DNA of 64,000 nucleotides from Candidatus Latescibacterota bacterium (GTDB taxonomy: Bacteria > Latescibacterota > UBA2968 > UBA8231), in assembly GCA_965203175.1 (NCBI GenBank), contig OZ241867.1:4192001-4256000 (forward strand), in the 5' to 3' direction. Within the stretch, counting starts at the first letter, position 1; each line of letters starts with the position of its first letter. Made by a program: the position numbers and the translations under genes. The notes beneath the pieces are model-generated. The model worked only from the letters and a program-made list of their open reading frames with translations. It was not told where the DNA came from and did no database searches. Positions 1 through 64,000 of the stretch are shown here, in pieces.

Positions 1-512
1 GCGAGCGGACGGATGTCAACTATCAGACCGACGCCCGCGATATTGAAGGACCACTCGACGAGCAGGTTGCGGAAGCGTTGCACTTTGTGCGGCGGAACAT
101 GCTGGTGCGAGCGACCAAAGTAACGGCTCGGGTCGATCAGCCGCAGTTCAGCGAGCGGGCCGTGTTTGAGGCACTCGTCAACGCCGTGGCGCATCGGGAC
201 TATTCGATGGGGGGTTCGCGGGTGCGTCTGCACATGTTCGGAGACCGTCTTGAGCTATACGTCCCCGGTGCCTTGGCTAATACGCTCTCGCCGGACAGTC
301 TGCATCTGCGGCAAGCCAATCGCAATGAACTTATCGTGTCTCTGTTGGCGCGTTGTCCCGCACCGACCGGTCTTGGACGGACTCACTTGATGGACCGGCG
401 CGGCGATGGGGTGCCGATTATCCGCGAAGAGTGCCAGCAGCTTGCGGGTCGTCTCCCCGAGTACAGCCTAATTGACGACAGCGAGTTGCGGCTGGTGATT
501 TGGGCGGCGTAG
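1..512 (+). CDS. C-terminal part of an AlbA/Schlafen-type DNA-binding, RecG-C-like (HATPase_c_4) protein; 5' end outside window
   Basis: Frame open from window start; motifs EALVNAVAHRDY, PGAL, RNELIVSLL, DRRGDGV. Confidence 0.75.
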   Translation, partial: ERTDVNYQTDARDIEGPLDEQVAEALHFVRRNMLVRATKVTARVDQPQFSERAVFEALVNAVAHRDYSMGGSRVRLHMFGDRLELYVPGALANTLSPDSLHLRQANRNELIVSLLARCPAPTGLGRTHLMDRRGDGVPIIREECQQLAGRLPEYSLIDDSELRLVIWAA

Positions 513-517
513 CCCAA

Positions 518-1870
518 TCAGTCGCCAAAAAACTCTCCGTAGATCGAGCGCACGGCCGCGGGAATGTCCGCTGCCGCGATCCCGAACATCATGCTGACCT
601 CGCTCGATCCTTGATTGATCATCTCTATGTTGACGCTGGCGCGGGAAAAGGCACGGCAGGCACGAGCCGCCAAGCCAATGGTGTGGTGCATGCCCTCGCC
701 GACGACCATCACCAAGGCGAGCCCGCGGGCGACCGACAACTCATCTACCTCTAGCTCGGTGCGAATCCGACGCAGGACTCGCTCTTCGGCCGCGTGGTTG
801 AAATACGACTCGCGCACGATCACCGACATATTGTCAATGCCCGACGGCGTGTGCTCAAAGGAGATCCCCTCGTCCTCAAAAATGGCCAGCAAGCGGCGGC
901 CAAAGCCCACTTCGCGGTTCATCAGGTACTTGCTGATGTACACGCTGCAAAACCCGTCGGTGGCGGCGATGCCGACGACCGGGTGGTCGCCGATCGCGCG
1001 CTCGGGGACAATGCGGGTGCCGGGTGCCTGCGGGTTGTTGGTGTTTTTGACGACGACCGGGATCCCGGCGTGGAACACCGGTTCGAGGGCTTCGTCGTGA
1101 AACACGGAAAATCCCGCGTAGGACAACTCGCGCATCTCGCGGTAGGTAATCTCAGTGACGGCGACTGGGTCGTCTACGAGTGTGGGATTGGCCACAAAGA
1201 CCGAATCGACGTCTGTGAAGTTTTCGTACACAGCCGCGTCGACGGCCGCGGCGAGGATTGCGCCGGTTATGTCCGAGCCGCCGCGCGAGAAGGTGACGAC
1301 CCGGCCGGTGGGCGAATAGCCAAAAAAACCGGGGAAAATGGTGATGCCTGGACGGTCCTTGAGTTGGCGCAGCTTGCCGTAGGACGCCTGTAACACGCGG
1401 GCGTTGCCCGGCTCTTCCGAGAGAATTAGGCCGCCCTCGCCTGGGTCGAGATAGTGGGCTTCGGCCCCGCTGTGGCGCAGGTACTCGGCGACTAGGCGGG
1501 CGCAGTTGTCCTCGCCGCCGGCCTTCATGGCGTCTGCGTAGAGCGCTTCGTCGCTCGTGCTCATGGCTAGCCGCTGCTCAAAGTCGGCGACAATGGGCGC
1601 GAGCGCCGTGTCCGGCAAGCCGAGATCGCCGATGATGGCGGCGTAGCGGTCGATGACGCGCGCCAGCGCGGTGCGCCCGTCTTGGTTGGTTAGCTGGGCG
1701 CGGACCACTTCAATGAGGAGGTCGGTGACCTTGGTGTCTTCACGGTCGCGCTTGCCTGGGGCCGAGACTACGACGAGTCGGCGCTCTGGATCAGCGGTGA
1801 CAATGGCGCAGATTTTCTCTATTTGCTCGGCTGACGCGAGGGACGTGCCGCCGAATTTAGCTACTTTCAT
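518..1870 (-). CDS. lysC: Aspartate kinase with C-terminal ACT domains
   Basis: MKVAKFGGTSLA, VVVSAPGK, FSRGGSDITGA, ENFTDVD; start placed at ATG 1870 rather than the ORF-track 2008. Confidence 0.92.
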   Translation of the reverse strand: MKVAKFGGTSLASAEQIEKICAIVTADPERRLVVVSAPGKRDREDTKVTDLLIEVVRAQLTNQDGRTALARVIDRYAAIIGDLGLPDTALAPIVADFEQRLAMSTSDEALYADAMKAGGEDNCARLVAEYLRHSGAEAHYLDPGEGGLILSEEPGNARVLQASYGKLRQLKDRPGITIFPGFFGYSPTGRVVTFSRGGSDITGAILAAAVDAAVYENFTDVDSVFVANPTLVDDPVAVTEITYREMRELSYAGFSVFHDEALEPVFHAGIPVVVKNTNNPQAPGTRIVPERAIGDHPVVGIAATDGFCSVYISKYLMNREVGFGRRLLAIFEDEGISFEHTPSGIDNMSVIVRESYFNHAAEERVLRRIRTELEVDELSVARGLALVMVVGEGMHHTIGLAARACRAFSRASVNIEMINQGSSEVSMMFGIAAADIPAAVRSIYGEFFGD

Positions 1871-1912
1871 GGCGTTCCTTTGCGAATTGGGTAAAAAATA
1901 TAAAACAATGCG

Positions 1913-2095
1913 CGGGAACGGGAAGTGCTCGAACTCTTGGCCAAGGGGTTGCAGAACAAGGAAATCGCCGCAGCCCTCCACATTGGCGAGCGCACCGCCA
2001 AGTTCCACGTCAGCGCCCTGCTGCGCAAGCTGGAGGCTGGCAACTGCACCGAAGCCGTGGCTCTAGCTGCGCAGCAGGGGATTATTACCGTATAA
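1913..2095 (+). pseudogene. Orphan LuxR/NarL-type HTH domain (truncated response regulator, or a tiny stand-alone HTH from GTG 1925)
   Basis: Own translation [60 protein letters not shown]; in-frame TAA at 1901-1903, no receiver domain. Confidence 0.8.
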
Positions 2096-2105
2096 CTAGC
2101 GCCAG

Positions 2106-2123
2106 CCTGTCCTTTGGGACAGG
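2106..2123. promoter_or_regulatory. Perfect 7-4-7 inverted repeat, candidate operator
   Basis: CCTGTCC-TTTG-GGACAGG between the LuxR-HTH and the SDR gene. Confidence 0.45.
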
Positions 2124-2156
2124 TCGTATCCCGGTCCAATTGCGGACCTCTATACT

Positions 2157-2188
2157 GGCCCTCCGAGCGATTCGGAGGGCCTTTTTTT
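2157..2188 (+). terminator. Intrinsic terminator
   Basis: GGCCCTCCGA-gcgat-TCGGAGGGCC followed by T7. Confidence 0.8.
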
Positions 2189-2239
2189 GTGCGAAATTGA
2201 GTAGCGAGCAGGACAAACTCATTTGCAAGGAGGCATAGC

Positions 2240-2941
2240 ATGAACGAGCAGACCAGACAGACCGCCCTCATAACCGGTGCTTCGCGGGGCCTAGGAAGGG
2301 CCTTGGCGCACGCCTTGGCGGATGCGGGTTGGAATCTAATCCTCGACGCGCGCGGTGCCCAAGCACTAGAGGGCGTTAAGGATAAATTGGCGGCCCGTAC
2401 CCGAGTCGCGGCTATTGTCGGCGATGTAACCGATCCAGCGCATTGCCACACCTTAGCTCAAGCTGCAGCGGAATGCGGCGGAGTGGATGCGCTGATCAAC
2501 AACGCCGGGGCCTTGGGCCCTAGTCCGCAGCCGCGGCTCCTCGACTATCCGCTCGACGTCTTGGAGCAAGTATATCGGACGAATGCGTTCGCACCTCTGA
2601 GGCTTATTCAGGCGTTGCGCCATCAGCTAGGCCGGGGAGCGCGGATAATCAATATCACCAGCGATGCGGCCGTGCAGGGCTACGAGGGATGGGGCGGCTA
2701 CGGGTCGAGCAAGGCGGCCTTGGAGCAACTTTCCCACGTCTTGGCCGCCGAGCACCCCGAATGGAAGGTTTATTGGGTTGACCCTGGGGATATGCGGACC
2801 GCGATGCACCAAGCGGCTTTTCCGGGCGAGGATATCAGTGATCGCCCGCTGCCCGCAGAAAGTGTCCCCGGTCTAATCGCCCTGCTAAAGGGCAAGTTGC
2901 CCAGCGGCCGTTACCAAGCACGCGAATTGCCAAGCTCGTAA
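2240..2941 (+). CDS. Short-chain dehydrogenase/reductase
   Basis: TGASRGLG, NNAG, YGSSK; AGGAGG RBS. Confidence 0.92.
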   Translation: MNEQTRQTALITGASRGLGRALAHALADAGWNLILDARGAQALEGVKDKLAARTRVAAIVGDVTDPAHCHTLAQAAAECGGVDALINNAGALGPSPQPRLLDYPLDVLEQVYRTNAFAPLRLIQALRHQLGRGARIINITSDAAVQGYEGWGGYGSSKAALEQLSHVLAAEHPEWKVYWVDPGDMRTAMHQAAFPGEDISDRPLPAESVPGLIALLKGKLPSGRYQARELPSS

Positions 2942-2954
2942 AGGAGGTGTAGCG

Positions 2955-4064
2955 ATGACGACCCTACTGAATACCGCAGCAGAAAACCGCGTCGATCTAG
3001 AATTCGCGCTCGGGAGCAGTGATTTTGTGCTGCCCGCTGAGTTGGAGGCAAGCGAACCGCCCGAAGCCCGCGGGCTGGCCAGAGACCAAGTGCGTCTGCT
3101 GGTTACAGCGGGCGCGGGAAAAGCCGAGCACGCAGTTTTCCGCCAGTTGCCCGATTTCTTGCAGGCAGGCGACCTGTTGGTGATCAATACCAGCGCGACC
3201 CTGCCGGCCGCGCTCACCGGCCAGCGGGACGACGGCAGCGCAGTGGAGGTCCATCTTTCGACCCGGCTGCCGGCCGGGATGTGGAGTGCGGAATTGCGCC
3301 AGCCAGCAGTTAGGGCCAGCCGGGCTTTCTACGGCGGCCGCGCCGGCGAGGTGATCGGGCTGCCGGGCGGCGGGCAGCTCAAACTCTACGCGCCCTATAG
3401 CGAAGATCGGCGCATTCAAAAGGGGGATCGGGTGCGGCTCTGGGTGGCGCGCTTGGCCGCGCCGCTGCCGTGGGCAGACTATCTGCACGCCCACGGCTTT
3501 CCCATCCGCTATGAGTACATGGGGCAGAGCTGGCCTCTGGCCTACTACCAGACCGCTTTCGCCGTCGAACCCGGTAGCGCCGAGATGCCTTCAGCCGGTC
3601 GGCCCTTTACCCCAGAGTTGATAACCCGGCTAGTGGCCAACGGCGTGCAGATCGCACCCTTGGTGCTGCACACCGGAGTAGCGAGCTTAGAGGAGGGTGA
3701 ACCGCCCTACGCCGAGTACTACCGGGTGCCCGAGCCAACCGCGCAGCAGATCAACTACGTTCGCGCCACAGGAGGGCGGGTGGTGGCGGTCGGCACGACA
3801 GTAGTCCGGGCCGTAGAAAGCGTTGCCGATGATCGAGGAAGAATCCGTGGCGGTGAGGGGTGGACGCGGCTAGTAATAGGCGAGGGGCATCGGCCGCGAG
3901 CCATAGATGGCTTGCTGACGGGCTTTCACGAGCCGCGAGCCTCGCATCTGCAGATGCTGCAGGCACTGGCCGGAAACGAACACCTAGGGCGGGCGTATGA
4001 GGAGGCGTTGGCGGCGGGATATCTCTGGCACGAATTCGGAGACATACACTTAATCCTGCCGTGA
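2955..4064 (+). CDS. QueA-family (SAM:tRNA ribosyltransferase-isomerase-like) protein, divergent QueA-like type
   Basis: GDLLVINTS, YYQT, GSAEMPSAGRPF, LHTG, AVGTTVVRAVE, LLTGFHEP, YLWHEFGD. Confidence 0.85.
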   Translation: MTTLLNTAAENRVDLEFALGSSDFVLPAELEASEPPEARGLARDQVRLLVTAGAGKAEHAVFRQLPDFLQAGDLLVINTSATLPAALTGQRDDGSAVEVHLSTRLPAGMWSAELRQPAVRASRAFYGGRAGEVIGLPGGGQLKLYAPYSEDRRIQKGDRVRLWVARLAAPLPWADYLHAHGFPIRYEYMGQSWPLAYYQTAFAVEPGSAEMPSAGRPFTPELITRLVANGVQIAPLVLHTGVASLEEGEPPYAEYYRVPEPTAQQINYVRATGGRVVAVGTTVVRAVESVADDRGRIRGGEGWTRLVIGEGHRPRAIDGLLTGFHEPRASHLQMLQALAGNEHLGRAYEEALAAGYLWHEFGDIHLILP

Positions 4065-4231
4065 GCAGATCCGGTTTTTCGCTGCAAGCCGCCGTGGGGT
4101 AGTGGGTCACTTTGCCATTTTTATAAATTTGTCTTACAGGGGCTTTATGATTATCTTATCAAGTTTGTCACTTATCACAAACGTAACATTCTGCCGAGCT
4201 AGCGGCCCCTATCCCACGCAAAGGTCCATTG

Positions 4232-5203
4232 ATGAAAGCAGTGCGTTTCCACCAGTGCGGAGGCCCTGAAGTCCTCACCTATGAGGACGTGCCCGAGCCC
4301 ACACCTAGGCCGGGCGAGGCCGTAGTCGAAATCAAAGCCATAGGCTTGAATTATATCGACACTTATCACCGCGGCGGGCTATACCCAGTCGAGCTGCCCT
4401 GCATCCCTGGCATGGAAGCCGCCGGAATCGTCGCGCGCGTCGGCGAGGGGGTAGAGGGTGTGCAAGTGGGTGATCGCGTGGCCTATGCCGGGGTGATGGG
4501 GTCGTACGCCGCAGAAGCGGCCGTGTCCGCTGACCGATTGGTTCCTCTGCCTGACTCAGCGTCCTATCAGGTGGGGGCCGCCGCTTTGCTACAAGGCATG
4601 ACGGCGCACTACCTAGCGCATGGATCCTATCGGTTGGGCCGCGAAGACACGGCTTTGATCCACGCTGGGGCTGGCGGCGTGGGCTTGCTCCTGATTCAGA
4701 TGGCTAAGCGGTGTGGAGCGCAGGTGTTTTGCACGGTCTCAACCGAGGAAAAGGAGCAGTTGGCTCGGGGGGCCGGGGCTGACGAAGTCATCCGCTATAC
4801 TGAGCGAGACTTTGAACAGGACGTCATGGCACTCACCGACGGGCGCGGGGTTGATGTGGTGTACGATTCCGTGGGTCAGGCGACCTTTGACAAGAGCTTG
4901 AACGTGCTCAGGCCCTTGGGTTACTTGGTGTTGTTCGGTCAGTCGAGTGGCCCGGTCCCGCCCTTTGATGCCGGAATCCTCAGCACCAAGGGGTCGCTCT
5001 TTTTGACTCGGCCGACCATGCTGCACTACATCCAGACCCGCGAGGAGCTATTGGAACGCGCTGGCGCGGTGTTGGAATGGATCGGTAGCGGCGAGTTGGC
5101 GCTGCGTATCAGCGAGCAGTTCGCCTTGTCGGACGCGGCTGAAGCCCACCGCGCCCTGCAGGGGCGCAAGACGACCGGCAAGGTTGTCCTCATACCCGAT
5201 TGA
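4232..5203 (+). CDS. qor: NADPH:quinone oxidoreductase (zeta-crystallin family)
   Basis: GGPEVL, LLQGMTAHYL, HAGAGGVG, GSLFLTRP, TTGKVVL. Confidence 0.9.
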   Translation: MKAVRFHQCGGPEVLTYEDVPEPTPRPGEAVVEIKAIGLNYIDTYHRGGLYPVELPCIPGMEAAGIVARVGEGVEGVQVGDRVAYAGVMGSYAAEAAVSADRLVPLPDSASYQVGAAALLQGMTAHYLAHGSYRLGREDTALIHAGAGGVGLLLIQMAKRCGAQVFCTVSTEEKEQLARGAGADEVIRYTERDFEQDVMALTDGRGVDVVYDSVGQATFDKSLNVLRPLGYLVLFGQSSGPVPPFDAGILSTKGSLFLTRPTMLHYIQTREELLERAGAVLEWIGSGELALRISEQFALSDAAEAHRALQGRKTTGKVVLIPD

Positions 5204-5223
5204 AGTACCCAAGGAGTTAGGCG

Positions 5224-6468
5224 ATGACAGAGGCAGATTCCAAGGACGAACTAACCCCGACCGCAGACCGCGCTGAACAAGGCGCGGACTTTGCCCAGAT
5301 GCTCGACGCCGAAGGGGCACCACCGGCTCCGGCCACCAATGAGGTCGCAGTCGGCGATGAGGTCAGCGGCGTGATTGTCAAGGTCGAGGACGAAAACAGC
5401 TTTGTCGAATACGGCAGTCGGGACGAGGCCATAATCCGCACTAGCGAGCTCAAAGGCCCCGATGGGGAAATGCGCTACAAGGTCGGCGACCCGATTGCGG
5501 CGTTTGTCGTGGCCGTCGGGGACGAGGTCCAGCTCAGTCACGGGTTGAGTCGCCAAGACGCCCAGGCCGACTTGCTCTACCAAGCATATAAGGCCGGGTT
5601 ACCCGTCGAAGGCCGGGTTGATGCGGTCAACAAGGGGGGGCTGGGCGTGACTATCGAGGGCGATGTGCGCGGTTTTTGCCCGATTTCGCACGTCGATACC
5701 CAGTACGTGGAAAACGCCGAAGAGTACCGCGGCCAGACCTTGACCTTTAAAATTATCGAGTTCCGCCATCAGGGCCGCGTTATCGTCCTGTCGCGCCGGG
5801 CCTTGCTCGAAGCTGAGCAGGACAAAGCCGCTGGCGCAGTGCGCAGCCAGCTAAAGAAAGGCGCGCAACTGGCGGGCAAGGTGACGCGGCTGGAGTCTTT
5901 TGGCGCGTTCGTCGATTTAGGTTCTGGGGTAGAGGGTTTGGTCCACGTCTCGGAGATCAGCCATCAGCGCGTTGGCCATCCCGAGGAGGTCCTCGCGGTG
6001 GGGCAGCAACTCCAAGTCGAAGTCTTGCGCACCAAAGACTTGGGCAAGCGGCGCAAGGAGCGGATCTCGCTGTCGATCAAGGCACTGGAAAAGGACCCTT
6101 GGCAAGAGATAAAAGAGCAGTTCGCAGTCGGCACGGTCGTCACGGGCAAGGTCGATGGGCTGGAAGATTTTGGCGCGTTCGTCGAGTTGGTCGAAGGCGT
6201 GCGCGGGCTGGTGCATGTCTCGGAGATCGCCGACCGCCGCATCGGCCACCCGCGCGAGGTCCTCTCGCCTGGGGAAGAAGTCAAGGTGGTGGTGCTCGAA
6301 GTGGATGTCCGCCGCCAGCGCTTGCGCCTGTCGATCCGCCAAGTCGATGCCCTCGAATCCGAAGCCCATCTCGCTGAGTTCCGCCAGCGGCAGCAGCAGG
6401 AGCAGGAAACGGAGCAAGGCAGCAGCGCCATGCTCGAAGCGCTCCGGCGCGCCAATCTAACCGATTGA
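5224..6468 (+). CDS. S1 RNA-binding domain protein (short ribosomal protein S1-like, about 4 S1 repeats)
   Basis: Repeated FGAFV.L..GV.GLVHVSEI, RISLSIK. Confidence 0.85.
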   Translation: MTEADSKDELTPTADRAEQGADFAQMLDAEGAPPAPATNEVAVGDEVSGVIVKVEDENSFVEYGSRDEAIIRTSELKGPDGEMRYKVGDPIAAFVVAVGDEVQLSHGLSRQDAQADLLYQAYKAGLPVEGRVDAVNKGGLGVTIEGDVRGFCPISHVDTQYVENAEEYRGQTLTFKIIEFRHQGRVIVLSRRALLEAEQDKAAGAVRSQLKKGAQLAGKVTRLESFGAFVDLGSGVEGLVHVSEISHQRVGHPEEVLAVGQQLQVEVLRTKDLGKRRKERISLSIKALEKDPWQEIKEQFAVGTVVTGKVDGLEDFGAFVELVEGVRGLVHVSEIADRRIGHPREVLSPGEEVKVVVLEVDVRRQRLRLSIRQVDALESEAHLAEFRQRQQQEQETEQGSSAMLEALRRANLTD

Positions 6469-6469
6469 G

Positions 6470-7720
6470 ATGGGGCTGACTGACGCCATTTTTAACCACC
6501 CGCGCTCTGGGTACTACGGCGAGTACGGTGGGGCTTTTATCCCCGAAATTCTGCGCACGACCCTCGACGAATTGACCCAAGTCTTTGAGGACGCGCGCCG
6601 CGACCCCTCCTTTTGGGCAGAGTTCGAACAGGTAATGCGGACGTATTCCTGCCGGCCGACCCCAATTACCTTTCTCGAAAATCTTTCCCGCGAGGCCGGC
6701 GGGGCGCGGATCTTTCTCAAGCGCGAGGACCTCAATCACACGGGTGCCCACAAGGTCAACAACGTCATGGGCCAGGGCTTGTTGGTGCGCCGCATGGGCA
6801 AAAGTCGGGTCATCGCCGAGACGGGTGCTGGCCAGCACGGAGTGGCCACGGCGACGATGGCCGCTCGCTTGGGGCTAGAATGTACTATCTACATGGGGGC
6901 CGTCGATGTCGAGCGTCAGCGGCCCAATGTGTTCTGGATGGAGCAATTGGGTGCCGAGGTGGTGCCCGTGACCGATGGCTCGGCCACGCTCAAGGACGCC
7001 ATCAATGAGAGCCTCCGCGATTGGGCCTATTCCATGGCCGACACGCACTACGTGCTCGGCACGGCTTGTGGCCCGCATCCCTTTCCGCAAATCGTCGCCT
7101 ATTTCCAGCGAATTATCGGCGAGGAGAGTCGTCAGCAGTTGCTGGACTCAGTGGGGTGCCTGCCCGATAGGGTGTACGCCTGCGTCGGCGGGGGGTCCAA
7201 CGCCACGGGCCTATTCCTGGGGTTTCTCGACGACGCGTCCGTCGAATTGGTTGGAGTCGAAGCTGGGGGGAGAGGGCTGGAGACGGGCGATCATGCCTCT
7301 CGCTTGGCCGGTCTCGTCGGTACGCCCGGGGTCGCCCAAGGTTATAGGACCTTTTTCTTCCAAGATGCCGAAGGCCAAATGCGGCATACGCACTCGGTGG
7401 CGGCGGGGTTAGACTACATCGGCGTCAGTCCGATTCTAGCCCACTTGGCCGAGGTGGGCCGGGTGCGCATTGAGGCCGCGACGGATCAAGAAGTGATCGA
7501 GGCTCTCAAGCAGATGATGCGCAGCGAGGGGATCATCGGCGCGCTCGAAAGTACCCACGCCTTAGCCGGTGCCCTGCGCGAGGTGGGCGCGATGACGGCC
7601 GACCAAGTGGTGCTGATTGGCCTGTCGGGCCGCGGCGACAAGGACATTTTCACAATTGCCGACGCGCTTGAGGATGAAAACTGGCAGCGCTTCCTCGCCG
7701 ACAAGGCCGCCCAGTCGTGA
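6470..7720 (+). CDS. trpB: Tryptophan synthase beta chain
   Basis: KREDLNHTGAHK, AETGAGQHG, CVGGGSN, SGRGDKD. Confidence 0.95.
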   Translation: MGLTDAIFNHPRSGYYGEYGGAFIPEILRTTLDELTQVFEDARRDPSFWAEFEQVMRTYSCRPTPITFLENLSREAGGARIFLKREDLNHTGAHKVNNVMGQGLLVRRMGKSRVIAETGAGQHGVATATMAARLGLECTIYMGAVDVERQRPNVFWMEQLGAEVVPVTDGSATLKDAINESLRDWAYSMADTHYVLGTACGPHPFPQIVAYFQRIIGEESRQQLLDSVGCLPDRVYACVGGGSNATGLFLGFLDDASVELVGVEAGGRGLETGDHASRLAGLVGTPGVAQGYRTFFFQDAEGQMRHTHSVAAGLDYIGVSPILAHLAEVGRVRIEAATDQEVIEALKQMMRSEGIIGALESTHALAGALREVGAMTADQVVLIGLSGRGDKDIFTIADALEDENWQRFLADKAAQS

Positions 7721-8493
7721 ATCTGCAAGCCCATATCGAAGAGCGGCTCACCGAGCGCAAAGTTCTGCTGATGACGCATCTGATCGCCGGTTTTCCCTCG
7801 CTGGAGGCCAACTGGCGGATGTTGGAGATCATGGCCGAGGCCGAGGTCGATTTGGTCGAATTGCAGATGCCCTTTAGCGAGCCCATCGCCGACGGGCCGA
7901 CCTTTGCGCGAGCCAATCAACAGGCCCTAGAAAGAGGGCTTACTCTCGACCAGTACTTCGACCTAATGCAGCGCTCGACTGCGGCTTTTCCCTTCCCGCA
8001 TCTGATGATGGGCTACTACAACACGGCGTTCCGCTTGGGGCACGGCCCGTTCTGCCGCCGCTTGGCAGCATGTGGGGCCTGTGGATTTATCCTGCCGGAC
8101 TTGCCGGTCGAAGAGTACGGCGACCTGTGGGCAGCAGGCGCTGAGTGCGAGCAAACGCCGATTTTATTGATGACCCCGACCAACACCGAGCAGCGGCTGC
8201 AGCAGATCGGTACTCAAGCCAAAGGGTTTGTCTATGCGGTGGCGCGCAAGGGCGTAACTGGCCGTCAGACCGACTTAGACGATGAACTCTATCGGTTTAT
8301 CGCACGCTGTCGCGCAGCGACTGATCTGCCGCTGGGAGTCGGCTTTGGCCTGCGCAGCGGGGAAGATTTGCGGCAGCTACAGGGCCAGGCCGAAATCGGC
8401 ATCGTCGGATCGGTGCTGTTGGAGGTCTGGGAACGGGAAGGGGAGGCGGGCTACGCCGCCCTATTGCGCGATTTGGCCGCTGGTCGCGACTGA
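7717..8493 (+). CDS. trpA: Tryptophan synthase alpha chain
   Basis: ELQMPFSEPIADGP, MGYYN, GVTG, VGFG; GTGA overlap with trpB. Confidence 0.92.
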   Translation: MNLQAHIEERLTERKVLLMTHLIAGFPSLEANWRMLEIMAEAEVDLVELQMPFSEPIADGPTFARANQQALERGLTLDQYFDLMQRSTAAFPFPHLMMGYYNTAFRLGHGPFCRRLAACGACGFILPDLPVEEYGDLWAAGAECEQTPILLMTPTNTEQRLQQIGTQAKGFVYAVARKGVTGRQTDLDDELYRFIARCRAATDLPLGVGFGLRSGEDLRQLQGQAEIGIVGSVLLEVWEREGEAGYAALLRDLAAGRD

Positions 8494-8545
8494 AAAATCC
8501 TTTACAACGATAATCCTTAGTCTGATCAACGTTGCATCGCCGCGA

Positions 8546-9274
8546 TCAGTCCATGTACAACCCCCCGTTGACGTCGATAGTCTCGCCAGTGATGTGCCGC
8601 GCGTCGTCCGAAGCCAGAAAGAGCGCGCAGTTGGCTACATCTTCGGGCTGGCCGGAGCGGCCAAGGGGGATGGAGGCCTTGAGCTGATCGTGTTCGGGGG
8701 CGGAAGTCATGGCGGTGTCGATGACGCCGGGAGCAATGGCGTTGACGCGGATCTGGTCGGGGGCGAGGGCGCGCGCTAGGCCAATGGTCAGGGTGAGGAC
8801 GCCGGCTTTGGCCGCTGCGTAGGGGGGACCAGCAGCTAGGCCGCCAGTCTTGGCCGCTAGGGAAGTCATGTTGATGATGGCTCCCTGACGGCGAGCCTTC
8901 ATATGGGGGATGACTGCTTGGGCGCAGAGGAAAGGGCCCTTCATGTTGACATCGACGATGCGGTCCCAGTTCTCTTCGCTGCACGATTCAAAGGTCGTAT
9001 AAACCAAGTAGCCAGCGTTGTTGACGAGGATATCGAGTTGGCCGAACTCGTCGAGCACGCGGCTCGTGCCGGCGAGGACTGAGGATTTGGACGACACGTC
9101 CAATTCTAGGCCCAACGCGCCGATCTCAGCGGCCGTGGCGTGGGCGGTGCTTGAGTCAATATCGGCGACGGCCACCCGCGCACCTTCGCGGGCAAAGCAC
9201 TCGGCGATGGCCTGACCGATGCCCCGGCCCGCGCCGGTGATCAACGCAGTCTTGTGCTGTAATTTTCCCGTCAT
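8546..9274 (-). CDS. SDR oxidoreductase (FabG-like)
   Basis: TGAGRGIG, NNAG, YAAAK, NAIAPG, DVNGG. Confidence 0.9.
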   Translation of the reverse strand: MTGKLQHKTALITGAGRGIGQAIAECFAREGARVAVADIDSSTAHATAAEIGALGLELDVSSKSSVLAGTSRVLDEFGQLDILVNNAGYLVYTTFESCSEENWDRIVDVNMKGPFLCAQAVIPHMKARRQGAIINMTSLAAKTGGLAAGPPYAAAKAGVLTLTIGLARALAPDQIRVNAIAPGVIDTAMTSAPEHDQLKASIPLGRSGQPEDVANCALFLASDDARHITGETIDVNGGLYMD

Positions 9275-9282
9275 GTGCGCTC

Positions 9283-11136
9283 CTACTTAGAAAAAGATCG
9301 CCAGAGCAGGACTGTACCGTCCTCGGCCCCAGATGCCAGCATGGTCCCGTCGGATGAAAACGCCACGGCTTGGACCCAACCGGTATGCCCTTTCAGGGTG
9401 GTCAGCCGCTTCTGCGTCGCAGCATCCCACAGGATTATGTTGTTATCGCTCGAGCCGGACGCCAGCGTAGTTCCATCGGGCGAAAACGCCAAGCAAGTGA
9501 CATTTCCGGTATGTCCTTTGAGGGTGGCTAGCTGCTTGTGGCTTGCGACATCCCATAGGATTACGGTGTCATCGCTTGAGCCGGATGCGAGCATGGTCCC
9601 ATCGGGCGAAAACGACCCTGAAAGGACATAGTCCGTATGTCCTTTGAGGGTGGCTAGCTGCTTGTGGCTTGCGACATCCCATAGGATTACGGTGTCATCG
9701 CTTGAGCCGGATGCGAGCATGGTCCCATCGGGCGAAAACGCCACGGTTTGGACCCAATCCGCATGTCCTTTGAGGGTGTCTAGCCGCTTCTTCTTCACGA
9801 TGTCCCATAGGATTACGGTGTTGTCGTCTGACCCGGACGCCAGTGTGATACCGTCGGGTGAAAACGCCACGGTTTGGACCCTATTCTTATGCCCTTTGAG
9901 GGTGGCTCGCTGATTCTTCTTCGCGACGTCCCACAGGATTACGGACTCATCCCCGCCGGACGCTAGGGTAGTTCCATCGGGCGAAAACGCCGCAGCTTGG
10001 ACTCTAGCTTCATGCCCTTGTAGGGTGTCCAGCCGTCTCTTCTTTGCGACATTCCACAGGATTAAGGACTCATCCCCGGACGCGAGCATGGTCCCGTCGG
10101 GTGAAAACGCCACGGTTTGGACCCCCGACCCATTCCCTTGCAGGGTGGCCTGTTGCTTCCACGCGGAAGGATCGTCGTCTGTAATGGATGGGTCGATCTC
10201 CGGCAGCGGTGCCAGAGAAGAAAGTTGCCAGAGCAGGACCGAACGATCCGTGGACGCCAGCAACGCGCTGTCGGGCGAAAACGCCAGCGAAGTGACCGAC
10301 CATCTATACCCCCTCAGGGTAGCCCGCCGCCTCCGTGTTGCGACATCCCAAAGAATTACGGTGCGATCGTATGAGCCGGATGCCAGCAGCTCGCCGTTGG
10401 GCGAAAATTCCACGGAATAGACGTGAGACGTATGCCCCCTCAGGGTAGCCCGCCGCCTCCGCGTTGCGACATCCCAAAGAATTACGGTGCGATCGCTTGA
10501 AGCGGACGCGAGCATAGTACCGTCGGGTGAAAATGCCACGGAATGGGCATTCTCCGTATGTCCTTTGAGGGTGGCTAGCCGTCCCCTCCTCGCGACATCC
10601 CAAAGGGCTACACTGTGATCGCTTGAGGCGGACGCGAGCATGGTGCCGTCGGGTGAAAACGCCACGGCTTGGACGCTATCCGCATGCCCTTCCAAGGTGA
10701 CCCGCTGTCTCCGCATTGCGACATCCCAAAGGACTATGGTGCGATCGTCTGACCCGGATGCTAGTATGGTGCCGTCGGGTGAAAACGCCAGAGAATTGAC
10801 CCTCTGCGCATGCCCTTCTAAGATGGCCAGCCGCCTCTGCTCGGTGACATCCCAAAGGACTACGGTGTTATCCCCGCCGGACGCGAGCATGGTGCCGTCG
10901 GACGAAAACGCCACGGCTTGGACATAAGACGTATCTTGCAGGCTGGCCCACAGGCTCTGGCTCGCGACATCCCAAAGGACTAAGTCGCACGCTAGGATCG
11001 CGCCGTCGGGCGAAAACGCCACGGAAGAGGCATAAAACGTACGATCTTGGGCGGTCAGCCGACTCGACGTGGGAGAATCGGCACCAACAGGGGCTGCCAT
11101 CGCTAGCCCGACTATAACGACGAATAATGCTTTCAT
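9283..11136 (-). CDS. Secreted WD40-repeat protein, about 14 repeats (two beta-propellers)
   Basis: Signal peptide MKALFVVIVGLAMAAPVGA; repeats LxGH...V..VAFSPDG..LASGS.D.TVILWD. Confidence 0.93.
   Translation of the reverse strand: MKALFVVIVGLAMAAPVGADSPTSSRLTAQDRTFYASSVAFSPDGAILACDLVLWDVASQSLWASLQDTSYVQAVAFSSDGTMLASGGDNTVVLWDVTEQRRLAILEGHAQRVNSLAFSPDGTILASGSDDRTIVLWDVAMRRQRVTLEGHADSVQAVAFSPDGTMLASASSDHSVALWDVARRGRLATLKGHTENAHSVAFSPDGTMLASASSDRTVILWDVATRRRRATLRGHTSHVYSVEFSPNGELLASGSYDRTVILWDVATRRRRATLRGYRWSVTSLAFSPDSALLASTDRSVLLWQLSSLAPLPEIDPSITDDDPSAWKQQATLQGNGSGVQTVAFSPDGTMLASGDESLILWNVAKKRRLDTLQGHEARVQAAAFSPDGTTLASGGDESVILWDVAKKNQRATLKGHKNRVQTVAFSPDGITLASGSDDNTVILWDIVKKKRLDTLKGHADWVQTVAFSPDGTMLASGSSDDTVILWDVASHKQLATLKGHTDYVLSGSFSPDGTMLASGSSDDTVILWDVASHKQLATLKGHTGNVTCLAFSPDGTTLASGSSDNNIILWDAATQKRLTTLKGHTGWVQAVAFSSDGTMLASGAEDGTVLLWRSFSK
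9509..9740. repeat. Tandem 126-bp WD40-coding units sharing about 106 identical nt
   Basis: gtatgtcctttgaggg...gggcgaaaacg at 9509-9614 and 9635-9740. Confidence 0.85.
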
Positions 11137-11275
11137 AAGGCGTCTCCTATGTGAAACAAAATATGCTATTTTGCGCGATGGCCCAATGTGCGTGGTTTGC
11201 TAAGTTGGGGAAAATCTGTAAGTATAAGACTGCTTATAGGAGCTACGCCGAACTTTAGGATCGGGGGTTTTAGTT

Positions 11276-12535
11276 ATGAGGAACGTCATTGGAGTCATCC
11301 TCGGGGGTGGGCAGGGTGCGCGGCTCTTCCCGCTGACGCAGTTGCGCTCCAAGCCGGCCGTGCCGATTGGCGGCAAGTACCGCTTAATCGACATTCCCAT
11401 CAGCAATTGTCTGCATTCTGGGGTCAACCGCATCTTCGCCTTGACCCAATTCAATTCCGCTTCGCTGCACCGCCACATCAGCACGACGTACCGCTTTGAT
11501 TCCTTTTCCGATGGCTTTGTCGAGATCTTGGCTGCCGAGCAGACTCAAGACAGCGTCGATTGGTACCAAGGCACGGCCGACGCGGTGCGCCAACAGCTCA
11601 GGCATTTGCTCTCGCGCCGCGCCGACCAGGTGCTAATCCTGTCGGGCGACCATCTCTATCGCATGGATTACCGCGCCTTTGTCGAAGAGCACCGAGCGCG
11701 CGGTGCGGACGTGTCGATTGCGGTCAAACCGGTGACGCGACAAGCCGCGCCTGCGCTGGGGATCGTGCAGGTGAACGGTCAGGGGCGGATCGTGGATTTT
11801 CGTGAGAAACCGCAAGACGAGGCTGAGTTGGATGCTCTGCGGCTGCCAGCAGCAGCCGACCCGGAGGCGTGCTATATGGCCTCTATGGGCATCTACGTGT
11901 TTGAACCCCAAGTCTTGGTCAGCCTACTGATGAGCAGCGACCAAGACGATTTCGGCAAGCACATCATTCCGGGTGCGATCCACAAGATCGGCGTTTTTGC
12001 CCATACCTTTGACGGCTATTGGGAAGACATCGGGACCATTCGCTCTTTTTACGAGGCCAATTTGGCGCTGACGGATCAGCCGCCGCCTTTTAACTTTTAC
12101 CGGGCCGACGCACCGATCTACACGCACGCGCGCTTTCTCGCTGGCACGCGGCTGGAAGATTGCCATATTGAGCGGGGGATTATCTGCGAAGGCTCGTACA
12201 TACGGTCCGCTCGGATTGAGCGCTCAGTGATCGGGATCCGCTCGGTGATTGGTGCCAATTGCCAGATTGCCAACACCATCGTCATGGGGGCTGATTCGGA
12301 TGAGTCGCCGGCCGACCGAGCGCGCAATACGGCCCAAGGCATTCCAGATATGGGGATTGGTGCAAACAGCACGATCACCGGCGCGATCATTGACAAAAAC
12401 GCGCGTATCGGCGAGGGGGTACGCATCACCAACAAGGATCGAGGCGTCGAGGCCGACGAGACAAACTACTACATCCGCGACGGGATCGTGGTTGTACCTA
12501 AGGACGCGGTGATTCCGTCGGGCACTGTGGTGTAA
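11276..12535 (+). CDS. glgC: Glucose-1-phosphate adenylyltransferase
   Basis: ILGGGQG.RL.PLT, KPAVPIGGKYRLID, WYQGTADAV, SMGIY. Confidence 0.96.
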   Translation: MRNVIGVILGGGQGARLFPLTQLRSKPAVPIGGKYRLIDIPISNCLHSGVNRIFALTQFNSASLHRHISTTYRFDSFSDGFVEILAAEQTQDSVDWYQGTADAVRQQLRHLLSRRADQVLILSGDHLYRMDYRAFVEEHRARGADVSIAVKPVTRQAAPALGIVQVNGQGRIVDFREKPQDEAELDALRLPAAADPEACYMASMGIYVFEPQVLVSLLMSSDQDDFGKHIIPGAIHKIGVFAHTFDGYWEDIGTIRSFYEANLALTDQPPPFNFYRADAPIYTHARFLAGTRLEDCHIERGIICEGSYIRSARIERSVIGIRSVIGANCQIANTIVMGADSDESPADRARNTAQGIPDMGIGANSTITGAIIDKNARIGEGVRITNKDRGVEADETNYYIRDGIVVVPKDAVIPSGTVV

Positions 12536-12553
12536 AGAAGCGAGTGGGCGTAC

Positions 12554-12594
12554 AAAAAGCGGGACGGGTTTTACACCCATCCCGCTTTTCTTTT
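12554..12594. terminator. Bidirectional intrinsic terminator between convergent genes
   Basis: AAAAAGCGGGACGGGT...ACCCATCCCGCTTTTCTTTT. Confidence 0.75.
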
Positions 12595-12610
12595 GCCTTG
12601 CAAAAAAGTC

Positions 12611-14254
12611 CTATTTGAGCAAAGTCATCTTGCGGTGCAGGACTTGGTCACCGGCGCGGAGGCGGTAGATGTACGTGCCGGCACTGAGGTCCGACGCATC
12701 GATGGCGACTGAGTAGGAGCCGGCCATGCGCCATCCTTCGGCCAGCGGGGCAACCTGTTGGCCGAGGGCGTTGAAGAGGGTCAGTTCTACGTGGCCATCC
12801 GCCGGAATGGCGAAGGCAATGGTCGTGTTGGGGTTGAAGGGATTGGGGTAGTTTTGGTTCAGTGTACAAGCAGTGGGTATGGCTGCCGACACCTCCGACT
12901 CTGAGGCGATTACGGTTGCCATCTCATTGGGCATGATGCCGGCCGTCGCGAGGAAGGTCCAACCCGAGGTCCACAGTTCATTGCCAAAGGCTCCGACATA
13001 GTCAACTTGGGTGTAGAAGCCGTCGTTGGGAATGGTACCGCTGCCGTTCCAAGCCGGGCTAGCGTCTTGGAGCCTGGGATCGAGTCCGGCGTCGCGGGTG
13101 CGGGAAATGCCCATGAGAAGCGGATCTTCGAGACGGTTGTTGTTGGCTACGAGGTGAGCGAGGGCAAACTCGGGAGCGAGAGAAGTAACGTCTTCGCCAG
13201 CGCCAAAGCCCCACCAAATGTTGTTGGCCAAGACGAGGTCGCCGGCCTCTAGGCGAGCACGGCTGTCTTCACCCGACTCTAAGTCTTCAATATCGACGCC
13301 TTCACCGGCGAAGTCGGTGAAGATGCTGTTGTGGTATTTGCCACCGGCATTGTCGCGGATTTTGAGCACCACGTCGTTGTCGCCGTTGGTGGAAAAGGCA
13401 CCGGAGCCGATATAGGTGGCGTTGTAGATGGCCGGCGTGGCATAGGGCGTGCCGTCCTCGGGCGTGGTGCCGCCGTCGTGCTCACCCGCGCGGTTGCCCG
13501 TCTCGGCATCTTGAATCACGAACCAGAATTGGCCTTTGCCGCGGAAGCCTTCGTCGTAGTCAAAGGCGTCGTCGCCGTTGAAGGCCGAAACCAGATACTT
13601 GGTGTTGACCGTGCCGCCGAACCACTCAAAGCCGTCGTCTCGGTTGTTGTACACCTCGACGTATTCGATGACTGTGCCACTGCCGACGCCGCCCATGGTC
13701 AGGCCGTTGATTTCATTGCCTGCGCCGATGTCGGTGCCGCCGTGGCGGATGGACGCGTAGCGGAAGACGCCGGAGTTGTCGCTGTCGTCATCGCCGCCGT
13801 AGAGGCCGCGCGGCTCGGTGGTGGGAATGCCCTCAATGGGGGTTTCACCTGGCGTGGAATTGAGGCTAGCCCGGCCGAGGATGATGACGCCGCCCCAAAG
13901 GCCGCGCGCGTCGAGTGGCAAGTCGTTGGCATTGCTGACGTCGTCGGCCTCGGCGGTGAAGATGATTGGCTTATCCGCTGTGCCTTCGGCGAAAATTTTG
14001 CCGCCGCGAGCGACGACGAGGGCACTGGCGTTTTCGCCTTGTCCCGGTTTGCCCTTGATGACCGTGCCCGGCTGAATCGTCAGCGAAGATCCCTCACTGA
14101 CAAAAACTAGGCCGTTGAGCACGTACTCGTTGTCCGCGGTCCATTCTACGCTGTCACCGACCGGAATATCGGCGGTGGTGACATCGATGGTGGCCGCTAA
14201 GGCAATGGTCGGCAGCAGGGCGGTGCCGACCGCGAGCATTATCTTGCGCAGCAT
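12611..14254 (-). CDS. Secreted acidic beta-helix-like protein with C-terminal T9SS-A/FlgD-like sorting domain
   Basis: Signal peptide MLRKIMLAVG...LAA after GGAGG; GLWGGVIILG, DNSGVFRY, NEINGLT, DDGFEWFGG; tail QNYPNPFNP...GTYIYRL...KMTLLK. Confidence 0.8.
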   Translation of the reverse strand: MLRKIMLAVGTALLPTIALAATIDVTTADIPVGDSVEWTADNEYVLNGLVFVSEGSSLTIQPGTVIKGKPGQGENASALVVARGGKIFAEGTADKPIIFTAEADDVSNANDLPLDARGLWGGVIILGRASLNSTPGETPIEGIPTTEPRGLYGGDDDSDNSGVFRYASIRHGGTDIGAGNEINGLTMGGVGSGTVIEYVEVYNNRDDGFEWFGGTVNTKYLVSAFNGDDAFDYDEGFRGKGQFWFVIQDAETGNRAGEHDGGTTPEDGTPYATPAIYNATYIGSGAFSTNGDNDVVLKIRDNAGGKYHNSIFTDFAGEGVDIEDLESGEDSRARLEAGDLVLANNIWWGFGAGEDVTSLAPEFALAHLVANNNRLEDPLLMGISRTRDAGLDPRLQDASPAWNGSGTIPNDGFYTQVDYVGAFGNELWTSGWTFLATAGIMPNEMATVIASESEVSAAIPTACTLNQNYPNPFNPNTTIAFAIPADGHVELTLFNALGQQVAPLAEGWRMAGSYSVAIDASDLSAGTYIYRLRAGDQVLHRKMTLLK

Positions 14255-14343
14255 AGTATCCTCCTGATACTGGATAAAAGTAGTGGACGCCAGCGACTCG
14301 AATCGCTGACGTCCACTATAAAAGCACAAGCCTGTACCAATAG

Positions 14344-14393
14344 TATGGCAGTAATGTGAACTAATGTGGCAGTAATGTGAACAGTCTGTTACA
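14344..14393 (-). promoter_or_regulatory. Five 10-11-bp-spaced direct-repeat units, Pho-box-like
   Basis: + strand units at 14344, 14355, 14365, 14376, 14387 (TATGGCA/TGTGAAC/TGTGGCA/TGTGAAC/TGTTACA); TGGCAGTAATGTGAAC occurs twice. Confidence 0.65.
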
Positions 14394-14410
14394 ACGCCTC
14401 AGCGAATGCG

Positions 14411-17311
14411 TTAGCGGTTGTAACTGACCGAAATTGAAAACGAACGGCCCTTGTAGTACTGGCTGGAGATGTAATCGTTGTCTTGATAGCGGTACGCCTT
14501 TTCAAAGGAGGAGTCGAGGAGGTTTTTGGCACTCAGCTTGATCTTGTACTCGTGCCACTGCTGCGAAAAGGTGCAGTCGAGCGTGCCTCGCACTTCCTCG
14601 AACACGTCCGGGGTTCCGCCGAGGCTGACTTCTGCCAAGCGCCGGCCGAAGATGTTGTAGTAGATACCGGCAGCCGTGCCGGTGGCGAAGTTGTCGTAGC
14701 TGAGATCGAGGTTGATCAGGAAGGGCGACTGGCCTTGGAGCTGGCGCGTGTCCGCGGTCTGTGAGTTGAGGGCCCGGCGCAGCTTTAGCTCGGTGGAGTC
14801 GATGTTGACCTCGGAGCGGACCAGTGAGAGGTTGCCGCCAGCGTGGAAGTGCTCTAACTGCGGTATGAGGAATCCAAGACCGTGCCGCGCCTCGAACTCG
14901 ACCCCGGCCACTTGAGCGGCTTCGACGTTCTGGAACTGGACCTCGCCGTTGACGGTGAGAATGACGCGCTCGATGGGGTTTCTGAAATCCTTGTAGAACA
15001 CGCTGGCCGCGTACAGCTCGCCGGGGTTGCCGAAGTGCTCCCAGCGCAAGTCGTAGTTGTTGATCAAGGTCCGCTCTAGCTCGGCGTTGCCGATAAAGGT
15101 GAAGCCGCCGACAAAGCTGAACGAGGCAAACGGGGCCAATTCGCGGAAGGTGGGGCGAGCGAGGGTGCGGCCGTAGGAGGCGCGCAAATTCATGCCGGGA
15201 CGAACCTCCCAGACGGCGTTGAGCGAGGGCAGCAAGTCGTTTTCGGAGAGCTGGCTGGCGGTCTTGGTCGAGTCTTGGCTGGCTACGTCGATATGCGTGG
15301 ATTCGAGCCGAGTACCTCCCACGAGGCGCAGTTGGGTGTTGATGGGTAACTCGAGCATAGCGTAACCGGCGTAGATTTGTTGGTCGCCGTCGAAATTGCT
15401 CGAAAGCTGGGTGGCGTCTTGAACGTAGGAGCCGAAGCGGTACTGACTGCCATTGCTGCTGGTAAGCCCGACTTTTTCGGTAATAAAAAAGGAGTCGGGT
15501 TGGCCGTCGTAGTCGATGTCGTCTTGGTCAAATTCGTAGCGGCGCTCGCGGAAGGTGCGCGCTTTGTCCAGCGCCAAGAAGCCGGTTTTGAAGTTGCTGT
15601 TGATACCCTGCCATTGCTTGAAGGGCAAGGTCAGGTTGAGCTGGAATTCGCGGTTGCTCTCGTCGAGATCGCGGAAATAGCGAGTCGGCAGCGGATAGAT
15701 CGAGGGCGAGATTGAGTAGTCAACGATGTCGCCCCGCAGTACGTTGCCTTCCCCGTCGCGCATGACCTCGCCGTTTTCGTCGCGCAGCGGGCGGTTCTTG
15801 AGGGTTACGTAGTTGTTGGTAAAAAATCGCAAGTCAGGCTCTTCTTGCGCCGAAGAAGAAGCAGACGCCGACCATTCGGCCCGCAGGTCGCGCAAGCTGC
15901 CAAAGTGGTGTTTGCCCGCCAGTTGCAGCGATTGGATTTGGCGTTCGGTAAACTTCAAAACGCGCGTCTCGTACATGGCGTCTTCTTCGAGGTCGCGGGG
16001 GAATGCACCGGCTAGATAGCGGGCGACGTCTTCACTGTTGCGGTTGTACATGTTGGTGACCGACAACTCGTGCGTGGGGGCCGGCTTGAGAGACAAGGTA
16101 ACGAGGCTGCCCCAAGTGACTTCTTGCGATCCTCGGGTGTCGGCGAGGTTAAAATTATTGGTCAGGGTACTGGCTTCCTTGCTGGTGAGCTGCCAGCGGG
16201 CCGAGGTGCCATTGTCGTAAAAAGAGGAGTTGTTGCTGTAAGTTAGGGTGCCGAGAAAGCCGAAGGGTTTGTCCAAGAGCGAGACTTGATTGCCCAAGGC
16301 GACCGAATAGCTCTGGTTCAACGGCGCGGCCGTGGTGGTGGGAGCCATGACCGAGGAGAACGACTTGGAATACTCGTCGAGTTGGAGCGCCTTTTCCTCG
16401 TCGTTGTACGCGGCACCCACATCGGGGATTTCTGCCTCGCCGTTGGCCAAGGCCGCGGGGATTTCTCGCGTCCCATCATCGACCCCGATCCAATCGAGTC
16501 CACCGCCCTCATAGGTGAGGAACTGGTCGTTGAACGAACTCTGAGTGTTGAATTTGGTCGAAGCTGAGACGGAAAGGGTGAAGTTATCGGGGAACGCCTT
16601 GGTGCCGATGTTGACGGCGCCACCGGTGAAGTCACCGGGCTTGTCTGGGGTGAAGCTCTTGGTGGTGACGATGTTGTCCAAGAGAGAAGTGGGGAAGAGA
16701 TCCATGGGGACGGATCGCTTGTCGGGATCGGCATTGGGAAGCGAGGACCCGTTGAGTTGGACCGAGCTATAGCGATCGCCTAGGCCGCGGATGTAGACGT
16801 ACTTGCCGTCCACTACGGAGGCACCCGTCACGTGGGACATGGCCTCGGCAGCGTCGCCGCTGCCGGCGCGCGAGATTTCCTCGGCGCTGATCGCATCGCT
16901 GACTGCCGGGGCCTTTTGGCGCTCCTTGAGCAGGGCCGCACCGGTATTGCGCAGGGCCTTGGCCTCGACGATGACCTCGTCATCGAGTTCTAGAGCCTCG
17001 GGCATGAGGGTGATGGTCAGCTTGGCCACCTCGCCGTCTTGCACCTCAACACCGATAATCGACGCATCCTGATAGCCGATCATTGAACTGGCCAGCACAT
17101 AGGTCCCGATTGGGACGTCGAAAAGCTGAAACCGGCCCTCTATATCACAGGTTATGCCGATCTGGGTGCCTTCTAGGAAAACAATCGCACCCACGAGCGG
17201 ATCGCCGGTCTGGCGATCGAGAACCGCGCCGGATACCGTGCCGGTCTGCGCGAAGGTAGGATGGGCAAGGGCCAAAAAGGAGAGGACGACAATGGACAAG
17301 CAACGCTTCAT
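14411..17311 (-). CDS. TonB-dependent receptor with N-terminal carboxypeptidase-like domain
   Basis: Signal peptide; plug motifs YVYIRGLGDRYS, SVPMDLFP, KSFTPD; RPTFRELAP; aromatic C-terminus. Confidence 0.92.
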   Translation of the reverse strand: MKRCLSIVVLSFLALAHPTFAQTGTVSGAVLDRQTGDPLVGAIVFLEGTQIGITCDIEGRFQLFDVPIGTYVLASSMIGYQDASIIGVEVQDGEVAKLTITLMPEALELDDEVIVEAKALRNTGAALLKERQKAPAVSDAISAEEISRAGSGDAAEAMSHVTGASVVDGKYVYIRGLGDRYSSVQLNGSSLPNADPDKRSVPMDLFPTSLLDNIVTTKSFTPDKPGDFTGGAVNIGTKAFPDNFTLSVSASTKFNTQSSFNDQFLTYEGGGLDWIGVDDGTREIPAALANGEAEIPDVGAAYNDEEKALQLDEYSKSFSSVMAPTTTAAPLNQSYSVALGNQVSLLDKPFGFLGTLTYSNNSSFYDNGTSARWQLTSKEASTLTNNFNLADTRGSQEVTWGSLVTLSLKPAPTHELSVTNMYNRNSEDVARYLAGAFPRDLEEDAMYETRVLKFTERQIQSLQLAGKHHFGSLRDLRAEWSASASSSAQEEPDLRFFTNNYVTLKNRPLRDENGEVMRDGEGNVLRGDIVDYSISPSIYPLPTRYFRDLDESNREFQLNLTLPFKQWQGINSNFKTGFLALDKARTFRERRYEFDQDDIDYDGQPDSFFITEKVGLTSSNGSQYRFGSYVQDATQLSSNFDGDQQIYAGYAMLELPINTQLRLVGGTRLESTHIDVASQDSTKTASQLSENDLLPSLNAVWEVRPGMNLRASYGRTLARPTFRELAPFASFSFVGGFTFIGNAELERTLINNYDLRWEHFGNPGELYAASVFYKDFRNPIERVILTVNGEVQFQNVEAAQVAGVEFEARHGLGFLIPQLEHFHAGGNLSLVRSEVNIDSTELKLRRALNSQTADTRQLQGQSPFLINLDLSYDNFATGTAAGIYYNIFGRRLAEVSLGGTPDVFEEVRGTLDCTFSQQWHEYKIKLSAKNLLDSSFEKAYRYQDNDYISSQYYKGRSFSISVSYNR

Positions 17312-17372
17312 GGCTGAAAAACCTCCCTTGAAAAGATTTAAGCACAGATAATAGAGAGGCTGTGTTGAGAAT

Positions 17373-17548
17373 CGGTTACTCTGAAATCACAATCCGGTTA
17401 CAAGGAGCCTTGGAGGCAGTGTCTCTCTCGCGGGATGAAGGAGGAAAACGTCACCGTTTTGTAACAATACTGTGACAAAAGCGTCGCATAGCGAGGCCAT
17501 TTTGTAACATAGGACAAGAAAAACGCCAAAAGAGGGAGGGTTGTAACA
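17373..17548. promoter_or_regulatory. Divergent promoter region with Pho-box-like repeats on both strands
   Basis: GTCACC/GTAACA/GTGACA/GTCGCA at 17450/17461/17472/17483, GTAACA at 17504 and 17543; CGGTTAC at 17373 and 17395. Confidence 0.7.
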
Positions 17549-17551
17549 CAA

Positions 17552-18520
17552 ATGAAAAAAACGATGACGCTTGGTGTATTGATCTTGGGCTGGGTTTTTG
17601 CTGCACGAGCGGAGGGCGGCACGATCAAGGGCGTTATGTTTGGCGAATACTACTATATATTGGCCGCCGACGAGACCGACGCCAAGCAGCCTCGCAAGCG
17701 CAATGCGTTCCGGTTTCGCCGTCTGTACTTCACCTATCAAAAGGACATCGCCACCGACTTTGCGATTCGCTTTCGCCTTGAGGCTAAGGACGCGGGGTTT
17801 GCCCAAGGTGCGAAGATGGAACCCTTCGTCAAGCACGGCTATTTACAGTGGAAGAAGGGACTGGGCGATGCGGATATATATCTAGGACTTTCAGGGACGC
17901 CGACTTGGGCGGTCGCCGAAAAGGTCTGGGGGTACCGCTCGATAGCCAAGACCGTGCTCGACTGGAATAAAATTGGCTCTTCGGCTGACTTGGGCGCGGC
18001 CCTCAAGGGCGCGGCCGGCCAGCTGAGCTACCACCTGATGGTCGGCAATGGTCCCGGACAGAAGCCGGAGGACGACCACGGCAAGAAGTTCTATGGTTCG
18101 CTGAGTTTCAAAGCTACGGATCGATTGATATTGGAAGGCTATGCGGACTTTAATGCCAAGCCAGCCGGTCGCAACGAGCGGACCTTCAAGGGCTTCGTCG
18201 GCTGGCAGGGAGCAAAAGGCAAGGTGGGGTTGGAGGTTTTCTCGCGCACCAACGAGCAGGTCGGTGCTGGCGGCGAAGACCAAGTCATCACCGGGGTCTC
18301 GGCCTTTGGCTCGCTGCCGCTGAGCGCCGCGCTCAAGGGCTTTGGCCGGGTCGATGCGGTTTCTCACGACGCCGAGGACGACAGGGATTTGCTCTTCATC
18401 GCCGGGCTCGACTACGCCGCGGCGAAAGCCGTCCACCTGATGCCCAATGTGATCGTCGAGTCGTCCACCGGTCGCGATGCCAATGTCCAAGGCCGGCTGA
18501 CATTTTTCTGTAAATTTTAG
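17552..18520 (+). CDS. Outer-membrane porin, probably phosphate-selective
   Basis: Signal peptide, basic FRFRRLYFTY strand, amphipathic strands, terminal Phe; first gene of pst operon. Confidence 0.7.
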   Translation: MKKTMTLGVLILGWVFAARAEGGTIKGVMFGEYYYILAADETDAKQPRKRNAFRFRRLYFTYQKDIATDFAIRFRLEAKDAGFAQGAKMEPFVKHGYLQWKKGLGDADIYLGLSGTPTWAVAEKVWGYRSIAKTVLDWNKIGSSADLGAALKGAAGQLSYHLMVGNGPGQKPEDDHGKKFYGSLSFKATDRLILEGYADFNAKPAGRNERTFKGFVGWQGAKGKVGLEVFSRTNEQVGAGGEDQVITGVSAFGSLPLSAALKGFGRVDAVSHDAEDDRDLLFIAGLDYAAAKAVHLMPNVIVESSTGRDANVQGRLTFFCKF

Positions 18521-18525
18521 CCCTA

Positions 18526-18569
18526 TTGTAACACAGGTTTTATCCATGAGACACGCGAATGTAACACAA
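18526..18569 (+). promoter_or_regulatory. Pho-box-like pair upstream of pstS
   Basis: TGTAACACA twice, GTAACA at 18528 and 18561 (33 bp = 3x11). Confidence 0.5.
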
Positions 18570-18609
18570 ACTCCTCAATCTTATGCAATCTAACCTGGGA
18601 GATGCACTA

Positions 18610-19581
18610 ATGAAGATAAAGTGGAGCGGAGTAGCGCTGATGTGTTGGGTGTTCGCCGCGGGCGTCCAAGCGCAGACCATAGCCGTTGATGAGCGGATCG
18701 CGCCCTACGAGAAGGTGCGCGGCTTGTCTGGTAACGCCAGCAGTATTGGCTCCGATACGATGAACAACATGATGGCTCTCTGGCTGGAGGCCTTCCGCAA
18801 GTACTATCCCAACGTCAAGATCCAGATCGAGGGCAAAGGGTCTAGTACCGCGCCACCAGCCCTAATCGAAGGCACGGCTCAGTTCGGGCCGATGTCGCGG
18901 CCGATGAAGTCGAGCGAGGAGGACAAATTCGAGCAGGCTTTCGGCTACAAGCCAACGCCCTTGCGGGCGGCGCTAGACGCACTGGCGGTCTTTGTCAACA
19001 AGGACAACCCCATCAAGGGCTTGAGCCTGCCGCAAGTCGATGCGATTTTTTCCAAGACCCGCCGCAGCGAGTTCCCCAATGACATCGCCGCTTGGGGCCA
19101 GTTGGGGCTGGATGGGGATTGGGCCAAGGCCCGGATCAGCCTCTACGGCCGCAACTCGGCCTCGGGCACCTATGGCTTTTTTAAGAAGCAGGCCCTGTTC
19201 AAAGGCGACTACAAGGACGAAGTGAAAGAGCAGCCCGGCTCGGCCTCCGTAGTCCAAGGCATCACCGAGGATCGCTTCGCCATAGGATACAGCGGCATTG
19301 GCTATCAGACCTCGGGGGTGCGCGTCGTGCCCTTGGCCAAAACCGAGGGACAGGAGTTTAAACAAGGGTCTATGGAAAACGTATTGAATGGCTCTTATCC
19401 TCTCGGGCGCTTCCTGTACATTTACATGAACAAGGCTCCCGGCCAAGCCATGGATCCGCTAGTGAAAGAATTCTGCAAGTTCATTTTTTCCAAAGAGGGT
19501 CAAGAAATTGTCGTCAAGGATGGCTATATGCCCGTGCCGTTTGAAGTAGCACAAGCCGAATTGGCCAAGTTGGATAGCTAA
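18610..19581 (+). CDS. pstS: Phosphate ABC transporter substrate-binding protein
   Basis: GSDTM, EGKGSSTAPPAL, YGRNSASGTY, EQPGSASVV; alternative start 18583. Confidence 0.93.
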   Translation: MKIKWSGVALMCWVFAAGVQAQTIAVDERIAPYEKVRGLSGNASSIGSDTMNNMMALWLEAFRKYYPNVKIQIEGKGSSTAPPALIEGTAQFGPMSRPMKSSEEDKFEQAFGYKPTPLRAALDALAVFVNKDNPIKGLSLPQVDAIFSKTRRSEFPNDIAAWGQLGLDGDWAKARISLYGRNSASGTYGFFKKQALFKGDYKDEVKEQPGSASVVQGITEDRFAIGYSGIGYQTSGVRVVPLAKTEGQEFKQGSMENVLNGSYPLGRFLYIYMNKAPGQAMDPLVKEFCKFIFSKEGQEIVVKDGYMPVPFEVAQAELAKLDS

Positions 19582-19593
19582 AGGCGCGAGGGC

Positions 19594-21798
19594 GTGGGCG
19601 AAAAGCCATATAAGCGCGGGATCACGCCGCGAGCGCGAATCTTCGACTGGCTAGCTGGGCGCTGTATCTCCATTGGCGGCATCGGCATTATCGCCGCCGT
19701 CATGGGGATATTCTTCTTCGTCCTTTCCGAGGCGTGGCCCTTGTTTTGCTCCCCAGAGGTAACAGCAGAAAAAGCACACCAAGTGGCCGGCCCATTCGCC
19801 ATTGGGCTCGACCCCTACTACCAGACCGCTTATGCAGTCGGCCCCCAAGGGGTGGATTTGTTGCGGTTGGACGATGGCCAAGTCATCCGCCGTGAACGGC
19901 CAGCCGAGCTGACGGGCCGCAAAGTAACGGCCGCACAGCGGATGCCAAACGACGTTTTGGCGCTGGGCACGGACGACGGTCATTTGCTAGTGGCGCGGAT
20001 TCGCTTCCAACTCGATTACAGCAGCGGCCAGCGGCAGGTGGTGACGCAGTTTGCGGTTGAGCGCCTCATCGCAGTTGATCCGGCGGGCGAGTCGCTGGTG
20101 CAAGTGGCCTTTCGGGAAGGGGACGATGGCCGCTCGGCCGCCGCGGCGATTACGGCGAGTGGCCGCTTGGTGGTGATGGGAGCCGAGCAGCAGCAGGGCC
20201 TATTGGGGCCGGGCGAGCGCCGAGAAAGACAGTACGAGCTAACGGCTGACCTCGACGGCAAGGCCACGCAGGTACTACTCGACGGTCGCATTCGTCAGTT
20301 GCTCGTGGGTACGGATCAGGGACAGGTGTACGAGTGGCGGCTGGGCGCGGTGGAACAAGCGCCGGCGTTTGTGGGGCACATTGCTGTCTCAGAGGTGGCG
20401 GTCTCGGCGTTGGGGTACGCGCTGGGCGAGGTTTCGCTGGTCGTCGGCGACGCGGCTGGCCACGTCAGCACTTGGTTTAAGGTCGAGGAAAATGGGCAGC
20501 GCTCGTATCGCAAAATTCACGCCTTTGTTCCCCATGCGTCAGCCGTTACCCACATTGCCGCCTCTACGCGCGACAAGCAGTTCCTCACGACCGACGCCGA
20601 GGGGGCCATCGCCCTGCACCACTTAACCTCCGAACAGACGGCCTTCCAACTGCGGGACGACTCCCCGGCGACCGCGTTGGTCTTTGCACCCAAGGCCGAT
20701 GGATTTTTGGTCTTGGGCCAAGACGGGTGGTTGCGGCGCTTTGCTCTCGACCATCCCCACCCCGAAATCAGCGCAGCCGTGCTATTCGGCTCCATCTGGT
20801 ACGAGGGCTACCAAGGCCGCGAATACGTGTGGCAGTCCACCGGCGGCACGGACGAGTTCGAACCGAAGCTCAGCTTGGTACCGCTGATTTTGGGTACGGC
20901 CAAGGGCACGCTCTATGCCCTGCTTTTCGCGTTGCCGTTGGCGATTTTAGCGGCGATTTACACGGCTGAATTTGCCTCGCCGCGCGTGCAGGGCTTGGTC
21001 AAGCCGTCCGTGGAAGTCATGGCCTCGTTGCCGAGCGTCATCTTGGGCTTCTTAGCTGGCTTGTGGCTGGCCCCACTCCTCGAATCGCACTTGTTGGGGA
21101 CCTTGCTGCTGCTGCCAGCGGTGCCAACCGTGGTCATAGCTGCGGCTTGGGGCTGGCAATACGCTCCAGAGGCTTGGGTGCGCCAAGTGGCGCGGGTGGG
21201 GGAGATATATTTGCTCGGCGCGGTGACCCTACTGGTCGCTTGGTTGGCGTACGCGCTGGGGCCGGTCTTTGAAGACTTGGCTTTTGACGGGCACTTCCTG
21301 CGCTGGCTGCGGCAGGACGCGGGCGTTGGCTACGACCAGCGCAATTGCTTGGTCGTGGGGTTTGCCATGGGCTTTGCGGTCGTTCCGCTGGTCTTTACCA
21401 TCTGCGAGGACGCACTTTCTAGCGTACCTAGCCACTTGCGCGCCGGCTCGCTGGCCTTGGGAGCCACGCCGTGGCAGACGGCGATCAAGGTGGTGTTGCC
21501 CATGGCCCTGCCGGGCATTTTCTCGGCGTCCATGATCGGCCTCGGCCGCGCCATCGGGGAAACCATGATCGTGCTGATGGCCACGGGCAATACCCCGATC
21601 ATGGATTGGAACATCTTCAACGGCATGCGCACCATTTCGGCCAATATCGCCGTGGAGTTACCCGAAGCACCGCACCAAGGTACGCTCTACCGAGTGCTTT
21701 TCCTCAGTGGCTTGCTGCTGTTTATGGTCACCTTCTGTATCAACTCGTTGGCCGAGATCGTGCGCCAGCGCTTGCGGGATAAGTACAATCGACTGTGA
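19594..21798 (+). CDS. pstC: Phosphate ABC permease PstC, long form with periplasmic beta-propeller-like domain
   Basis: EVMASLPSVILG, GSLALGATPWQT, GRAIGETMIV. Confidence 0.9.
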   Translation: MGEKPYKRGITPRARIFDWLAGRCISIGGIGIIAAVMGIFFFVLSEAWPLFCSPEVTAEKAHQVAGPFAIGLDPYYQTAYAVGPQGVDLLRLDDGQVIRRERPAELTGRKVTAAQRMPNDVLALGTDDGHLLVARIRFQLDYSSGQRQVVTQFAVERLIAVDPAGESLVQVAFREGDDGRSAAAAITASGRLVVMGAEQQQGLLGPGERRERQYELTADLDGKATQVLLDGRIRQLLVGTDQGQVYEWRLGAVEQAPAFVGHIAVSEVAVSALGYALGEVSLVVGDAAGHVSTWFKVEENGQRSYRKIHAFVPHASAVTHIAASTRDKQFLTTDAEGAIALHHLTSEQTAFQLRDDSPATALVFAPKADGFLVLGQDGWLRRFALDHPHPEISAAVLFGSIWYEGYQGREYVWQSTGGTDEFEPKLSLVPLILGTAKGTLYALLFALPLAILAAIYTAEFASPRVQGLVKPSVEVMASLPSVILGFLAGLWLAPLLESHLLGTLLLLPAVPTVVIAAAWGWQYAPEAWVRQVARVGEIYLLGAVTLLVAWLAYALGPVFEDLAFDGHFLRWLRQDAGVGYDQRNCLVVGFAMGFAVVPLVFTICEDALSSVPSHLRAGSLALGATPWQTAIKVVLPMALPGIFSASMIGLGRAIGETMIVLMATGNTPIMDWNIFNGMRTISANIAVELPEAPHQGTLYRVLFLSGLLLFMVTFCINSLAEIVRQRLRDKYNRL

Positions 21799-23390
21799 TG
21801 AAATTCTGGCAGCGGGGCGACCCTTTTATCTGGCTTACGGGCGGGGCATTGGCCCTGTGTTTGGCGATGATCGCCGGTTTGGTGGGGATCATTGTCTATC
21901 ACGGCGCGGGCGTGTTCTGGCCGCAGGATTTGACCCTGTTGCGCCTCAAAGACGGTCCGCCGGTCATGGGCAAATTGATGGATCGCCAGCCCATTCCCGG
22001 GGCCGCAGGGCACTATCGGGTGCAGCTAAAGGTCGGCAACCGCGATGCGTATGGCCAAGACTTTCGCTGGGTGGATGAAGACGCGATTGCCGAGCGCGAA
22101 ACACCGCCCGAGGCCGTGGTCTTCGAGCGAGTCGAGTGGGGCGATACGCACGGCTTTATCGCAGCTTTGTACGAGGAGGAGCGGTTGCTGGCAAAAGGGG
22201 TGGGGGTCTGGGAGGTCTTACAGGAACTGCTGGCCCAGGTCGGCGAGCTGGACGAGCGCATTCGCACCTTGGAGCGCGGCGAGTTGGACAAGCTCAACCG
22301 CGCTATAGATGACTTGCACCTGCAGGAGCGTCGCTTGCAGCGCGAGCAAAATGACGCACAACTGACTGCAATCGAGGTGCGTCGCCAGGCCCTATGGGAC
22401 GAGCACGAGGCCCTGTCTGGGCGCTTGGACGAGTTGCGGGAGCAGCAGGAACGCTGGGAGGTGGAAGTCGCGCTGGCCGGGGGTGAGACGCGCCGCGTCG
22501 CGGTGGCAGCTATCGTTCGCGCTTATCGACCCAATTTGATGGGCTTTTGGGCCAAGGTGCAGACCTATCTGTCCAAGGGCTGGGAGTTCGTGGCGGGCGA
22601 GCCGCGCGAATCCAACACCGAGGGCGGCATATTCCCCGCGCTGTTTGGCACGGTGATGATGGTGATGCTGATGAGCTTGGCGGCCGTGCCCTTTGGGGTC
22701 CTCGCAGCGCTCTACCTGCGCGAGTACGCCCGGCAGGGCCTTTTGGTGCGCCTCGTGCGGATTGCGGTCAACAACTTGGCGGGTGTGCCTTCGATTGTCT
22801 TTGGCATGTTTGGCTTGGGGTTTTTTGTTTACGGCATCGGCGGTAGCATTGACCAGCTCTTTTACGCGGATGCCCTGCCGACGCCCACTTATGGCACCGG
22901 CGGCATTCTTTGGGCCTCGCTGACCCTTGCCCTGCTGACGGTGCCGGTCGTCATAGTTGCCACGGAGGAGAGCTTGGCGGCCGTGCCCCGCGAGATGCGC
23001 GAAGGTGCGCTGGCTTTGGGGGCGACCAAATTTCAGATGATTTGGAGTGTGGTGCTGCCCAGTGCTCTGCCGGGCATTCTCACGGGCGTCATCTTGGCCA
23101 CGGCGCGCGGGGCTGGCGAGGTCGCGCCGCTGATGATCACTGGCGTCGTCAAGCTAGCGCCGGATTTACCGCTCGATGCGTTCACACCATTTTTTCACTT
23201 GGAGCGCAAGTTTATGCACTTGGGCTTCCACATCTACGATGTGGGCTTCCAGTCGCCCAACGTGGAGGCGGCCCGGCCCATGGTGTACACCACAGCCTTA
23301 CTGTTGTTGACTATTGTGTTGCTCCTGAACTTGACGGCGATTGTCGTCCGCAACAAATTGCGCAAGAAATACGCCAGCGCGGCCTTTTAG
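21795..23390 (+). CDS. pstA: Phosphate ABC permease PstA, long form with coiled-coil periplasmic insert
   Basis: [34 protein letters not shown]. Confidence 0.92.
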
Positions 23391-23398
23391 GAGATGCC

Positions 23399-24181
23399 AT
23401 GAGTACGCCCGTAGCCTCGGACCATGCACATCCCATCGTCGAAGTGGAAAACCTGAACATGTTCTACGGCGAGACTCAGGCTTTGCACGACATCGACCTG
23501 AGCATTCCCCCACGCGAGGTGACCGCGTTTATCGGACCTTCGGGCTGCGGTAAATCGACGCTCTTGCGCTGCTTCAATCGCCTCAACGACCTGGTCGAAT
23601 CCGCGCGCATTGAAGGCTCGGTGCGGGTCAGCGGTCGCGATATTTACGCGCCCGATTGCGATGTAATCGACTTGCGGCGGCGGGTGGGCATGGTGTTCCA
23701 AAAGTCCAATCCCTTCCCCAAGTCCATCTACGAGAACGTAGCCTACGGCCTGCGCGTGGCTGGGGAAAACCGCCGCTGGGTGCTCGACGAGGCCGTGGAG
23801 AAAAGTCTGAAGGCCGCGGCGCTGTGGGATGAGGTCAAGGACCGGATCAAGGACAACGCGCTGAGCTTGTCCGGCGGCCAACAGCAGCGGCTGTGCATCG
23901 CGCGCACCCTCGCCGTCGAGCCAGAGGTGGTGCTGATGGACGAGCCGTGCTCGGCGCTGGACCCGATTGCCACTGGGCGGGTCGAGGAGACGATCACCGA
24001 GCTGAAGTCCGATTACACCATCATCGTCGTCACGCACAATCTGCAACAGGCCGCGCGGATTTCGACCTATACGGCCTTCTACTATCTGGGCTCCTTGATC
24101 GAATTCAGTCAGACCGAAGACATGTTTACCAACCCCCGTAACAAACAGACCGAAGACTACGTAACCGGCCGCTTTGGCTGA
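23399..24181 (+). CDS. pstB: Phosphate ABC ATPase
   Basis: [43 protein letters not shown]; start ATG 23399. Confidence 0.96.
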
Positions 24182-24195
24182 GGGAGGAAGGTGCC

Positions 24196-24885
24196 ATGGA
24201 ACGAAGATTTGACCAGCAATTAGACGAGCTCAAACAGGACTTGTTAAGAATGAGCGGGGCCGTCGAGGAGTCCATTGGGCAGGCCGTACGCGCCCTCGTG
24301 GAGCGCGACGACGAGCTAGTGCAGGTAGTGATTGAGGGGGGGAAGAAGATCGACGATTGGGAGATCGGCATTGAGGAGACCTGCCTGAAGGTGTTTGCGA
24401 CCCAAGGGCCGATGGCCAGCGACCTGCGGCTGTTGGCCTGCATCCTAAAAATCAACGAAGACCTAGAACGCATCAACGACGAAGCCGTCAACATCGTCCA
24501 ACGCGCCGAGGTGCTCAACAAACTGCCGCTGCTCAAACCGCTGATCGACATCCCGCGCATGTCCGAATTGGCCCAGGGCATGGTCAAGGATGCTCTCGAC
24601 GCGTTCGTGCGCCGCGACGTGGACTTGGCGCGCGACGTTGGTCAGCGCGACGAGGAACTCGACCTGTTGCGCGACCAGATTTTTCGCGAGCTGCTCACGT
24701 ACATGCACGCGCCGTCGATTGGGCCGGACACCATCGACCGCGGCATCTACCTGATCTTGGTGTCGCGGCACCTCGAAAGGATCGGCGATCACGCCTCCAA
24801 CATCGCCGAGAACGTGGCGTTCCTCGTCGAGGGGCGCATCGTGCGGCATCAAAAAGAAGAATGGTGGGAGGAAAAGGACTCATGA
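24196..24885 (+). CDS. phoU: Phosphate signalling complex protein
   Basis: PMASDLR, DLERIND, LERIGDHASNIAE. Confidence 0.94.
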   Translation: MERRFDQQLDELKQDLLRMSGAVEESIGQAVRALVERDDELVQVVIEGGKKIDDWEIGIEETCLKVFATQGPMASDLRLLACILKINEDLERINDEAVNIVQRAEVLNKLPLLKPLIDIPRMSELAQGMVKDALDAFVRRDVDLARDVGQRDEELDLLRDQIFRELLTYMHAPSIGPDTIDRGIYLILVSRHLERIGDHASNIAENVAFLVEGRIVRHQKEEWWEEKDS

Positions 24886-25574
24886 ACGACAAAATCCTAG
24901 TCGTCGAGGACGAGCCCGACATTCTCGCCTTGGTCTCGTACCATTTAGAACAATCCGGTTTTGCCGTCGTGCCAGCCGAGGACGAAGAGCAGGCCTTGAG
25001 CGCGGTTGAGCAAAATCAGGTTTGCCTCGTGGTCTTGGATTTGATGCTGCCGGGCATCGGCGGTTTGGAGGTCTGCCGCCTCCTCAAGCAAAATCCCCGC
25101 ACCAAAGACATACCGGTCTTGATGCTGACGGCACGCGCCGGCGAGATCGACCGCATCGTCGGCTTGGAGTTGGGGGCGGATGATTACTTGGTCAAACCCT
25201 TTTCCCCGCGCGAGCTCGTCTTGCGCATCCGCGCCATCTTGCGCCGCGTGCAAAGTAGCGACGAAGCGGAAGACGCGCAGATCGTAGCCGGCCCCTTGGC
25301 CATTGATCCGGTGGGATGTCAGGTGCAAATCGACAGCGATCCCATCGAGTTGACGGCGACCGAATTCAAGCTCTTGACGACCCTTGCGCAGCGGCGCGGG
25401 CGGGTGCAGTCGCGTGAGGAGTTGCTCAAGGTGGTGTGGGGCTACGAGTACGCTGGTTATCGCCGCACGGTTGACACCCACATCCGCCGCCTGCGCGAAA
25501 AGCTCGGGGCAGCAGCCGAGATGGTCGAAACCGTGCGCGGCATGGGTTACCGCTTTCGCCGAGAGGGACGATAG
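24882..25574 (+). CDS. phoB: OmpR/PhoB-family response regulator
   Basis: VVEDE, LDLMLP, GADDYLVKPF, RTVDTHIRRLREKL; ATGA overlap with phoU. Confidence 0.88.
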   Translation: MNDKILVVEDEPDILALVSYHLEQSGFAVVPAEDEEQALSAVEQNQVCLVVLDLMLPGIGGLEVCRLLKQNPRTKDIPVLMLTARAGEIDRIVGLELGADDYLVKPFSPRELVLRIRAILRRVQSSDEAEDAQIVAGPLAIDPVGCQVQIDSDPIELTATEFKLLTTLAQRRGRVQSREELLKVVWGYEYAGYRRTVDTHIRRLREKLGAAAEMVETVRGMGYRFRREGR

Positions 25575-25575
25575 G

Positions 25576-26889
25576 GTGCACTTAGGGTGGATCGTGTTCC
25601 TGAGCAACGCGCTGTTAGTCGTGCTCGTCTGGTGGAGTGGTCACATCGCACTCGCGCTCGCGTTGGCCGCGCTTTGGACTGGCGGCCAAATTTGGTTCTG
25701 GGGTCGCACGGCTCGCCGGCAGGGAGAGCGGTTGCGCCAACTCGACCAAGCGACTCCCGGCGACTCGGCTTGGCTGGAGGCATTCCATCCCGAGTTGGCG
25801 CGTCCGCTCGAGGAACTCGCCGAGCGCATTCAACAGCGCGTCGGTCAGCTAGAGAGCGAAAATAACCGCTTAGGGATCATCCTCGAAAGCATTACCGAGG
25901 CCATCCTGGTCGTCGACCGCGATGGCCGTGTGGTGCTGGCCAACAAAGCGCTGGCCAACCTGTTTGGCATAGACCCGCCGCTAGAGGGGCTGTTGACCGC
26001 CGAGGTCGTGCGCTACTCGGCCATCCAAGATGCCTTGGCTGGGTGTTTGGCCGATGGCCGACGGCGAGCAATGGAAGTGGACCTGACTGGTGCCCGAGAG
26101 CGCCATTTGGACATGCAGGTCGCGCCCGTCTTCGAAGGGAACGAGTGCATTGGTGCGGTGGCGGTGCTCTACGATATTACGCGCCTGCGCCAACTAGAGC
26201 GGATGCGCCGCGACTTTGTGGCCAATGTGTCCCACGAGTTGTGTACGCCATTGACAGCCATCAAGGGCTATGCCGAAATTTTATCCGATGGTGCGGTCGA
26301 CGACCGGGAGACGGCGCGCCGCTTCACCGGCATCATCGAGAATCACGCCGACCGCTTGACCCGCTTGCTCGGCGACTTGCTCGATCTGTCGCGGCTGGAG
26401 TCCGATCAACTGGAAGTCGAGCTGATCCCTTGCGAGCTGAAGCCTTTGGTGGATACGTCCGTTGGTTCGGTCAGCCAAGCGGCCGCGCAAAAACAAATCG
26501 ACATTCACTGCGACATTCCGCCGTCTGTCCAAGTGATTTGCGATCCCAAATTGATTGAACAGGCCCTAATCAACTTGCTCGACAACGCCGTCAAATACAC
26601 GCCCGCCGGTGGGAAAGTCCGCATTGGCACGCGGCCTATAGAGGACGCCGGTCGCCTAGCGATTTACGTCGAAGATACCGGCATTGGCATTCCCTCCGAG
26701 GACTTGGGGCGGATTTTCGAGCGCTTCTACCGGGTTGACAAGGGGCGCTCGCGCGACCTCGGCGGCACGGGCTTGGGCTTGTCTATCGTGCGCCACATTG
26801 CCGAAGTCCACGGCGAGCAAGTGTCCGTACAGAGCAAGTTAGGCGCGGGGACGACTTTCAGCTTTGAACTGCAAAGCCGCGGTATCTAA
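25576..26889 (+). CDS. phoR: PhoR-like PAS-HisKA-HATPase sensor kinase
   Basis: RRDFVANVSHEL, NLLDNAVKY, ERFYRVDKGRSR, GGTGLGL; start GTG 25576 inferred. Confidence 0.88.
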   Translation: MHLGWIVFLSNALLVVLVWWSGHIALALALAALWTGGQIWFWGRTARRQGERLRQLDQATPGDSAWLEAFHPELARPLEELAERIQQRVGQLESENNRLGIILESITEAILVVDRDGRVVLANKALANLFGIDPPLEGLLTAEVVRYSAIQDALAGCLADGRRRAMEVDLTGARERHLDMQVAPVFEGNECIGAVAVLYDITRLRQLERMRRDFVANVSHELCTPLTAIKGYAEILSDGAVDDRETARRFTGIIENHADRLTRLLGDLLDLSRLESDQLEVELIPCELKPLVDTSVGSVSQAAAQKQIDIHCDIPPSVQVICDPKLIEQALINLLDNAVKYTPAGGKVRIGTRPIEDAGRLAIYVEDTGIGIPSEDLGRIFERFYRVDKGRSRDLGGTGLGLSIVRHIAEVHGEQVSVQSKLGAGTTFSFELQSRGI

Positions 26890-27253
26890 AGCCGCGATAC
26901 TGTGCTGGGCATTGGCTGTCCTAGTGATTGGCTGCGCTGGTGAAAGCGACGACGGCGCGGTGGCCCAGGGCAAAGCGCTCTTTACCCGCAATGGGTGCGC
27001 GGTGTGCCACGGCCCGGACGGTCGCGGCGATGGCCAGATCGCGGCAACGCTCAAGCCGCCCCCGCGCGATTTCCGCGATCCCGCCGCCTATAAAAACGGC
27101 CACAGCAAGGCCGCCATCGCCCGGACGATTCAGAAGGGAATGCCCGGTACTTCCATGCCGGGTTATCGGCATCTATCGGAGGAAGAACGCGAGCAGATTG
27201 CCGCATATATTCGCTCTTTGCTAGAAAAAAAAGAAGATGAAGACACGCCTTAG
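26864..27253 (+). CDS. Monoheme c-type cytochrome, probable lipoprotein
   Basis: CAVCH, PPRDF, GMPGTSMP (axial Met), VIGC lipobox; start uncertain. Confidence 0.85.
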   Translation: MNCKAAVSKAAILCWALAVLVIGCAGESDDGAVAQGKALFTRNGCAVCHGPDGRGDGQIAATLKPPPRDFRDPAAYKNGHSKAAIARTIQKGMPGTSMPGYRHLSEEEREQIAAYIRSLLEKKEDEDTP

Positions 27254-28331
27254 TTTGATACTTACATTCGCACTCACCCTGCTGTTTTTTGCCACTCCCC
27301 ACACAGTTCGTGCCCACAAGCTCAACACCAGCTACACGAATTTGATCGCAGAAGACGCCGCGCTCAAAGTGCGCGTGCGCATAGACGATTTCGATCTCCT
27401 GAAAATCGGCATCGATCAAGACGGGGACAGCCTGTTGTTCTACGAAGAGATAGAGGCCGGCCTCGACGACGTATTCGCCTTTGTCGAAGAGCAGATGCGC
27501 CTGCGGGCCAACGGCGAGCCGCTCGCTCTCGTGCGCGACAGGGGAGACATCACCCCGGACGATCAGGGCAATATGTTTGCCAACGTGTACTTCAGCGCCG
27601 AGTTAGAGGAACCCGTCAATGAGCTAGAGGTCTGGGTCGGTTGGCCGGAGCGCTTTGGGGACGCGCACAAAAACTTGGCCAAAATCATGTTGCCCGGTCA
27701 GCCGCTCGTCCAAGCTGTGTTTTCGGCGGAATCGCCGCAGCAGACCTTTGCTGGAGAGAAGTCGCTGTGGGACCATCTATACGAGTTCACAGTGCTCGGG
27801 GTGGAGCACATTTTCCTCGGCTACGACCACGTCATGTTTCTGCTGGCGCTGATCGTGGTGGGCGGTCGGCTACTCACTTTGGTCAAGGTGGTTACGGCCT
27901 TCACCGTTGCCCACAGCATCACTCTCTGCTTGGCGGCCCTTGAAATCGTCCGCCTGCCGAGCCAGTGGATCGAGGCTGGCATCGCCTTGAGCATCGTGTA
28001 CGTCGCGGTGGAGAACTTCTGGCTCAAGCGCATGGATTACCGCTGGATGATCACTTTTGCCTTTGGGCTGGTGCACGGGTTTGGCTTCGCCAATGTGCTG
28101 CGCGAGTTGGGATTGCCGACGCGCGGGCTGGTCGCCTCGCTGTTTGCGTTCAACGCCGGCGTGGAAATCGGCCAAGTAGCGATTGTCGCGCTCGTCTTTC
28201 CCTTGATCGCGTGGCTCAGCCGGCAGTCCTATCAGCGGACGGTTGTTTTGGTGGTGTCGGCCGTTATTGGGTTTTTTGGGCTGGGCTGGTTTGTCGAGCG
28301 GGTTTTGGGGCTGGAATACATGCCGCTGTAA
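27237..28331 (+). CDS. HupE/UreJ-family membrane protein with N-terminal extracytoplasmic domain
   Basis: GVEHIFLGYDHVMFL, FTVAHSITL, FGLVHGFGFA, FNAGVEIGQ. Confidence 0.88.
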   Translation: MKTRLSLILTFALTLLFFATPHTVRAHKLNTSYTNLIAEDAALKVRVRIDDFDLLKIGIDQDGDSLLFYEEIEAGLDDVFAFVEEQMRLRANGEPLALVRDRGDITPDDQGNMFANVYFSAELEEPVNELEVWVGWPERFGDAHKNLAKIMLPGQPLVQAVFSAESPQQTFAGEKSLWDHLYEFTVLGVEHIFLGYDHVMFLLALIVVGGRLLTLVKVVTAFTVAHSITLCLAALEIVRLPSQWIEAGIALSIVYVAVENFWLKRMDYRWMITFAFGLVHGFGFANVLRELGLPTRGLVASLFAFNAGVEIGQVAIVALVFPLIAWLSRQSYQRTVVLVVSAVIGFFGLGWFVERVLGLEYMPL

Positions 28332-28341
28332 GCGCGGCTAG

Positions 28342-29472
28342 CTAAAAATCCGCGAAGGAGCCGTCCTCTGGGTGGCGGCGCATCGTCCGCTGCCGCCAGG
28401 GGCCACGGTGGGTAGCCGCCTCTATACCGTCTGGGTCGATCTCCACGCCTAGCCCCGGCCCTCGGGGCAATTCCACAAATCCATCCTGCATTTGCAAAGG
28501 GTTGGTGAAAAACCCTTCGCCGCCACCGCCGCCGTATTCCATGATGAGGAAGTTGGGCGTACCGGCCATCGCGTGTACGGAGGCGACGATGCCGAGGGGG
28601 TCGGCGGCGTTGTGAGGCGCGACGGAGATCTCGTGGACTTCGGCTAGGGCGGCGATTTTCTTCATTTCGAGGATGCCGCCGCAGTGGCGAATATCGGGTT
28701 GGACGATGGCCGCGGCCTTGCGCTCGCACAATTCGCGGAAGCCCCAGCGGGTGGCGCAGCGCTCGCCGGTGGCGATGGGGATGGAGGTCGAGCGCGTCAG
28801 TTCTAGCAGGGGGCCGATATTGTCGGTGGAACGGGTCGGCTCCTCGACGAAGAGTGGCTTGAGTGGCTCAAGTTCGCGCAAGAGCACTTTGGCCAGCGCT
28901 GGGCTGGTGGCGCGATGGAAGTCGATGGCGATGTCAATGGTCGGGCCGACGGCTTCGCGCATGGCCGCAATATGGGATATGACTCGTTCAATGCCCGCCG
29001 GATTTTCGATGGGGCGCACAGGGTCGGGGAAGGGGGTGGTTTTGAGCGCTGTAAAGCCTTGTTTGACGCGCTGGCGGGCGGCTTGGGCGGCTTGCTCTGG
29101 GGTGGGACCCCCGGCTGCTCCATAGACCCGAATTCTCTCGCGTACTGATCCGCCTAATAGCTTCCACACGGGTAAGTTAGCAGTTTTACCTAAGATATCC
29201 AGACAGGCCATTTCTATGCCGCTGAGGGCCGCTAACAGGATCGGCATCTGGCGGGAATAGCTGGAGCGGTAGAGGGTCTGCCAGTGGTCTTCGATTTGCA
29301 AGGGGTCGCGGCCAATCAGGTAATCGCCCATGTCGAGGATGGCCCGCTCCACCGTGCGGCCGTGTTCGTAGTTCATGGGCGCGCCCAAGCCCGTAAGGCC
29401 AGCGTCAGTTTCGACTTGGAGCAAAAGGCCGCGATTGTTGAGCGGCGTAATGTCGAAGCGGGTTATTTTCAC
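28342..29472 (-). CDS. Mandelate racemase/galactonate dehydratase-family enolase
   Basis: IAIDFH, FVEEP, IATGER, QPDIRHCGG, APHN. Confidence 0.85.
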   Translation of the reverse strand: MKITRFDITPLNNRGLLLQVETDAGLTGLGAPMNYEHGRTVERAILDMGDYLIGRDPLQIEDHWQTLYRSSYSRQMPILLAALSGIEMACLDILGKTANLPVWKLLGGSVRERIRVYGAAGGPTPEQAAQAARQRVKQGFTALKTTPFPDPVRPIENPAGIERVISHIAAMREAVGPTIDIAIDFHRATSPALAKVLLRELEPLKPLFVEEPTRSTDNIGPLLELTRSTSIPIATGERCATRWGFRELCERKAAAIVQPDIRHCGGILEMKKIAALAEVHEISVAPHNAADPLGIVASVHAMAGTPNFLIMEYGGGGGEGFFTNPLQMQDGFVELPRGPGLGVEIDPDGIEAATHRGPWRQRTMRRHPEDGSFADF

Positions 29473-29476
29473 CTTC

Positions 29477-30463
29477 TTACTCCTTTAGCCACGCTTTGAC
29501 CCGTGGGTGGTCGAGGACCTCTGGATTGAGGATGTGTTCGGGCTGGCGGCCGGCGATGGCGGCTGAGATTTGCTCGATGCCTTTGGCGTCGAGGCGCATG
29601 GTGGATTCGACCGTAATGCCAGCGTTGTGGTTGGTGCAGATGATGCGCGGGTGGTCCTTGTGGATGGCGCGGGTGTCGTTGACTGGATCGTCCACCACGT
29701 AGTAGTAGAGTTTTTCTTCCTCAATGGCGCGGTGGACGTCCTCGTCGTTGACGAGATTGCCGCGCGAGGGATTGATCAGCGAGGCGTGGGGCTGCATCAG
29801 GCTGAGCAGGTCGTAGTGGACGATGGTGTCGTCTCCCGAGACGTGGAGCGAAACCGTGTCGCACTCGCGAAAGAGCGCTTCGGGCGAGTCGGCGACTTCG
29901 GCCCCGTATTGGGCGGCGATGTCGGCGATGTCGGGACGGGTGTCGTACACGAGTAGGCGACCGCCCTCGCCCAAGAGCGGCACGGCGCGTTGAGCCACCT
30001 CTTGGCCTATGCGACCGCAGCCGTACAGGCCGAGGGTGGTGTATTGGGCCTCGTAGGTGCGGATGATAGAGAAGTCTCCTCGGTGGGAGAGGTGATTGAG
30101 GGTATAGACCCGCTTGAGGGTGGCCATCCACTGGGCAATGGCGTATTCGGCGACCGCGTCCATGTGAACCGGCGTCACGGTGATGATTACGCCGTAGCGG
30201 GTAGCTCCTGGGATATTGACTTTGTCAAAACCGACGCCCCAGCGGGCGACGATGCGCAAATCCTCGGCCGCTTCGTAAAATTCGTCCGTATAGACCGATG
30301 AACTGGCGATAGAGGCGATGAGGTTGGGAGCGTGTTCGGCGGTGAGAACGGCTGGCTCTGGGACGAGGGTGCCCAAGGAGCGGAGGTGTTCGAGGCCCTG
30401 TTCTCGCTCGCTGGAGGCGAATTCGGCGTTTCGAAACTGAGCGGTGAGCATGATGTTCGGCAT
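29477..30463 (-). CDS. D-isomer-specific 2-hydroxyacid dehydrogenase family
   Basis: ARWGVGFD, GCGRIG, INPSRG. Confidence 0.85.
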   Translation of the reverse strand: MPNIMLTAQFRNAEFASSEREQGLEHLRSLGTLVPEPAVLTAEHAPNLIASIASSSVYTDEFYEAAEDLRIVARWGVGFDKVNIPGATRYGVIITVTPVHMDAVAEYAIAQWMATLKRVYTLNHLSHRGDFSIIRTYEAQYTTLGLYGCGRIGQEVAQRAVPLLGEGGRLLVYDTRPDIADIAAQYGAEVADSPEALFRECDTVSLHVSGDDTIVHYDLLSLMQPHASLINPSRGNLVNDEDVHRAIEEEKLYYYVVDDPVNDTRAIHKDHPRIICTNHNAGITVESTMRLDAKGIEQISAAIAGRQPEHILNPEVLDHPRVKAWLKE

Positions 30464-30488
30464 GTGTATTCCTTTCTACTACAATGGA

Positions 30489-31349
30489 TTAATCTACTTC
30501 ATCTGCGGCTGGAATTGAATCCATCGCCCCTGGTCGGGTGACGCAGAGAGCGGCGGCCTGCACCGCGCGGGTCATGGCGTCTCGCGCGGTCATGGCGGTG
30601 GTCAGGCCCTGGAGAAAATAGCCGATGAAGGTGTCTCCCGCACCTGTCGTATCGACTGCTTCGACATGCGGCACCGGGAGGTGGAATTCCTCGGTTGGGG
30701 AGCGATACTGGGCACCAGCGGCCCCCAGCGTGAGCGCGATTTGGGCACTAGGACAAAGCGCGGCCAGCGCAGCGAGTTCAGGTGCGCTGGCAAGGCCGGA
30801 AGCCTCGGTTTCATTGACGATGAGCAAATCGATCAATTCGAGGGGATACGCGCGAACTTCCGGGCCAAAGGGCGCGGGGTTTAAGCATATCGTCAGGCCC
30901 CGCTCAGAGGCTGAGGTGATGATGTAGGCGATGTCGTTTATCTCATTCTGCAAGAGGAGGATATCCTCTCGGTCGAAACGGGATAATGCGGCGTCTATGT
31001 CCCCTCTGTCTATTTGGGCATTGGCCCCGGCAAAGAGGACGATGCTGTTTTGGCCGTGGCGGTCAACTTGGATAATGGCGTGGCCGGTAGGTACGTCCCC
31101 AACGCGGATGTGCTGCACATCCACGCCCAGCCCAGCCAATTTATCGACTAGCCATTGCCCGTCTGGCCCGACTTGGCCGGCGTGGAAGACGCGCGCACCA
31201 GCGCGGGCAAGGGCCGCTGATTGATTGGCACCTTTGCCGCCAGCAAAAACTTGGTGGGACGAGCTGGCGATGGTCTCGCCCGGGCGGGCGATGTGTTCGA
31301 CTTGGTAAACGAGGTCGATGTTGAGCGAGCCAAAGTTGAGGATGTTCAT
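30489..31349 (-). CDS. Ribokinase/PfkB-family sugar kinase
   Basis: GSLNID, GGKGANQ, NETEA, DTTGAGDTF. Confidence 0.9.
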   Translation of the reverse strand: MNILNFGSLNIDLVYQVEHIARPGETIASSSHQVFAGGKGANQSAALARAGARVFHAGQVGPDGQWLVDKLAGLGVDVQHIRVGDVPTGHAIIQVDRHGQNSIVLFAGANAQIDRGDIDAALSRFDREDILLLQNEINDIAYIITSASERGLTICLNPAPFGPEVRAYPLELIDLLIVNETEASGLASAPELAALAALCPSAQIALTLGAAGAQYRSPTEEFHLPVPHVEAVDTTGAGDTFIGYFLQGLTTAMTARDAMTRAVQAAALCVTRPGAMDSIPAADEVD

Positions 31350-32089
31350 CCAGCCGTTGCTTCGCGGTAGGCGGCTTGTGCCGTAGCTTCCAAAAACCGC
31401 ATGTCGTTGCTGAAGTCGATGAACTGGAAGCCCTCGGCGACGCGCCGCTTGACTTCGGCGGAATCCTTGACGGGGATGCCGCTGGGTTTGCCGGCTTTGG
31501 CGCAGCCGGCGCGAAAAGCCTGTAAGGCGGCCTCGTGATCGGGGTGGCCGGCGGCGACGCCCATGGACATGGCTAGGTCGCCTGGTCCGAGGAAGCCGAT
31601 ATCGACGCCTTCGACGCGGGCGATGGCCTCGGCGTTTTCAATGCCCTCCATGTCCTCGATCTGCGGGATACAGAGGACGGCGTCGTCAAAGCTCTGGCGA
31701 TAGTCCGGGGCCAATGTGACGCAGCGGCCCGTGCCCACCGACCGATTGCCACGCGGTGGATAGCGCACGGCTTGGGCTAGTTTTTCAGCCTGCTCTGGGG
31801 TGCTGACGTGCGGGAAGACCAAGCCCCAGGCTCCGGCGTCGAGCAGGCGGGCGGCCGTGGTCGGGTCGTGGTCCCAGGCGCGGGCCAAGGGTAGGGCACC
31901 CCGCGCCTCAATGGCGCGGAAGGTATGGGCTATATGGCCGAGATCAAAGGCCGAATGCTCGGCATCGACCACCAGCCATTTGAAGCCGGCCGCAGCCATG
32001 ACTTCGGCGGCCAGCGGCGAGGTTAGGTTGAGCCAAGAGCCGATAGAAGGCTGCCCGGCGGCAAGTTGTTCTTTGATAGGATTTTGCAT
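31346..32089 (-). CDS. HpcH/HpaI aldolase family
   Basis: VDAEHS, LDAGA, RYPPRG.R, QIE, GPGDL. Confidence 0.88.
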   Translation of the reverse strand: MQNPIKEQLAAGQPSIGSWLNLTSPLAAEVMAAAGFKWLVVDAEHSAFDLGHIAHTFRAIEARGALPLARAWDHDPTTAARLLDAGAWGLVFPHVSTPEQAEKLAQAVRYPPRGNRSVGTGRCVTLAPDYRQSFDDAVLCIPQIEDMEGIENAEAIARVEGVDIGFLGPGDLAMSMGVAAGHPDHEAALQAFRAGCAKAGKPSGIPVKDSAEVKRRVAEGFQFIDFSNDMRFLEATAQAAYREATAG

Positions 32090-32174
32090 GGGATACCTAA
32101 TCTGTGGATGTATGTAATTGAGTTTGAGGTCTAAGGGACGGCAGCGAGTGCTTTACTCAGAAGGCGTGGTATGT

Positions 32175-32381
32175 TTACACCTCGACTAGGGCGACGGAAG
32201 TTTGCGGTTCAGGTACTGGGTCGCCGTGCTCCCGCAGCGATTCCAAGTGCATGATGATCGCTTCGCGGATCAATTCCTCCACTTCGACCTGCGAATCTCC
32301 GGCGGCGATGCAGCCCGGCAAATCGGGCGCGTAAGCCGAGTAGCCGTTGTCGGTCTTTTCGATGACGACACTGTATTTCAT
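32175..32381 (-). CDS. hicB: HicB-family antitoxin (short)
   Basis: YSAYAPDLPGCIAAGD...EAI..HLE...PVPEP. Confidence 0.88.
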   Translation of the reverse strand: MKYSVVIEKTDNGYSAYAPDLPGCIAAGDSQVEVEELIREAIIMHLESLREHGDPVPEPQTSVALVEV

Positions 32382-32383
32382 GG

Positions 32384-32581
32384 TTATTCTCCTCTGCCGA
32401 GTCCAGCCTGTTTCAGAATACTGTTCCAAGTTTTAGGTGCCAAATCCTTGTTCATCTTGCCTGCTATCGTAACCGTCCCCGATTTCTCAGGGTGCCGATA
32501 TTGCCGGTGGCTTCCACGAGTACGGTCCAACCTCCAGCCGTCTCGCTTTACGATCCGTATCGCATCCCTAACTTTTGGCAT
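32384..32581 (-). CDS. hicA: HicA-family toxin
   Basis: DGW...RGSHRQYRHP...VTI...SILKQAGL. Confidence 0.9.
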   Translation of the reverse strand: MPKVRDAIRIVKRDGWRLDRTRGSHRQYRHPEKSGTVTIAGKMNKDLAPKTWNSILKQAGLGRGE

Positions 32582-32632
32582 ACCCTAGCCCCACAAGCCA
32601 CCTTCCACGAGTTGCTATCGCGGTTAAAGGGC

Positions 32633-33769
32633 CTAGTCAGCAGCAATTAACTCGTCAACTTGATCTTTGAGCACGTCGAGCACTTTGTCGTACGGGAACT
32701 GGCCTATGAGTTGGGGGCCGCGTTTGAGGTTGACGAAGTTGGGGGCGCACCATAGCCCTAAGTCGGCGTCATCGGTCTCGCCTGGGCCGTTGACTCGGCA
32801 GCCCATGACGGCGATGGTGATCTGGTGATCGCGGGCGTACTCGGTCAGCTCGCGCACTTGGTGGGCTAGGTCGATGAAGGCTTCGTTTTCCACCCGCGAG
32901 CAAGAGGGACAGGAGATAATATTCAGCCCGGACGGGAGCAACTTGGGAACCGAGCGGAAGCGGCCTGAGTAAATATCGTCGAGGATCTGTCGTCCGACTT
33001 TGACCTCTTCGCCCTTGTCGTCAAATGGCAAGGTCAGCGAGACGCGAATGGTGTCGCCAATGCCGGCGCTGATGAGCTGTTCAAAGGCAATGCGGGTCTT
33101 GATCACGCCTTCGGGGGGCATCCCGGCCTCGGTGACGCCAAGGTGCAGCGGCACATCGGGCCGCTCTTGGGCAAAGCGGGTGTTGGCGGCAATGACCTTG
33201 GCCGGATCGGAGTCCTTGAGCGAGACGCAGTAGCGCGTAAAGCCCAAATCATCGAGCAACTCGCAGTGCTCTAGGGCCGAGGCGATCATGGGCGAGATGG
33301 AGTCGTCGGCCGGAAAGCGCTCGGCTTGGGCCGGATCGACCGAGCCGCAGTTGACTCCCACGCGCAGGGCGCAGTCGTGCTTGGCGGCCTCGTCCGCAAT
33401 AAAGGCGACCTTGTCGGCGACCGGCTTGTCCTTTTCGTGATGGTAGAGGTGCCCGGGGTTGTAGCGTATTTTCTCCACGTGCGGTGCCACGCTGCGCACC
33501 AAGCGGTAGTTTTCTTGCAAATCCACGGACAGAGGCACGTCAACCGTCGGCGCTATTTGGGCGAGGGCTTCCACGTCTTTTTTGCTATCTACGGCCACGC
33601 GGATGACGTCTGCCCCGGCCTCGGCTAAGAGCCGGAGTTGGCGGATGGTCGCCTCTGTGTCTTGGGTGCGAGTAGCGGCCATGCTTTGCACGGCAATGAG
33701 GTGATCGCCGCCAATGGTCGTGCGGCCGATTTGCACCTCGCGGGTGGGATTTCTCGTCGTTGGATTCAT
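32633..33769 (-). CDS. ispG: 4-hydroxy-3-methylbut-2-enyl diphosphate synthase
   Basis: [41 protein letters not shown]. Confidence 0.93.
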
Positions 33770-33905
33770 GTCCCAAAAGTTAAATGTGAGGTCCTGTTTG
33801 TCAAAGGAAGAAGGCGGCAGTGGGGCGTTGTCTCTTGCTGGAAACGCGCCTCTTTGTGTATTTGTGTATGTTGTAGTGCATTCAATTGATTAAGGAGTTT
33901 TTGCA

Positions 33906-33998
33906 GTGAAAGTATTGGTACTAAGAGCCGCTGGTTTTGTGAGGAGCGCGCTAGCCCTGTCGCTGGCGCAGGGAGATGGGCGCGACCGTGCCGTCTAA
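33906..33998 (+). pseudogene. Decayed N-terminal remnant of an NAD-dependent epimerase/dehydratase
   Basis: AAGGAG RBS then VKVLVLRAAGFVRSALALSLAQG; matches MKVLVxGAAGFVGS with two Gly-to-Arg changes. Confidence 0.6.
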
Positions 33999-35142
33999 AG
34001 TGCCCCAGACAAGGCCCTGTATCCCCGAGGAGGACGTGGCCGCGCTGCTCGAGGATTTTGCCCAGATCCTCCGCAGCGGACGCCTGACGATGGGGCCTTA
34101 CTTGGAGCGGTTTGAGCAGGAGTTTGCCGCGCATGTGGGCGCGGAACACGCCGTGGGCATGAGTTCGGGGACCGCACCGCTGGAGGTGGCCTTGCGCTAT
34201 TGGGGGGTCGAAGGGCGGGAAGTGGTAGTGCCGACGAATACGTTTATTGCCTCGTCTAACGCCGCGCTGTTGGCCGGAGGGCGGTCCGTCCTCTGCGACA
34301 TTGACCCGCAGACCCTGTCGAGCGGTCTGCCGCAGATTGAGGCCCTGGTCGGGGAAAAGACGCGGGCCGTAGTCGCGGTCCACATCGCCGGCCTAATTGC
34401 GCCCGACATCGAGGACATTCGCTCGTTTTGCCGCGCGCGCGAGCTGTTGCTGCTCGAAGACGCGGCCCACGCCCACGGTGCTAGCGCCAACGGTCAACAG
34501 GCCGGGAGTTTAGGCGATGCCGCGGCCTTTTCCTTTTTCCCGACCAAGCCGCTGACGACGGGTGAGGGGGGCATGTTGAGCACCAACGACCGCGATTTGG
34601 CCGACTTTGCGCGAAGCTTCCGCACGCATGGGGTGAGCGCAAAAGGCCGCTCGTTGGAGCGCTTGGGCAACAACTACCGCTTGCCCGAACTGAGCGCGGC
34701 ACTCGGCTTGCGGCAATTGGCGCGGCTGGCCGAACACACCGCCGTGCGCAATCGCCTCGCCACCCGCTACCGGGACGCACTCACGCGATTGGGGTGCGGC
34801 GAGGTACTCTTGCCGGAATTTGCCGGTCGAGTACACGCGTACTACAAGTTTCCCGTGCGCTTGCCCGCCGGGAAAAGACGCGAGTGGGTGGTTGCCCAGT
34901 TGCGCGAGCGCTGGGGGATTGAAGCAGGCAGCGTGTACTGGCCGCCGTGCCACCTGACGCCGTTTTACCAGCGGGAACTAGGCTATGGTCCCGGGGATTT
35001 TCCCGTTGCTGAGGAAGTGCTAGCGCAGGTGGTGAGCTTGCCGATGTTCCCAGACTTGAGCGACGAGGCCGTGGAAATGGTGTGCTGCAGCTTGGCAGAG
35101 GTATTGGCAGAGGCAGAAGGAGATTGTCGTGACGGCAAATAA
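33976..35142 (+). CDS. DegT/DnrJ/EryC1/StrS PLP aminotransferase
   Basis: SSGTA, EDAAHAHG, SFFPTKPLTTGEGG, GNNYR, LPMFP. Confidence 0.92.
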   Translation: MGATVPSKVPQTRPCIPEEDVAALLEDFAQILRSGRLTMGPYLERFEQEFAAHVGAEHAVGMSSGTAPLEVALRYWGVEGREVVVPTNTFIASSNAALLAGGRSVLCDIDPQTLSSGLPQIEALVGEKTRAVVAVHIAGLIAPDIEDIRSFCRARELLLLEDAAHAHGASANGQQAGSLGDAAAFSFFPTKPLTTGEGGMLSTNDRDLADFARSFRTHGVSAKGRSLERLGNNYRLPELSAALGLRQLARLAEHTAVRNRLATRYRDALTRLGCGEVLLPEFAGRVHAYYKFPVRLPAGKRREWVVAQLRERWGIEAGSVYWPPCHLTPFYQRELGYGPGDFPVAEEVLAQVVSLPMFPDLSDEAVEMVCCSLAEVLAEAEGDCRDGK

Positions 35143-35761
35143 CCGAGTTTTGGTGCTCGCGCCGCACACGGATGACGGCGAGCTCGGCTGCGGAGGGACG
35201 ATCAGCCGCATGGTAGAAGAGGGGCGCGAGGTGTACTACGCGGCCTTTTCCACGGCTGCCGAGTCGGTGCCGCCGCCCTTTCCGCCCGACATTCTGGAGA
35301 AGGAGGTGCGGGAGGGGACGAAGGTGCTGGGGATCTCTGCGGCGAATCTGCTGGTCTATAAGTACAAAGTGCGTCACTTGCCCCACATGCGCCAAGAAAT
35401 CCTCGAAGAGTTGGTGAGGATGAAAAGAGAAATTGACCCAGCAACCGTGTTCTTGCCTAGCGCCCAAGATCTGCACCAAGATCACCAGACCGTTCACATT
35501 GAGGGCCTGCGCGCCTTTAAGACGGTCACCGTGCTCGGCTACGAGCTGCCGTGGAACAACTTGAGCTTTGACTATCGACATTTTTGCGTGCTCACTCGCG
35601 AGCATGTTCAGACCAAGATTGCCGCGCTGCGCTGCTACCAGTCGCAACAGCATCGTCCGTACACCCAAGAGGAGTTTATATGGAGCTGGGCGCGGACTAG
35701 GGGTGGGCAGATTATGGTGGAGTACGCCGAGGCATTTGACGTGCTCAGGTGGGTGCGCTGA
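35129..35761 (+). CDS. PIG-L family deacetylase
   Basis: APHTDDGELGCGG, HQDH, YQSQ. Confidence 0.9.
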   Translation: MTANNRVLVLAPHTDDGELGCGGTISRMVEEGREVYYAAFSTAAESVPPPFPPDILEKEVREGTKVLGISAANLLVYKYKVRHLPHMRQEILEELVRMKREIDPATVFLPSAQDLHQDHQTVHIEGLRAFKTVTVLGYELPWNNLSFDYRHFCVLTREHVQTKIAALRCYQSQQHRPYTQEEFIWSWARTRGGQIMVEYAEAFDVLRWVR

Positions 35762-36456
35762 TGAGCCGGGTGCTGGCAGCGCACCAGCCCAACTTCCTGC
35801 CTTGGCTGGGCTTGTTTCACAAGGTGGGGCAAGCCGACGTGTGGGTCTTGGCCGACGATGTGCAATACAGCCGTGGCAGCCTGACCAATCGCAACCGCAT
35901 CCGCACGGCCTCTGGCTGGCAATGGTTGACCGTGCCAGTCTTGACGCGAGGCCGGGGCCAGCAGCGAATATGCGATGTGCAAATCCCGCCCGACGGCGAT
36001 TGGCACCGCAAGCACTGCCAATCCCTGCGCTGGCACTACGGCCACGCACCCTTTTTCGACGCGTACGCCCCAGCCATAGAGGACCTATACGCGAGTGCGT
36101 GGACCCAGTTGCTCGACTTAAACGTAGCTCTGCTGCGCCACCTGTTGCAGCTCTTGGACTTGGAGGTCGAAGTTCGCTTTAGCTCGCAGATGGACCTGCG
36201 GGAAGAGCGGACCTTGCGCTTGGTGGATATGACCCAGGCGTGCGACTGTCAGGTATACCTAGCGGGAGAAGGGGCTTCGAAGGCGTATTTGGACGCTGAG
36301 GCATTTGCCGCAGCCGGCCTTGAATGCCGCTTTACCGAGTTTGAACACCCGGTGTACCCCCAGTGTCACGAGGGTTTTGTCGCTGAGATGTCGGTGTTGG
36401 ATTTGCTGTTTAATTGCGGCCCGCAAAGCCGGGAGGTGCTCTTTGGCTGCGCCTGA
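35761..36456 (+). CDS. WbqC-family protein
   Basis: HQPNFLPWLG, DDVQY, NRNRI, LTVPV, SVLDLLFNCGP. Confidence 0.9.
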   Translation: MSRVLAAHQPNFLPWLGLFHKVGQADVWVLADDVQYSRGSLTNRNRIRTASGWQWLTVPVLTRGRGQQRICDVQIPPDGDWHRKHCQSLRWHYGHAPFFDAYAPAIEDLYASAWTQLLDLNVALLRHLLQLLDLEVEVRFSSQMDLREERTLRLVDMTQACDCQVYLAGEGASKAYLDAEAFAAAGLECRFTEFEHPVYPQCHEGFVAEMSVLDLLFNCGPQSREVLFGCA

Positions 36457-37603
36457 GGTGTACCACCTGACGAATGTCCACAGCCCGTTTGACGCGCGGA
36501 TTTTCTACAAACAAGCGCAGACATTGGCGCGTGCGGGCTACGCGGTGACAGTGGTGGGGCCAGGGCCGGAGGAATGGTGTGGAGAGCGAGCAGGGGTGCG
36601 CGTGCAGACCGTGCCGGTGGCACGAGGGACTGGCCAGCGGATTTTGAACTTGTGGCGCTTGCTGCGGTTCGGGTTGGGTGCGGATGCTGCTTGTTTCCAC
36701 TTCCACGATCCTGAACTGTTGCCGGTGGGTGCGGTGCTCAAGCTCTGCGGTCGCCGGGTCATCTACGACGTCCACGAGCACTTTCCACTGGTGGCCATGG
36801 TGCGGCCGTGGGTGCCCGAGCGGCTGCGACGGCCCCTTGCGCGATTGGTTGATTGGGGGGAACGCGCGATTGCTCGCTACTTTGTCACCGCCGTGGTCGG
36901 AGTGGTCGAAGAGCAAGGCGACCGCTTTGCCAGCCGCCCCTTTGCGGTGGTGAAGAACTACCCGCGCTTGGAGTGGTTTTCCCCCGGCTGCGGCGAGCTA
37001 GGGCCTTGTGCGCTGGTCCACATTGGCTCGCTATCCGAAGATCGGGGCGGGCTGTTTCTGCTCGAAATCATGCGCGAACTGGCCAAGACCCATCCGCAGG
37101 TCCGCCTCTTGAGCGTCGGGGCGTTTCACTCGCAGGAGTTGCGGGAGCGGTTCGAGTCCCGTCGGCGCGAGTGGGGGCTGGAAGAGCAGATACACTACAG
37201 TGAAAAGCGCGTGCCGTACGACGAATTAGGGGCGGCGATCGCCGCGTGCCAGATCGGCTTGGTACCGGGGCAGATCTCGCCCAAGAATTTGGCCTCCTTC
37301 GTGCCGACCAAGCTCTTTGAGTACCTCGCCTGCGGCTTGCCCGTAGTCGCTAGCGACTTACCTTCCATACGTAGGTTTCTCGCGGTCGCAGATTGGGGTT
37401 TGCTCGCAGATCCGAGCGACCCGGTAGCCCATGCGCGCGCCATCGGGTGCTTGCTCGACGACCCGGTAGCAGCGCAGGTCAAGGGAACGCAGGCGCGGCA
37501 AGCTGCTGAAGAGCATTTTAACTGGGAGGCCGAGGGCGAGAAGCTGCTGGCACTTTACGAGCGGATTGTACCGCGGAAAGGGGTTAGGGAATGCGTTGGT
37601 TAG
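36443..37603 (+). CDS. Glycosyltransferase family 4
   Basis: D.RIFYK, HFHDPEL, YDVHE, PTKLFEYLACGLPVVASD; TTG start after GGAGG inferred. Confidence 0.88.
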   Translation: MAAPEVYHLTNVHSPFDARIFYKQAQTLARAGYAVTVVGPGPEEWCGERAGVRVQTVPVARGTGQRILNLWRLLRFGLGADAACFHFHDPELLPVGAVLKLCGRRVIYDVHEHFPLVAMVRPWVPERLRRPLARLVDWGERAIARYFVTAVVGVVEEQGDRFASRPFAVVKNYPRLEWFSPGCGELGPCALVHIGSLSEDRGGLFLLEIMRELAKTHPQVRLLSVGAFHSQELRERFESRRREWGLEEQIHYSEKRVPYDELGAAIAACQIGLVPGQISPKNLASFVPTKLFEYLACGLPVVASDLPSIRRFLAVADWGLLADPSDPVAHARAIGCLLDDPVAAQVKGTQARQAAEEHFNWEAEGEKLLALYERIVPRKGVRECVG

Positions 37604-38403
37604 TAATGGGCCTGTTGGCCCTGTGTTGGGCAGGCGAGGTCTGGGCGGGGGCTTGGAGCCAGCCTCGCGGCGGCTACTACGCCAAGCTCTCGGGGATCCA
37701 CTACTCGACTACTGAGGTATTTAACGACATGGGCAACCGTGCGCTCATGGGCATGGACGATAATCAATTCCGCGCCCGCCAAGTCCTCGCCTACGGCGAG
37801 TACGGGTTGCGCGAGCGGTTGACGCTGACCGGGCAGGTCGGCGCGGGCAGGTTGGTGTCTGAGGATAGCTTTGTCGAGCGCATTACTTGGGGGCTGGGCG
37901 ATGTGCATCTCGGCGCGAAATACCAGCTTACCGGAGGCAGGCTGGTGTTGTCGCCGCAGGTCGATGTCGCGTTCCCGAGTGGGTACAACCGAGATTACGA
38001 CCCAGCCCTTGGCACTGGTTATTCCGAACAGGGAGCGCGGCTCTTGGCGGGGTTGTCTCTCTACCCGCTGCCGCTCTACGCGGGTGGTGAGGTGGGGTAC
38101 AAGCTGCGCGGCGGTCCGTTTTCCAATCAGGTGTCCTATTTTGTCGAGTTGGGAGCTACTCCGCGTCCGTGGCTATTTGCCAAGGGCTTTGTCGCCAGTG
38201 TGTACACGCTCGCGGCGGACTCGGAGGGGGGAGTGGTCGGAGTAGTGCAGGTTTCAGAAGGGGATTTCACCGAAGTAGGTGGCAATGTGGCCGTGCAGGT
38301 GGCAGGCCCGCTGTGGATCGACTTGTTGTGGAAGTCGGTTTTCAAGGGCGAGAACATCGGGGCCGGATCGTCGTTGGGCCTAGGGTTGGCCCTCATTCGC
38401 TGA
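37591..38403 (+). CDS. Probable outer-membrane beta-barrel protein, function unknown
   Basis: Signal peptide, AGAW.Q..G, YGEYGL, GLGD, amphipathic strands. Confidence 0.6.
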   Translation: MRWLVMGLLALCWAGEVWAGAWSQPRGGYYAKLSGIHYSTTEVFNDMGNRALMGMDDNQFRARQVLAYGEYGLRERLTLTGQVGAGRLVSEDSFVERITWGLGDVHLGAKYQLTGGRLVLSPQVDVAFPSGYNRDYDPALGTGYSEQGARLLAGLSLYPLPLYAGGEVGYKLRGGPFSNQVSYFVELGATPRPWLFAKGFVASVYTLAADSEGGVVGVVQVSEGDFTEVGGNVAVQVAGPLWIDLLWKSVFKGENIGAGSSLGLGLALIR

Positions 38404-38413
38404 AGGAGTTGTC

Positions 38414-39580
38414 ATGAACAGATCAACTAGACGTCAGTTTCTCAAGTCGAGCGGGGCGGTTATCGCCACCGCGATTTTCCCCACTTGGGGTTGCGACGGC
38501 AACGAGGTGCGCATCAAGAGCATGCCCACCGGGCCGGACATGGACATTATGGACATGGACATGGAAGAGATGTCCGTGGAAGAGATGGCAGACATGCTAC
38601 CGCTGCCGCCGATTACTTCCAATGCGCGGCACTATCTCCAGTCGATTAAGGGGAAAAATTACGACCCGAAGATCTCGGACAATAGTTGGCGCTTGGCGGT
38701 GGATGGATTGGTGGACCAGCCCCGCGCGGATTGGACGTACGAGGAGATTACCGAGCTGCCCATGCAGCGGCAGGTCTTGACCATGCAGTGCATTGGCAAC
38801 TGGATTGGCGGGCCATTGGTGGGCAATGCCGAGTGGGGCGGTACGCCGCTGTCCAACGTGCTAGACCTAGCCGGGATCAGGAGCGAGGCGATCCGAGTCA
38901 AGTTTTACAGCGACAGCTCCGATGGCTATACCACGTCGATTCCGCTAGAGCGGGCGCTGCGCGACGAGGTGATTCTCGCTTGGGAAATGAATGGCGAGCC
39001 ACTGCCGTCTAAGCACGGATTTCCCCTGCGCTTGATAAACCCCGGGCACTACGGCCAGAAGATGCCCAAATGGATCACCCGTATCGAGTTGATCGATCAC
39101 GCCTATCTCGGCTATTGGGAAAGCAAGCCCGAGAACAAGTCCATCAAGTGGTCGGACCCGGCCGTAGCGACCGTGAATTCGCGGATTGACGCGCCCCTCT
39201 CGGTGTGGGACGATGTGAAAGATCCAGACAACGGCGGCGTTACAAGGGTGCTGCAAACCATTCGCGGAGTCGAAGGCAGCCCTTTTATTATTCACGGGAT
39301 CGCCATGGCCGGCGAGCGCACGATCGAATCGGTTAAGGTCAGCACCAATGGCGGGCGGGCTTGGCACGAGGCGCAGATTACCACCCAGCGCTTGCCCAAC
39401 ATTTGGGTCAGGTGGGCCTACGAATGGAAATTGCCCGCGTCGGGCGAGTACGAGATTGTTGCGCGGGCAACGGATAGCGAGGGGAAATCTCAGCCGCGGA
39501 CCGACGCTGGAGTCGATCTGTACGATGGCCGCACAGGCTGGCATCGCGTGCCAGTGAAGGTCGCTAGCAGAGCAGGGTGA
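38414..39580 (+). CDS. Tat-exported sulfite-oxidase-family molybdopterin oxidoreductase
   Basis: TRRQFLK, TWGC lipobox, Mo-ligand TMQCIGN, MNGEPLP..HGFPLRL..PG.YG.K..KW, C-terminal Ig-like dimerisation domain. Confidence 0.88.
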   Translation: MNRSTRRQFLKSSGAVIATAIFPTWGCDGNEVRIKSMPTGPDMDIMDMDMEEMSVEEMADMLPLPPITSNARHYLQSIKGKNYDPKISDNSWRLAVDGLVDQPRADWTYEEITELPMQRQVLTMQCIGNWIGGPLVGNAEWGGTPLSNVLDLAGIRSEAIRVKFYSDSSDGYTTSIPLERALRDEVILAWEMNGEPLPSKHGFPLRLINPGHYGQKMPKWITRIELIDHAYLGYWESKPENKSIKWSDPAVATVNSRIDAPLSVWDDVKDPDNGGVTRVLQTIRGVEGSPFIIHGIAMAGERTIESVKVSTNGGRAWHEAQITTQRLPNIWVRWAYEWKLPASGEYEIVARATDSEGKSQPRTDAGVDLYDGRTGWHRVPVKVASRAG

Positions 39581-39589
39581 GCAGAGCGT

Positions 39590-39877
39590 CTATTCCGGAG
39601 GGAACCAGTCTTGTATCTTGCTGCATATCGCCCGCGCTTGCGCGGCGCTTGATACCTCGAACTTGCTGCGCTGCAAAAAGGTGCCGTCGCGCTTCTGGTA
39701 GCGGCGAATAGATATTTTGCTCGGGCCGTACTCGCCGGTTTTGCGGTCGAGGTCTTGGTAGAGGTACATAATCGTCGCCCAAGCTCCCTTGCTGAGCACT
39801 TCCTTGGCCACTTCTTTGCGCAAGACTCTGCCGTCTTCCTCGTACTGGATGGTGAGTTCGTCAATCGTTTCGGCCAT
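39590..39877 (-). CDS. Small hypothetical protein
   Basis: Clean 95-aa ORF filling the gap between genes; plausible composition. Confidence 0.65.
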   Translation of the reverse strand: MAETIDELTIQYEEDGRVLRKEVAKEVLSKGAWATIMYLYQDLDRKTGEYGPSKISIRRYQKRDGTFLQRSKFEVSSAAQARAICSKIQDWFPPE

Positions 39878-39997
39878 TTTAAACTCTACGTTGTGGATTA
39901 AAGGGTGGCGTGCGTCTGCGGCGCGTTATCTAAATTATATATAATATATGGCGTGACGGACAAGAGCTATCGGGAGAGCTTAGCTCAAGAGTCTCTT

Positions 39998-42900
39998 ATG
40001 AAGCTGGATATTCAGGACAAATTTCTACAGCGCGACGGCCAGGTCTTTCTCACGGGCATGGAGGCGATTGTGCGCCTCGTGCGCGAAAAACAGGAGCGCG
40101 ACCGAGCCACTGGCCACGTCAACCAGACCTATTTCACCGGCTACGAGGGATCGCCGCTGGGCGGCCTAGACCTGAAGATCGTCGCCCAACTCGAAATGCT
40201 CAACGAGTTGGGGCACACGGTGCATCAGTTCGGCATCAACGAGAAAACCGCGGCCTCGGCCGTATTGGGCAGCCAGTTTGCGGCCAGTGGGGACATCGAT
40301 GCCTTTTGGTATGGCAAGGCGCACGGCACGATGTGGATTCCCGACGAGGTGTGGTTGGCCAACCTCAGCGGCACAGGGGCACGCGGAGCCATGGTCCTGC
40401 TGTCGGGAGAAGATCATCGCTCCAAGAGCTCGGTCTCGCCCGGGGCCAGCGATTGGGTGTTGCGCAGCAGCATGGTGCCGATTTTCTATCCGGCCAGCAT
40501 CGAGGATGTCATCCGCTTGGGGCTGCACGCGGTCGCTCTGTCGCGCCACGCCGGCGTAGTAACCGCGCTCAAGCTGGCAACGCCGGTGTGCGATGGCGCG
40601 AGCACGGTTGATTTGGCCTCTGTGCGGCCAGATATCGCCTTGCCCGAGCGCGCGTTTGCCAAGCGCTTCAACCAGATCGTTATGGCTACAGGCGCATTGC
40701 CCATGCAGCAGCAACTGGTGGAGGAAAAGTGGCCGCTGGTGGAAGCGTATGTCCGCGCCAACGACCTCAACCGCATAGTGGATGCGGACGCGGGCGGTGG
40801 GGTCGGCATCGTTGCTGCGGGCAAGAGCTACGCGGATGTGCGGCAAGCCCTCGACTACTTGGGGTTGCGCGTGCCGGTATTGTTCCTCGCGGTGAGCTAT
40901 CCGCTCGACTACGAGATTGTGCGCAACTTCGCCCGTGGACTGCGGCACATCTACGTGGTTGAGGAGCCAGGGCCCTTTGTCGAAGAGGGCGTCAAAGCCG
41001 CGCTGTGGGGAATGGATGTGGAGGCCGTGTACGGCCAGTGGGACGAGGACGGGCAGCCGCTGATTCCAGCGCACGGCGAGGTAGATCCCGAGGAATTGGC
41101 GCGCAAGCTCGGCCCGCGTTTGGGGGCGTCCCCCGAGCGCCTCGCCGAGTTGCAGCGCGTGCTCGACCGCACCTATCCGACCGTGCCCCGCGTCACGCCC
41201 ATGTCCTGCGGTGGCTGTCCGTACAACAGTTTCCGCGACTTGCACGAAAAGCCCGGGGGGGCCATTGGCTGCTCCTCCATCCGGGCGATTGAAGCCTACG
41301 ATTCCGGCGTCCTCTACATCCCCACGATGGGGGCCGGTGGGTCTATTTACAGTGGCTGGGCACCCTTTAATGGCAATCAGCACATCTACCAATACTTGGG
41401 CGACGGAAGCTATTTCCACAGCGGCCGCGGCGCGATTCAAAGCTGCGTCCAAGGCGAAGTGAACATTACCTTTCTGCTGCTTTTTAACGGGGCGGTCGCG
41501 CTTACTGGTGGTCAGACGCCTGGGGGGCAGCGGCCAGTGTCGGATGTTGTACAGGAGCTTTTGGGGCTGGGGGTAGTGAAGGTGGGGATCGTCAGCGAGG
41601 ACCCCGCGCGTTACCGCCACTTGGACGGAGAGCGGATCGCGGTTTTCGGCTTGGAGCGCCACGCCGAAGCCCTTGAGCAGTTTAAGGAAATTGCCGGGAC
41701 GACCGTGCTCATCCTCGACAAGGAGTGCGCCACCGAGAAGGGTCGCCGCCGTCGCCGCCAGGGTTTGACGCCCGACGAATACGTGCTCATCGACGAGGAT
41801 ATTTGCGAGGGCTGCGGAGACTGTTATGCCCAGTCCGAAGGCTGCGCCGCGCTCTACAGCGTGGCGACCGAGTTTGGCGACAAGACACAGGTGCGGCAGG
41901 CCCAATGCGCCCAAGACGGGCTGTGCATCGACGGCGAGTGCCCGTCCTTTGCCGTGGTAAAGCCAGCCAAGGGCACGCGCTTGCGCCGCCGCCGTCCAGA
42001 GCCTTTGGACGAACTGCCAGAGCCGCCGGAGTGCCCGCTGGACCGGCCGTACGCGATCTTCGCCATGGGGCGAGGCGGGACGGGCGTGGTGACGATTTCC
42101 CATCTCATTGCGTACGCGGCCATGATGGAGGGCAAATACGTGTATTTGTCCAACAATACCGGCTTGGCGCAAAAGGGCGGTCCGGTCGAAGCGCCGATTG
42201 TGATAAGCGCCGCTGAGCAGCCTGTGTTCAACCGCCTCTTCCCCGGGGAAGTCGATCTGTATCTGGGATTTGACCTGCTGCGGGCGGCCGAGCCAGACAA
42301 TCTCAAATACGCCGCGCCCCAGCACACCCGTGCCTTCGTCAGCACCGCTGAAATCGCCAATGCGGAGATGAATCGCAATCCGCGTACGCAGCCTTTTCCC
42401 GACGCGGCCCAACTGCGCGCCCTGATCGATCGCTGCACGGGCAAGGACAATATCTACCTCGATACCTACTGGTTGGCCGAACGGCTGTTCTCGGATACGA
42501 TCTTCGCCAATATGCTCCTGTTGGGGGCTGCGTATCAGGCCGGGGTGCTGCCCCTACAAGCGGCCTCCATTGAGCAGGCCATTGTCCTAAACGCGCAGGC
42601 CGTGGAAAACAATGTGCAGGCTTTTCGCTGGGGGCGCTTGGCTGTGGCCGATCCGGCGCGAGTGGAGCGGGCGTTGGGGACTCAGCAAGTGTCCGCGGAG
42701 CAAACGTTGGCCGAGGTGAAGGAGCGGCTGGCGCATGACGCGGCTGCTCGGGCACTGTTCGACGAGGGGTTGGCTGCGTTGGCGGATTTGAATGCGGAGG
42801 GACAGAAGGAGTTGGGGGTGCGGCTGGCCGAGTTGTGCGCGTATCAGGACGTCGCCTATGCTCGACGCTACTTGGGGTTTGTGCGCCAAGTGTGGGAAGC

Positions 42901-43423
42901 TGATCGGGGTTTGTCGCACGGCTTGCAGTTCACGCGGGCCGTAGTGCGGGGTCTGTACAAGCTGATGGCGTACAAGGACGAATACGAGGTCGCGCGGTTG
43001 GCGACGCGCAATGGCAGCGAAGAGCGGATGCGCGCCCTGTTCGACGGGGAGGTGAAAATCGTCCGGCAACTGCATCCGCCCACGATGCGGCGCTTGCTCA
43101 AGGGCAAGATCGGCTTCGGCAAGGGCATGCGTCCGGCGCTGGTGCTGCTGAGCCGGCTGAAGGGGTTGCGCGGAACCTCCTTCGACCTCTTCGGACACAC
43201 GGCGGCGCGGCGCTTGGAGCGCGCCTTGGTGGGTTGGTACTGCGGGTTGATCGAAGAGGTCTTGCCGGTGCTGGAGGAAGAAAATTATGAGCTAGCCGTG
43301 GAAATCGCCGAGTTGCCGGACAGCATCCGCGGGTACGAGCAGGTAAAAGAGGCGTCGGCTATCCAAGCCAAGCAGCGGGCGGAGCGCTTGTTGACAGAGT
43401 TGCACGCCCAGCGCGATTCTTAG
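39998..43423 (+). CDS. Fused indolepyruvate:ferredoxin oxidoreductase family protein
   Basis: GYEGSPLGG, CGGCP, TPP motif GDGSYFHSG, CEGCGDC, GLAQKGG, KLMAYKDEYEVARL; start ATG 39998. Confidence 0.9.
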   Translation: MKLDIQDKFLQRDGQVFLTGMEAIVRLVREKQERDRATGHVNQTYFTGYEGSPLGGLDLKIVAQLEMLNELGHTVHQFGINEKTAASAVLGSQFAASGDIDAFWYGKAHGTMWIPDEVWLANLSGTGARGAMVLLSGEDHRSKSSVSPGASDWVLRSSMVPIFYPASIEDVIRLGLHAVALSRHAGVVTALKLATPVCDGASTVDLASVRPDIALPERAFAKRFNQIVMATGALPMQQQLVEEKWPLVEAYVRANDLNRIVDADAGGGVGIVAAGKSYADVRQALDYLGLRVPVLFLAVSYPLDYEIVRNFARGLRHIYVVEEPGPFVEEGVKAALWGMDVEAVYGQWDEDGQPLIPAHGEVDPEELARKLGPRLGASPERLAELQRVLDRTYPTVPRVTPMSCGGCPYNSFRDLHEKPGGAIGCSSIRAIEAYDSGVLYIPTMGAGGSIYSGWAPFNGNQHIYQYLGDGSYFHSGRGAIQSCVQGEVNITFLLLFNGAVALTGGQTPGGQRPVSDVVQELLGLGVVKVGIVSEDPARYRHLDGERIAVFGLERHAEALEQFKEIAGTTVLILDKECATEKGRRRRRQGLTPDEYVLIDEDICEGCGDCYAQSEGCAALYSVATEFGDKTQVRQAQCAQDGLCIDGECPSFAVVKPAKGTRLRRRRPEPLDELPEPPECPLDRPYAIFAMGRGGTGVVTISHLIAYAAMMEGKYVYLSNNTGLAQKGGPVEAPIVISAAEQPVFNRLFPGEVDLYLGFDLLRAAEPDNLKYAAPQHTRAFVSTAEIANAEMNRNPRTQPFPDAAQLRALIDRCTGKDNIYLDTYWLAERLFSDTIFANMLLLGAAYQAGVLPLQAASIEQAIVLNAQAVENNVQAFRWGRLAVADPARVERALGTQQVSAEQTLAEVKERLAHDAAARALFDEGLAALADLNAEGQKELGVRLAELCAYQDVAYARRYLGFVRQVWEADRGLSHGLQFTRAVVRGLYKLMAYKDEYEVARLATRNGSEERMRALFDGEVKIVRQLHPPTMRRLLKGKIGFGKGMRPALVLLSRLKGLRGTSFDLFGHTAARRLERALVGWYCGLIEEVLPVLEEENYELAVEIAELPDSIRGYEQVKEASAIQAKQRAERLLTELHAQRDS

Positions 43424-43444
43424 AATTAGGAGAAGAGGTACTCT

Positions 43445-43738
43445 ATGCCTACGACCCTGAAACCGGAAATGGAGGCCCAAATCGAGGCATTGGCGGAACG
43501 GCTGGCTCTTACGGACCCCGATGCTCACGAACGGGTGCTGAAAATGGCTCTTGATGAATTGGACGCAAAAGTTCCTCCACTGAGGCGCAAGATGACGCCG
43601 GAGGAAATCGCCGAGGAGAAGGCGCATTGGCTGGAGGTCGGTCGCCAGTTACGTGCAAAATATCCTTACGATGACGACCATCCGCCGTCCAAAGTCTGGC
43701 AAGAGGAGCTATACAACGATCAGGGTCTGCCAAAATGA
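43445..43738 (+). CDS. Putative VapB-type antitoxin
   Basis: Small ORF ending LYNDQGLPK, overlapping the PIN gene. Confidence 0.7.
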   Translation: MPTTLKPEMEAQIEALAERLALTDPDAHERVLKMALDELDAKVPPLRRKMTPEEIAEEKAHWLEVGRQLRAKYPYDDDHPPSKVWQEELYNDQGLPK

Positions 43739-44124
43739 TGGTAGCCGACACTTCCGCGCTAATGGCCGTACTGATGAACGAACAGGAGCATCAGGAATTT
43801 CTCGATGCGATGCTAAACGATGGGGAGGTGCTGGTATCTACGGCCACTGCCGTTGAACTTATGATCGTCGCAATAGGGAAAGGCGATGCCTTCTACCAAT
43901 CCGCCGTTCAATTTCTAAGGCGGCCTTTTATCCGCCTGACGCCGCTGGACGAGATTCAACTATGGGCTGCCGTTAGAGCCTATCAGGGTTTCGGCAAACG
44001 CCGCCACCCGGCTAGTCTGAATTTCGGCGATACCTTTTCGTACGCTTTGGCTACGACGCACCAGCTACCTCTGCTGTTCAAAGGTGACGATTTCGTGCAG
44101 ACAGGTATTCGGTCGGCGGTGTAG
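43735..44124 (+). CDS. vapC: VapC PIN-domain toxin
   Basis: DTSALMA, HPASLNFGD.FSYALA, LLFKGDDF. Confidence 0.92.
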   Translation: MMVADTSALMAVLMNEQEHQEFLDAMLNDGEVLVSTATAVELMIVAIGKGDAFYQSAVQFLRRPFIRLTPLDEIQLWAAVRAYQGFGKRRHPASLNFGDTFSYALATTHQLPLLFKGDDFVQTGIRSAV

Positions 44125-44133
44125 CTTAGGTTT

Positions 44134-44970
44134 TTAGCAAGTGACCAAAACCGGTTGGCGCGTCCTCAGCGCCCGCCGCAGGCCGCTGAGCAAGGCTTGG
44201 CCGCTGTCGCCTGAGTCCTCGCTTGGCGGATTCTCTTTTTCCAAAAAATCGCGCAACCACGCCAGTTCAGCAGGGGGAGTTGCCGCGTCGGGTACGACGT
44301 GGGTTCCCTTGGCGCTAGCTAGGGCAATCCCGTTGTGTGCGGCACTGGCCGATATTACGCCGCCTCGGCCTAGCAAAGTCAGCTCGGCGATCACTGGTTG
44401 AGGAGCGACGACTAGCTGGATCGACGCGCTACTGGGAGCCGTGGCGGTCAGCGCTACTTGGTAGGCGCGGCCGTGGCGGTTGGCGCAAAGATGTACCTGG
44501 GATGGGGTCTCGCCTAATAGGTCACTGGCAAAGGATAGTTGGCGACAGATGGCCCACCACGCTGGCAGCAATCCCGGCTCTTGAGCACCGGCCACGAGGC
44601 GCAAATAGACCGGCTCGTCAAACGAAGAATTGCGCCGCTGCTGGAGCGCCTTGGCAAACAAGGGAGACCCGCGATGGACTCCGCCACTGGCGATGGGCTG
44701 GTCGGCCTTGGGCACTGGTCCGGCGCAGAGGACATCCACACCGGATTGGAGGCAGGTGTGGACGTCGTTGTGGAGGTCTGAATATGGCGAGAGGAAGGCG
44801 CAGACGCGGGGGCTGGTTGCCTGGAGCATGGTCGGCAAGTCGCTGAAAAAAGGCAGGTCGGTGTTAGGGTTCCGACGCGCTGGATAGTACAGGCCCTTGA
44901 TCGGCAGGGCATCGGCGAGCTGGCCGACGAGTGGGTTGAGGGCGGGATGGGCGCTGAGGGTGATCGTCAT
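44134..44970 (-). CDS. Hypothetical protein, possibly degenerate Gfo/Idh/MocA fold
   Basis: ATGA-coupled to the upstream gene; GVDVLCAGP resembles GKHVLxEKP. Confidence 0.55.
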   Translation of the reverse strand: MTITLSAHPALNPLVGQLADALPIKGLYYPARRNPNTDLPFFSDLPTMLQATSPRVCAFLSPYSDLHNDVHTCLQSGVDVLCAGPVPKADQPIASGGVHRGSPLFAKALQQRRNSSFDEPVYLRLVAGAQEPGLLPAWWAICRQLSFASDLLGETPSQVHLCANRHGRAYQVALTATAPSSASIQLVVAPQPVIAELTLLGRGGVISASAAHNGIALASAKGTHVVPDAATPPAELAWLRDFLEKENPPSEDSGDSGQALLSGLRRALRTRQPVLVTC

Positions 44971-46103
44971 AGGTTTTTCTCCAGCGGCAGATCAACGGCC
45001 GCGTTGCACTCGACGGCGCGGTAGCCAGCGAGGATAATTTCCATTAAATCCCGCGCTTGGCGCACGCCATAGCGGGGCGGTCGGTCGTCGTCAATAGCGG
45101 CAACCAAATCGTCGAGCCCGGCTGCCAGACCCGCTGTGTCCTCGGATAGGGCGGCAGTTGGGACGGGTGGTCCTCCGTGCCACTGCATGGGATCCTGGGG
45201 GTTGGGCTGATAGTCGTATCCGGTGCTATAGTCGCGCAGATAGGCGTCTAGCGCGGGTCTTTTGGCGTCGATGGTAGCGCTCTGGCGGGTGCCGATTAGG
45301 TACGCTCGCGACGGCCCGCCTTGAGGGTGGGAGGCCGTGCCGATGCGCCCGCCGCACAAGGTGGCTACGCGGCCTTCGGCGTCGGTCATGGTTAGCGTGC
45401 CAAAATCGTCGCAGCCGTGGGCACCGTGTTCGGGGAAGAAGAAAGCCCCTGCGTGACCGACGACGTGGCGGATGGGGCCGAGGCATTCTTGGATTAGGCC
45501 GACGGCGTATGCGCCCACTGTCAACAACTCTCTTTTGATATCGGGGTATTTCCACCGGCCGTTGGGTGCGACAAAGGCGCGGCGTTGGGTTATCGGGCGC
45601 GGCCAGCCCTTGCCGAACATCACATCGACGTGGACGCCGAGCAGAGTGCCCAAATCGCCGCTGGCGAGGACTTGGCGGGTGTGTTGGGCGAGGGTGCCGT
45701 AGGCGTAGCCGGGGATGATCGCCCGGACGCCGGTGCGCTCGACCGCGACTGCGGACGCCTCGGACTCGGCGAGGGTGGCCCCGGGAAACTTGTCGATCCA
45801 CAGGTGCTTGCCAGCTTCGGCGGCGCGGACGATGAGCGCGGATCGCCGTTCGATCTCGCAGCCGACGCTGACGATATCGATGGCTGGATCGTCGATGGAC
45901 TCGTCGAGGTCCTCTGAGTAGGGCACGCCGAGTTGGCCAGCCCAGTGCTGATTGTAGGCGCGCAAGTCCGGATCGATGTCGGGGTAGTCGGCGACGCCGA
46001 TGATGCGCAGGCGGGGATGGGCCTGATACAGGGGGATGAAGTGCTGCTGGTGGCTGTGTTTGCTGAAGCTGACCAGCAGAATGCCGTAGGTTTCATTGGG
46101 CAT
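44967..46103 (-). CDS. Gfo/Idh/MocA oxidoreductase, divergent
   Basis: DPAIDIVSV, AGKHLWIDK, typical C-terminal helix. Confidence 0.8.
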   Translation of the reverse strand: MPNETYGILLVSFSKHSHQQHFIPLYQAHPRLRIIGVADYPDIDPDLRAYNQHWAGQLGVPYSEDLDESIDDPAIDIVSVGCEIERRSALIVRAAEAGKHLWIDKFPGATLAESEASAVAVERTGVRAIIPGYAYGTLAQHTRQVLASGDLGTLLGVHVDVMFGKGWPRPITQRRAFVAPNGRWKYPDIKRELLTVGAYAVGLIQECLGPIRHVVGHAGAFFFPEHGAHGCDDFGTLTMTDAEGRVATLCGGRIGTASHPQGGPSRAYLIGTRQSATIDAKRPALDAYLRDYSTGYDYQPNPQDPMQWHGGPPVPTAALSEDTAGLAAGLDDLVAAIDDDRPPRYGVRQARDLMEIILAGYRAVECNAAVDLPLEKNL

Positions 46104-46277
46104 AGGATGGTTCCTCGTTGGCTATAGAGACGCACCGGTAGCTTATCCGGTACGCGAGATAGTATAACGGCCCTGAGAATGATCGCCAAGACGACGGGCG
46201 GTAAACGGGCCTGCGTAGCTTGACAGCAGCCGGGCGCTAGGACTATCCTAGCAGTTCCACACAAGGAGGAAATAATA

Positions 46278-47288
46278 ATGGTCAATATCGGCATTGTCGG
46301 CATCGGTTTTATGGGCATGACCCACTACAAGGCTATGGCCCAAGTCAACGGGGGCCAAGTTGCGGCTATCGTCTCCCGCGACCCCAAAAAGCGCGCGGGG
46401 GATTGGCGCGACATTCAGGGCAATTTCGGCGACAGCGGCGGGGAGCAGGACTTGTCGGGAATACGCTGCTATGAAACGTTGGACGAGTTGCTCGCCGATG
46501 GGGAGATCGACTTGGTGGATATATGCCTGCCGACGAACATGCACGTCGAGACTAGCATCCGCGCTTTATCTGCGGGCAAGCACGTGCTATTGGAAAAGCC
46601 CATTGCCTTGGCCTTGGACGACGCTGATCGGATCGTGGCGGCGGCCGAGGAACACCAGCGGCAGTTTATGGTTGCCCATGTGCTGCGGTATTTCCCCGAG
46701 TTCCGGCTGATCAAACAGCTCGTCGACGATGCGGAACACGGCCCCGTGCTCGCCGCTCACTTCAAGCGGATTATCTCGCGCCCGGCGTGGTGGGCACCAG
46801 AAGACTTAGAGCGCACTGGCGGCCCAGCAATCGACCTGCACATCCACGACGCGGACTTCGTGCAGTTTTTGTTTGGGATGCCCACTGAGGTTAGCGCGCA
46901 AGGATACATTGGCCGGGGCGAGACGGTCGAGTACATCAACGTCCACTACCAGTACGACGGCCCAATGGCCATCAGCGCCGAAGGTGGCTGGTTGGCGCAA
47001 CAGGGCTGTCCTTTTGAGCACGGTTATGACGTGTACTTTGAGGAGGCCACGCTCAAGTTCAACTCGTCTTGGGGCGAGCCGCCGCAACTGTTGACCAAGG
47101 ACGGCGAGGTCAGTACGCCATCACTGTCGGGTGAGGACGGCTTTGTCGGCGAGTTGCAGGAAGCAGTGGATGCGATCGCGCAGGGCAAGGCGTCGCAGGA
47201 GATAGGCGGTCAGAGCGCGCGGAACTCGCTGCTGTTGTGTTTGAAGGGAATTGAGTCGGTGCAGACGGGGGAGAAGGTGGCGATATAG
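46278..47288 (+). CDS. Gfo/Idh/MocA oxidoreductase
   Basis: GIGFMG, GKHVLLEKP, DLHIHD. Confidence 0.9.
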   Translation: MVNIGIVGIGFMGMTHYKAMAQVNGGQVAAIVSRDPKKRAGDWRDIQGNFGDSGGEQDLSGIRCYETLDELLADGEIDLVDICLPTNMHVETSIRALSAGKHVLLEKPIALALDDADRIVAAAEEHQRQFMVAHVLRYFPEFRLIKQLVDDAEHGPVLAAHFKRIISRPAWWAPEDLERTGGPAIDLHIHDADFVQFLFGMPTEVSAQGYIGRGETVEYINVHYQYDGPMAISAEGGWLAQQGCPFEHGYDVYFEEATLKFNSSWGEPPQLLTKDGEVSTPSLSGEDGFVGELQEAVDAIAQGKASQEIGGQSARNSLLLCLKGIESVQTGEKVAI

Positions 47289-48155
47289 CTAATGCCCTTC
47301 GTGCGTGTCTATCCCATGGAGGGCGCTGGATTCAACGTAATACAGTATGTAGGCGAGGCCGATCCCTACGAGGAGGGACACGATGAGCTTGCCGCGATCG
47401 TGGCTGTGGAAATGGATCTCCGGTAGCAAGTCGCTCAAGGCAATGCACAGGAACGCGCCCGCCGCAAAAGCCAGCACATAGCCAACTGTTGCCCCTCCTT
47501 CTAGGTCAAGCAATTCCACACCTTCAAAGCTCGCTATAGCCACCACAGGGCACAGGATGGCAAAGCCGACATTGGCCAATGTCCGGGCGCGCTGGCTGTG
47601 ACCGGCGGACTTCATCATGCCGATAATGGAGTACGCATCGAGCGGCTTGTGCAGTAGAATGGCGAGGAACACCCCCAGGCCCGCCAATGCAACTCCGTCT
47701 TCATGCGACGGCCCTATCTTCATGATGGTACCCAGCGCGATTCCTTCGGTCACGGTGTGCACCCCTAGGCCTATGGCAACGCCGAACAAACTCCGCGAAT
47801 GGACGACACTGTGGCCGTGATCATGGTCATCGTCATCGTACAGATCGCTCGCCTCACTGCTGAAATCGTGCTGATGAAAGTGAAAGATGCGCAACAAGAA
47901 AATCATCAGGACCATGCCGAGCACCATCCATCCCACGGCTCTTTCTACAATGCCTGTCCCGGAGATGCGCTCGAGACTGTGGGGTAGCAGGTGAAACATG
48001 GCGACGCCGAGGATGAAGCCGGCCACAAGACTCATCACGATCTGAGTGCGCGTGTGCGTCATAGTACCCAAAGCCGCCAGCTTCCCGCCGAGAAAAGAAG
48101 CGGCAAAGATAGCGGCTGAGTAGGCCAACAAAACCAGTAGAGCGGTTGCATCCAT
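47289..48155 (-). CDS. ZIP-family metal transporter
   Basis: HLLPH, His-rich loop HFHQH/HDHGH, HTVTEG, LHKPLD, DLLPE. Confidence 0.9.
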   Translation of the reverse strand: MDATALLVLLAYSAAIFAASFLGGKLAALGTMTHTRTQIVMSLVAGFILGVAMFHLLPHSLERISGTGIVERAVGWMVLGMVLMIFLLRIFHFHQHDFSSEASDLYDDDDHDHGHSVVHSRSLFGVAIGLGVHTVTEGIALGTIMKIGPSHEDGVALAGLGVFLAILLHKPLDAYSIIGMMKSAGHSQRARTLANVGFAILCPVVAIASFEGVELLDLEGGATVGYVLAFAAGAFLCIALSDLLPEIHFHSHDRGKLIVSLLVGIGLAYILYYVESSALHGIDTHEGH

Positions 48156-48281
48156 GATGACTATAATCGGAAGCTAGCTGGGTTGCCGGAGAGCGCTGTT
48201 TTCCGCAACGTCATTGCCTTTTCCTTAGCACTGTCGGGTTGTGCATTGGGAAGAGGATGCCCAGCAAGCAACGACTGCGAA

Positions 48282-49535
48282 TCAGGTGCTTTCACACCTA
48301 TCGCCCGTACTGGACCGGAAGCGAAGATTGAGCAGCATATCCTCGTAACCACGGCGCAGGGCACCGGCGCGAAAGCGCCAGACGATCAGGGCGATGAGGA
48401 GCAAAGCGCTGCCCCATTGCAGGAACTGAATGGCCGGCGCATGGGAGGCGCCGAGGTTGACGGAAATCGCCAGACCAGCCGCGAGAAGCAGCGCGTCGAT
48501 GGCAATGCCGAGGACGACCGTAACCGCAATAACAGCGGCGACGTAGATGGATGCGAAGCGGGAGCCAAACTGGCTGACGATGATCGCGATGGTCCCCGTG
48601 TTGGTGGCCGGTCCAGTCATCAGAAAAATCAGCGCCGCGCCGGGACTGACCCCCTTGGCAACTAGCGCGGCGGCGATTGGAGTACTGGCGGAGGCGCAGA
48701 TATAAAGAGGGATGCCGATCAGCACCATGACCGGATAGGACAGCCAGCGGGCATACTCGTGCGCCATCAGATCGCTCGGAATCGCCAGAAAGAGCACACC
48801 GCCCAGCACGACCCCCACCAACAGCGCAAAGAGAATGTCGTCGGCGATCTCAATGAAGCCATAGCGCAAGATGTGCCTGACCAGCTTTTTGAAGTCGAGA
48901 CCTTGATTGTCGGTGGGGACTTCTGCCGCAGAAGAATTACCGGTGGATTGTCGGCCAGCGATTCCCTTCAACCAATTGACTAGTAAAATCTTCAGTTGCG
49001 AGGGACTGACGTAGCAATCATCCCTACCAGCTATGAGGGATTGGTGATTATCGTGCTCACAGTCATGGCAGTGAGCCGGGCCGCTCGCCTCGGCTTCATC
49101 TCGGTCGTCTCTTATCAGTCCGATGCAAAAGATACCGGCGACGACTGCGGTGATGAAGCTGATGACGGGCCGAACAATGGCAACGATGGGTCCGAAAAAG
49201 GCGTTGGTTACTAGGATCGAGTCTGCGCCTGTCTCCGGCGCGGTGATCAAGAAAGACATGCAGGACGAACGGGACGCCCCCTTGTTACGCATCTCGGCAA
49301 CCACAGGGACGACCGAACAACTGCACAGCGGCACGGGTACGCCGATGGCCGAACTCATGGTCACGGATTTTAGACTATCGTCGCGGAGCCAGCGGAGAAT
49401 GGCCTGACGGGAGATGAATACATGGATCAGGCCGGAAAGAAACAGCCCTAGCAACAGCATGGGCGCTAGCAACAAGAAGGAGGACCAGAGGAAGGCAAAA
49501 AAACTGGCCGATATCCCAAAAAATTCAAAGGTCAT
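48282..49535 (-). CDS. SO_0444/DUF318-family permease, copy A
   Basis: PLCSCSVVP, TAPETGADS, YICASASTP, GPATN; start by homology to copy B. Confidence 0.88.
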   Translation of the reverse strand: MTFEFFGISASFFAFLWSSFLLLAPMLLLGLFLSGLIHVFISRQAILRWLRDDSLKSVTMSSAIGVPVPLCSCSVVPVVAEMRNKGASRSSCMSFLITAPETGADSILVTNAFFGPIVAIVRPVISFITAVVAGIFCIGLIRDDRDEAEASGPAHCHDCEHDNHQSLIAGRDDCYVSPSQLKILLVNWLKGIAGRQSTGNSSAAEVPTDNQGLDFKKLVRHILRYGFIEIADDILFALLVGVVLGGVLFLAIPSDLMAHEYARWLSYPVMVLIGIPLYICASASTPIAAALVAKGVSPGAALIFLMTGPATNTGTIAIIVSQFGSRFASIYVAAVIAVTVVLGIAIDALLLAAGLAISVNLGASHAPAIQFLQWGSALLLIALIVWRFRAGALRRGYEDMLLNLRFRSSTGDRCEST

Positions 49536-49604
49536 TGTGATAAGAAGTAGACATTGACTAGAAAGGGCAAGCCTCCGATCAGAGTAGCTTCTGGGGGTTT
49601 GAAG

Positions 49605-49633
49605 TTGCGTTTTTTCTGCCGGACTACTAAAAT
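49605..49633 (+). promoter_or_regulatory. Sigma70-like promoter, copy 1
   Basis: TTGCGT-17 bp-TAAAAT, hexamers identical in copy 2 despite spacer divergence. Confidence 0.7.
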
Positions 49634-49641
49634 CAGAGGTC

Positions 49642-49956
49642 ATGCTAACGCGCAAAGCGGACCTCTCGACGTGCTCGGCATCCTCGCTGGCCCTGCTGGT
49701 GCTGACCGTGCTCTTTGCGGCTGTAAGCTGCGGCCTACCCTTCAGCCACCAGCTTTTCCACGAGAGCCACGTCGAGCCTGGGAACTGCCCGGCTTACCTG
49801 TTACAGAGCGGTCTATCGCTCCTTTTTGGGGGCTTGGCGCTCGTGCTCATAGCGCTGAGTGTCTCTGAGCCAAGTCCGTCCGCTCCGCGCACAATACCGT
49901 TACCCCTTTTTACCCCTCGCTTTACTCATCTCAACCGAGGCCCGCCCCGGTGCTAG
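49642..49956 (+). CDS. DUF2946/CruR-like leader protein ending in RGPP, copy 1
   Basis: Hydrophobic segment, HQLFHESH, CPAY, Pro-rich linker, PRFTHLNRGPPRC*. Confidence 0.75.
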   Translation: MLTRKADLSTCSASSLALLVLTVLFAAVSCGLPFSHQLFHESHVEPGNCPAYLLQSGLSLLFGGLALVLIALSVSEPSPSAPRTIPLPLFTPRFTHLNRGPPRC

Positions 49957-50091
49957 TGCATCCACGCTGGTAAACCGCCTCAGTGCGTGGGTGTCTCTCT
50001 CCAGATTCAATTCGCGTACCATTAACCTCCCGTCTTGTGCGCAAGCCTAGGAAAGCGTGCATGGACGACCAAACCATTGGAGACTAGCACC

Positions 50092-50598
50092 ATGTTTAAA
50101 AGAAGTATGTCTGCGTTGAGCATTTTCGCCTTGGCTCTCTTTGTTGCGAGCTGCGGCGACGACGACAATCCCGTCGATCCTGACCTCCATGATGAACACG
50201 CTGAGGCCATCGGCCTGATTATACGCGATAGCGGCGCTGAAATCGTCCGCGTTGAAAGCGGTCAGGTGACCGGCGAGATTGAAGTCGGTCACGGCAAGGA
50301 AACCGCTCTGCTTTCCGTGCGCTTTATCGCCGAAGACGGCGATCTCTTCACCCCAGACGAAGACGAGGATTTTTCTCTCGGTTGGGAAATTGCCGACGAG
50401 AGCATCGCCGAAGTAGAGCATCATGCCGAGGACGGCGCTTGGGCTTTTCACATCCTCGGCTTAGAGGAAGGCGAGACTACTATCCGCATCAAAATCAACC
50501 ACGAAGGCCACGCCGATTTCGTCTCGCCGGAGATTGAAATCCACGTCAGCGAGGACGGACCCGGCGAGGAACATGATGATCACGATGACGAAGGGTAA
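50092..50598 (+). CDS. His/Asp/Glu-rich lipoprotein, copy 1
   Basis: Lipobox VASC, LHDEHAE, HEGH, EEHDDHDDEG; GGAG RBS. Confidence 0.85.
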   Translation: MFKRSMSALSIFALALFVASCGDDDNPVDPDLHDEHAEAIGLIIRDSGAEIVRVESGQVTGEIEVGHGKETALLSVRFIAEDGDLFTPDEDEDFSLGWEIADESIAEVEHHAEDGAWAFHILGLEEGETTIRIKINHEGHADFVSPEIEIHVSEDGPGEEHDDHDDEG

Positions 50599-50626
50599 AG
50601 CGGTTAGACCTGCATAGGTAGAGGTG

Positions 50627-50659
50627 ACGCGGGACCGGACGCAAGCACCGGTCCCGCGT
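50627..50659 (+). other. Strong GC stem-loop after lipoprotein copy 1 (counterpart at 51760-51788)
   Basis: ACGCGGGACCGG-loop-CCGGTCCCGCGT, no U-tract. Confidence 0.65.
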
Positions 50660-50705
50660 ACTTATGTCAAGCTTAATTGGATAGCCGACAGACAAAAGGT
50701 TGAAG

Positions 50706-50734
50706 TTGCGTTTTTTTGCCAGATCACTTAAAAT
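50706..50734 (+). promoter_or_regulatory. Sigma70-like promoter, copy 2
   Basis: TTGCGT-17 bp-TAAAAT. Confidence 0.7.
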
Positions 50735-50742
50735 CAAAAGTT

Positions 50743-51075
50743 ATGCTAAGGCGCAAAGCGGACATCTCGATAGGCTCGGCGTCCGCGCTGGCCCTGCTGG
50801 CGCTGACCGTGCTCTTTGCGGCTGTAAGCTGCGGCCTACCCTTCGGCCACCAGCTTTGCCACGAGAGCCACGAGAGCCACGAGAGCCACGTCGAGCCTGA
50901 GAACTGTCCGGCTTGCCTGTTGCAGAGCAGCCTATCGCTCCTTTTTGGGGGCTTGGCGCTCGCGGTCGTGGCGCTGAATGCCTTAGAGCCAAATCCGTCC
51001 GCTCTGCGCACAGTACCTTTACCTCTTTTTTCTCCTCGCTTTACCCACCTCAACCGAGGCCCGCCCCGGTGCTAG
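50743..51075 (+). CDS. DUF2946/CruR-like leader protein ending in RGPP, copy 2
   Basis: HQLCHESHESHESH, intact CPAC, PRFTHLNRGPPRC*; start by homology to copy 1. Confidence 0.8.
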   Translation: MLRRKADISIGSASALALLALTVLFAAVSCGLPFGHQLCHESHESHESHVEPENCPACLLQSSLSLLFGGLALAVVALNALEPNPSALRTVPLPLFSPRFTHLNRGPPRC

Positions 51076-51212
51076 TGCATCCACGCTGGTAAATCACCTC
51101 AGTGCGTGGGTGTCTCTCTCCAGATCCAATTCGCGTACCATTAAATTCCCGTTCTGCGCGCAACGTCTAGGGAAAGTGCGCGTGGACGGTCAAACCATTG
51201 GAGACTAGCACC

Positions 51213-51719
51213 ATGTTTAAAAGAAGTATGTCTGCGTTGAGCATTTTCGCCTTGGCTCTGTTTATGGCTAGCTGCGGCGACGACGACAATCCCGTCGATC
51301 CTGACCTCCATGATGAACATGCCGAGGCTATCGGCCTAGTTATACGCGATAGCGGCACTGAAATCGTCCGCGTTGAAAGCGGTCAGGTGACCGGCGAGAT
51401 TGAAGTCGGTCACGGCAAGGAAACCGCCCTGCTTTCCGTGCGCTTTATCGCCGAAGACGGCGATCTCTTCACCCCAGACGAAGACGAGGATTTTTCTCTC
51501 GGTTGGGAAATTGCCGACGAGAGCATCGCCGAAGTAGAGCATCATGCCGAGGACGGCGCTTGGGCTTTTCACATCCTCGGCTTAGAGGAAGGCGAGACTA
51601 CTATCCGCATCAAAATCAACCACGAAGGCCACGCCGATTTCGTCTCGCCGGAGATTGAAATCCACGTCAGTGAGGACGGACCCGGTGAGGAACACGATGA
51701 TCACGATGACGAAGGGTAA
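51213..51719 (+). CDS. His/Asp/Glu-rich lipoprotein, copy 2
   Basis: 168 aa, three substitutions versus copy 1. Confidence 0.85.
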   Translation: MFKRSMSALSIFALALFMASCGDDDNPVDPDLHDEHAEAIGLVIRDSGTEIVRVESGQVTGEIEVGHGKETALLSVRFIAEDGDLFTPDEDEDFSLGWEIADESIAEVEHHAEDGAWAFHILGLEEGETTIRIKINHEGHADFVSPEIEIHVSEDGPGEEHDDHDDEG

Positions 51720-51807
51720 AGTGGTTAGATCTGCTGCGGCCTTCATAGGTAAAAGCGACGCGGGACCGGACGCAAACTCCGGTCCCGTGCACTTATGTCA
51801 AGGCCAA

Positions 51808-54048
51808 TTGAATAGCCGACAGATAAAAAACACAGGCCGCAGGCTACTTTGGAAACTCACATCCATAATCGGCCTAGCAGTCGGTCCCGTTTGGGGCGAC
51901 CAGACTGGCGCTCTAGCCGGGCACGTGATCGACGCCGAAAGCGGCCAACCCGTCGGTTGGACTACCGTCGTCATTGAGGGGCTCGAACGGGCGCGGATGA
52001 GCGACGCCGAGGGGTACTTCTTCTTCGCCAACGTACCCGCCGGTGCGCACGTCTTGCAAAGCCTACACGTCGGCTACCAAGAGGCCCACTTTAAGGTGAG
52101 GGTCGTCGCGGGGGATACCACCCATGTCGATCTAGCTATCGGCTACGAGTCCCTGCAGGTAGAGGGGATTCTCATCGAAGGCGAATACACGCGCCCTGTT
52201 TCTCCACTCCAAGCACCCGAAGTTGTCTTCAGCGGCAGCAAGCTGCGGCAGAATTTGAGCCGCACCATCGCCGAGACCATTGACTACGAGCCGGGCATTG
52301 CCCAGCGCTCAATGGGGCCAGCGCCCGCGCGTCCAGTCCTGCGCGGGCTAGGCGGCGACCGCTTGCTGATGATCGAAGACGGCGAGCGCACCGGCGATTT
52401 GTCTGCCACCTCCTCGGACCACGCCGTGGCCATCGAGCCGATGACTACCGAGCGCATTGAGGTCGTGCGCGGCCCTCGCACCTTGCTCTACGGGTCCAAT
52501 GCCTTGGCCGGGGTTGTCAATGTGGTGCGGGGATACGTGCCCTCTGAGCAGCCCGATGGTTTGGGGGGATCTGTGACGTATCAAGGAGAGAGCGTCAACC
52601 GAGGTTTGTCTGGCGGCCTGACTCTCGAACAGCCGCTCGGCCCACTGGCGCTGCGCTTCGACAGCAGTTTGCGCAATGCCGACGATATTGCCACGCCGCG
52701 TGGGGTACTCGCCAATACGAACATCCGCACGGGCAATGCCTCAGTCGGCCTGAGTCTGGTTCGTCCTTGGGGGCACGTAGGCGCGTCCGGTAGCTTGTAC
52801 GACTCCGACTATGGCATCCCTCCCGATGCAGAGAGCGGCCACCCGGACGGCGTATCCATTGATCTCCAGCGCCAGCACCTCGAAGGGCGCGGCGAAATCC
52901 TCACCGGGCCGGATTGGCTCCAGCGCCTAGAATTGCACCACGCGTTTTCGCGCTATCAGCACGGCGAATACGAAGCTAGTGGCAACTTGGGGCTGGAGTA
53001 CGGGGTGCTCACGCACAACAGCGGCGCGCTGGCCCACCTAGATCGCATGGGGCCTTTTGCCAACGGCGTGACTGGCTTGTGGTTCGAGTACCGCAACTAT
53101 GCCGCGGCCGGGCTCAACTATACGCCGCCGGCCGAGGAATACGCCGGTGCTTTGTTCGCGTACCAGGAGTGGGAGCATGGGCCTTGGGCGGCCAATGCGG
53201 CTTGGCGCGTTGACGCCCGCCGCGTCGAGCCGCGCGAGGAGCGCTATTCGCGCCGGGTCGGCAGCATCCAGACGCGCGACTTTGCCGGGATGTCTGCCGG
53301 TTTGTCCAATCACTATCGCGCCAGTTCGACTTTGACGTTGGGCTCGACCTTGATGCGCACCTTTCGCGCTCCTGGCATCGAAGAGCTGTTTTCCGAAGGA
53401 CCGCATCTGGCCGCCTATTCGTACGAGGTGGGCAACGGCTCCCTCGACAGCGAACGCGGCCTAGGACTGGAGCTGTTCGCCGACTACCACCGCGAAGAAG
53501 GCCATGTACACGTGGCCGTCTTCCGCAACGCGATCAATGGGTTCATTTTTTTCAAGAATAGCGGCGAGCGCAGTCTGCGGCGCGCCGATCTTTTTCTCTA
53601 TCAGACTCTGGGAGAGCGCGTCCTCATGCACGGTGCCGAAGTTACCTTCGATTGGCATCTGGCGGAGCCTTGGAAAGTGGCCGGTACCCTCAGCTATGTG
53701 CGCGGCCGGCTCACTGATCTCGACGACGAACCTCTGCCGCGGCTGCCACCTCTGCAAGGGCACTTGGCCCTGACTTGCGAACCTACTGAGGCGCTGAGTG
53801 CGACTATTGACGTGCGCTTGGCTGCGGAACAGGACCAGATCGGCGAGTTTGAAGAGCCTACAGAAGGCTACGCAGTGCTGGATCTTTCGAGCCAGTACTA
53901 CGCGCAGTGGGGGGGCCGTCTGCACACCTTCGCCCTGACCTTGGAAAACGCCACTGACGCGGTGTACCGCAACCACCTCAACCGCGTCAAAGATATCCTG
54001 CCCGAGCCAGGCCGCAATCTGCGCCTGCTGCACAAGATATTCTTCTGA
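51808..54048 (+). CDS. ZnuD-like TonB-dependent receptor
   Basis: RPVLRGLGGDR, SSDHAV, IEVVRGP.TLLYG, YGIP, EELFSEGPHLA, YRNHL, terminal Phe; TTG start uncertain. Confidence 0.88.
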   Translation: MNSRQIKNTGRRLLWKLTSIIGLAVGPVWGDQTGALAGHVIDAESGQPVGWTTVVIEGLERARMSDAEGYFFFANVPAGAHVLQSLHVGYQEAHFKVRVVAGDTTHVDLAIGYESLQVEGILIEGEYTRPVSPLQAPEVVFSGSKLRQNLSRTIAETIDYEPGIAQRSMGPAPARPVLRGLGGDRLLMIEDGERTGDLSATSSDHAVAIEPMTTERIEVVRGPRTLLYGSNALAGVVNVVRGYVPSEQPDGLGGSVTYQGESVNRGLSGGLTLEQPLGPLALRFDSSLRNADDIATPRGVLANTNIRTGNASVGLSLVRPWGHVGASGSLYDSDYGIPPDAESGHPDGVSIDLQRQHLEGRGEILTGPDWLQRLELHHAFSRYQHGEYEASGNLGLEYGVLTHNSGALAHLDRMGPFANGVTGLWFEYRNYAAAGLNYTPPAEEYAGALFAYQEWEHGPWAANAAWRVDARRVEPREERYSRRVGSIQTRDFAGMSAGLSNHYRASSTLTLGSTLMRTFRAPGIEELFSEGPHLAAYSYEVGNGSLDSERGLGLELFADYHREEGHVHVAVFRNAINGFIFFKNSGERSLRRADLFLYQTLGERVLMHGAEVTFDWHLAEPWKVAGTLSYVRGRLTDLDDEPLPRLPPLQGHLALTCEPTEALSATIDVRLAAEQDQIGEFEEPTEGYAVLDLSSQYYAQWGGRLHTFALTLENATDAVYRNHLNRVKDILPEPGRNLRLLHKIFF

Positions 54049-54089
54049 GAATTCGTCTGGATTCACTTACCGGACTGGGATTGCACAGA

Positions 54090-55367
54090 ATGACCTTTGA
54101 TTTTCTTGGGATATTAACCAGTTTTTTTGCCTTCCTCTGGTCTTCCTTTTTACTGCTAGCCCCCATGCTTCTGCTGGGGTTCCTCCTCTCCGGCCTGATT
54201 CATGTGTTTATCTCCCGTCAGGCCGTTCTCCGCTGGCTCCACGACGACAGCCTAAAATCCGTCACCTTGAGTTCGGCCATTGGCGTACCCGTGCCGCTGT
54301 GCAGTTGTTCGGTCGTGCCCGTGGTGGCCGAGATGCGTAACAAGGGGGCGTCCCGTTCGTCCTGCATGTCCTTCCTGATCACCGCGCCGGAAACAGGTGC
54401 GGATTCGATTTTAGTCACTAACGCCTTTTTCGGACCCATCGTTGCCATCGTCCGGCCCGTCATCAGCTTCATCACTGCGGTCGTCGCCGGTATCTTTTGC
54501 ATCGGACTGATAAGAGACGACCGAAATGAAGCCGAGGTAAGCGGCCACGATCACTACCATGAATGTAGCCACGATCATCACCAATCCCTCATAGCCGACA
54601 GGGATGATTGCTACGTCAGTCCCGCGCAACTGAAGGGCTTACTGGTCAACTGGTTGAAGGGAATCGCTGGCCGACCATCCACCGGTGGTTCTTCTGCGGC
54701 AGCAGTCCCCACCGACAATCAAGGTCTCGACTTCAAAAAGCTGATCAAGCACATCTTGCGCTATGGCTTCATTGAGATCGCCGACGACATTCTCTTTGCG
54801 CTGTTGGTGGGGGTCGTGCTGGGCGGTGTGCTCTTTCTGGCGATTCCGAGCGATCTGATGGCGCACGAGTACGCCCGCTGGCTGTCCTATCCGGTCATGG
54901 TGCTGATCGGCATTCCCCTCTATATCTGCGCCTCCGCCAGTACTCCGATCGCCGCCGCGCTAGTTGCCAAGGGGGTCAGCCCCGGCGCAGCGCTGATTTT
55001 TCTGATGACTGGACCGGCCACCAACACGGGCACGATCGCGATCATCGTCAGCCAATTCGGCTCCCGCTTCGCATCCATTTACGTCGCCGCAGTCATCGCG
55101 GTTACAGTCGTCCTCGGCATTGCCATCGACGCGCTGCTTCTCGCGGCTGGTCTGGCGATTTCCGTCAACCTCGGCGCCTCTCATGCGCCAGCCATTCAGT
55201 TCCTGCAATGGGGCAGCGCTTTGCTCCTCATCGCCCTGATCGTCTGGCGCTTTCGCGCCGGTGCCCTGCGCCATGGCTACGAGGATATGCTGCTCAATCT
55301 TCGCTTCCGGTCCAGCGCGGGCGATCGGGATCTGTCAGCGCGAGACCTCAGCAGTGGTAAGTCTTAA
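54090..55367 (+). CDS. SO_0444/DUF318-family permease, copy B
   Basis: Same motifs as copy A; loop HDHYHECSHDHH. Confidence 0.88.
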   Translation: MTFDFLGILTSFFAFLWSSFLLLAPMLLLGFLLSGLIHVFISRQAVLRWLHDDSLKSVTLSSAIGVPVPLCSCSVVPVVAEMRNKGASRSSCMSFLITAPETGADSILVTNAFFGPIVAIVRPVISFITAVVAGIFCIGLIRDDRNEAEVSGHDHYHECSHDHHQSLIADRDDCYVSPAQLKGLLVNWLKGIAGRPSTGGSSAAAVPTDNQGLDFKKLIKHILRYGFIEIADDILFALLVGVVLGGVLFLAIPSDLMAHEYARWLSYPVMVLIGIPLYICASASTPIAAALVAKGVSPGAALIFLMTGPATNTGTIAIIVSQFGSRFASIYVAAVIAVTVVLGIAIDALLLAAGLAISVNLGASHAPAIQFLQWGSALLLIALIVWRFRAGALRHGYEDMLLNLRFRSSAGDRDLSARDLSSGKS

Positions 55368-55398
55368 CCCGAACTCACGTTAAAGGAGGATTCTATAT

Positions 55399-56646
55399 AT
55401 GAACACGCCGCGCAAAGTACCTAAAGTGCCCCTGTCAGAGAGACTGCCCGTTACTGTCCTGTCCGGCTTTCTCGGCGCAGGCAAGACCTCTCTTCTCAAC
55501 AACGTGCTCAACAACCGCGAGGGCATGCGCGTCGCGGTCATCGTCAACGACATGAGCGAGGTCAACATCGACGCGGCGCTCGTTGAGCACGGCGGTGCCC
55601 AGCTCTCGCGGACCGAGGAGAAGCTGGTCGAGATGTCGAACGGCTGCATCTGCTGCACGCTGCGAGACGACCTGCTCGCCGAGGTCTCACGGCTCGCACA
55701 GGAGAGACGCTTCGACTACCTGCTCATCGAGTCCACTGGGATCTCGGAGCCCATTCCGGTCGCGCAGACCTTCACCTTCGAGGACGAGAACGGTGTGAGC
55801 CTGAGTCAGGTTTCGCGCCTCGACACCATGGTCACGGTCGTGGACGCGGCGAGCTTCCTGCGGGACTACAACGCCGCCGAAGCGCTCCAAGACCGCGGTG
55901 AGTCGCTGGGCGAAGAAGATCTCCGGACGGTGACCGACCTGCTTATCGACCAGATCGAGTTCGCCGACGTCATCGTGCTCAACAAGCTCGATCTCGTGAG
56001 CAACGATCAGGCTCTCGAGGTCGAGGCTATCGTGAAAGCGTTCAACCCCGGCGCGAAGATCCTCATGGCGACGCGCGGACAGATCCCGCTCGAATGCGTG
56101 CTCGACACGGGCCTGTTCGACTACGAGAAGGCGGAGAGCTCCGCCGGCTGGATTCGAGAGCTTCAGGGTGAGCACACGCCGGAGACCGAGGAGTACGGGA
56201 TCTCGAGCTTCACCTATCGGACGTCGCAGCCCTTCGACGCCGAGAAGCTGTGGGCGTTCCTGCACGACGCCGAGAACTGGAGCGGCGTGCTCCGCTCGAA
56301 GGGCTTCTTCTGGGTCGCCGCTGACCATCGGATCCTCTACGAGTGGGCTCAAGCCGGCGGCGTCTTCAACGTGAACCCCGCCGGGATGTGGTGGGCGGCC
56401 GTGCCTCGCAAATACTGGGAGCACCCCGAGGGTCAGCGACCTGACCAGCAGTCGGGCTGGGATCCTCGCTTCGGCGATCGCGCGCAGCAGCTCGTCTTCA
56501 TCGGCCAGCAGATGCACGAGGCGGCGATACGCGCTCGCCTCAACGCGTGCCTGCTCGACGAGCGCCTCGCCGCCGCTGACAGCAAGGCCTGGGCAGCGCT
56601 CCGGAACCCGTTTCCGGAGCTTCTCATGGACGAGGAGGCAGCATGA
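55399..56646 (+). CDS. COG0523 (ZigA/YciC-like) metallochaperone GTPase
   Basis: [37 protein letters not shown]. Confidence 0.93.
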
Positions 56647-56714
56647 CCGAGACTGTCTCATCCGTTTTGGCGAAAGGGTCACCGACATCTCATGTCGCAG
56701 GGAGAAGAGAGAAC

Positions 56715-57014
56715 ATGTTGATCAACACATCACCACGTCGCCCGAACCGCGAACGGGTTCGATATATCAAAGAGGCATTGCGCGAGGCGCTGAGCCTTCC
56801 CGATGACATGACAGTCACGGTCACCGAGCTGGCTTGTCTCGAAGAAGGCTGCGCGCCCGTCGAAACCGTGATTGGCCTGCTTCGGCCCGATGCACCACAG
56901 CTTCAGTGCAAGCTACACAAACCCGTGGACGCCGTTGACGCCAAGGATCTGGTCCGGGTCTGCACGGCGTGGGGCTTCGACGTCCAGATTGCCATCCCCG
57001 AACCACTCACCTAG
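56715..57014 (+). CDS. Small Cys-motif protein between COG0523 genes
   Basis: ELACLEEGCAPVET; alternative start 56643. Confidence 0.7.
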   Translation: MLINTSPRRPNRERVRYIKEALREALSLPDDMTVTVTELACLEEGCAPVETVIGLLRPDAPQLQCKLHKPVDAVDAKDLVRVCTAWGFDVQIAIPEPLT

Positions 57015-57023
57015 GAGAATTAG

Positions 57024-58370
57024 ATGAATACGCCTCAAAAAGTACCCGTAACGATCCTCACCGGCTTCCTCGGCTCTGGCAAGACGACCCTACTCAACCG
57101 GATCTTGAGTGAGGAGCACGGCAAGCGCATTGCCGTGATCGAGAACGAGTATGGAGAAGTCGGCATCGATCAGGCGCTCGTCATCAACGCTGACGAGGAG
57201 ATCTTTGAGATGTCGAATGGCTGCATCTGCTGCACGGTGCGCGGAGACCTGATTCGCGTGCTCGGCAATCTCATGAAGCGCCGCGACAAGTTCGACTATG
57301 TGTTGGTGGAGACCACAGGGCTGGCCGATCCCGGTCCGGTCGCTCAGACGTTCTTCATGGACGACGAGATTCGCGCGGAGTTCTCGCTTGACGGAATCGT
57401 CACGCTCGTCGATGCAGCCCACATTGAGCAGCAGCTCGGCCGAAGCGACGAAAGCACGGAGCAAATCGCGTTCGCAGACATCCTCGTGCTCAACAAGACG
57501 GACCTCGTCAACGGCGAGGCGCTCGACGGACTCGAATCTCGGCTCCGAGACATGAACCGAATGGCGCGAGTCGTGCGCAGCGAGCAGGCGAACGTCTCCG
57601 TCGATACGGTACTCAACCTCGACGCCTTCGACTTGGACCAGGCGCTCGAGCGTCGCCCCACCTTCCTCGAGCCGGAGTATCCATTCGAATGGACTGGAGT
57701 CTATTCGCTCGATATGGGCCGCTACGAACTCAGCCTCGCCGATGGACCTGATCCGGCGATGTCGCTCGTCGTCGTGTCTGACCAGGGCACGGATGACGCT
57801 GCCCTCCGTGAGGGTGCGGAGTGGTGTGTGCGGCGGTACGCCGAACCTGCGGAGCTTATTGGCCCGGGGGAAGATATTCCGGTCGGAAAGCATGTGAACC
57901 TCCAGCTCGATTCCCCAGGGCGCAAGTCGTTCTTCTTGGAGGTCGATACACAAGTGCAGATTGGCCTCTACGCCCAGCACCTCGCGGAGGAGTTCGATCT
58001 CCAACTGACGAACGCGGATGGAGCGACAATCAGGCAAGAGGTCGAGCGAACCTGGGTCGCCCAGCACGAGCACGACGACGAGGTGGGCTCGATCGCGATC
58101 GAGCGGGACGGCGACGTCGATATCGTCAGGCTCAACGCTTGGCTTACCATACTGCTCGGTGAGCGCGGGGTGGACATCTTCCGCATGAAGGGCTTCATCA
58201 GCCTCGCAGGTGAGTCGCGTCGCTTCGTCTTCCAGGGGGTTCACATGCTTTTTGACGGCCAGCCAGAGCGCGAATGGGGGGACGAGCCCCGCCGCAATCA
58301 ACTCGTCTTCATCGGCCGCAACCTCGATGAGCAGAGCATGCGGCAGGGGTTCGAAGCATGTCTGATTTGA
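57024..58370 (+). CDS. COG0523/CobW-family GTPase with internal inserted domain
   Basis: GFLGSGKT, GCICC, ETTGLADPGP, insert after YPFEW, FRMKG, FQGVH. Confidence 0.92.
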   Translation: MNTPQKVPVTILTGFLGSGKTTLLNRILSEEHGKRIAVIENEYGEVGIDQALVINADEEIFEMSNGCICCTVRGDLIRVLGNLMKRRDKFDYVLVETTGLADPGPVAQTFFMDDEIRAEFSLDGIVTLVDAAHIEQQLGRSDESTEQIAFADILVLNKTDLVNGEALDGLESRLRDMNRMARVVRSEQANVSVDTVLNLDAFDLDQALERRPTFLEPEYPFEWTGVYSLDMGRYELSLADGPDPAMSLVVVSDQGTDDAALREGAEWCVRRYAEPAELIGPGEDIPVGKHVNLQLDSPGRKSFFLEVDTQVQIGLYAQHLAEEFDLQLTNADGATIRQEVERTWVAQHEHDDEVGSIAIERDGDVDIVRLNAWLTILLGERGVDIFRMKGFISLAGESRRFVFQGVHMLFDGQPEREWGDEPRRNQLVFIGRNLDEQSMRQGFEACLI

Positions 58371-58440
58371 ATGTTCAGCATGGATTAGGTAATCCGGCAA
58401 CGACGCATTCCATCCAAACACTCGATGGAGGTCAACCACA

Positions 58441-59253
58441 TTGCCTCAATCTGACGCGATCATCTGGAATGTCGACCCAGTCCTTTTCCAGATCGGTCCG
58501 CTCTCGATCAGATACTACGGTATCTTCTTCGCGCTCTCGTTCTTCATTGGATACAACATCATCCGTTCCGTCTTCAGGCGAGAGGGGAAGCCGGAATCCG
58601 ACCTCTCAACGCTCCTGACTTATATGATGGTCGGCGTTATCGCGGGCGCGCGCCTCGGTCATTGCCTCTTCTACGATCCGGGATACTTCCTCAGCAATCC
58701 GCACAAGATGCTGATGGTGTGGGAAGGCGGACTCGCCAGCCACGGTGGCGCGATCGGCATTTTGACAGCACTGTTCATCTACGCCCGACGCCACCCCGAT
58801 CAACCGTATCTGTGGCTGCTCGATCGGATGGTCATTGTCGTCGCACTCGCCGGACTGCTGATCCGACTCGGGAACTTCTTCAATTCGGAGATTCTCGGAA
58901 TCCCCACCGATGTCCCTTGGGCCGTCGTCTTCGACCGGATCGACGATACACCGAGACATCCCGCACAACTCTACGAGTCGATCGCCTACGGGACGATCTT
59001 CGTGGGGTTGTATAGACTCTACATCCGGCTCGAAGCCCGAACGCCACGCGGTCTCTTGTTCGGCCTCTTCCTCGTCTCCGTCTTCGGGTTCAGGTTTCTG
59101 ATCGAATTCGTCAAAGAACGACAGGCGGCGTATGGCGCGGACCTTGCCCTCAGTGTCGGCCAGATCCTCAGCATACCGCTGCTCATCCTCGGAATCGCAT
59201 TCCTGGCAAGGGCGCTGCGCACCGGTTTCTCCAAGCCCGATTCGGTCGAATAG
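58441..59253 (+). CDS. lgt: Prolipoprotein diacylglyceryl transferase
   Basis: IRYYG, GARLGH, GGLASHGG, RLGNFFNSE, HPAQLYE, RFLIEF. Confidence 0.93.
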   Translation: MPQSDAIIWNVDPVLFQIGPLSIRYYGIFFALSFFIGYNIIRSVFRREGKPESDLSTLLTYMMVGVIAGARLGHCLFYDPGYFLSNPHKMLMVWEGGLASHGGAIGILTALFIYARRHPDQPYLWLLDRMVIVVALAGLLIRLGNFFNSEILGIPTDVPWAVVFDRIDDTPRHPAQLYESIAYGTIFVGLYRLYIRLEARTPRGLLFGLFLVSVFGFRFLIEFVKERQAAYGADLALSVGQILSIPLLILGIAFLARALRTGFSKPDSVE

Positions 59254-59291
59254 GCGGCCTTGGCCGGAGAGGCCCTGGTGACACGAAAGCC

Positions 59292-60389
59292 TTATTTCGC
59301 CGCAGGCTGCCGAAGCAAATCAAGATCGGCATCAGACGCGGTATCCTGATGAGGATCCTTCTCCGTTTGGCACGCATCGAAGCGGCTTTGCAGCTCGCAA
59401 TCGTCGATTCCACCTTCCTCACCGATAAAGACCAACTGTGTCCCCGGACTCTCGTCGCCCCACGGCTCACCAATAATCAAACGCGCCCGTTTGCCGGCAA
59501 CGTGGACGATTCCCTTCCGACTGGGAATGTCGGAAAGGTAAACAATCCCTTTGGCTCGGTAGATAGTCGCAGGTAGAGTTTTCACCGCATCAAGCACAGC
59601 CCCACGTGACAGAGGTTTGTTCGTCGTATAGCACCACGTGTTGAAGACAAGCGTATGGTCCGTGTGGTGTTCGTGATGGTTCGCGTCAGCGTGGTCGTGT
59701 CCATGGGCCTCGCCGTCCGCATGTATGTGAACATCCAGACCTGGTTTCCCCGCAAAGCGGTGGAGGTCGTATGTCCCGATACCGAGTACCAAATCGAGCG
59801 GAACCTCACCAAAAGTAGCTTCGAGGATACGCGCTCTCGGAACGGTATCTCTGACAAAGTTTGCCAAATCCTCCCGCTCTTCATCATTGACCAGGTCCAG
59901 CTTGTTCAGCACCACAATGTCTGCCATGGCGATCTGGTCTACCGCGAGTCTACGATGTTTCTCGTTCACGTGGTGAATCTGCTCCGCATCGACCACGGTC
60001 AGGACACTGTCCACTCGGGTCCGAGACTGCAATTCGGCAGCCAGGAAGGTCAATGAAACCGCCGCCGGGTCAGATACGCCGCTCGTTTCAACGACGATAT
60101 ACTCCGGCGGGTTTGGGCCCTGAATCAACTGAACCGTTGCTTCGAGCAGGTCATCGCGAATCGAGCAACAGATACACCCGTTGGAAAGGTTGATGGTGGA
60201 TTCCCCGGAGACCCCAGAGACCAACTCGGCGTCAATGTTGATCTCTCCAAAGTCGTTGACCAACACTGCCACGCGCAATCCGTGGTCGGCGTTGAGAATG
60301 TGGTTGAGCAGGGAGGTTTTGCCCGCACCTAAAAAGCCGCTGATAATTGTTACTGGAATAGGTTCTTTTGAGTCCCGGCTTTCAGCCAT
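59292..60389 (-). CDS. COG0523/CobW-family GTPase with His-rich linker
   Basis: [43 protein letters not shown]; start ATG after GGAGG. Confidence 0.92.
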   Translation of the reverse strand: MAESRDSKEPIPVTIISGFLGAGKTSLLNHILNADHGLRVAVLVNDFGEINIDAELVSGVSGESTINLSNGCICCSIRDDLLEATVQLIQGPNPPEYIVVETSGVSDPAAVSLTFLAAELQSRTRVDSVLTVVDAEQIHHVNEKHRRLAVDQIAMADIVVLNKLDLVNDEEREDLANFVRDTVPRARILEATFGEVPLDLVLGIGTYDLHRFAGKPGLDVHIHADGEAHGHDHADANHHEHHTDHTLVFNTWCYTTNKPLSRGAVLDAVKTLPATIYRAKGIVYLSDIPSRKGIVHVAGKRARLIIGEPWGDESPGTQLVFIGEEGGIDDCELQSRFDACQTEKDPHQDTASDADLDLLRQPAAK

Positions 60390-60439
60390 TGATTCCCTCC
60401 TGGGGGCGCGCGACCCCGTGGTGGCGGCGGGGTCGCAGC

Positions 60440-61000
60440 TCACCGAGCTACCGCCCGCCTGTAGGGCTCGATCGACTCGACGTCCATCGAGTAGCCAAAA
60501 CTGACATTGGTGATGGAGTCGTAACCGTCCTCACCAAGCTTGCTCGTATCGTGACCAGTCTTCAGGCGGCCAGAGATCCAGACCGGCCGCCGCATCTGCT
60601 GCAGGTCATGGGCTTGCTCGAGACTGCAGCGGATAACCTGGTTGGCCGGCGGCGGCGGGGTATGGAGACAGGCACCAAGATAGGGCATCAACAGGAATTC
60701 GCGGATCCGTGTTCCTTTGTATTCCAAGGGCAATACGTAGCCCGGAATCCTGACCGTCTGGCCATCGAGCTCCTTGACCACCGGTGCCTTGTCGAGCATT
60801 TCTTGGGCCTTCTCCCGCAACGCGAAGTACTCTTCGTCGCTGAGTGCGGCGTACTCCTCGTCGCTGAGTTCATCGAACACGGCGTAGGGATTCCAGCCCT
60901 CGGGAACGAGCTGGTCCCACAGGATCTCGCGCGGTGAGTCCGAGGCGGCTGCGCTGGTGACGAGCAGCAACACGAGCAATCGTTGGCGAAACATGGGCAT
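60440..61000 (-). CDS. DUF3299 (ZrgD-like) periplasmic protein
   Basis: WDQLVP, VRIPGYVLPL, EFLLMPYLGACLHTPPPPANQ; start after AGGAGG. Confidence 0.88.
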   Translation of the reverse strand: MPMFRQRLLVLLLVTSAAASDSPREILWDQLVPEGWNPYAVFDELSDEEYAALSDEEYFALREKAQEMLDKAPVVKELDGQTVRIPGYVLPLEYKGTRIREFLLMPYLGACLHTPPPPANQVIRCSLEQAHDLQQMRRPVWISGRLKTGHDTSKLGEDGYDSITNVSFGYSMDVESIEPYRRAVAR

Positions 61001-61035
61001 GGTCCTCCTGATCTGCGACTGAGAGTGTCTCGCGC

Positions 61036-62277
61036 TCACAGTCGAGTCGACAGTCCGTCGGCGAGCGAGTTCCGGTAACAGCGCCAAGCCGGCACCAGGC
61101 CAACGAGCAGGCCGGCAGTCATCAGACCGCCGAGCAGCGGCCATTCGCCCGCAGTGGGCAAGCCGATCGGCAGAAGCAGGCCGAAGCGCTCGACGATCCA
61201 GGGCTGCAAGGCCCGCAGCGCCAGGTTCTGCATCGCTACTCCCATTGCGATACCGACCAGTGTCAGCAGCGCTGACTCCATGATGAGTAACTCCATGACG
61301 TGGCGATAGCCGGCGCCGACCGAGCGCAGCACTGCCATTTCGCGCCGGCGTTCGTTGAGTCCGGCCAGTGAGACCGCCAGCAGACCCGCCAGCGCCGCGG
61401 CTGCGACAAGGATCGAGACGACCCGCAGCGCCTGTTCGCCAACGCGCATCAGGTCCCAGAGTTCCTGTAGCGCCACGCCCGGAAAGATGGCGAGCAAGGG
61501 TTCGGCACCATACTGATTGATGTCGCGCTGCAGCTTGAAGGCGGCGAGTCGGTTGTCGAGGCCGAGCAGGAAGGCGGTGATCTGGCGCGGGGTCAGGTCC
61601 TGACCCCGTGCGCGCCGGAGATCGGTCTCGACGCGGTTCCAGTTCATGTGCATGGCCTCGATCCCCGCGAGGCCGACGTGAACGGTGCGATCGACGGGCG
61701 TGCCCGTCGGTGCCAGGATGCCGGTGACCTTGAACGGGTGGTTGTCGTGGTCGCCGAAGCCTTCTGTCCCGATGCCGTGGGTAACGACCAGTTCGTCGCC
61801 GAGACGGTATCCGAGCTTGCGCGCCACTTCTGCGCCGAGGACGGCATCCAGCGTCTCGGCGAAGGGTCCACCCTCCGAAAAGCCAAGACGACGCTTGTCG
61901 GCGTAGCGGAAGTGCTCGAAGTAGTCGGTAGACGTGCCCATGACGCGGTAACCGCGGTGCGAATCGCCGAGCGAGATCGGGATGGCCCAGCGGACGCCTG
62001 GCCAGGTCGAGATGTCCGTATAGCTGGACCAGGCGACATTGCTGGTGGCGTTGCCGATGCGAAAGACCGAATAGAGCAATAGCTGCACCGAACCGCTGCG
62101 CGCGCCGACGATCAGGTCGGTACCGGACACGGTGTTGGCGAAGCTCAGGCGCGCGTGGGAACGGACCTTCTCGACGCCAAGCAGCAGCGCCACGCTGACC
62201 GCGATCGTCAGGACGGTCAGCGTGGCGGTATCGCGCCGGTTCAGCAAACTCTTCCAGGCCAGACGCAGCACGTTCAC
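61036..62277 (-). CDS. MacB/FtsX-like ABC permease (ZrgC-like)
   Basis: SGTDLIVGAR, LLLYSVFRIG, PISLGDSHRG, ERRREMAVLRSVGA. Confidence 0.9.
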   Translation of the reverse strand: MNVLRLAWKSLLNRRDTATLTVLTIAVSVALLLGVEKVRSHARLSFANTVSGTDLIVGARSGSVQLLLYSVFRIGNATSNVAWSSYTDISTWPGVRWAIPISLGDSHRGYRVMGTSTDYFEHFRYADKRRLGFSEGGPFAETLDAVLGAEVARKLGYRLGDELVVTHGIGTEGFGDHDNHPFKVTGILAPTGTPVDRTVHVGLAGIEAMHMNWNRVETDLRRARGQDLTPRQITAFLLGLDNRLAAFKLQRDINQYGAEPLLAIFPGVALQELWDLMRVGEQALRVVSILVAAAALAGLLAVSLAGLNERRREMAVLRSVGAGYRHVMELLIMESALLTLVGIAMGVAMQNLALRALQPWIVERFGLLLPIGLPTAGEWPLLGGLMTAGLLVGLVPAWRCYRNSLADGLSTRL

Positions 62278-62984
62278 GGGCGAGTCTCCGCTCGGAAGTC
62301 GTCGATATCGACTGTACGATCGAAGCACGCCGCGAGGGTTGGATCATGACTGACGAAGACCAGCGTCGCTCGCGACGCCTGAACCTGCTCAAACAGCAGC
62401 TCGATGAAGCGTGCTCGTGCATCGAAGTCGAGTGCCGAGGTCGGTTCGTCCGCAATCACGATCTCGGGATCGCCAACCAAGGCTCGCGCCGCGGCCACGC
62501 GCTGCTGCTGGCCGACGGAGAGCCTGGATACGGGTGCCGTCGGGTCCAGCTCCTCCTCGACGAACAGGCGCTGCAGCAGCAACCGCGCGGCAGCGGTCAC
62601 GCCACCGTGCTCCTCGGCCGCGCGCATGGCTCGGCGCCGGGAGAAGTGGCAGGGCAGGACGACGTTCTCGGCCAGGTTGAGGTAGGGGACCAAGTTGAAT
62701 TGCTGAAAGATGAACCCGATGTGGTCGGCGCGAAGTCGGTCGCGAGCGGCCGCGGCCAGCGAGCCCGTATCCTGCTGCATCAGCGACAGGCGGCCCGAAT
62801 CCGGCGTCAGTACTCCTGCCAACAGGTTCAGCAGCGTCGACTTGCCGCTACCCGAGGGGCCGCGGATATACAGGTGTTCGCCGCGTCGCAGGAGGAAGCG
62901 GTCGCAACTGAGCAGAGGCGCAGCGCCGGGCCAACCGAAGCGCAGGTCCTCGATTTCGATGAGCTCTTCGTTCACCTCGGGCAT
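62274..62984 (-). CDS. ABC ATPase (ZrgB-like)
   Basis: GPSGSGKST, FQQFNL, LSVGQQQRVA, ADEPTSALD. Confidence 0.92.
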   Translation of the reverse strand: MPEVNEELIEIEDLRFGWPGAAPLLSCDRFLLRRGEHLYIRGPSGSGKSTLLNLLAGVLTPDSGRLSLMQQDTGSLAAAARDRLRADHIGFIFQQFNLVPYLNLAENVVLPCHFSRRRAMRAAEEHGGVTAAARLLLQRLFVEEELDPTAPVSRLSVGQQQRVAAARALVGDPEIVIADEPTSALDFDARARFIELLFEQVQASRATLVFVSHDPTLAACFDRTVDIDDFRAETRP

Positions 62985-62996
62985 CGGCTCGCGTAG

Positions 62997-63872
62997 CTAT
63001 CTCAACCGGATCACCGGGTCATCCGCCTTGGCAACGCCACCGAACTGGCCGTCCGGCGTCAGTGCCTGCACACGGATCGCCTCGATGCGCGGCCAGTACT
63101 CGAAGAGACGAACCCCGATCGTCTCGATGGCTGATCCATTGCACTCGCAGCGATAGCGTGCATGGAACTCGGAGTGCATGTCCCCATCCTCGCCGTCATG
63201 TCCGTGCTCGTCGCCGTCATCGTGTTTGGCTTCGTGCCCGGCGTGCATGCCGTCCCCATCCTCGCCGTCATGTCCGTGCTCGTCGCCGTCATCGTGTTTG
63301 GCTTCGTGCCCGGCGTGCATGCCGTCCCCATCCTCGCCGTCATGTCCGTGCTCGTCGCCGTCATCGTGTTTGGCTTCGTGCCCGGCGTGCATGCCGTCCC
63401 CATCCTCGCCGTCATGTCCGTGCTCGTCGCCGTCATCGTGTTTGGCTTCGTGCCCGGCGTGCGTGCCGTCCCCATCCTCGCCGGCGTGTCCGTGCTCGTC
63501 GCCGTCATCGTGTTCAGCGTCTTGTCCATGACCATCTTCGCGCTTCTCTTCTTCTCCGTGGCCGTGCTCCACTTCCGCGACATGCAAGCTGCAGCTGGCC
63601 GCAAGGGGCAGGTCGAACAGCTCGTTGCCCTTCCTCAGCTGCTCGATCGCATCTCGGATCGCTCGACGCTCGGCGGCAGTGACGGCTTCGTGCTCGAAGC
63701 CAACGATATTGCCGGCCGGTGACACGAACTCGATCTCAAGTTCGTCGCCTTCCATTGCCAGATTGAGGGTTGCGATCCCGTGAACGTGTGCGGACTGTTG
63801 AGCTGCCGTCACACCGGTCAGCATCAACAGGGAGGCCACGACGGGCAGAGATCTACAGATCATACGGCTCAT
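62997..63872 (-). CDS. DUF2796 (ZrgA-like) periplasmic zinc-uptake protein with expanded His-rich repeat
   Basis: AHVHG, SPAGNIVGFEH, HSEFHARY..EC; start at 63863, 63872 or 63893. Confidence 0.88.
   Translation of the reverse strand: MSRMICRSLPVVASLLMLTGVTAAQQSAHVHGIATLNLAMEGDELEIEFVSPAGNIVGFEHEAVTAAERRAIRDAIEQLRKGNELFDLPLAASCSLHVAEVEHGHGEEEKREDGHGQDAEHDDGDEHGHAGEDGDGTHAGHEAKHDDGDEHGHDGEDGDGMHAGHEAKHDDGDEHGHDGEDGDGMHAGHEAKHDDGDEHGHDGEDGDGMHAGHEAKHDDGDEHGHDGEDGDMHSEFHARYRCECNGSAIETIGVRLFEYWPRIEAIRVQALTPDGQFGGVAKADDPVIRLR
63181..63514. repeat. 72-bp coding tandem repeat, about 4.6 copies
   Basis: Units start at 63181, 63253, 63325, 63397, 63469; encode HDDGDEHGHDGEDGDGMHAGHEAK. Confidence 0.95.
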
Positions 63873-64000
63873 CCTCCGAGCGGGCACAGTCACATCGGCT
63901 TGCGCGGCACAGGCGGTAGTTGCGGACGTGGGCGGAGATCAGAACGACGGCCGCCGCGAGCGTCGCTGCGCGCTCACCGGACTCGCCGAGGACATCATGC
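63853..64000 (-). CDS. C-terminal end of a MerC-domain-like membrane protein (partial)
   Basis: Own translation HDVLGESGERAATLAAAVVLISAHVRNYRLCRASRCDCARSEDEPYDL*. Confidence 0.6.
   Translation of the reverse strand, partial: HDVLGESGERAATLAAAVVLISAHVRNYRLCRASRCDCARSEDEPYDL

What the first reader, a model, noticed from the sequence alone, without database searches (positions are those of the whole stretch)
49642..50094. Candidate metal-sensing ribosome-arrest translational attenuator (RGPP leader with anti-RBS pairing)
Seen: the small ORF ends in RGPPRC*. Its last codons and stop, GGTGCTAGT (49949-49957), are the exact reverse complement of ACTAGCACC (50083-50091), which lies between the Shine-Dalgarno and the ATG of the lipoprotein gene. 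TCCA (49961-49964) can also pair with TGGA (50078-50081) of the SD. Both arms are identical in copy 2 (51068-51076 with 51204-51212). Known: RAPP/RAGP/RGPP-like motifs stall ribosomes (SecM, ApdA/ApdP), and the DUF2946 uORF CruR of Bordetella (CxxC plus RAPP) controls a TonB receptor in response to copper. Inference: a ribosome stalled at RGPP would mask the 5' arm and free the downstream RBS, in a secM/mifM-like logic. Metal binding to the nascent His/Cys segment would release the stall and shut expression. The context points to zinc rather than copper, and to RBS occlusion as the output; I know of no description of this combination.
Basis: partly seen in the sequence, partly recalled or inferred. 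Interest (0 to 1): 0.88.

Follow-up and report, generated by a model that had tools for sequence, protein, structure and literature searches.

The report
Arrest-peptide leader gating zinc-uptake genes
A small duplicated upstream gene ending in the ribosome-stalling motif RGPP base-pairs, through its last codons, with the start region of the next gene in a zinc-uptake cluster; it is a new variant of the known copper-sensing CruR/CutF leader peptides.

Summary
Both leaders (49642-49956, 50743-51075) end in RGPPRC*. GGTGCTAGT, which spans the stop codon, is the exact complement of ACTAGCACC between SD and ATG of the lipoprotein gene. Minimum-energy folds of both copies contain this helix.

A single 9-mer is not beyond chance; the comparative evidence carries the case. 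75 of 80 related loci (Latescibacterota, Ignavibacteria/Melioribacter, Bacteroidetes, Balneolaceae and others) have an upstream ORF ending R-A/G/S-P-P plus 2-7 residues. In 62 of 74 distinct junctions the leader tail pairs with the downstream start region at -14 kcal/mol or better. The pairing sequences differ between clades and show compensatory changes.

The leader has the CruR/CutF hallmarks: a His/Cys motif, 42-46 residues to the arrest core, and first position before a TonB receptor. It scores below Pfam's DUF2946 cut-off.

Neighbours point to zinc: ZnuD-like receptor, three COG0523 GTPases, ZIP, and znuABC with a Fur-family gene.

- Stall-opened RBS occlusion is already published for CutF.
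- In this window the SD stays paired to an internal CUCCA in the model.
- Rho termination remains possible.

Zinc sensing is untested. Verdict: new variant of a known kind.

The parts
49605..49633 (+). Conserved upstream element: TTGCGT, 17 nt, TAAAAT. It ends 8 nt before the leader ATG and reads by eye as a promoter.
   Evidence: Conserved in both copies and in relatives. The tool's sigma-70 scan found no site, so this is my reading only.
49642..49956 (+). Leader 1 (104 aa). Order of features: N-terminal hydrophobic segment, H-x3-H...C-P-A-Y loop, second hydrophobic segment, tail PRFTHLNRGPPRC*.
   Evidence: dN/dS is 0.43 over 24 distinct 104-codon leaders. No Pfam hit.
49936..49947 (+). R-G-P-P codons (CGA GGC CCG CCC). 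The expected arrest has CCG 49942-44 in the P site and CCC 49945-47 in the A site.
   Evidence: Only synonymous changes occur in these codons among relatives. P/A-site placement is taken from the CruR toeprint in PMC12992588.
49949..49957 (+). P1 5' arm GGTGCTAGT (codons R, C, stop, plus 1 nt).
49958..49994 (+). Hairpin A (49958-67 pairs with 49985-94). The loop is variable and carries insertions in relatives.
   Evidence: 99.2% of cells paired. One search shows changed but still complementary arms in L081/L083.
49999..50003 (+). Internal anti-SD CTCCA, pairing with TGGAG 50078-50082.
   Evidence: (100% of cells paired).
50031..50067 (+). Hairpin B.
   Evidence: mostly one-sided, wobble-compatible changes.
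50079..50094 (+). SD GGAGA, P1 3' arm ACTAGCACC (50083-50091) and the ATG of lipoprotein 1.
   Evidence: The 16S 3' end carries CCUCC.
50092..50598 (+). His/Asp/Glu-rich lipoprotein 1 (168 aa; lipobox ...VASC).
   Evidence: Ig-like beta-sandwich model, pLDDT 76.9. No family or specific fold match.
50743..51075 (+). Leader 2 (110 aa): HESHESHESH expansion, C-P-A-C, same tail RGPPRC*.
   Evidence: (DUF2946 E=0.012, 16.8 bits, cut-off 23.7).
51068..51076 (+). P1 5' arm of copy 2.
51200..51215 (+). SD, P1 3' arm (51204-51212) and ATG of lipoprotein 2.
51213..51719 (+). Lipoprotein 2 (98% identical to copy 1).
51655..54048 (+). TonB-dependent receptor, ZnuD-like. The listed TTG start overlaps lipoprotein 2, so the true start is probably further downstream.
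   Evidence: ZnuD model 1.1e-49, below its cut-off; 4rdr ZnuD 1.3e-35 against OprC 6.6e-14.
47289..48155 (-). ZIP-family transporter (context).
55399..58370 (+). Two COG0523 (CobW-type) GTPase genes with a 123-aa ORF between them (context).
59292..60443 (-). Third COG0523 GTPase; best model is ZigA (context).
   Evidence: below the curated cut-off.

Best explanation
Each of the two tandem modules starts with a CruR/CutF-type regulatory leader. This is a roughly 104-aa peptide with two hydrophobic segments. A His/Cys loop lies 46 residues upstream of an R-G-P-P arrest core, and the core sits two residues before the stop.

Proposed sequence of events:
1. A ribosome translating the leader stalls with Pro-tRNA codons CCG/CCC in the P and A sites.
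2. Its footprint then covers GGUGCUAGU (+8..+16). In the free mRNA this stretch pairs with ACUAGCACC between the SD and AUG of the lipoprotein gene, closing a multibranch structure (hairpins A and B, plus CUCCA:UGGAG).
3. Holding that arm single-stranded lowers the cost of opening the lipoprotein start region, so the lipoprotein is made. By translational coupling or relief of polarity, so is the ZnuD-like receptor behind it.
4. When the metal, most likely zinc, occupies the nascent His/Cys loop next to the second hydrophobic segment, the arrest is released.
5. The ribosome terminates, the helix re-forms and expression falls.

Shown here: the ORF, the motif, selection on the tail, the helix and its conservation and covariation, and the zinc-type neighbourhood.

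Inferred: the stall itself, its release by metal, the identity of the metal, the direction of control, and the effect on the receptor.

My odds: arrest leader with an anti-start-region helix 0.7-0.75; zinc as the signal about 0.5; metal releases rather than induces the stall about 0.6.
For: Motif and family features:
- 75 of 80 loci found with the lipoprotein profile have an upstream ORF ending R/K-x-P-P.
- Among the 75 distinct leaders the core is RAPP in 27, RGPP in 26, RSPP in 21 and KAPP in 1. It is followed by 2 residues in 45 and 3 in 24. The Cys motif lies 42-46 residues upstream in 70 of 75. For CruR the figure is 45 plus or minus 1-2, with three residues after RAPP (PMC9426467).
- Invariant across 24 diverse leaders: H36, C55, R105, P107, P108.
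- RGPP gave the most robust arrest in the ApdP, ApcA and SecM contexts (PMC12992588).

Selection: tail codon diversity is 0.073/0.016/0.129 for positions 1/2/3.

Helix within the genus:
- 27 intergenic regions show 97.8% of cells paired.
- 5 pairs changed on both sides, against 1.5 in shuffles (2 of 500 shuffles reached this).
- Diversity is 0.076 in paired columns and 0.187 in unpaired columns.

Helix across clades, with different sequences:
- UAGUCUCCUGAAUA: UAUUCAGGAGACUA. A stop change TGA to TAA is compensated by TCA to TTA.
- CCUGAGCAU: AUGCUCAGG; GCUCCUCC: GGAGGAG; GCUUUAUUCUCUUAA: UUAAGGAGAAUAAAGC; and others.

Quantified tests:
- The best partner of the RBS overlaps the leader end in 40 of 52 junctions.
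- The tail zone, about 10% of windows, holds the best partner in 39 of 75.
- The cognate tail:start-region duplex is within the best 5% of dissimilar non-cognate pairs in 41 of 74, and better than all in 23 of 74.
- 62 of 74 junctions have a duplex of -14 kcal/mol or better. In 61 of those 62, at least half of the 5' arm lies within -12..+18 of the P site, and the 3' arm touches the SD zone; in 51 it covers the AUG.
- The energy to open the start region is 11.2 kcal/mol free, 7.8 with the stall footprint masked and 10.2 with a control mask. The drop is 3 kcal/mol or more in 42 of 74 loci, against 8 of 61 for the control.

Zinc context:
- ZIP and two COG0523 genes.
- ZnuD as best model, and a third COG0523.
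- ZnuD is the nearest solved relative.
- A Fur-family gene with ZnuA, ZnuB and ZnuC lies just right of the window.
- COG0523 genes flank the module in a Calditrichia record as well.

RNA-library contigs of relatives bridge leader tail, spacer and lipoprotein start. This is weak evidence.
Against: - No experiment exists. Arrest has never been shown for this peptide or this phylum's ribosome.
- In the window's own copies the model keeps the SD paired to the internal CUCCA when the 5' arm is masked (P paired 0.89-0.95).
- The opening energy falls only from 9.3 to 7.5 kcal/mol (copy 1) and from 10.1 to 6.8 (copy 2). The control mask for copy 1 gave 13.0, so noise is of similar size.
- Fold z-scores are weak.
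- Covariation inside the genus is thin and comes largely from one divergent sequence, L022. Five cells of P1 are mismatched (L004, L020, L021, L022, L023).
- 12 of 74 junctions show no good duplex. These include the Calditrichia record, part of the RAPPVS clade with 215-418-nt spacers, and L128, L130 and L131.
- Related genomes are not independent samples.
- A C>G bubble at 49842-49979 and a rho gene fit the CruR transcription-termination output.
- The metal is inferred from neighbours only. Within the plus or minus 5 kb held, COG0523 is present in 16 of 80 loci, ZIP in 14 and ArsP in 15.
- Leader 1 has CPAY, not CxxC.
- Pfam DUF2946 is not reached.
Confidence: 0.6

Rival explanations
1. The output is CruR-like. 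The stalled ribosome shields a rut site, and release of the stall lets Rho terminate transcription before the lipoprotein and receptor genes. On this view the helix is secondary, serving for example in pausing or RNA stability. This may also act together with RBS occlusion rather than instead of it.
For: - C>G bubble over the last roughly 100 nt of the leader: C 0.38-0.42 against G 0.14-0.21 at 49842-49979, on a strand that is otherwise G-rich.
- A C-rich, G-poor linker lies between hairpins A and B.
- rho is present (671.9 bits).
- Precedent in the same peptide family (PMC9426467).
- The RAPPVS clade has long spacers and lacks the tail:start-region pairing.
Against: - The spacer is strongly structured and its helices are conserved.
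- In Ignavibacteria/Melioribacter the spacer is only 43-63 nt and consists mostly of the anti-SD pairing.
- The start-region arm covaries with the leader tail across clades, which a rut model does not require.
Confidence: 0.15
2. Same device, but the sensed metal is copper (as for CruR and CutF) or nickel/cobalt rather than zinc.
For: - All characterised family members respond to Cu.
- A CxxC motif is present in 43 of 75 leaders.
- His-only relatives were linked to Ni/Co by their neighbours (PMC9973294 section 11).
- COG0523 proteins are not all zinc-specific (NCBIfam also matches CobW).
- Most loci outside Latescibacterota and Calditrichia have no diagnostic neighbour.
Against: - The receptor is closer to ZnuD than to OprC (1.3e-35 against 6.6e-14; models 1.1e-49 against 2.9e-22).
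- ZIP, three COG0523 genes and znuABC with a Fur-family gene lie within about 15 kb.
- None of 20 neighbours scanned in 10 other loci belongs to a copper family.
- The lipoprotein's invariant residues are His/Glu/Asp, with no Met or Cys beyond the lipobox.
Confidence: 0.25
3. The small ORF encodes a working two-helix membrane metal-binding protein. The helix only couples translation of the lipoprotein to that of the leader, as ordinary translational coupling, without regulated arrest.
For: - Two hydrophobic segments and a conserved His/Cys loop.
- Moderate dN/dS of 0.43 over the whole ORF.
- A terminating ribosome at the stop would also open P1.
Against: - R-x-P-P is invariant at 2-3 residues from the stop and at a fixed distance from the Cys motif.
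- RGPP is the most avoided tetrapeptide in many phyla and a strong arrest core (PMC12992588).
- The hydrophobic segments are the least conserved parts of the peptide.
Confidence: 0.08
4. The inverted repeat is a chance match without function.
For: Two perfect 9-mers occur among 14 inverted pairs in 571 nt. Fold z-scores are weak.
Against: The repeat is conserved in both copies and in relatives, with compensatory and wobble changes. Independent sequence solutions occupy the same place in other clades.
Confidence: 0.02

Closest known systems
CruR (bp2923) of Bordetella pertussis, Pfam DUF2946 (PMC9426467; passages read)
   Same: - Small first ORF of an operon that holds a TonB-dependent transporter.
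- N-terminal hydrophobic segment.
- Cys motif about 45 residues before an R-A/G-P-P core that sits 2-3 residues from the stop.
- Uptake logic: the metal should switch the operon off.
- C>G bubble at the leader's 3' end.
   Different: - The core here is RGPP (RSPP/RAPP in relatives).
- The gene regulated directly is a lipoprotein, followed by a ZnuD-like rather than a CrtA-type receptor, and there is no PepSY_TM gene.
- The CruR spacer is described as unstructured and works through Rho; here the spacer is structured and pairs with the start region.
- The metal context is zinc, not copper.
- The Pfam score is below the cut-off.
CutF of Rhodobacter capsulatus (PMC9973294: abstract and sections 10-12 read; bioRxiv 10.1101/2025.02.05.636593: passages)
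   Same: [quoted passage not shown] The authors note that CutF-like proteins are common in Bacteroidota and are not all copper-specific.
   Different: - CutF has CxxxC and a PPP motif.
- Copper induces the stall and switches on a detoxifying oxidase.
- It depends on EF-P and on the signal peptide.
- Here the anti-start-region arm is made of the leader's own last codons and stop, and the regulated genes are for uptake.
SecM, MifM, ApdA/ApdP monitoring substrates (PMC12992588 passages; listing only for PMC10951233 and PMC10987492)
   Same: R-A/G-P-P type arrest with Pro codons in the P and A sites. The stalled ribosome opens a helix that hides the downstream RBS.
   Different: They report Sec/YidC activity through pulling force, not a metal, and they sit before secretion genes.
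Catalogue of RAPP/RGPP small ORFs upstream of TonB-dependent receptor genes (PMC12992588)
   Same: The class 'small ORF with C-terminal RGPP/RAPP and a localisation signal before a TonB receptor' is described across Gram-negative phyla.
   Different: The main text has 0 occurrences of 'zinc', 'lipoprotein', 'stem-loop' or 'secondary structure'. Its source data and appendices could not be opened.

Membership tests
Pfam DUF2946 (PF11162) / CruR-CutF-like leaders | Score above Pfam's gathering cut-off | tested here: not met
   Copy 2 scores 16.8 bits (E 0.012) against a cut-off of 23.7, aligned to profile positions 33-117 of 117. Copy 1 has no hit. 7 of 24 relatives match at E<=0.1, best 1.1e-4. 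1 of the 120 listed database homologues carries PF11162. The own-genome scan gave only weak hits.
Pfam DUF2946 (PF11162) / CruR-CutF-like leaders | C-terminal RAPP-like or Pro-rich motif within the last 15 residues | tested here: met
   RGPP lies 2 residues before the stop in both copies. R/K-x-P-P is present in 75 of 80 related loci.
Pfam DUF2946 (PF11162) / CruR-CutF-like leaders | Cys/His metal motif (CxxC) | tested here: inconclusive
   Copy 2 has CPAC plus HQLCHESHESHESH; copy 1 has CPAY. Only the first Cys and one His are invariant. CxxC occurs in 43 of 75 leaders.
Pfam DUF2946 (PF11162) / CruR-CutF-like leaders | Spacing of about 45 (plus or minus 2) residues between the Cys motif and the arrest core | tested here: met
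   46 residues in the window copies; 42-46 in 70 of 75 leaders. The reference value comes from PMC9426467.
Pfam DUF2946 (PF11162) / CruR-CutF-like leaders | Under 150 aa, N-terminal signal or membrane segment, first in an operon of metal-homeostasis genes on the same strand | tested here: met
   104 and 110 aa, with hydrophobic residues at about 14-31 (read from the sequence, no predictor run). A lipoprotein gene follows at 135-137 nt, then a TonB receptor. A receptor follows in 73 of 80 loci.
Pfam DUF2946 (PF11162) / CruR-CutF-like leaders | Translation arrest at the motif, modulated by metal | not testable with these tools
   Needs toeprinting, PURE translation or reporters.
SecM/CutF-type RBS-occlusion attenuator | The downstream RBS/start sits in a helix whose other arm lies in the footprint of the stalled ribosome | tested here: met
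   The arm is at +8..+16 from the P site (with P-site placement). 61 of 62 good duplexes have at least half of the arm within -12..+18. Qualification: in this window the SD proper pairs with an internal CUCCA outside the footprint.
Rho-dependent attenuator (CruR mode) | C-rich, G-poor, unstructured RNA after or around the leader end; Rho dependence | tested here: inconclusive
   C>G bubble present and rho present, but the spacer is structured. Rho dependence cannot be tested here.
Known riboswitch or other Rfam RNA | Match to a curated covariance model | tested here: not met
   The only hit in 49300-51900 is a sub-threshold tpke11 match at 51746-51817 (25.4 bits against 43).
ZnuD-type zinc TonB receptor (downstream gene) | Score above NCBIfam's ZnuD cut-off, or closest solved relative is ZnuD | tested here: inconclusive
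   169.8 bits against a cut-off of 950. The nearest PDB sequence is ZnuD 4rdr at 1.3e-35, then OprC at 6.6e-14.

The most novel reading that the evidence does not exclude
This would be the first zinc-sensing nascent chain. A His/Cys loop is held 42-46 residues from the peptidyl-transferase centre, directly before a second membrane segment. Zinc occupancy of that loop would be converted into release of an RGPP arrest.

The leader's own last codons and stop codon act as the anti-start-region strand. The device is spread over Latescibacterota, Ignavibacteriota, Bacteroidota-related and neighbouring phyla.

In this genus it is duplicated into two leaders with different ligand sets: HxxxCHExH...CxxC against HxxxFHESx...CxxY. 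These could set two thresholds for two copies of a surface zinc-binding lipoprotein.
Probability: 0.35. Interest if true: 0.8.

Novelty: new variant of a known kind. Interest (0 to 1): 0.55.

Why it matters
Metal control by arrest peptides is so far documented only for copper, with two models that disagree on both output and direction: CruR uses Rho and metal releases the stall; CutF uses RBS occlusion and metal induces the stall.

This locus and its relatives add three things:
- A large, mostly unannotated branch of the family in uncultured and FCB-group phyla.
- Natural covariation data showing that pairing of the leader's stop region with the downstream start region is the recurrent solution. 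That supports RBS occlusion as a general output for uptake operons too.
- A zinc-type context, which would extend nascent-chain metal sensing beyond copper.

It also explains why these small ORFs and the His-rich lipoproteins are missed or called hypothetical in annotations. Finally, it offers compact parts (an arrest tail overlapping an anti-SD) that can be tested in vitro.

Tried and rejected
- Riboswitch or other known RNA: the Rfam scan of 49300-51900 gave only a sub-threshold tpke11 match.
- Intrinsic terminator in the spacer: none found. The two terminator-like sites lie elsewhere and are fewer than in shuffles.
- Sigma-70 scan: 0 sites. The promoter reading is therefore by eye only.
- Zur box: the conserved upstream 18-mer occurs only at the two leaders. 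I recognised no palindromic operator in the alignment of upstream regions and did not pursue this.
I used the lipoprotein profile instead.
- Lipoprotein identity: no Pfam, NCBIfam or PDB sequence match. The fold search gave generic Ig-like domains with TM<=0.44, which says nothing about the metal.
- Mean pairing probability of the start region as a read-out was insensitive: 0.71 free, 0.61 stall-masked, 0.68 control. I replaced it with opening energy.
- Metatranscriptome contigs show presence and bridging only. Stretches without cover, depths and ends were not interpreted, and DNA carry-over cannot be excluded.
- Copper-gene neighbours in other phyla: none among 20 proteins scanned from 10 loci. 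This is a small sample.
- Literature on a zinc-linked member: searches found none. 'zinc' has 0 occurrences in the main texts of PMC9426467, PMC12992588, PMC9973294 and the 2025 preprint.
- Supplements are closed. Table S1 of PMC9426467, File S1 and Fig. S6 of PMC9973294, and the source data of PMC12992588 may already list these leaders or their contexts.
Full report
**What is in the sequence**

The ORF 49642-49956 encodes 104 aa ending FTHLNRGPPRC*. A second copy (50743-51075, 110 aa) ends identically.

GGTGCTAGT (49949-49957: last base of CGG... TGC TAG plus T) is the perfect complement of ACTAGCACC (50083-50091). The latter lies between GGAGA and the ATG of a lipoprotein gene. Copy 2 has the same arms.

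Minimum-energy and centroid folds of both copies use this helix (P1) to close a multibranch structure. Its other elements are:
- hairpin A (49958-67 with 49985-94);
- CTCCA 49999-50003 paired with TGGAG 50078-82;
- hairpin B (50031-50067).

It appears only as an alternative in two-strand duplex models of relatives.

On its own the repeat is not beyond chance. Two perfect 9-mers occur among 14 inverted pairs in 571 nt, and the fold z-scores are -1.2 and -2.3.

**What the leader is**

Copy 2 matches Pfam DUF2946 weakly: E 0.012, 16.8 bits against a cut-off of 23.7, aligned to the C-terminal end of the model. Copy 1 does not match.

The family's published hallmarks are CxxC, a C-terminal RAPP three residues from the end, and 45 plus or minus 1-2 residues between them (PMC9426467, passages). 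They are met as follows:
- RGPP lies two residues from the stop.
- The spacing is 46 residues.
- The motif is CPAC in copy 2 but CPAY in copy 1.

Of 24 diverse relatives, 7 hit DUF2946 at E<=0.1. A profile search of 5.8 billion proteins gave 139 hits. Among the 120 listed, one carries PF11162, and the few that are named are 'hypothetical protein'. This is therefore a distant, essentially unannotated branch of the CruR/CutF-like leaders.

**Relatives**

The lipoprotein was found in 50 of 61 related genomes. With a lipoprotein profile, 80 loci were fetched from named records. Most are Candidatus Latescibacterota MAGs, up to 96% identical. Others are labelled Gemmatimonadetes, Calditrichia, Ignavibacteria/Melioribacter, Balneolaceae, Bacteroidetes and Longimicrobiales.

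75 of the 80 loci have an upstream same-strand ORF ending R/K-x-P-P. None was found in L068, L078, L079, L120 or L132. 19 of 20 further loci from the same class also have one.

Among the 75 distinct leaders:
- the core is RAPP in 27, RGPP in 26, RSPP in 21 and KAPP in 1;
- 2 residues follow the core in 45 and 3 in 24;
- the Cys motif lies 42-46 residues upstream in 70.

H36, C55, R105, P107 and P108 are invariant in a 24-sequence alignment.

In 24 distinct 104-codon leaders of the genus, dN/dS is 0.43. The tail codons show diversities of 0.073, 0.016 and 0.129 at codon positions 1, 2 and 3. The R-G-P-P codons change only synonymously. The ORF is therefore translated and its tail is selected as peptide.

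PMC12992588 (passages) reports the following:
- RGPP gives the most robust arrest in several contexts.
- RSPP is partially permissive.
- CruR stalls in vitro with the two Pro codons in the P and A sites.
- RGPP/RAPP small ORFs are enriched before TonB-receptor genes.

**The helix in relatives**

Within the genus I aligned 27 intergenic regions. Five with large insertions and two duplicates were left out. RNAalifold recovers P1, hairpin A, CUCCA:UGGAG and hairpin B.
- 97.8% of cells pair.
- 5 pairs changed on both sides, against 1.5 in shuffles (2 of 500 reached this).
- P1 is 97.9% paired, with one compensated pair (L022), five wobble changes and five mismatched cells.

This is thin on its own because the sequences are close.

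The stronger evidence is that other clades solve the same problem with other sequences. In a sister family the leader ends ...RSPPVVS*. Its last codons plus stop, (G)UAGUCUCCUGAAUA, are the complement of UAUUCAGGAGACUA, which is the SD of the lipoprotein gene. A stop change TGA to TAA is matched there by TCA to TTA, and TGAAAT by ATTTCA.

Elsewhere:
- the stop region CCUGAGCAU pairs with AUGCUCAGG (start codon plus codons 2-3);
- the Ala-Pro-Pro codons GCUCCUCC pair with GGAGGAG;
- GCUUUAUUCUCUUAA pairs with UUAAGGAGAAUAAAGC;
- CGUCUUCAU pairs with AUGAAGACG.

Quantified:
- The best partner of the RBS among all 20-nt windows overlaps the leader end in 40 of 52 junctions.
- The tail zone, about 10% of windows, holds the best partner in 39 of 75.
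- In a swap test the cognate tail:start-region duplex is within the best 5% of dissimilar non-cognate pairs in 41 of 74, and beats all of them in 23 of 74.
- 62 of 74 junctions have a duplex of -14 kcal/mol or better. In 61 of these at least half of the 5' arm lies within -12..+18 of the P site. The 3' arm touches the SD zone in 61 and the AUG in 51.

Exceptions are real. They include the Calditrichia record, part of the RAPPVS clade with spacers of 215-418 nt, and L114, L115, L123, L128, L130 and L131. Related genomes are not independent, so these counts describe the data and are not probabilities.

**Does a stall free the start region?**

I masked -12..+16 around the P site. Over 74 loci the energy needed to open -15..+5 of the lipoprotein start falls from 11.2 to 7.8 kcal/mol; a control mask in mid-spacer gives 10.2. 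The drop is 3 kcal/mol or more in 42 of 74 loci, against 8 of 61 for the control.

For the window itself the effect is small: 9.3 to 7.5 and 10.1 to 6.8 kcal/mol, with controls of 13.0 and 10.8. The SD stays paired with the internal CUCCA, at P 0.89-0.95. In this genus the stall would therefore open the spacer/AUG arm and weaken, not abolish, the occlusion.

**Alternative output**

The last roughly 100 nt of the leader form a C>G bubble: C 0.38-0.42 and G 0.14-0.21 at 49842-49979, on a strand that is otherwise G-rich. The genome has rho. This fits the CruR mechanism of Rho termination, which may act alongside RBS occlusion.

No Rfam family matches, and there is no terminator-like site in the spacer.

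**Which metal**

Within the window:
- a ZIP transporter, two ArsP-type permeases and two COG0523 GTPases;
- a third COG0523 whose best model is ZigA, and a receptor whose best model is ZnuD;
- the receptor's nearest solved relative is ZnuD (1.3e-35), ahead of the copper porin OprC (6.6e-14).

Just to the right of the window lie a Fur-family gene next to ZnuA, ZnuB and ZnuC genes, and a MerC-like gene.

In the 80 related loci the receptor follows the lipoprotein in 73. COG0523 is within plus or minus 5 kb in 16, ZIP in 14 and ArsP in 15. Of 20 neighbours scanned in 10 loci of other clades, two are COG0523 (both in the Calditrichia record) and none is a copper family.

Zinc is thus the best guess for this genus. 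It is not established, and it is open for the other phyla.

The lipoprotein models as an Ig-like beta-sandwich (pLDDT 76.9). Its invariant residues are Glu-His and His-x2-His-x-Asp. It has no informative structural neighbour.

**Expression hints**

The 16S 3' end carries CCUCC, so SD pairing is plausible.

Contigs from RNA libraries of sponge and coral communities, 90-99% alike, bridge leader tail, spacer and lipoprotein start. Examples are 49951-50099 in X3 and 51053-51328 in X2. This shows presence in RNA libraries only. It does not show a single transcript, a level or an end.

**Comparison with the literature**

CruR covers the leader, the motif spacing and the receptor context, but it uses Rho and copper.

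CutF covers stalling that melts an SD-shielding stem-loop, but with copper-induced stalling of a PPP motif before an oxidase gene. Its authors already state two points (sections 10-12 read in full):
- CutF-like proteins are frequent in Bacteroidota.
- They are not all copper-specific.

The 2025 EMBO J paper lists RGPP/RAPP uORFs before TonB receptors. The CrtA receptor family paper concerns beta/gamma-Proteobacteria with PepSY_TM partners.

I found no zinc-linked member in four searches. Supplements could not be opened.

What appears new:
- the zinc-type context;
- the lipoprotein as the regulated gene;
- the overlap of arrest and stop codons with the anti-start-region strand;
- the two-segment leader;
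- the tandem pair of leaders with different ligand sets;
- the wide distribution in uncultured and FCB-group phyla.

**Verdict**

The element is best filed as a new variant of the CruR/CutF kind of metal-responsive arrest-peptide attenuator.
- Confidence in the device (arrest leader plus anti-start-region helix): about 0.7.
- Confidence in zinc as the signal: about 0.5.
- Overall confidence: 0.6.
- Interest: 0.55.

Noticed in passing
L006, L010, L013, L015, L017 (second module), spacer after the leader stop: In 5 relatives of the genus a 70-160-nt insertion with terminal inverted repeats sits in the loop of hairpin A. The hairpin stems and P1 are left intact. It looks like a small mobile element tolerated only in the loop.
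   Followed up: partly
window 50804-50848 (leader 2) against 49757 (leader 1); L005: The His-rich loop varies by 9-nt units (HES or HGS repeats): three HES in leader 2, one in leader 1, HGSHGSHGSH in L005. RNA-library contigs of relatives show an 18-nt deletion at 50858 and a 9-nt insertion at 49757. The length of the metal loop is therefore polymorphic.
   Followed up: partly
window 49628-49644 and 50729-50745: A conserved TAAAAT-like hexamer ends 8-9 nt before the leader ATG, and no SD is conserved in between. The leader may be translated from a leaderless or nearly leaderless mRNA. The tool's promoter scan found nothing.
   Followed up: partly
window 50629-50657 and 51761-51787: Each lipoprotein gene is followed by a strong G+C hairpin (GCGGGACCGG...CCGGTCCCGC) without a T-run. 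The second lies inside the 5' part of the receptor ORF as listed from TTG 51655, so the receptor's real start is probably further downstream. The weak tpke11 Rfam match (51746-51817) overlaps it.
   Followed up: no
G000 4255.8-4265.8 kb (L133 3854-13754), right of the window: Two gene sets lie here: a MerC-like gene, and a Fur-family gene with ZnuA, ZnuB (ABC-3) and ZnuC on the minus strand. The genome's only two Fur-family matches are both here, and one (L133 about 4480-4761, + strand) has an in-frame TAG.
   Followed up: partly
window 48282-49655 (-) and 54081-55367 (+): Two very similar ArsP-type permease genes with His/Cys-rich loops flank the leader-lipoprotein-receptor block in inverted orientation.
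   Followed up: no
G056 and G057 (e.g. L032 736-1989): In some relatives the lipoprotein domain is repeated three times in one frame of 417-534 aa (consecutive matches in one frame).
   Followed up: no
window 49642-49956 against 50743-51075, and pairs in L004, L005, L007, L008, L009, L011, L012, L017: The two tandem leaders form two conserved types: HQLCHExH...CPAC before the receptor-proximal lipoprotein, and HQLFHESL/H...CPAY before the distal one. The duplication therefore predates the genus's species and the ligand sets have diverged.
   Followed up: partly
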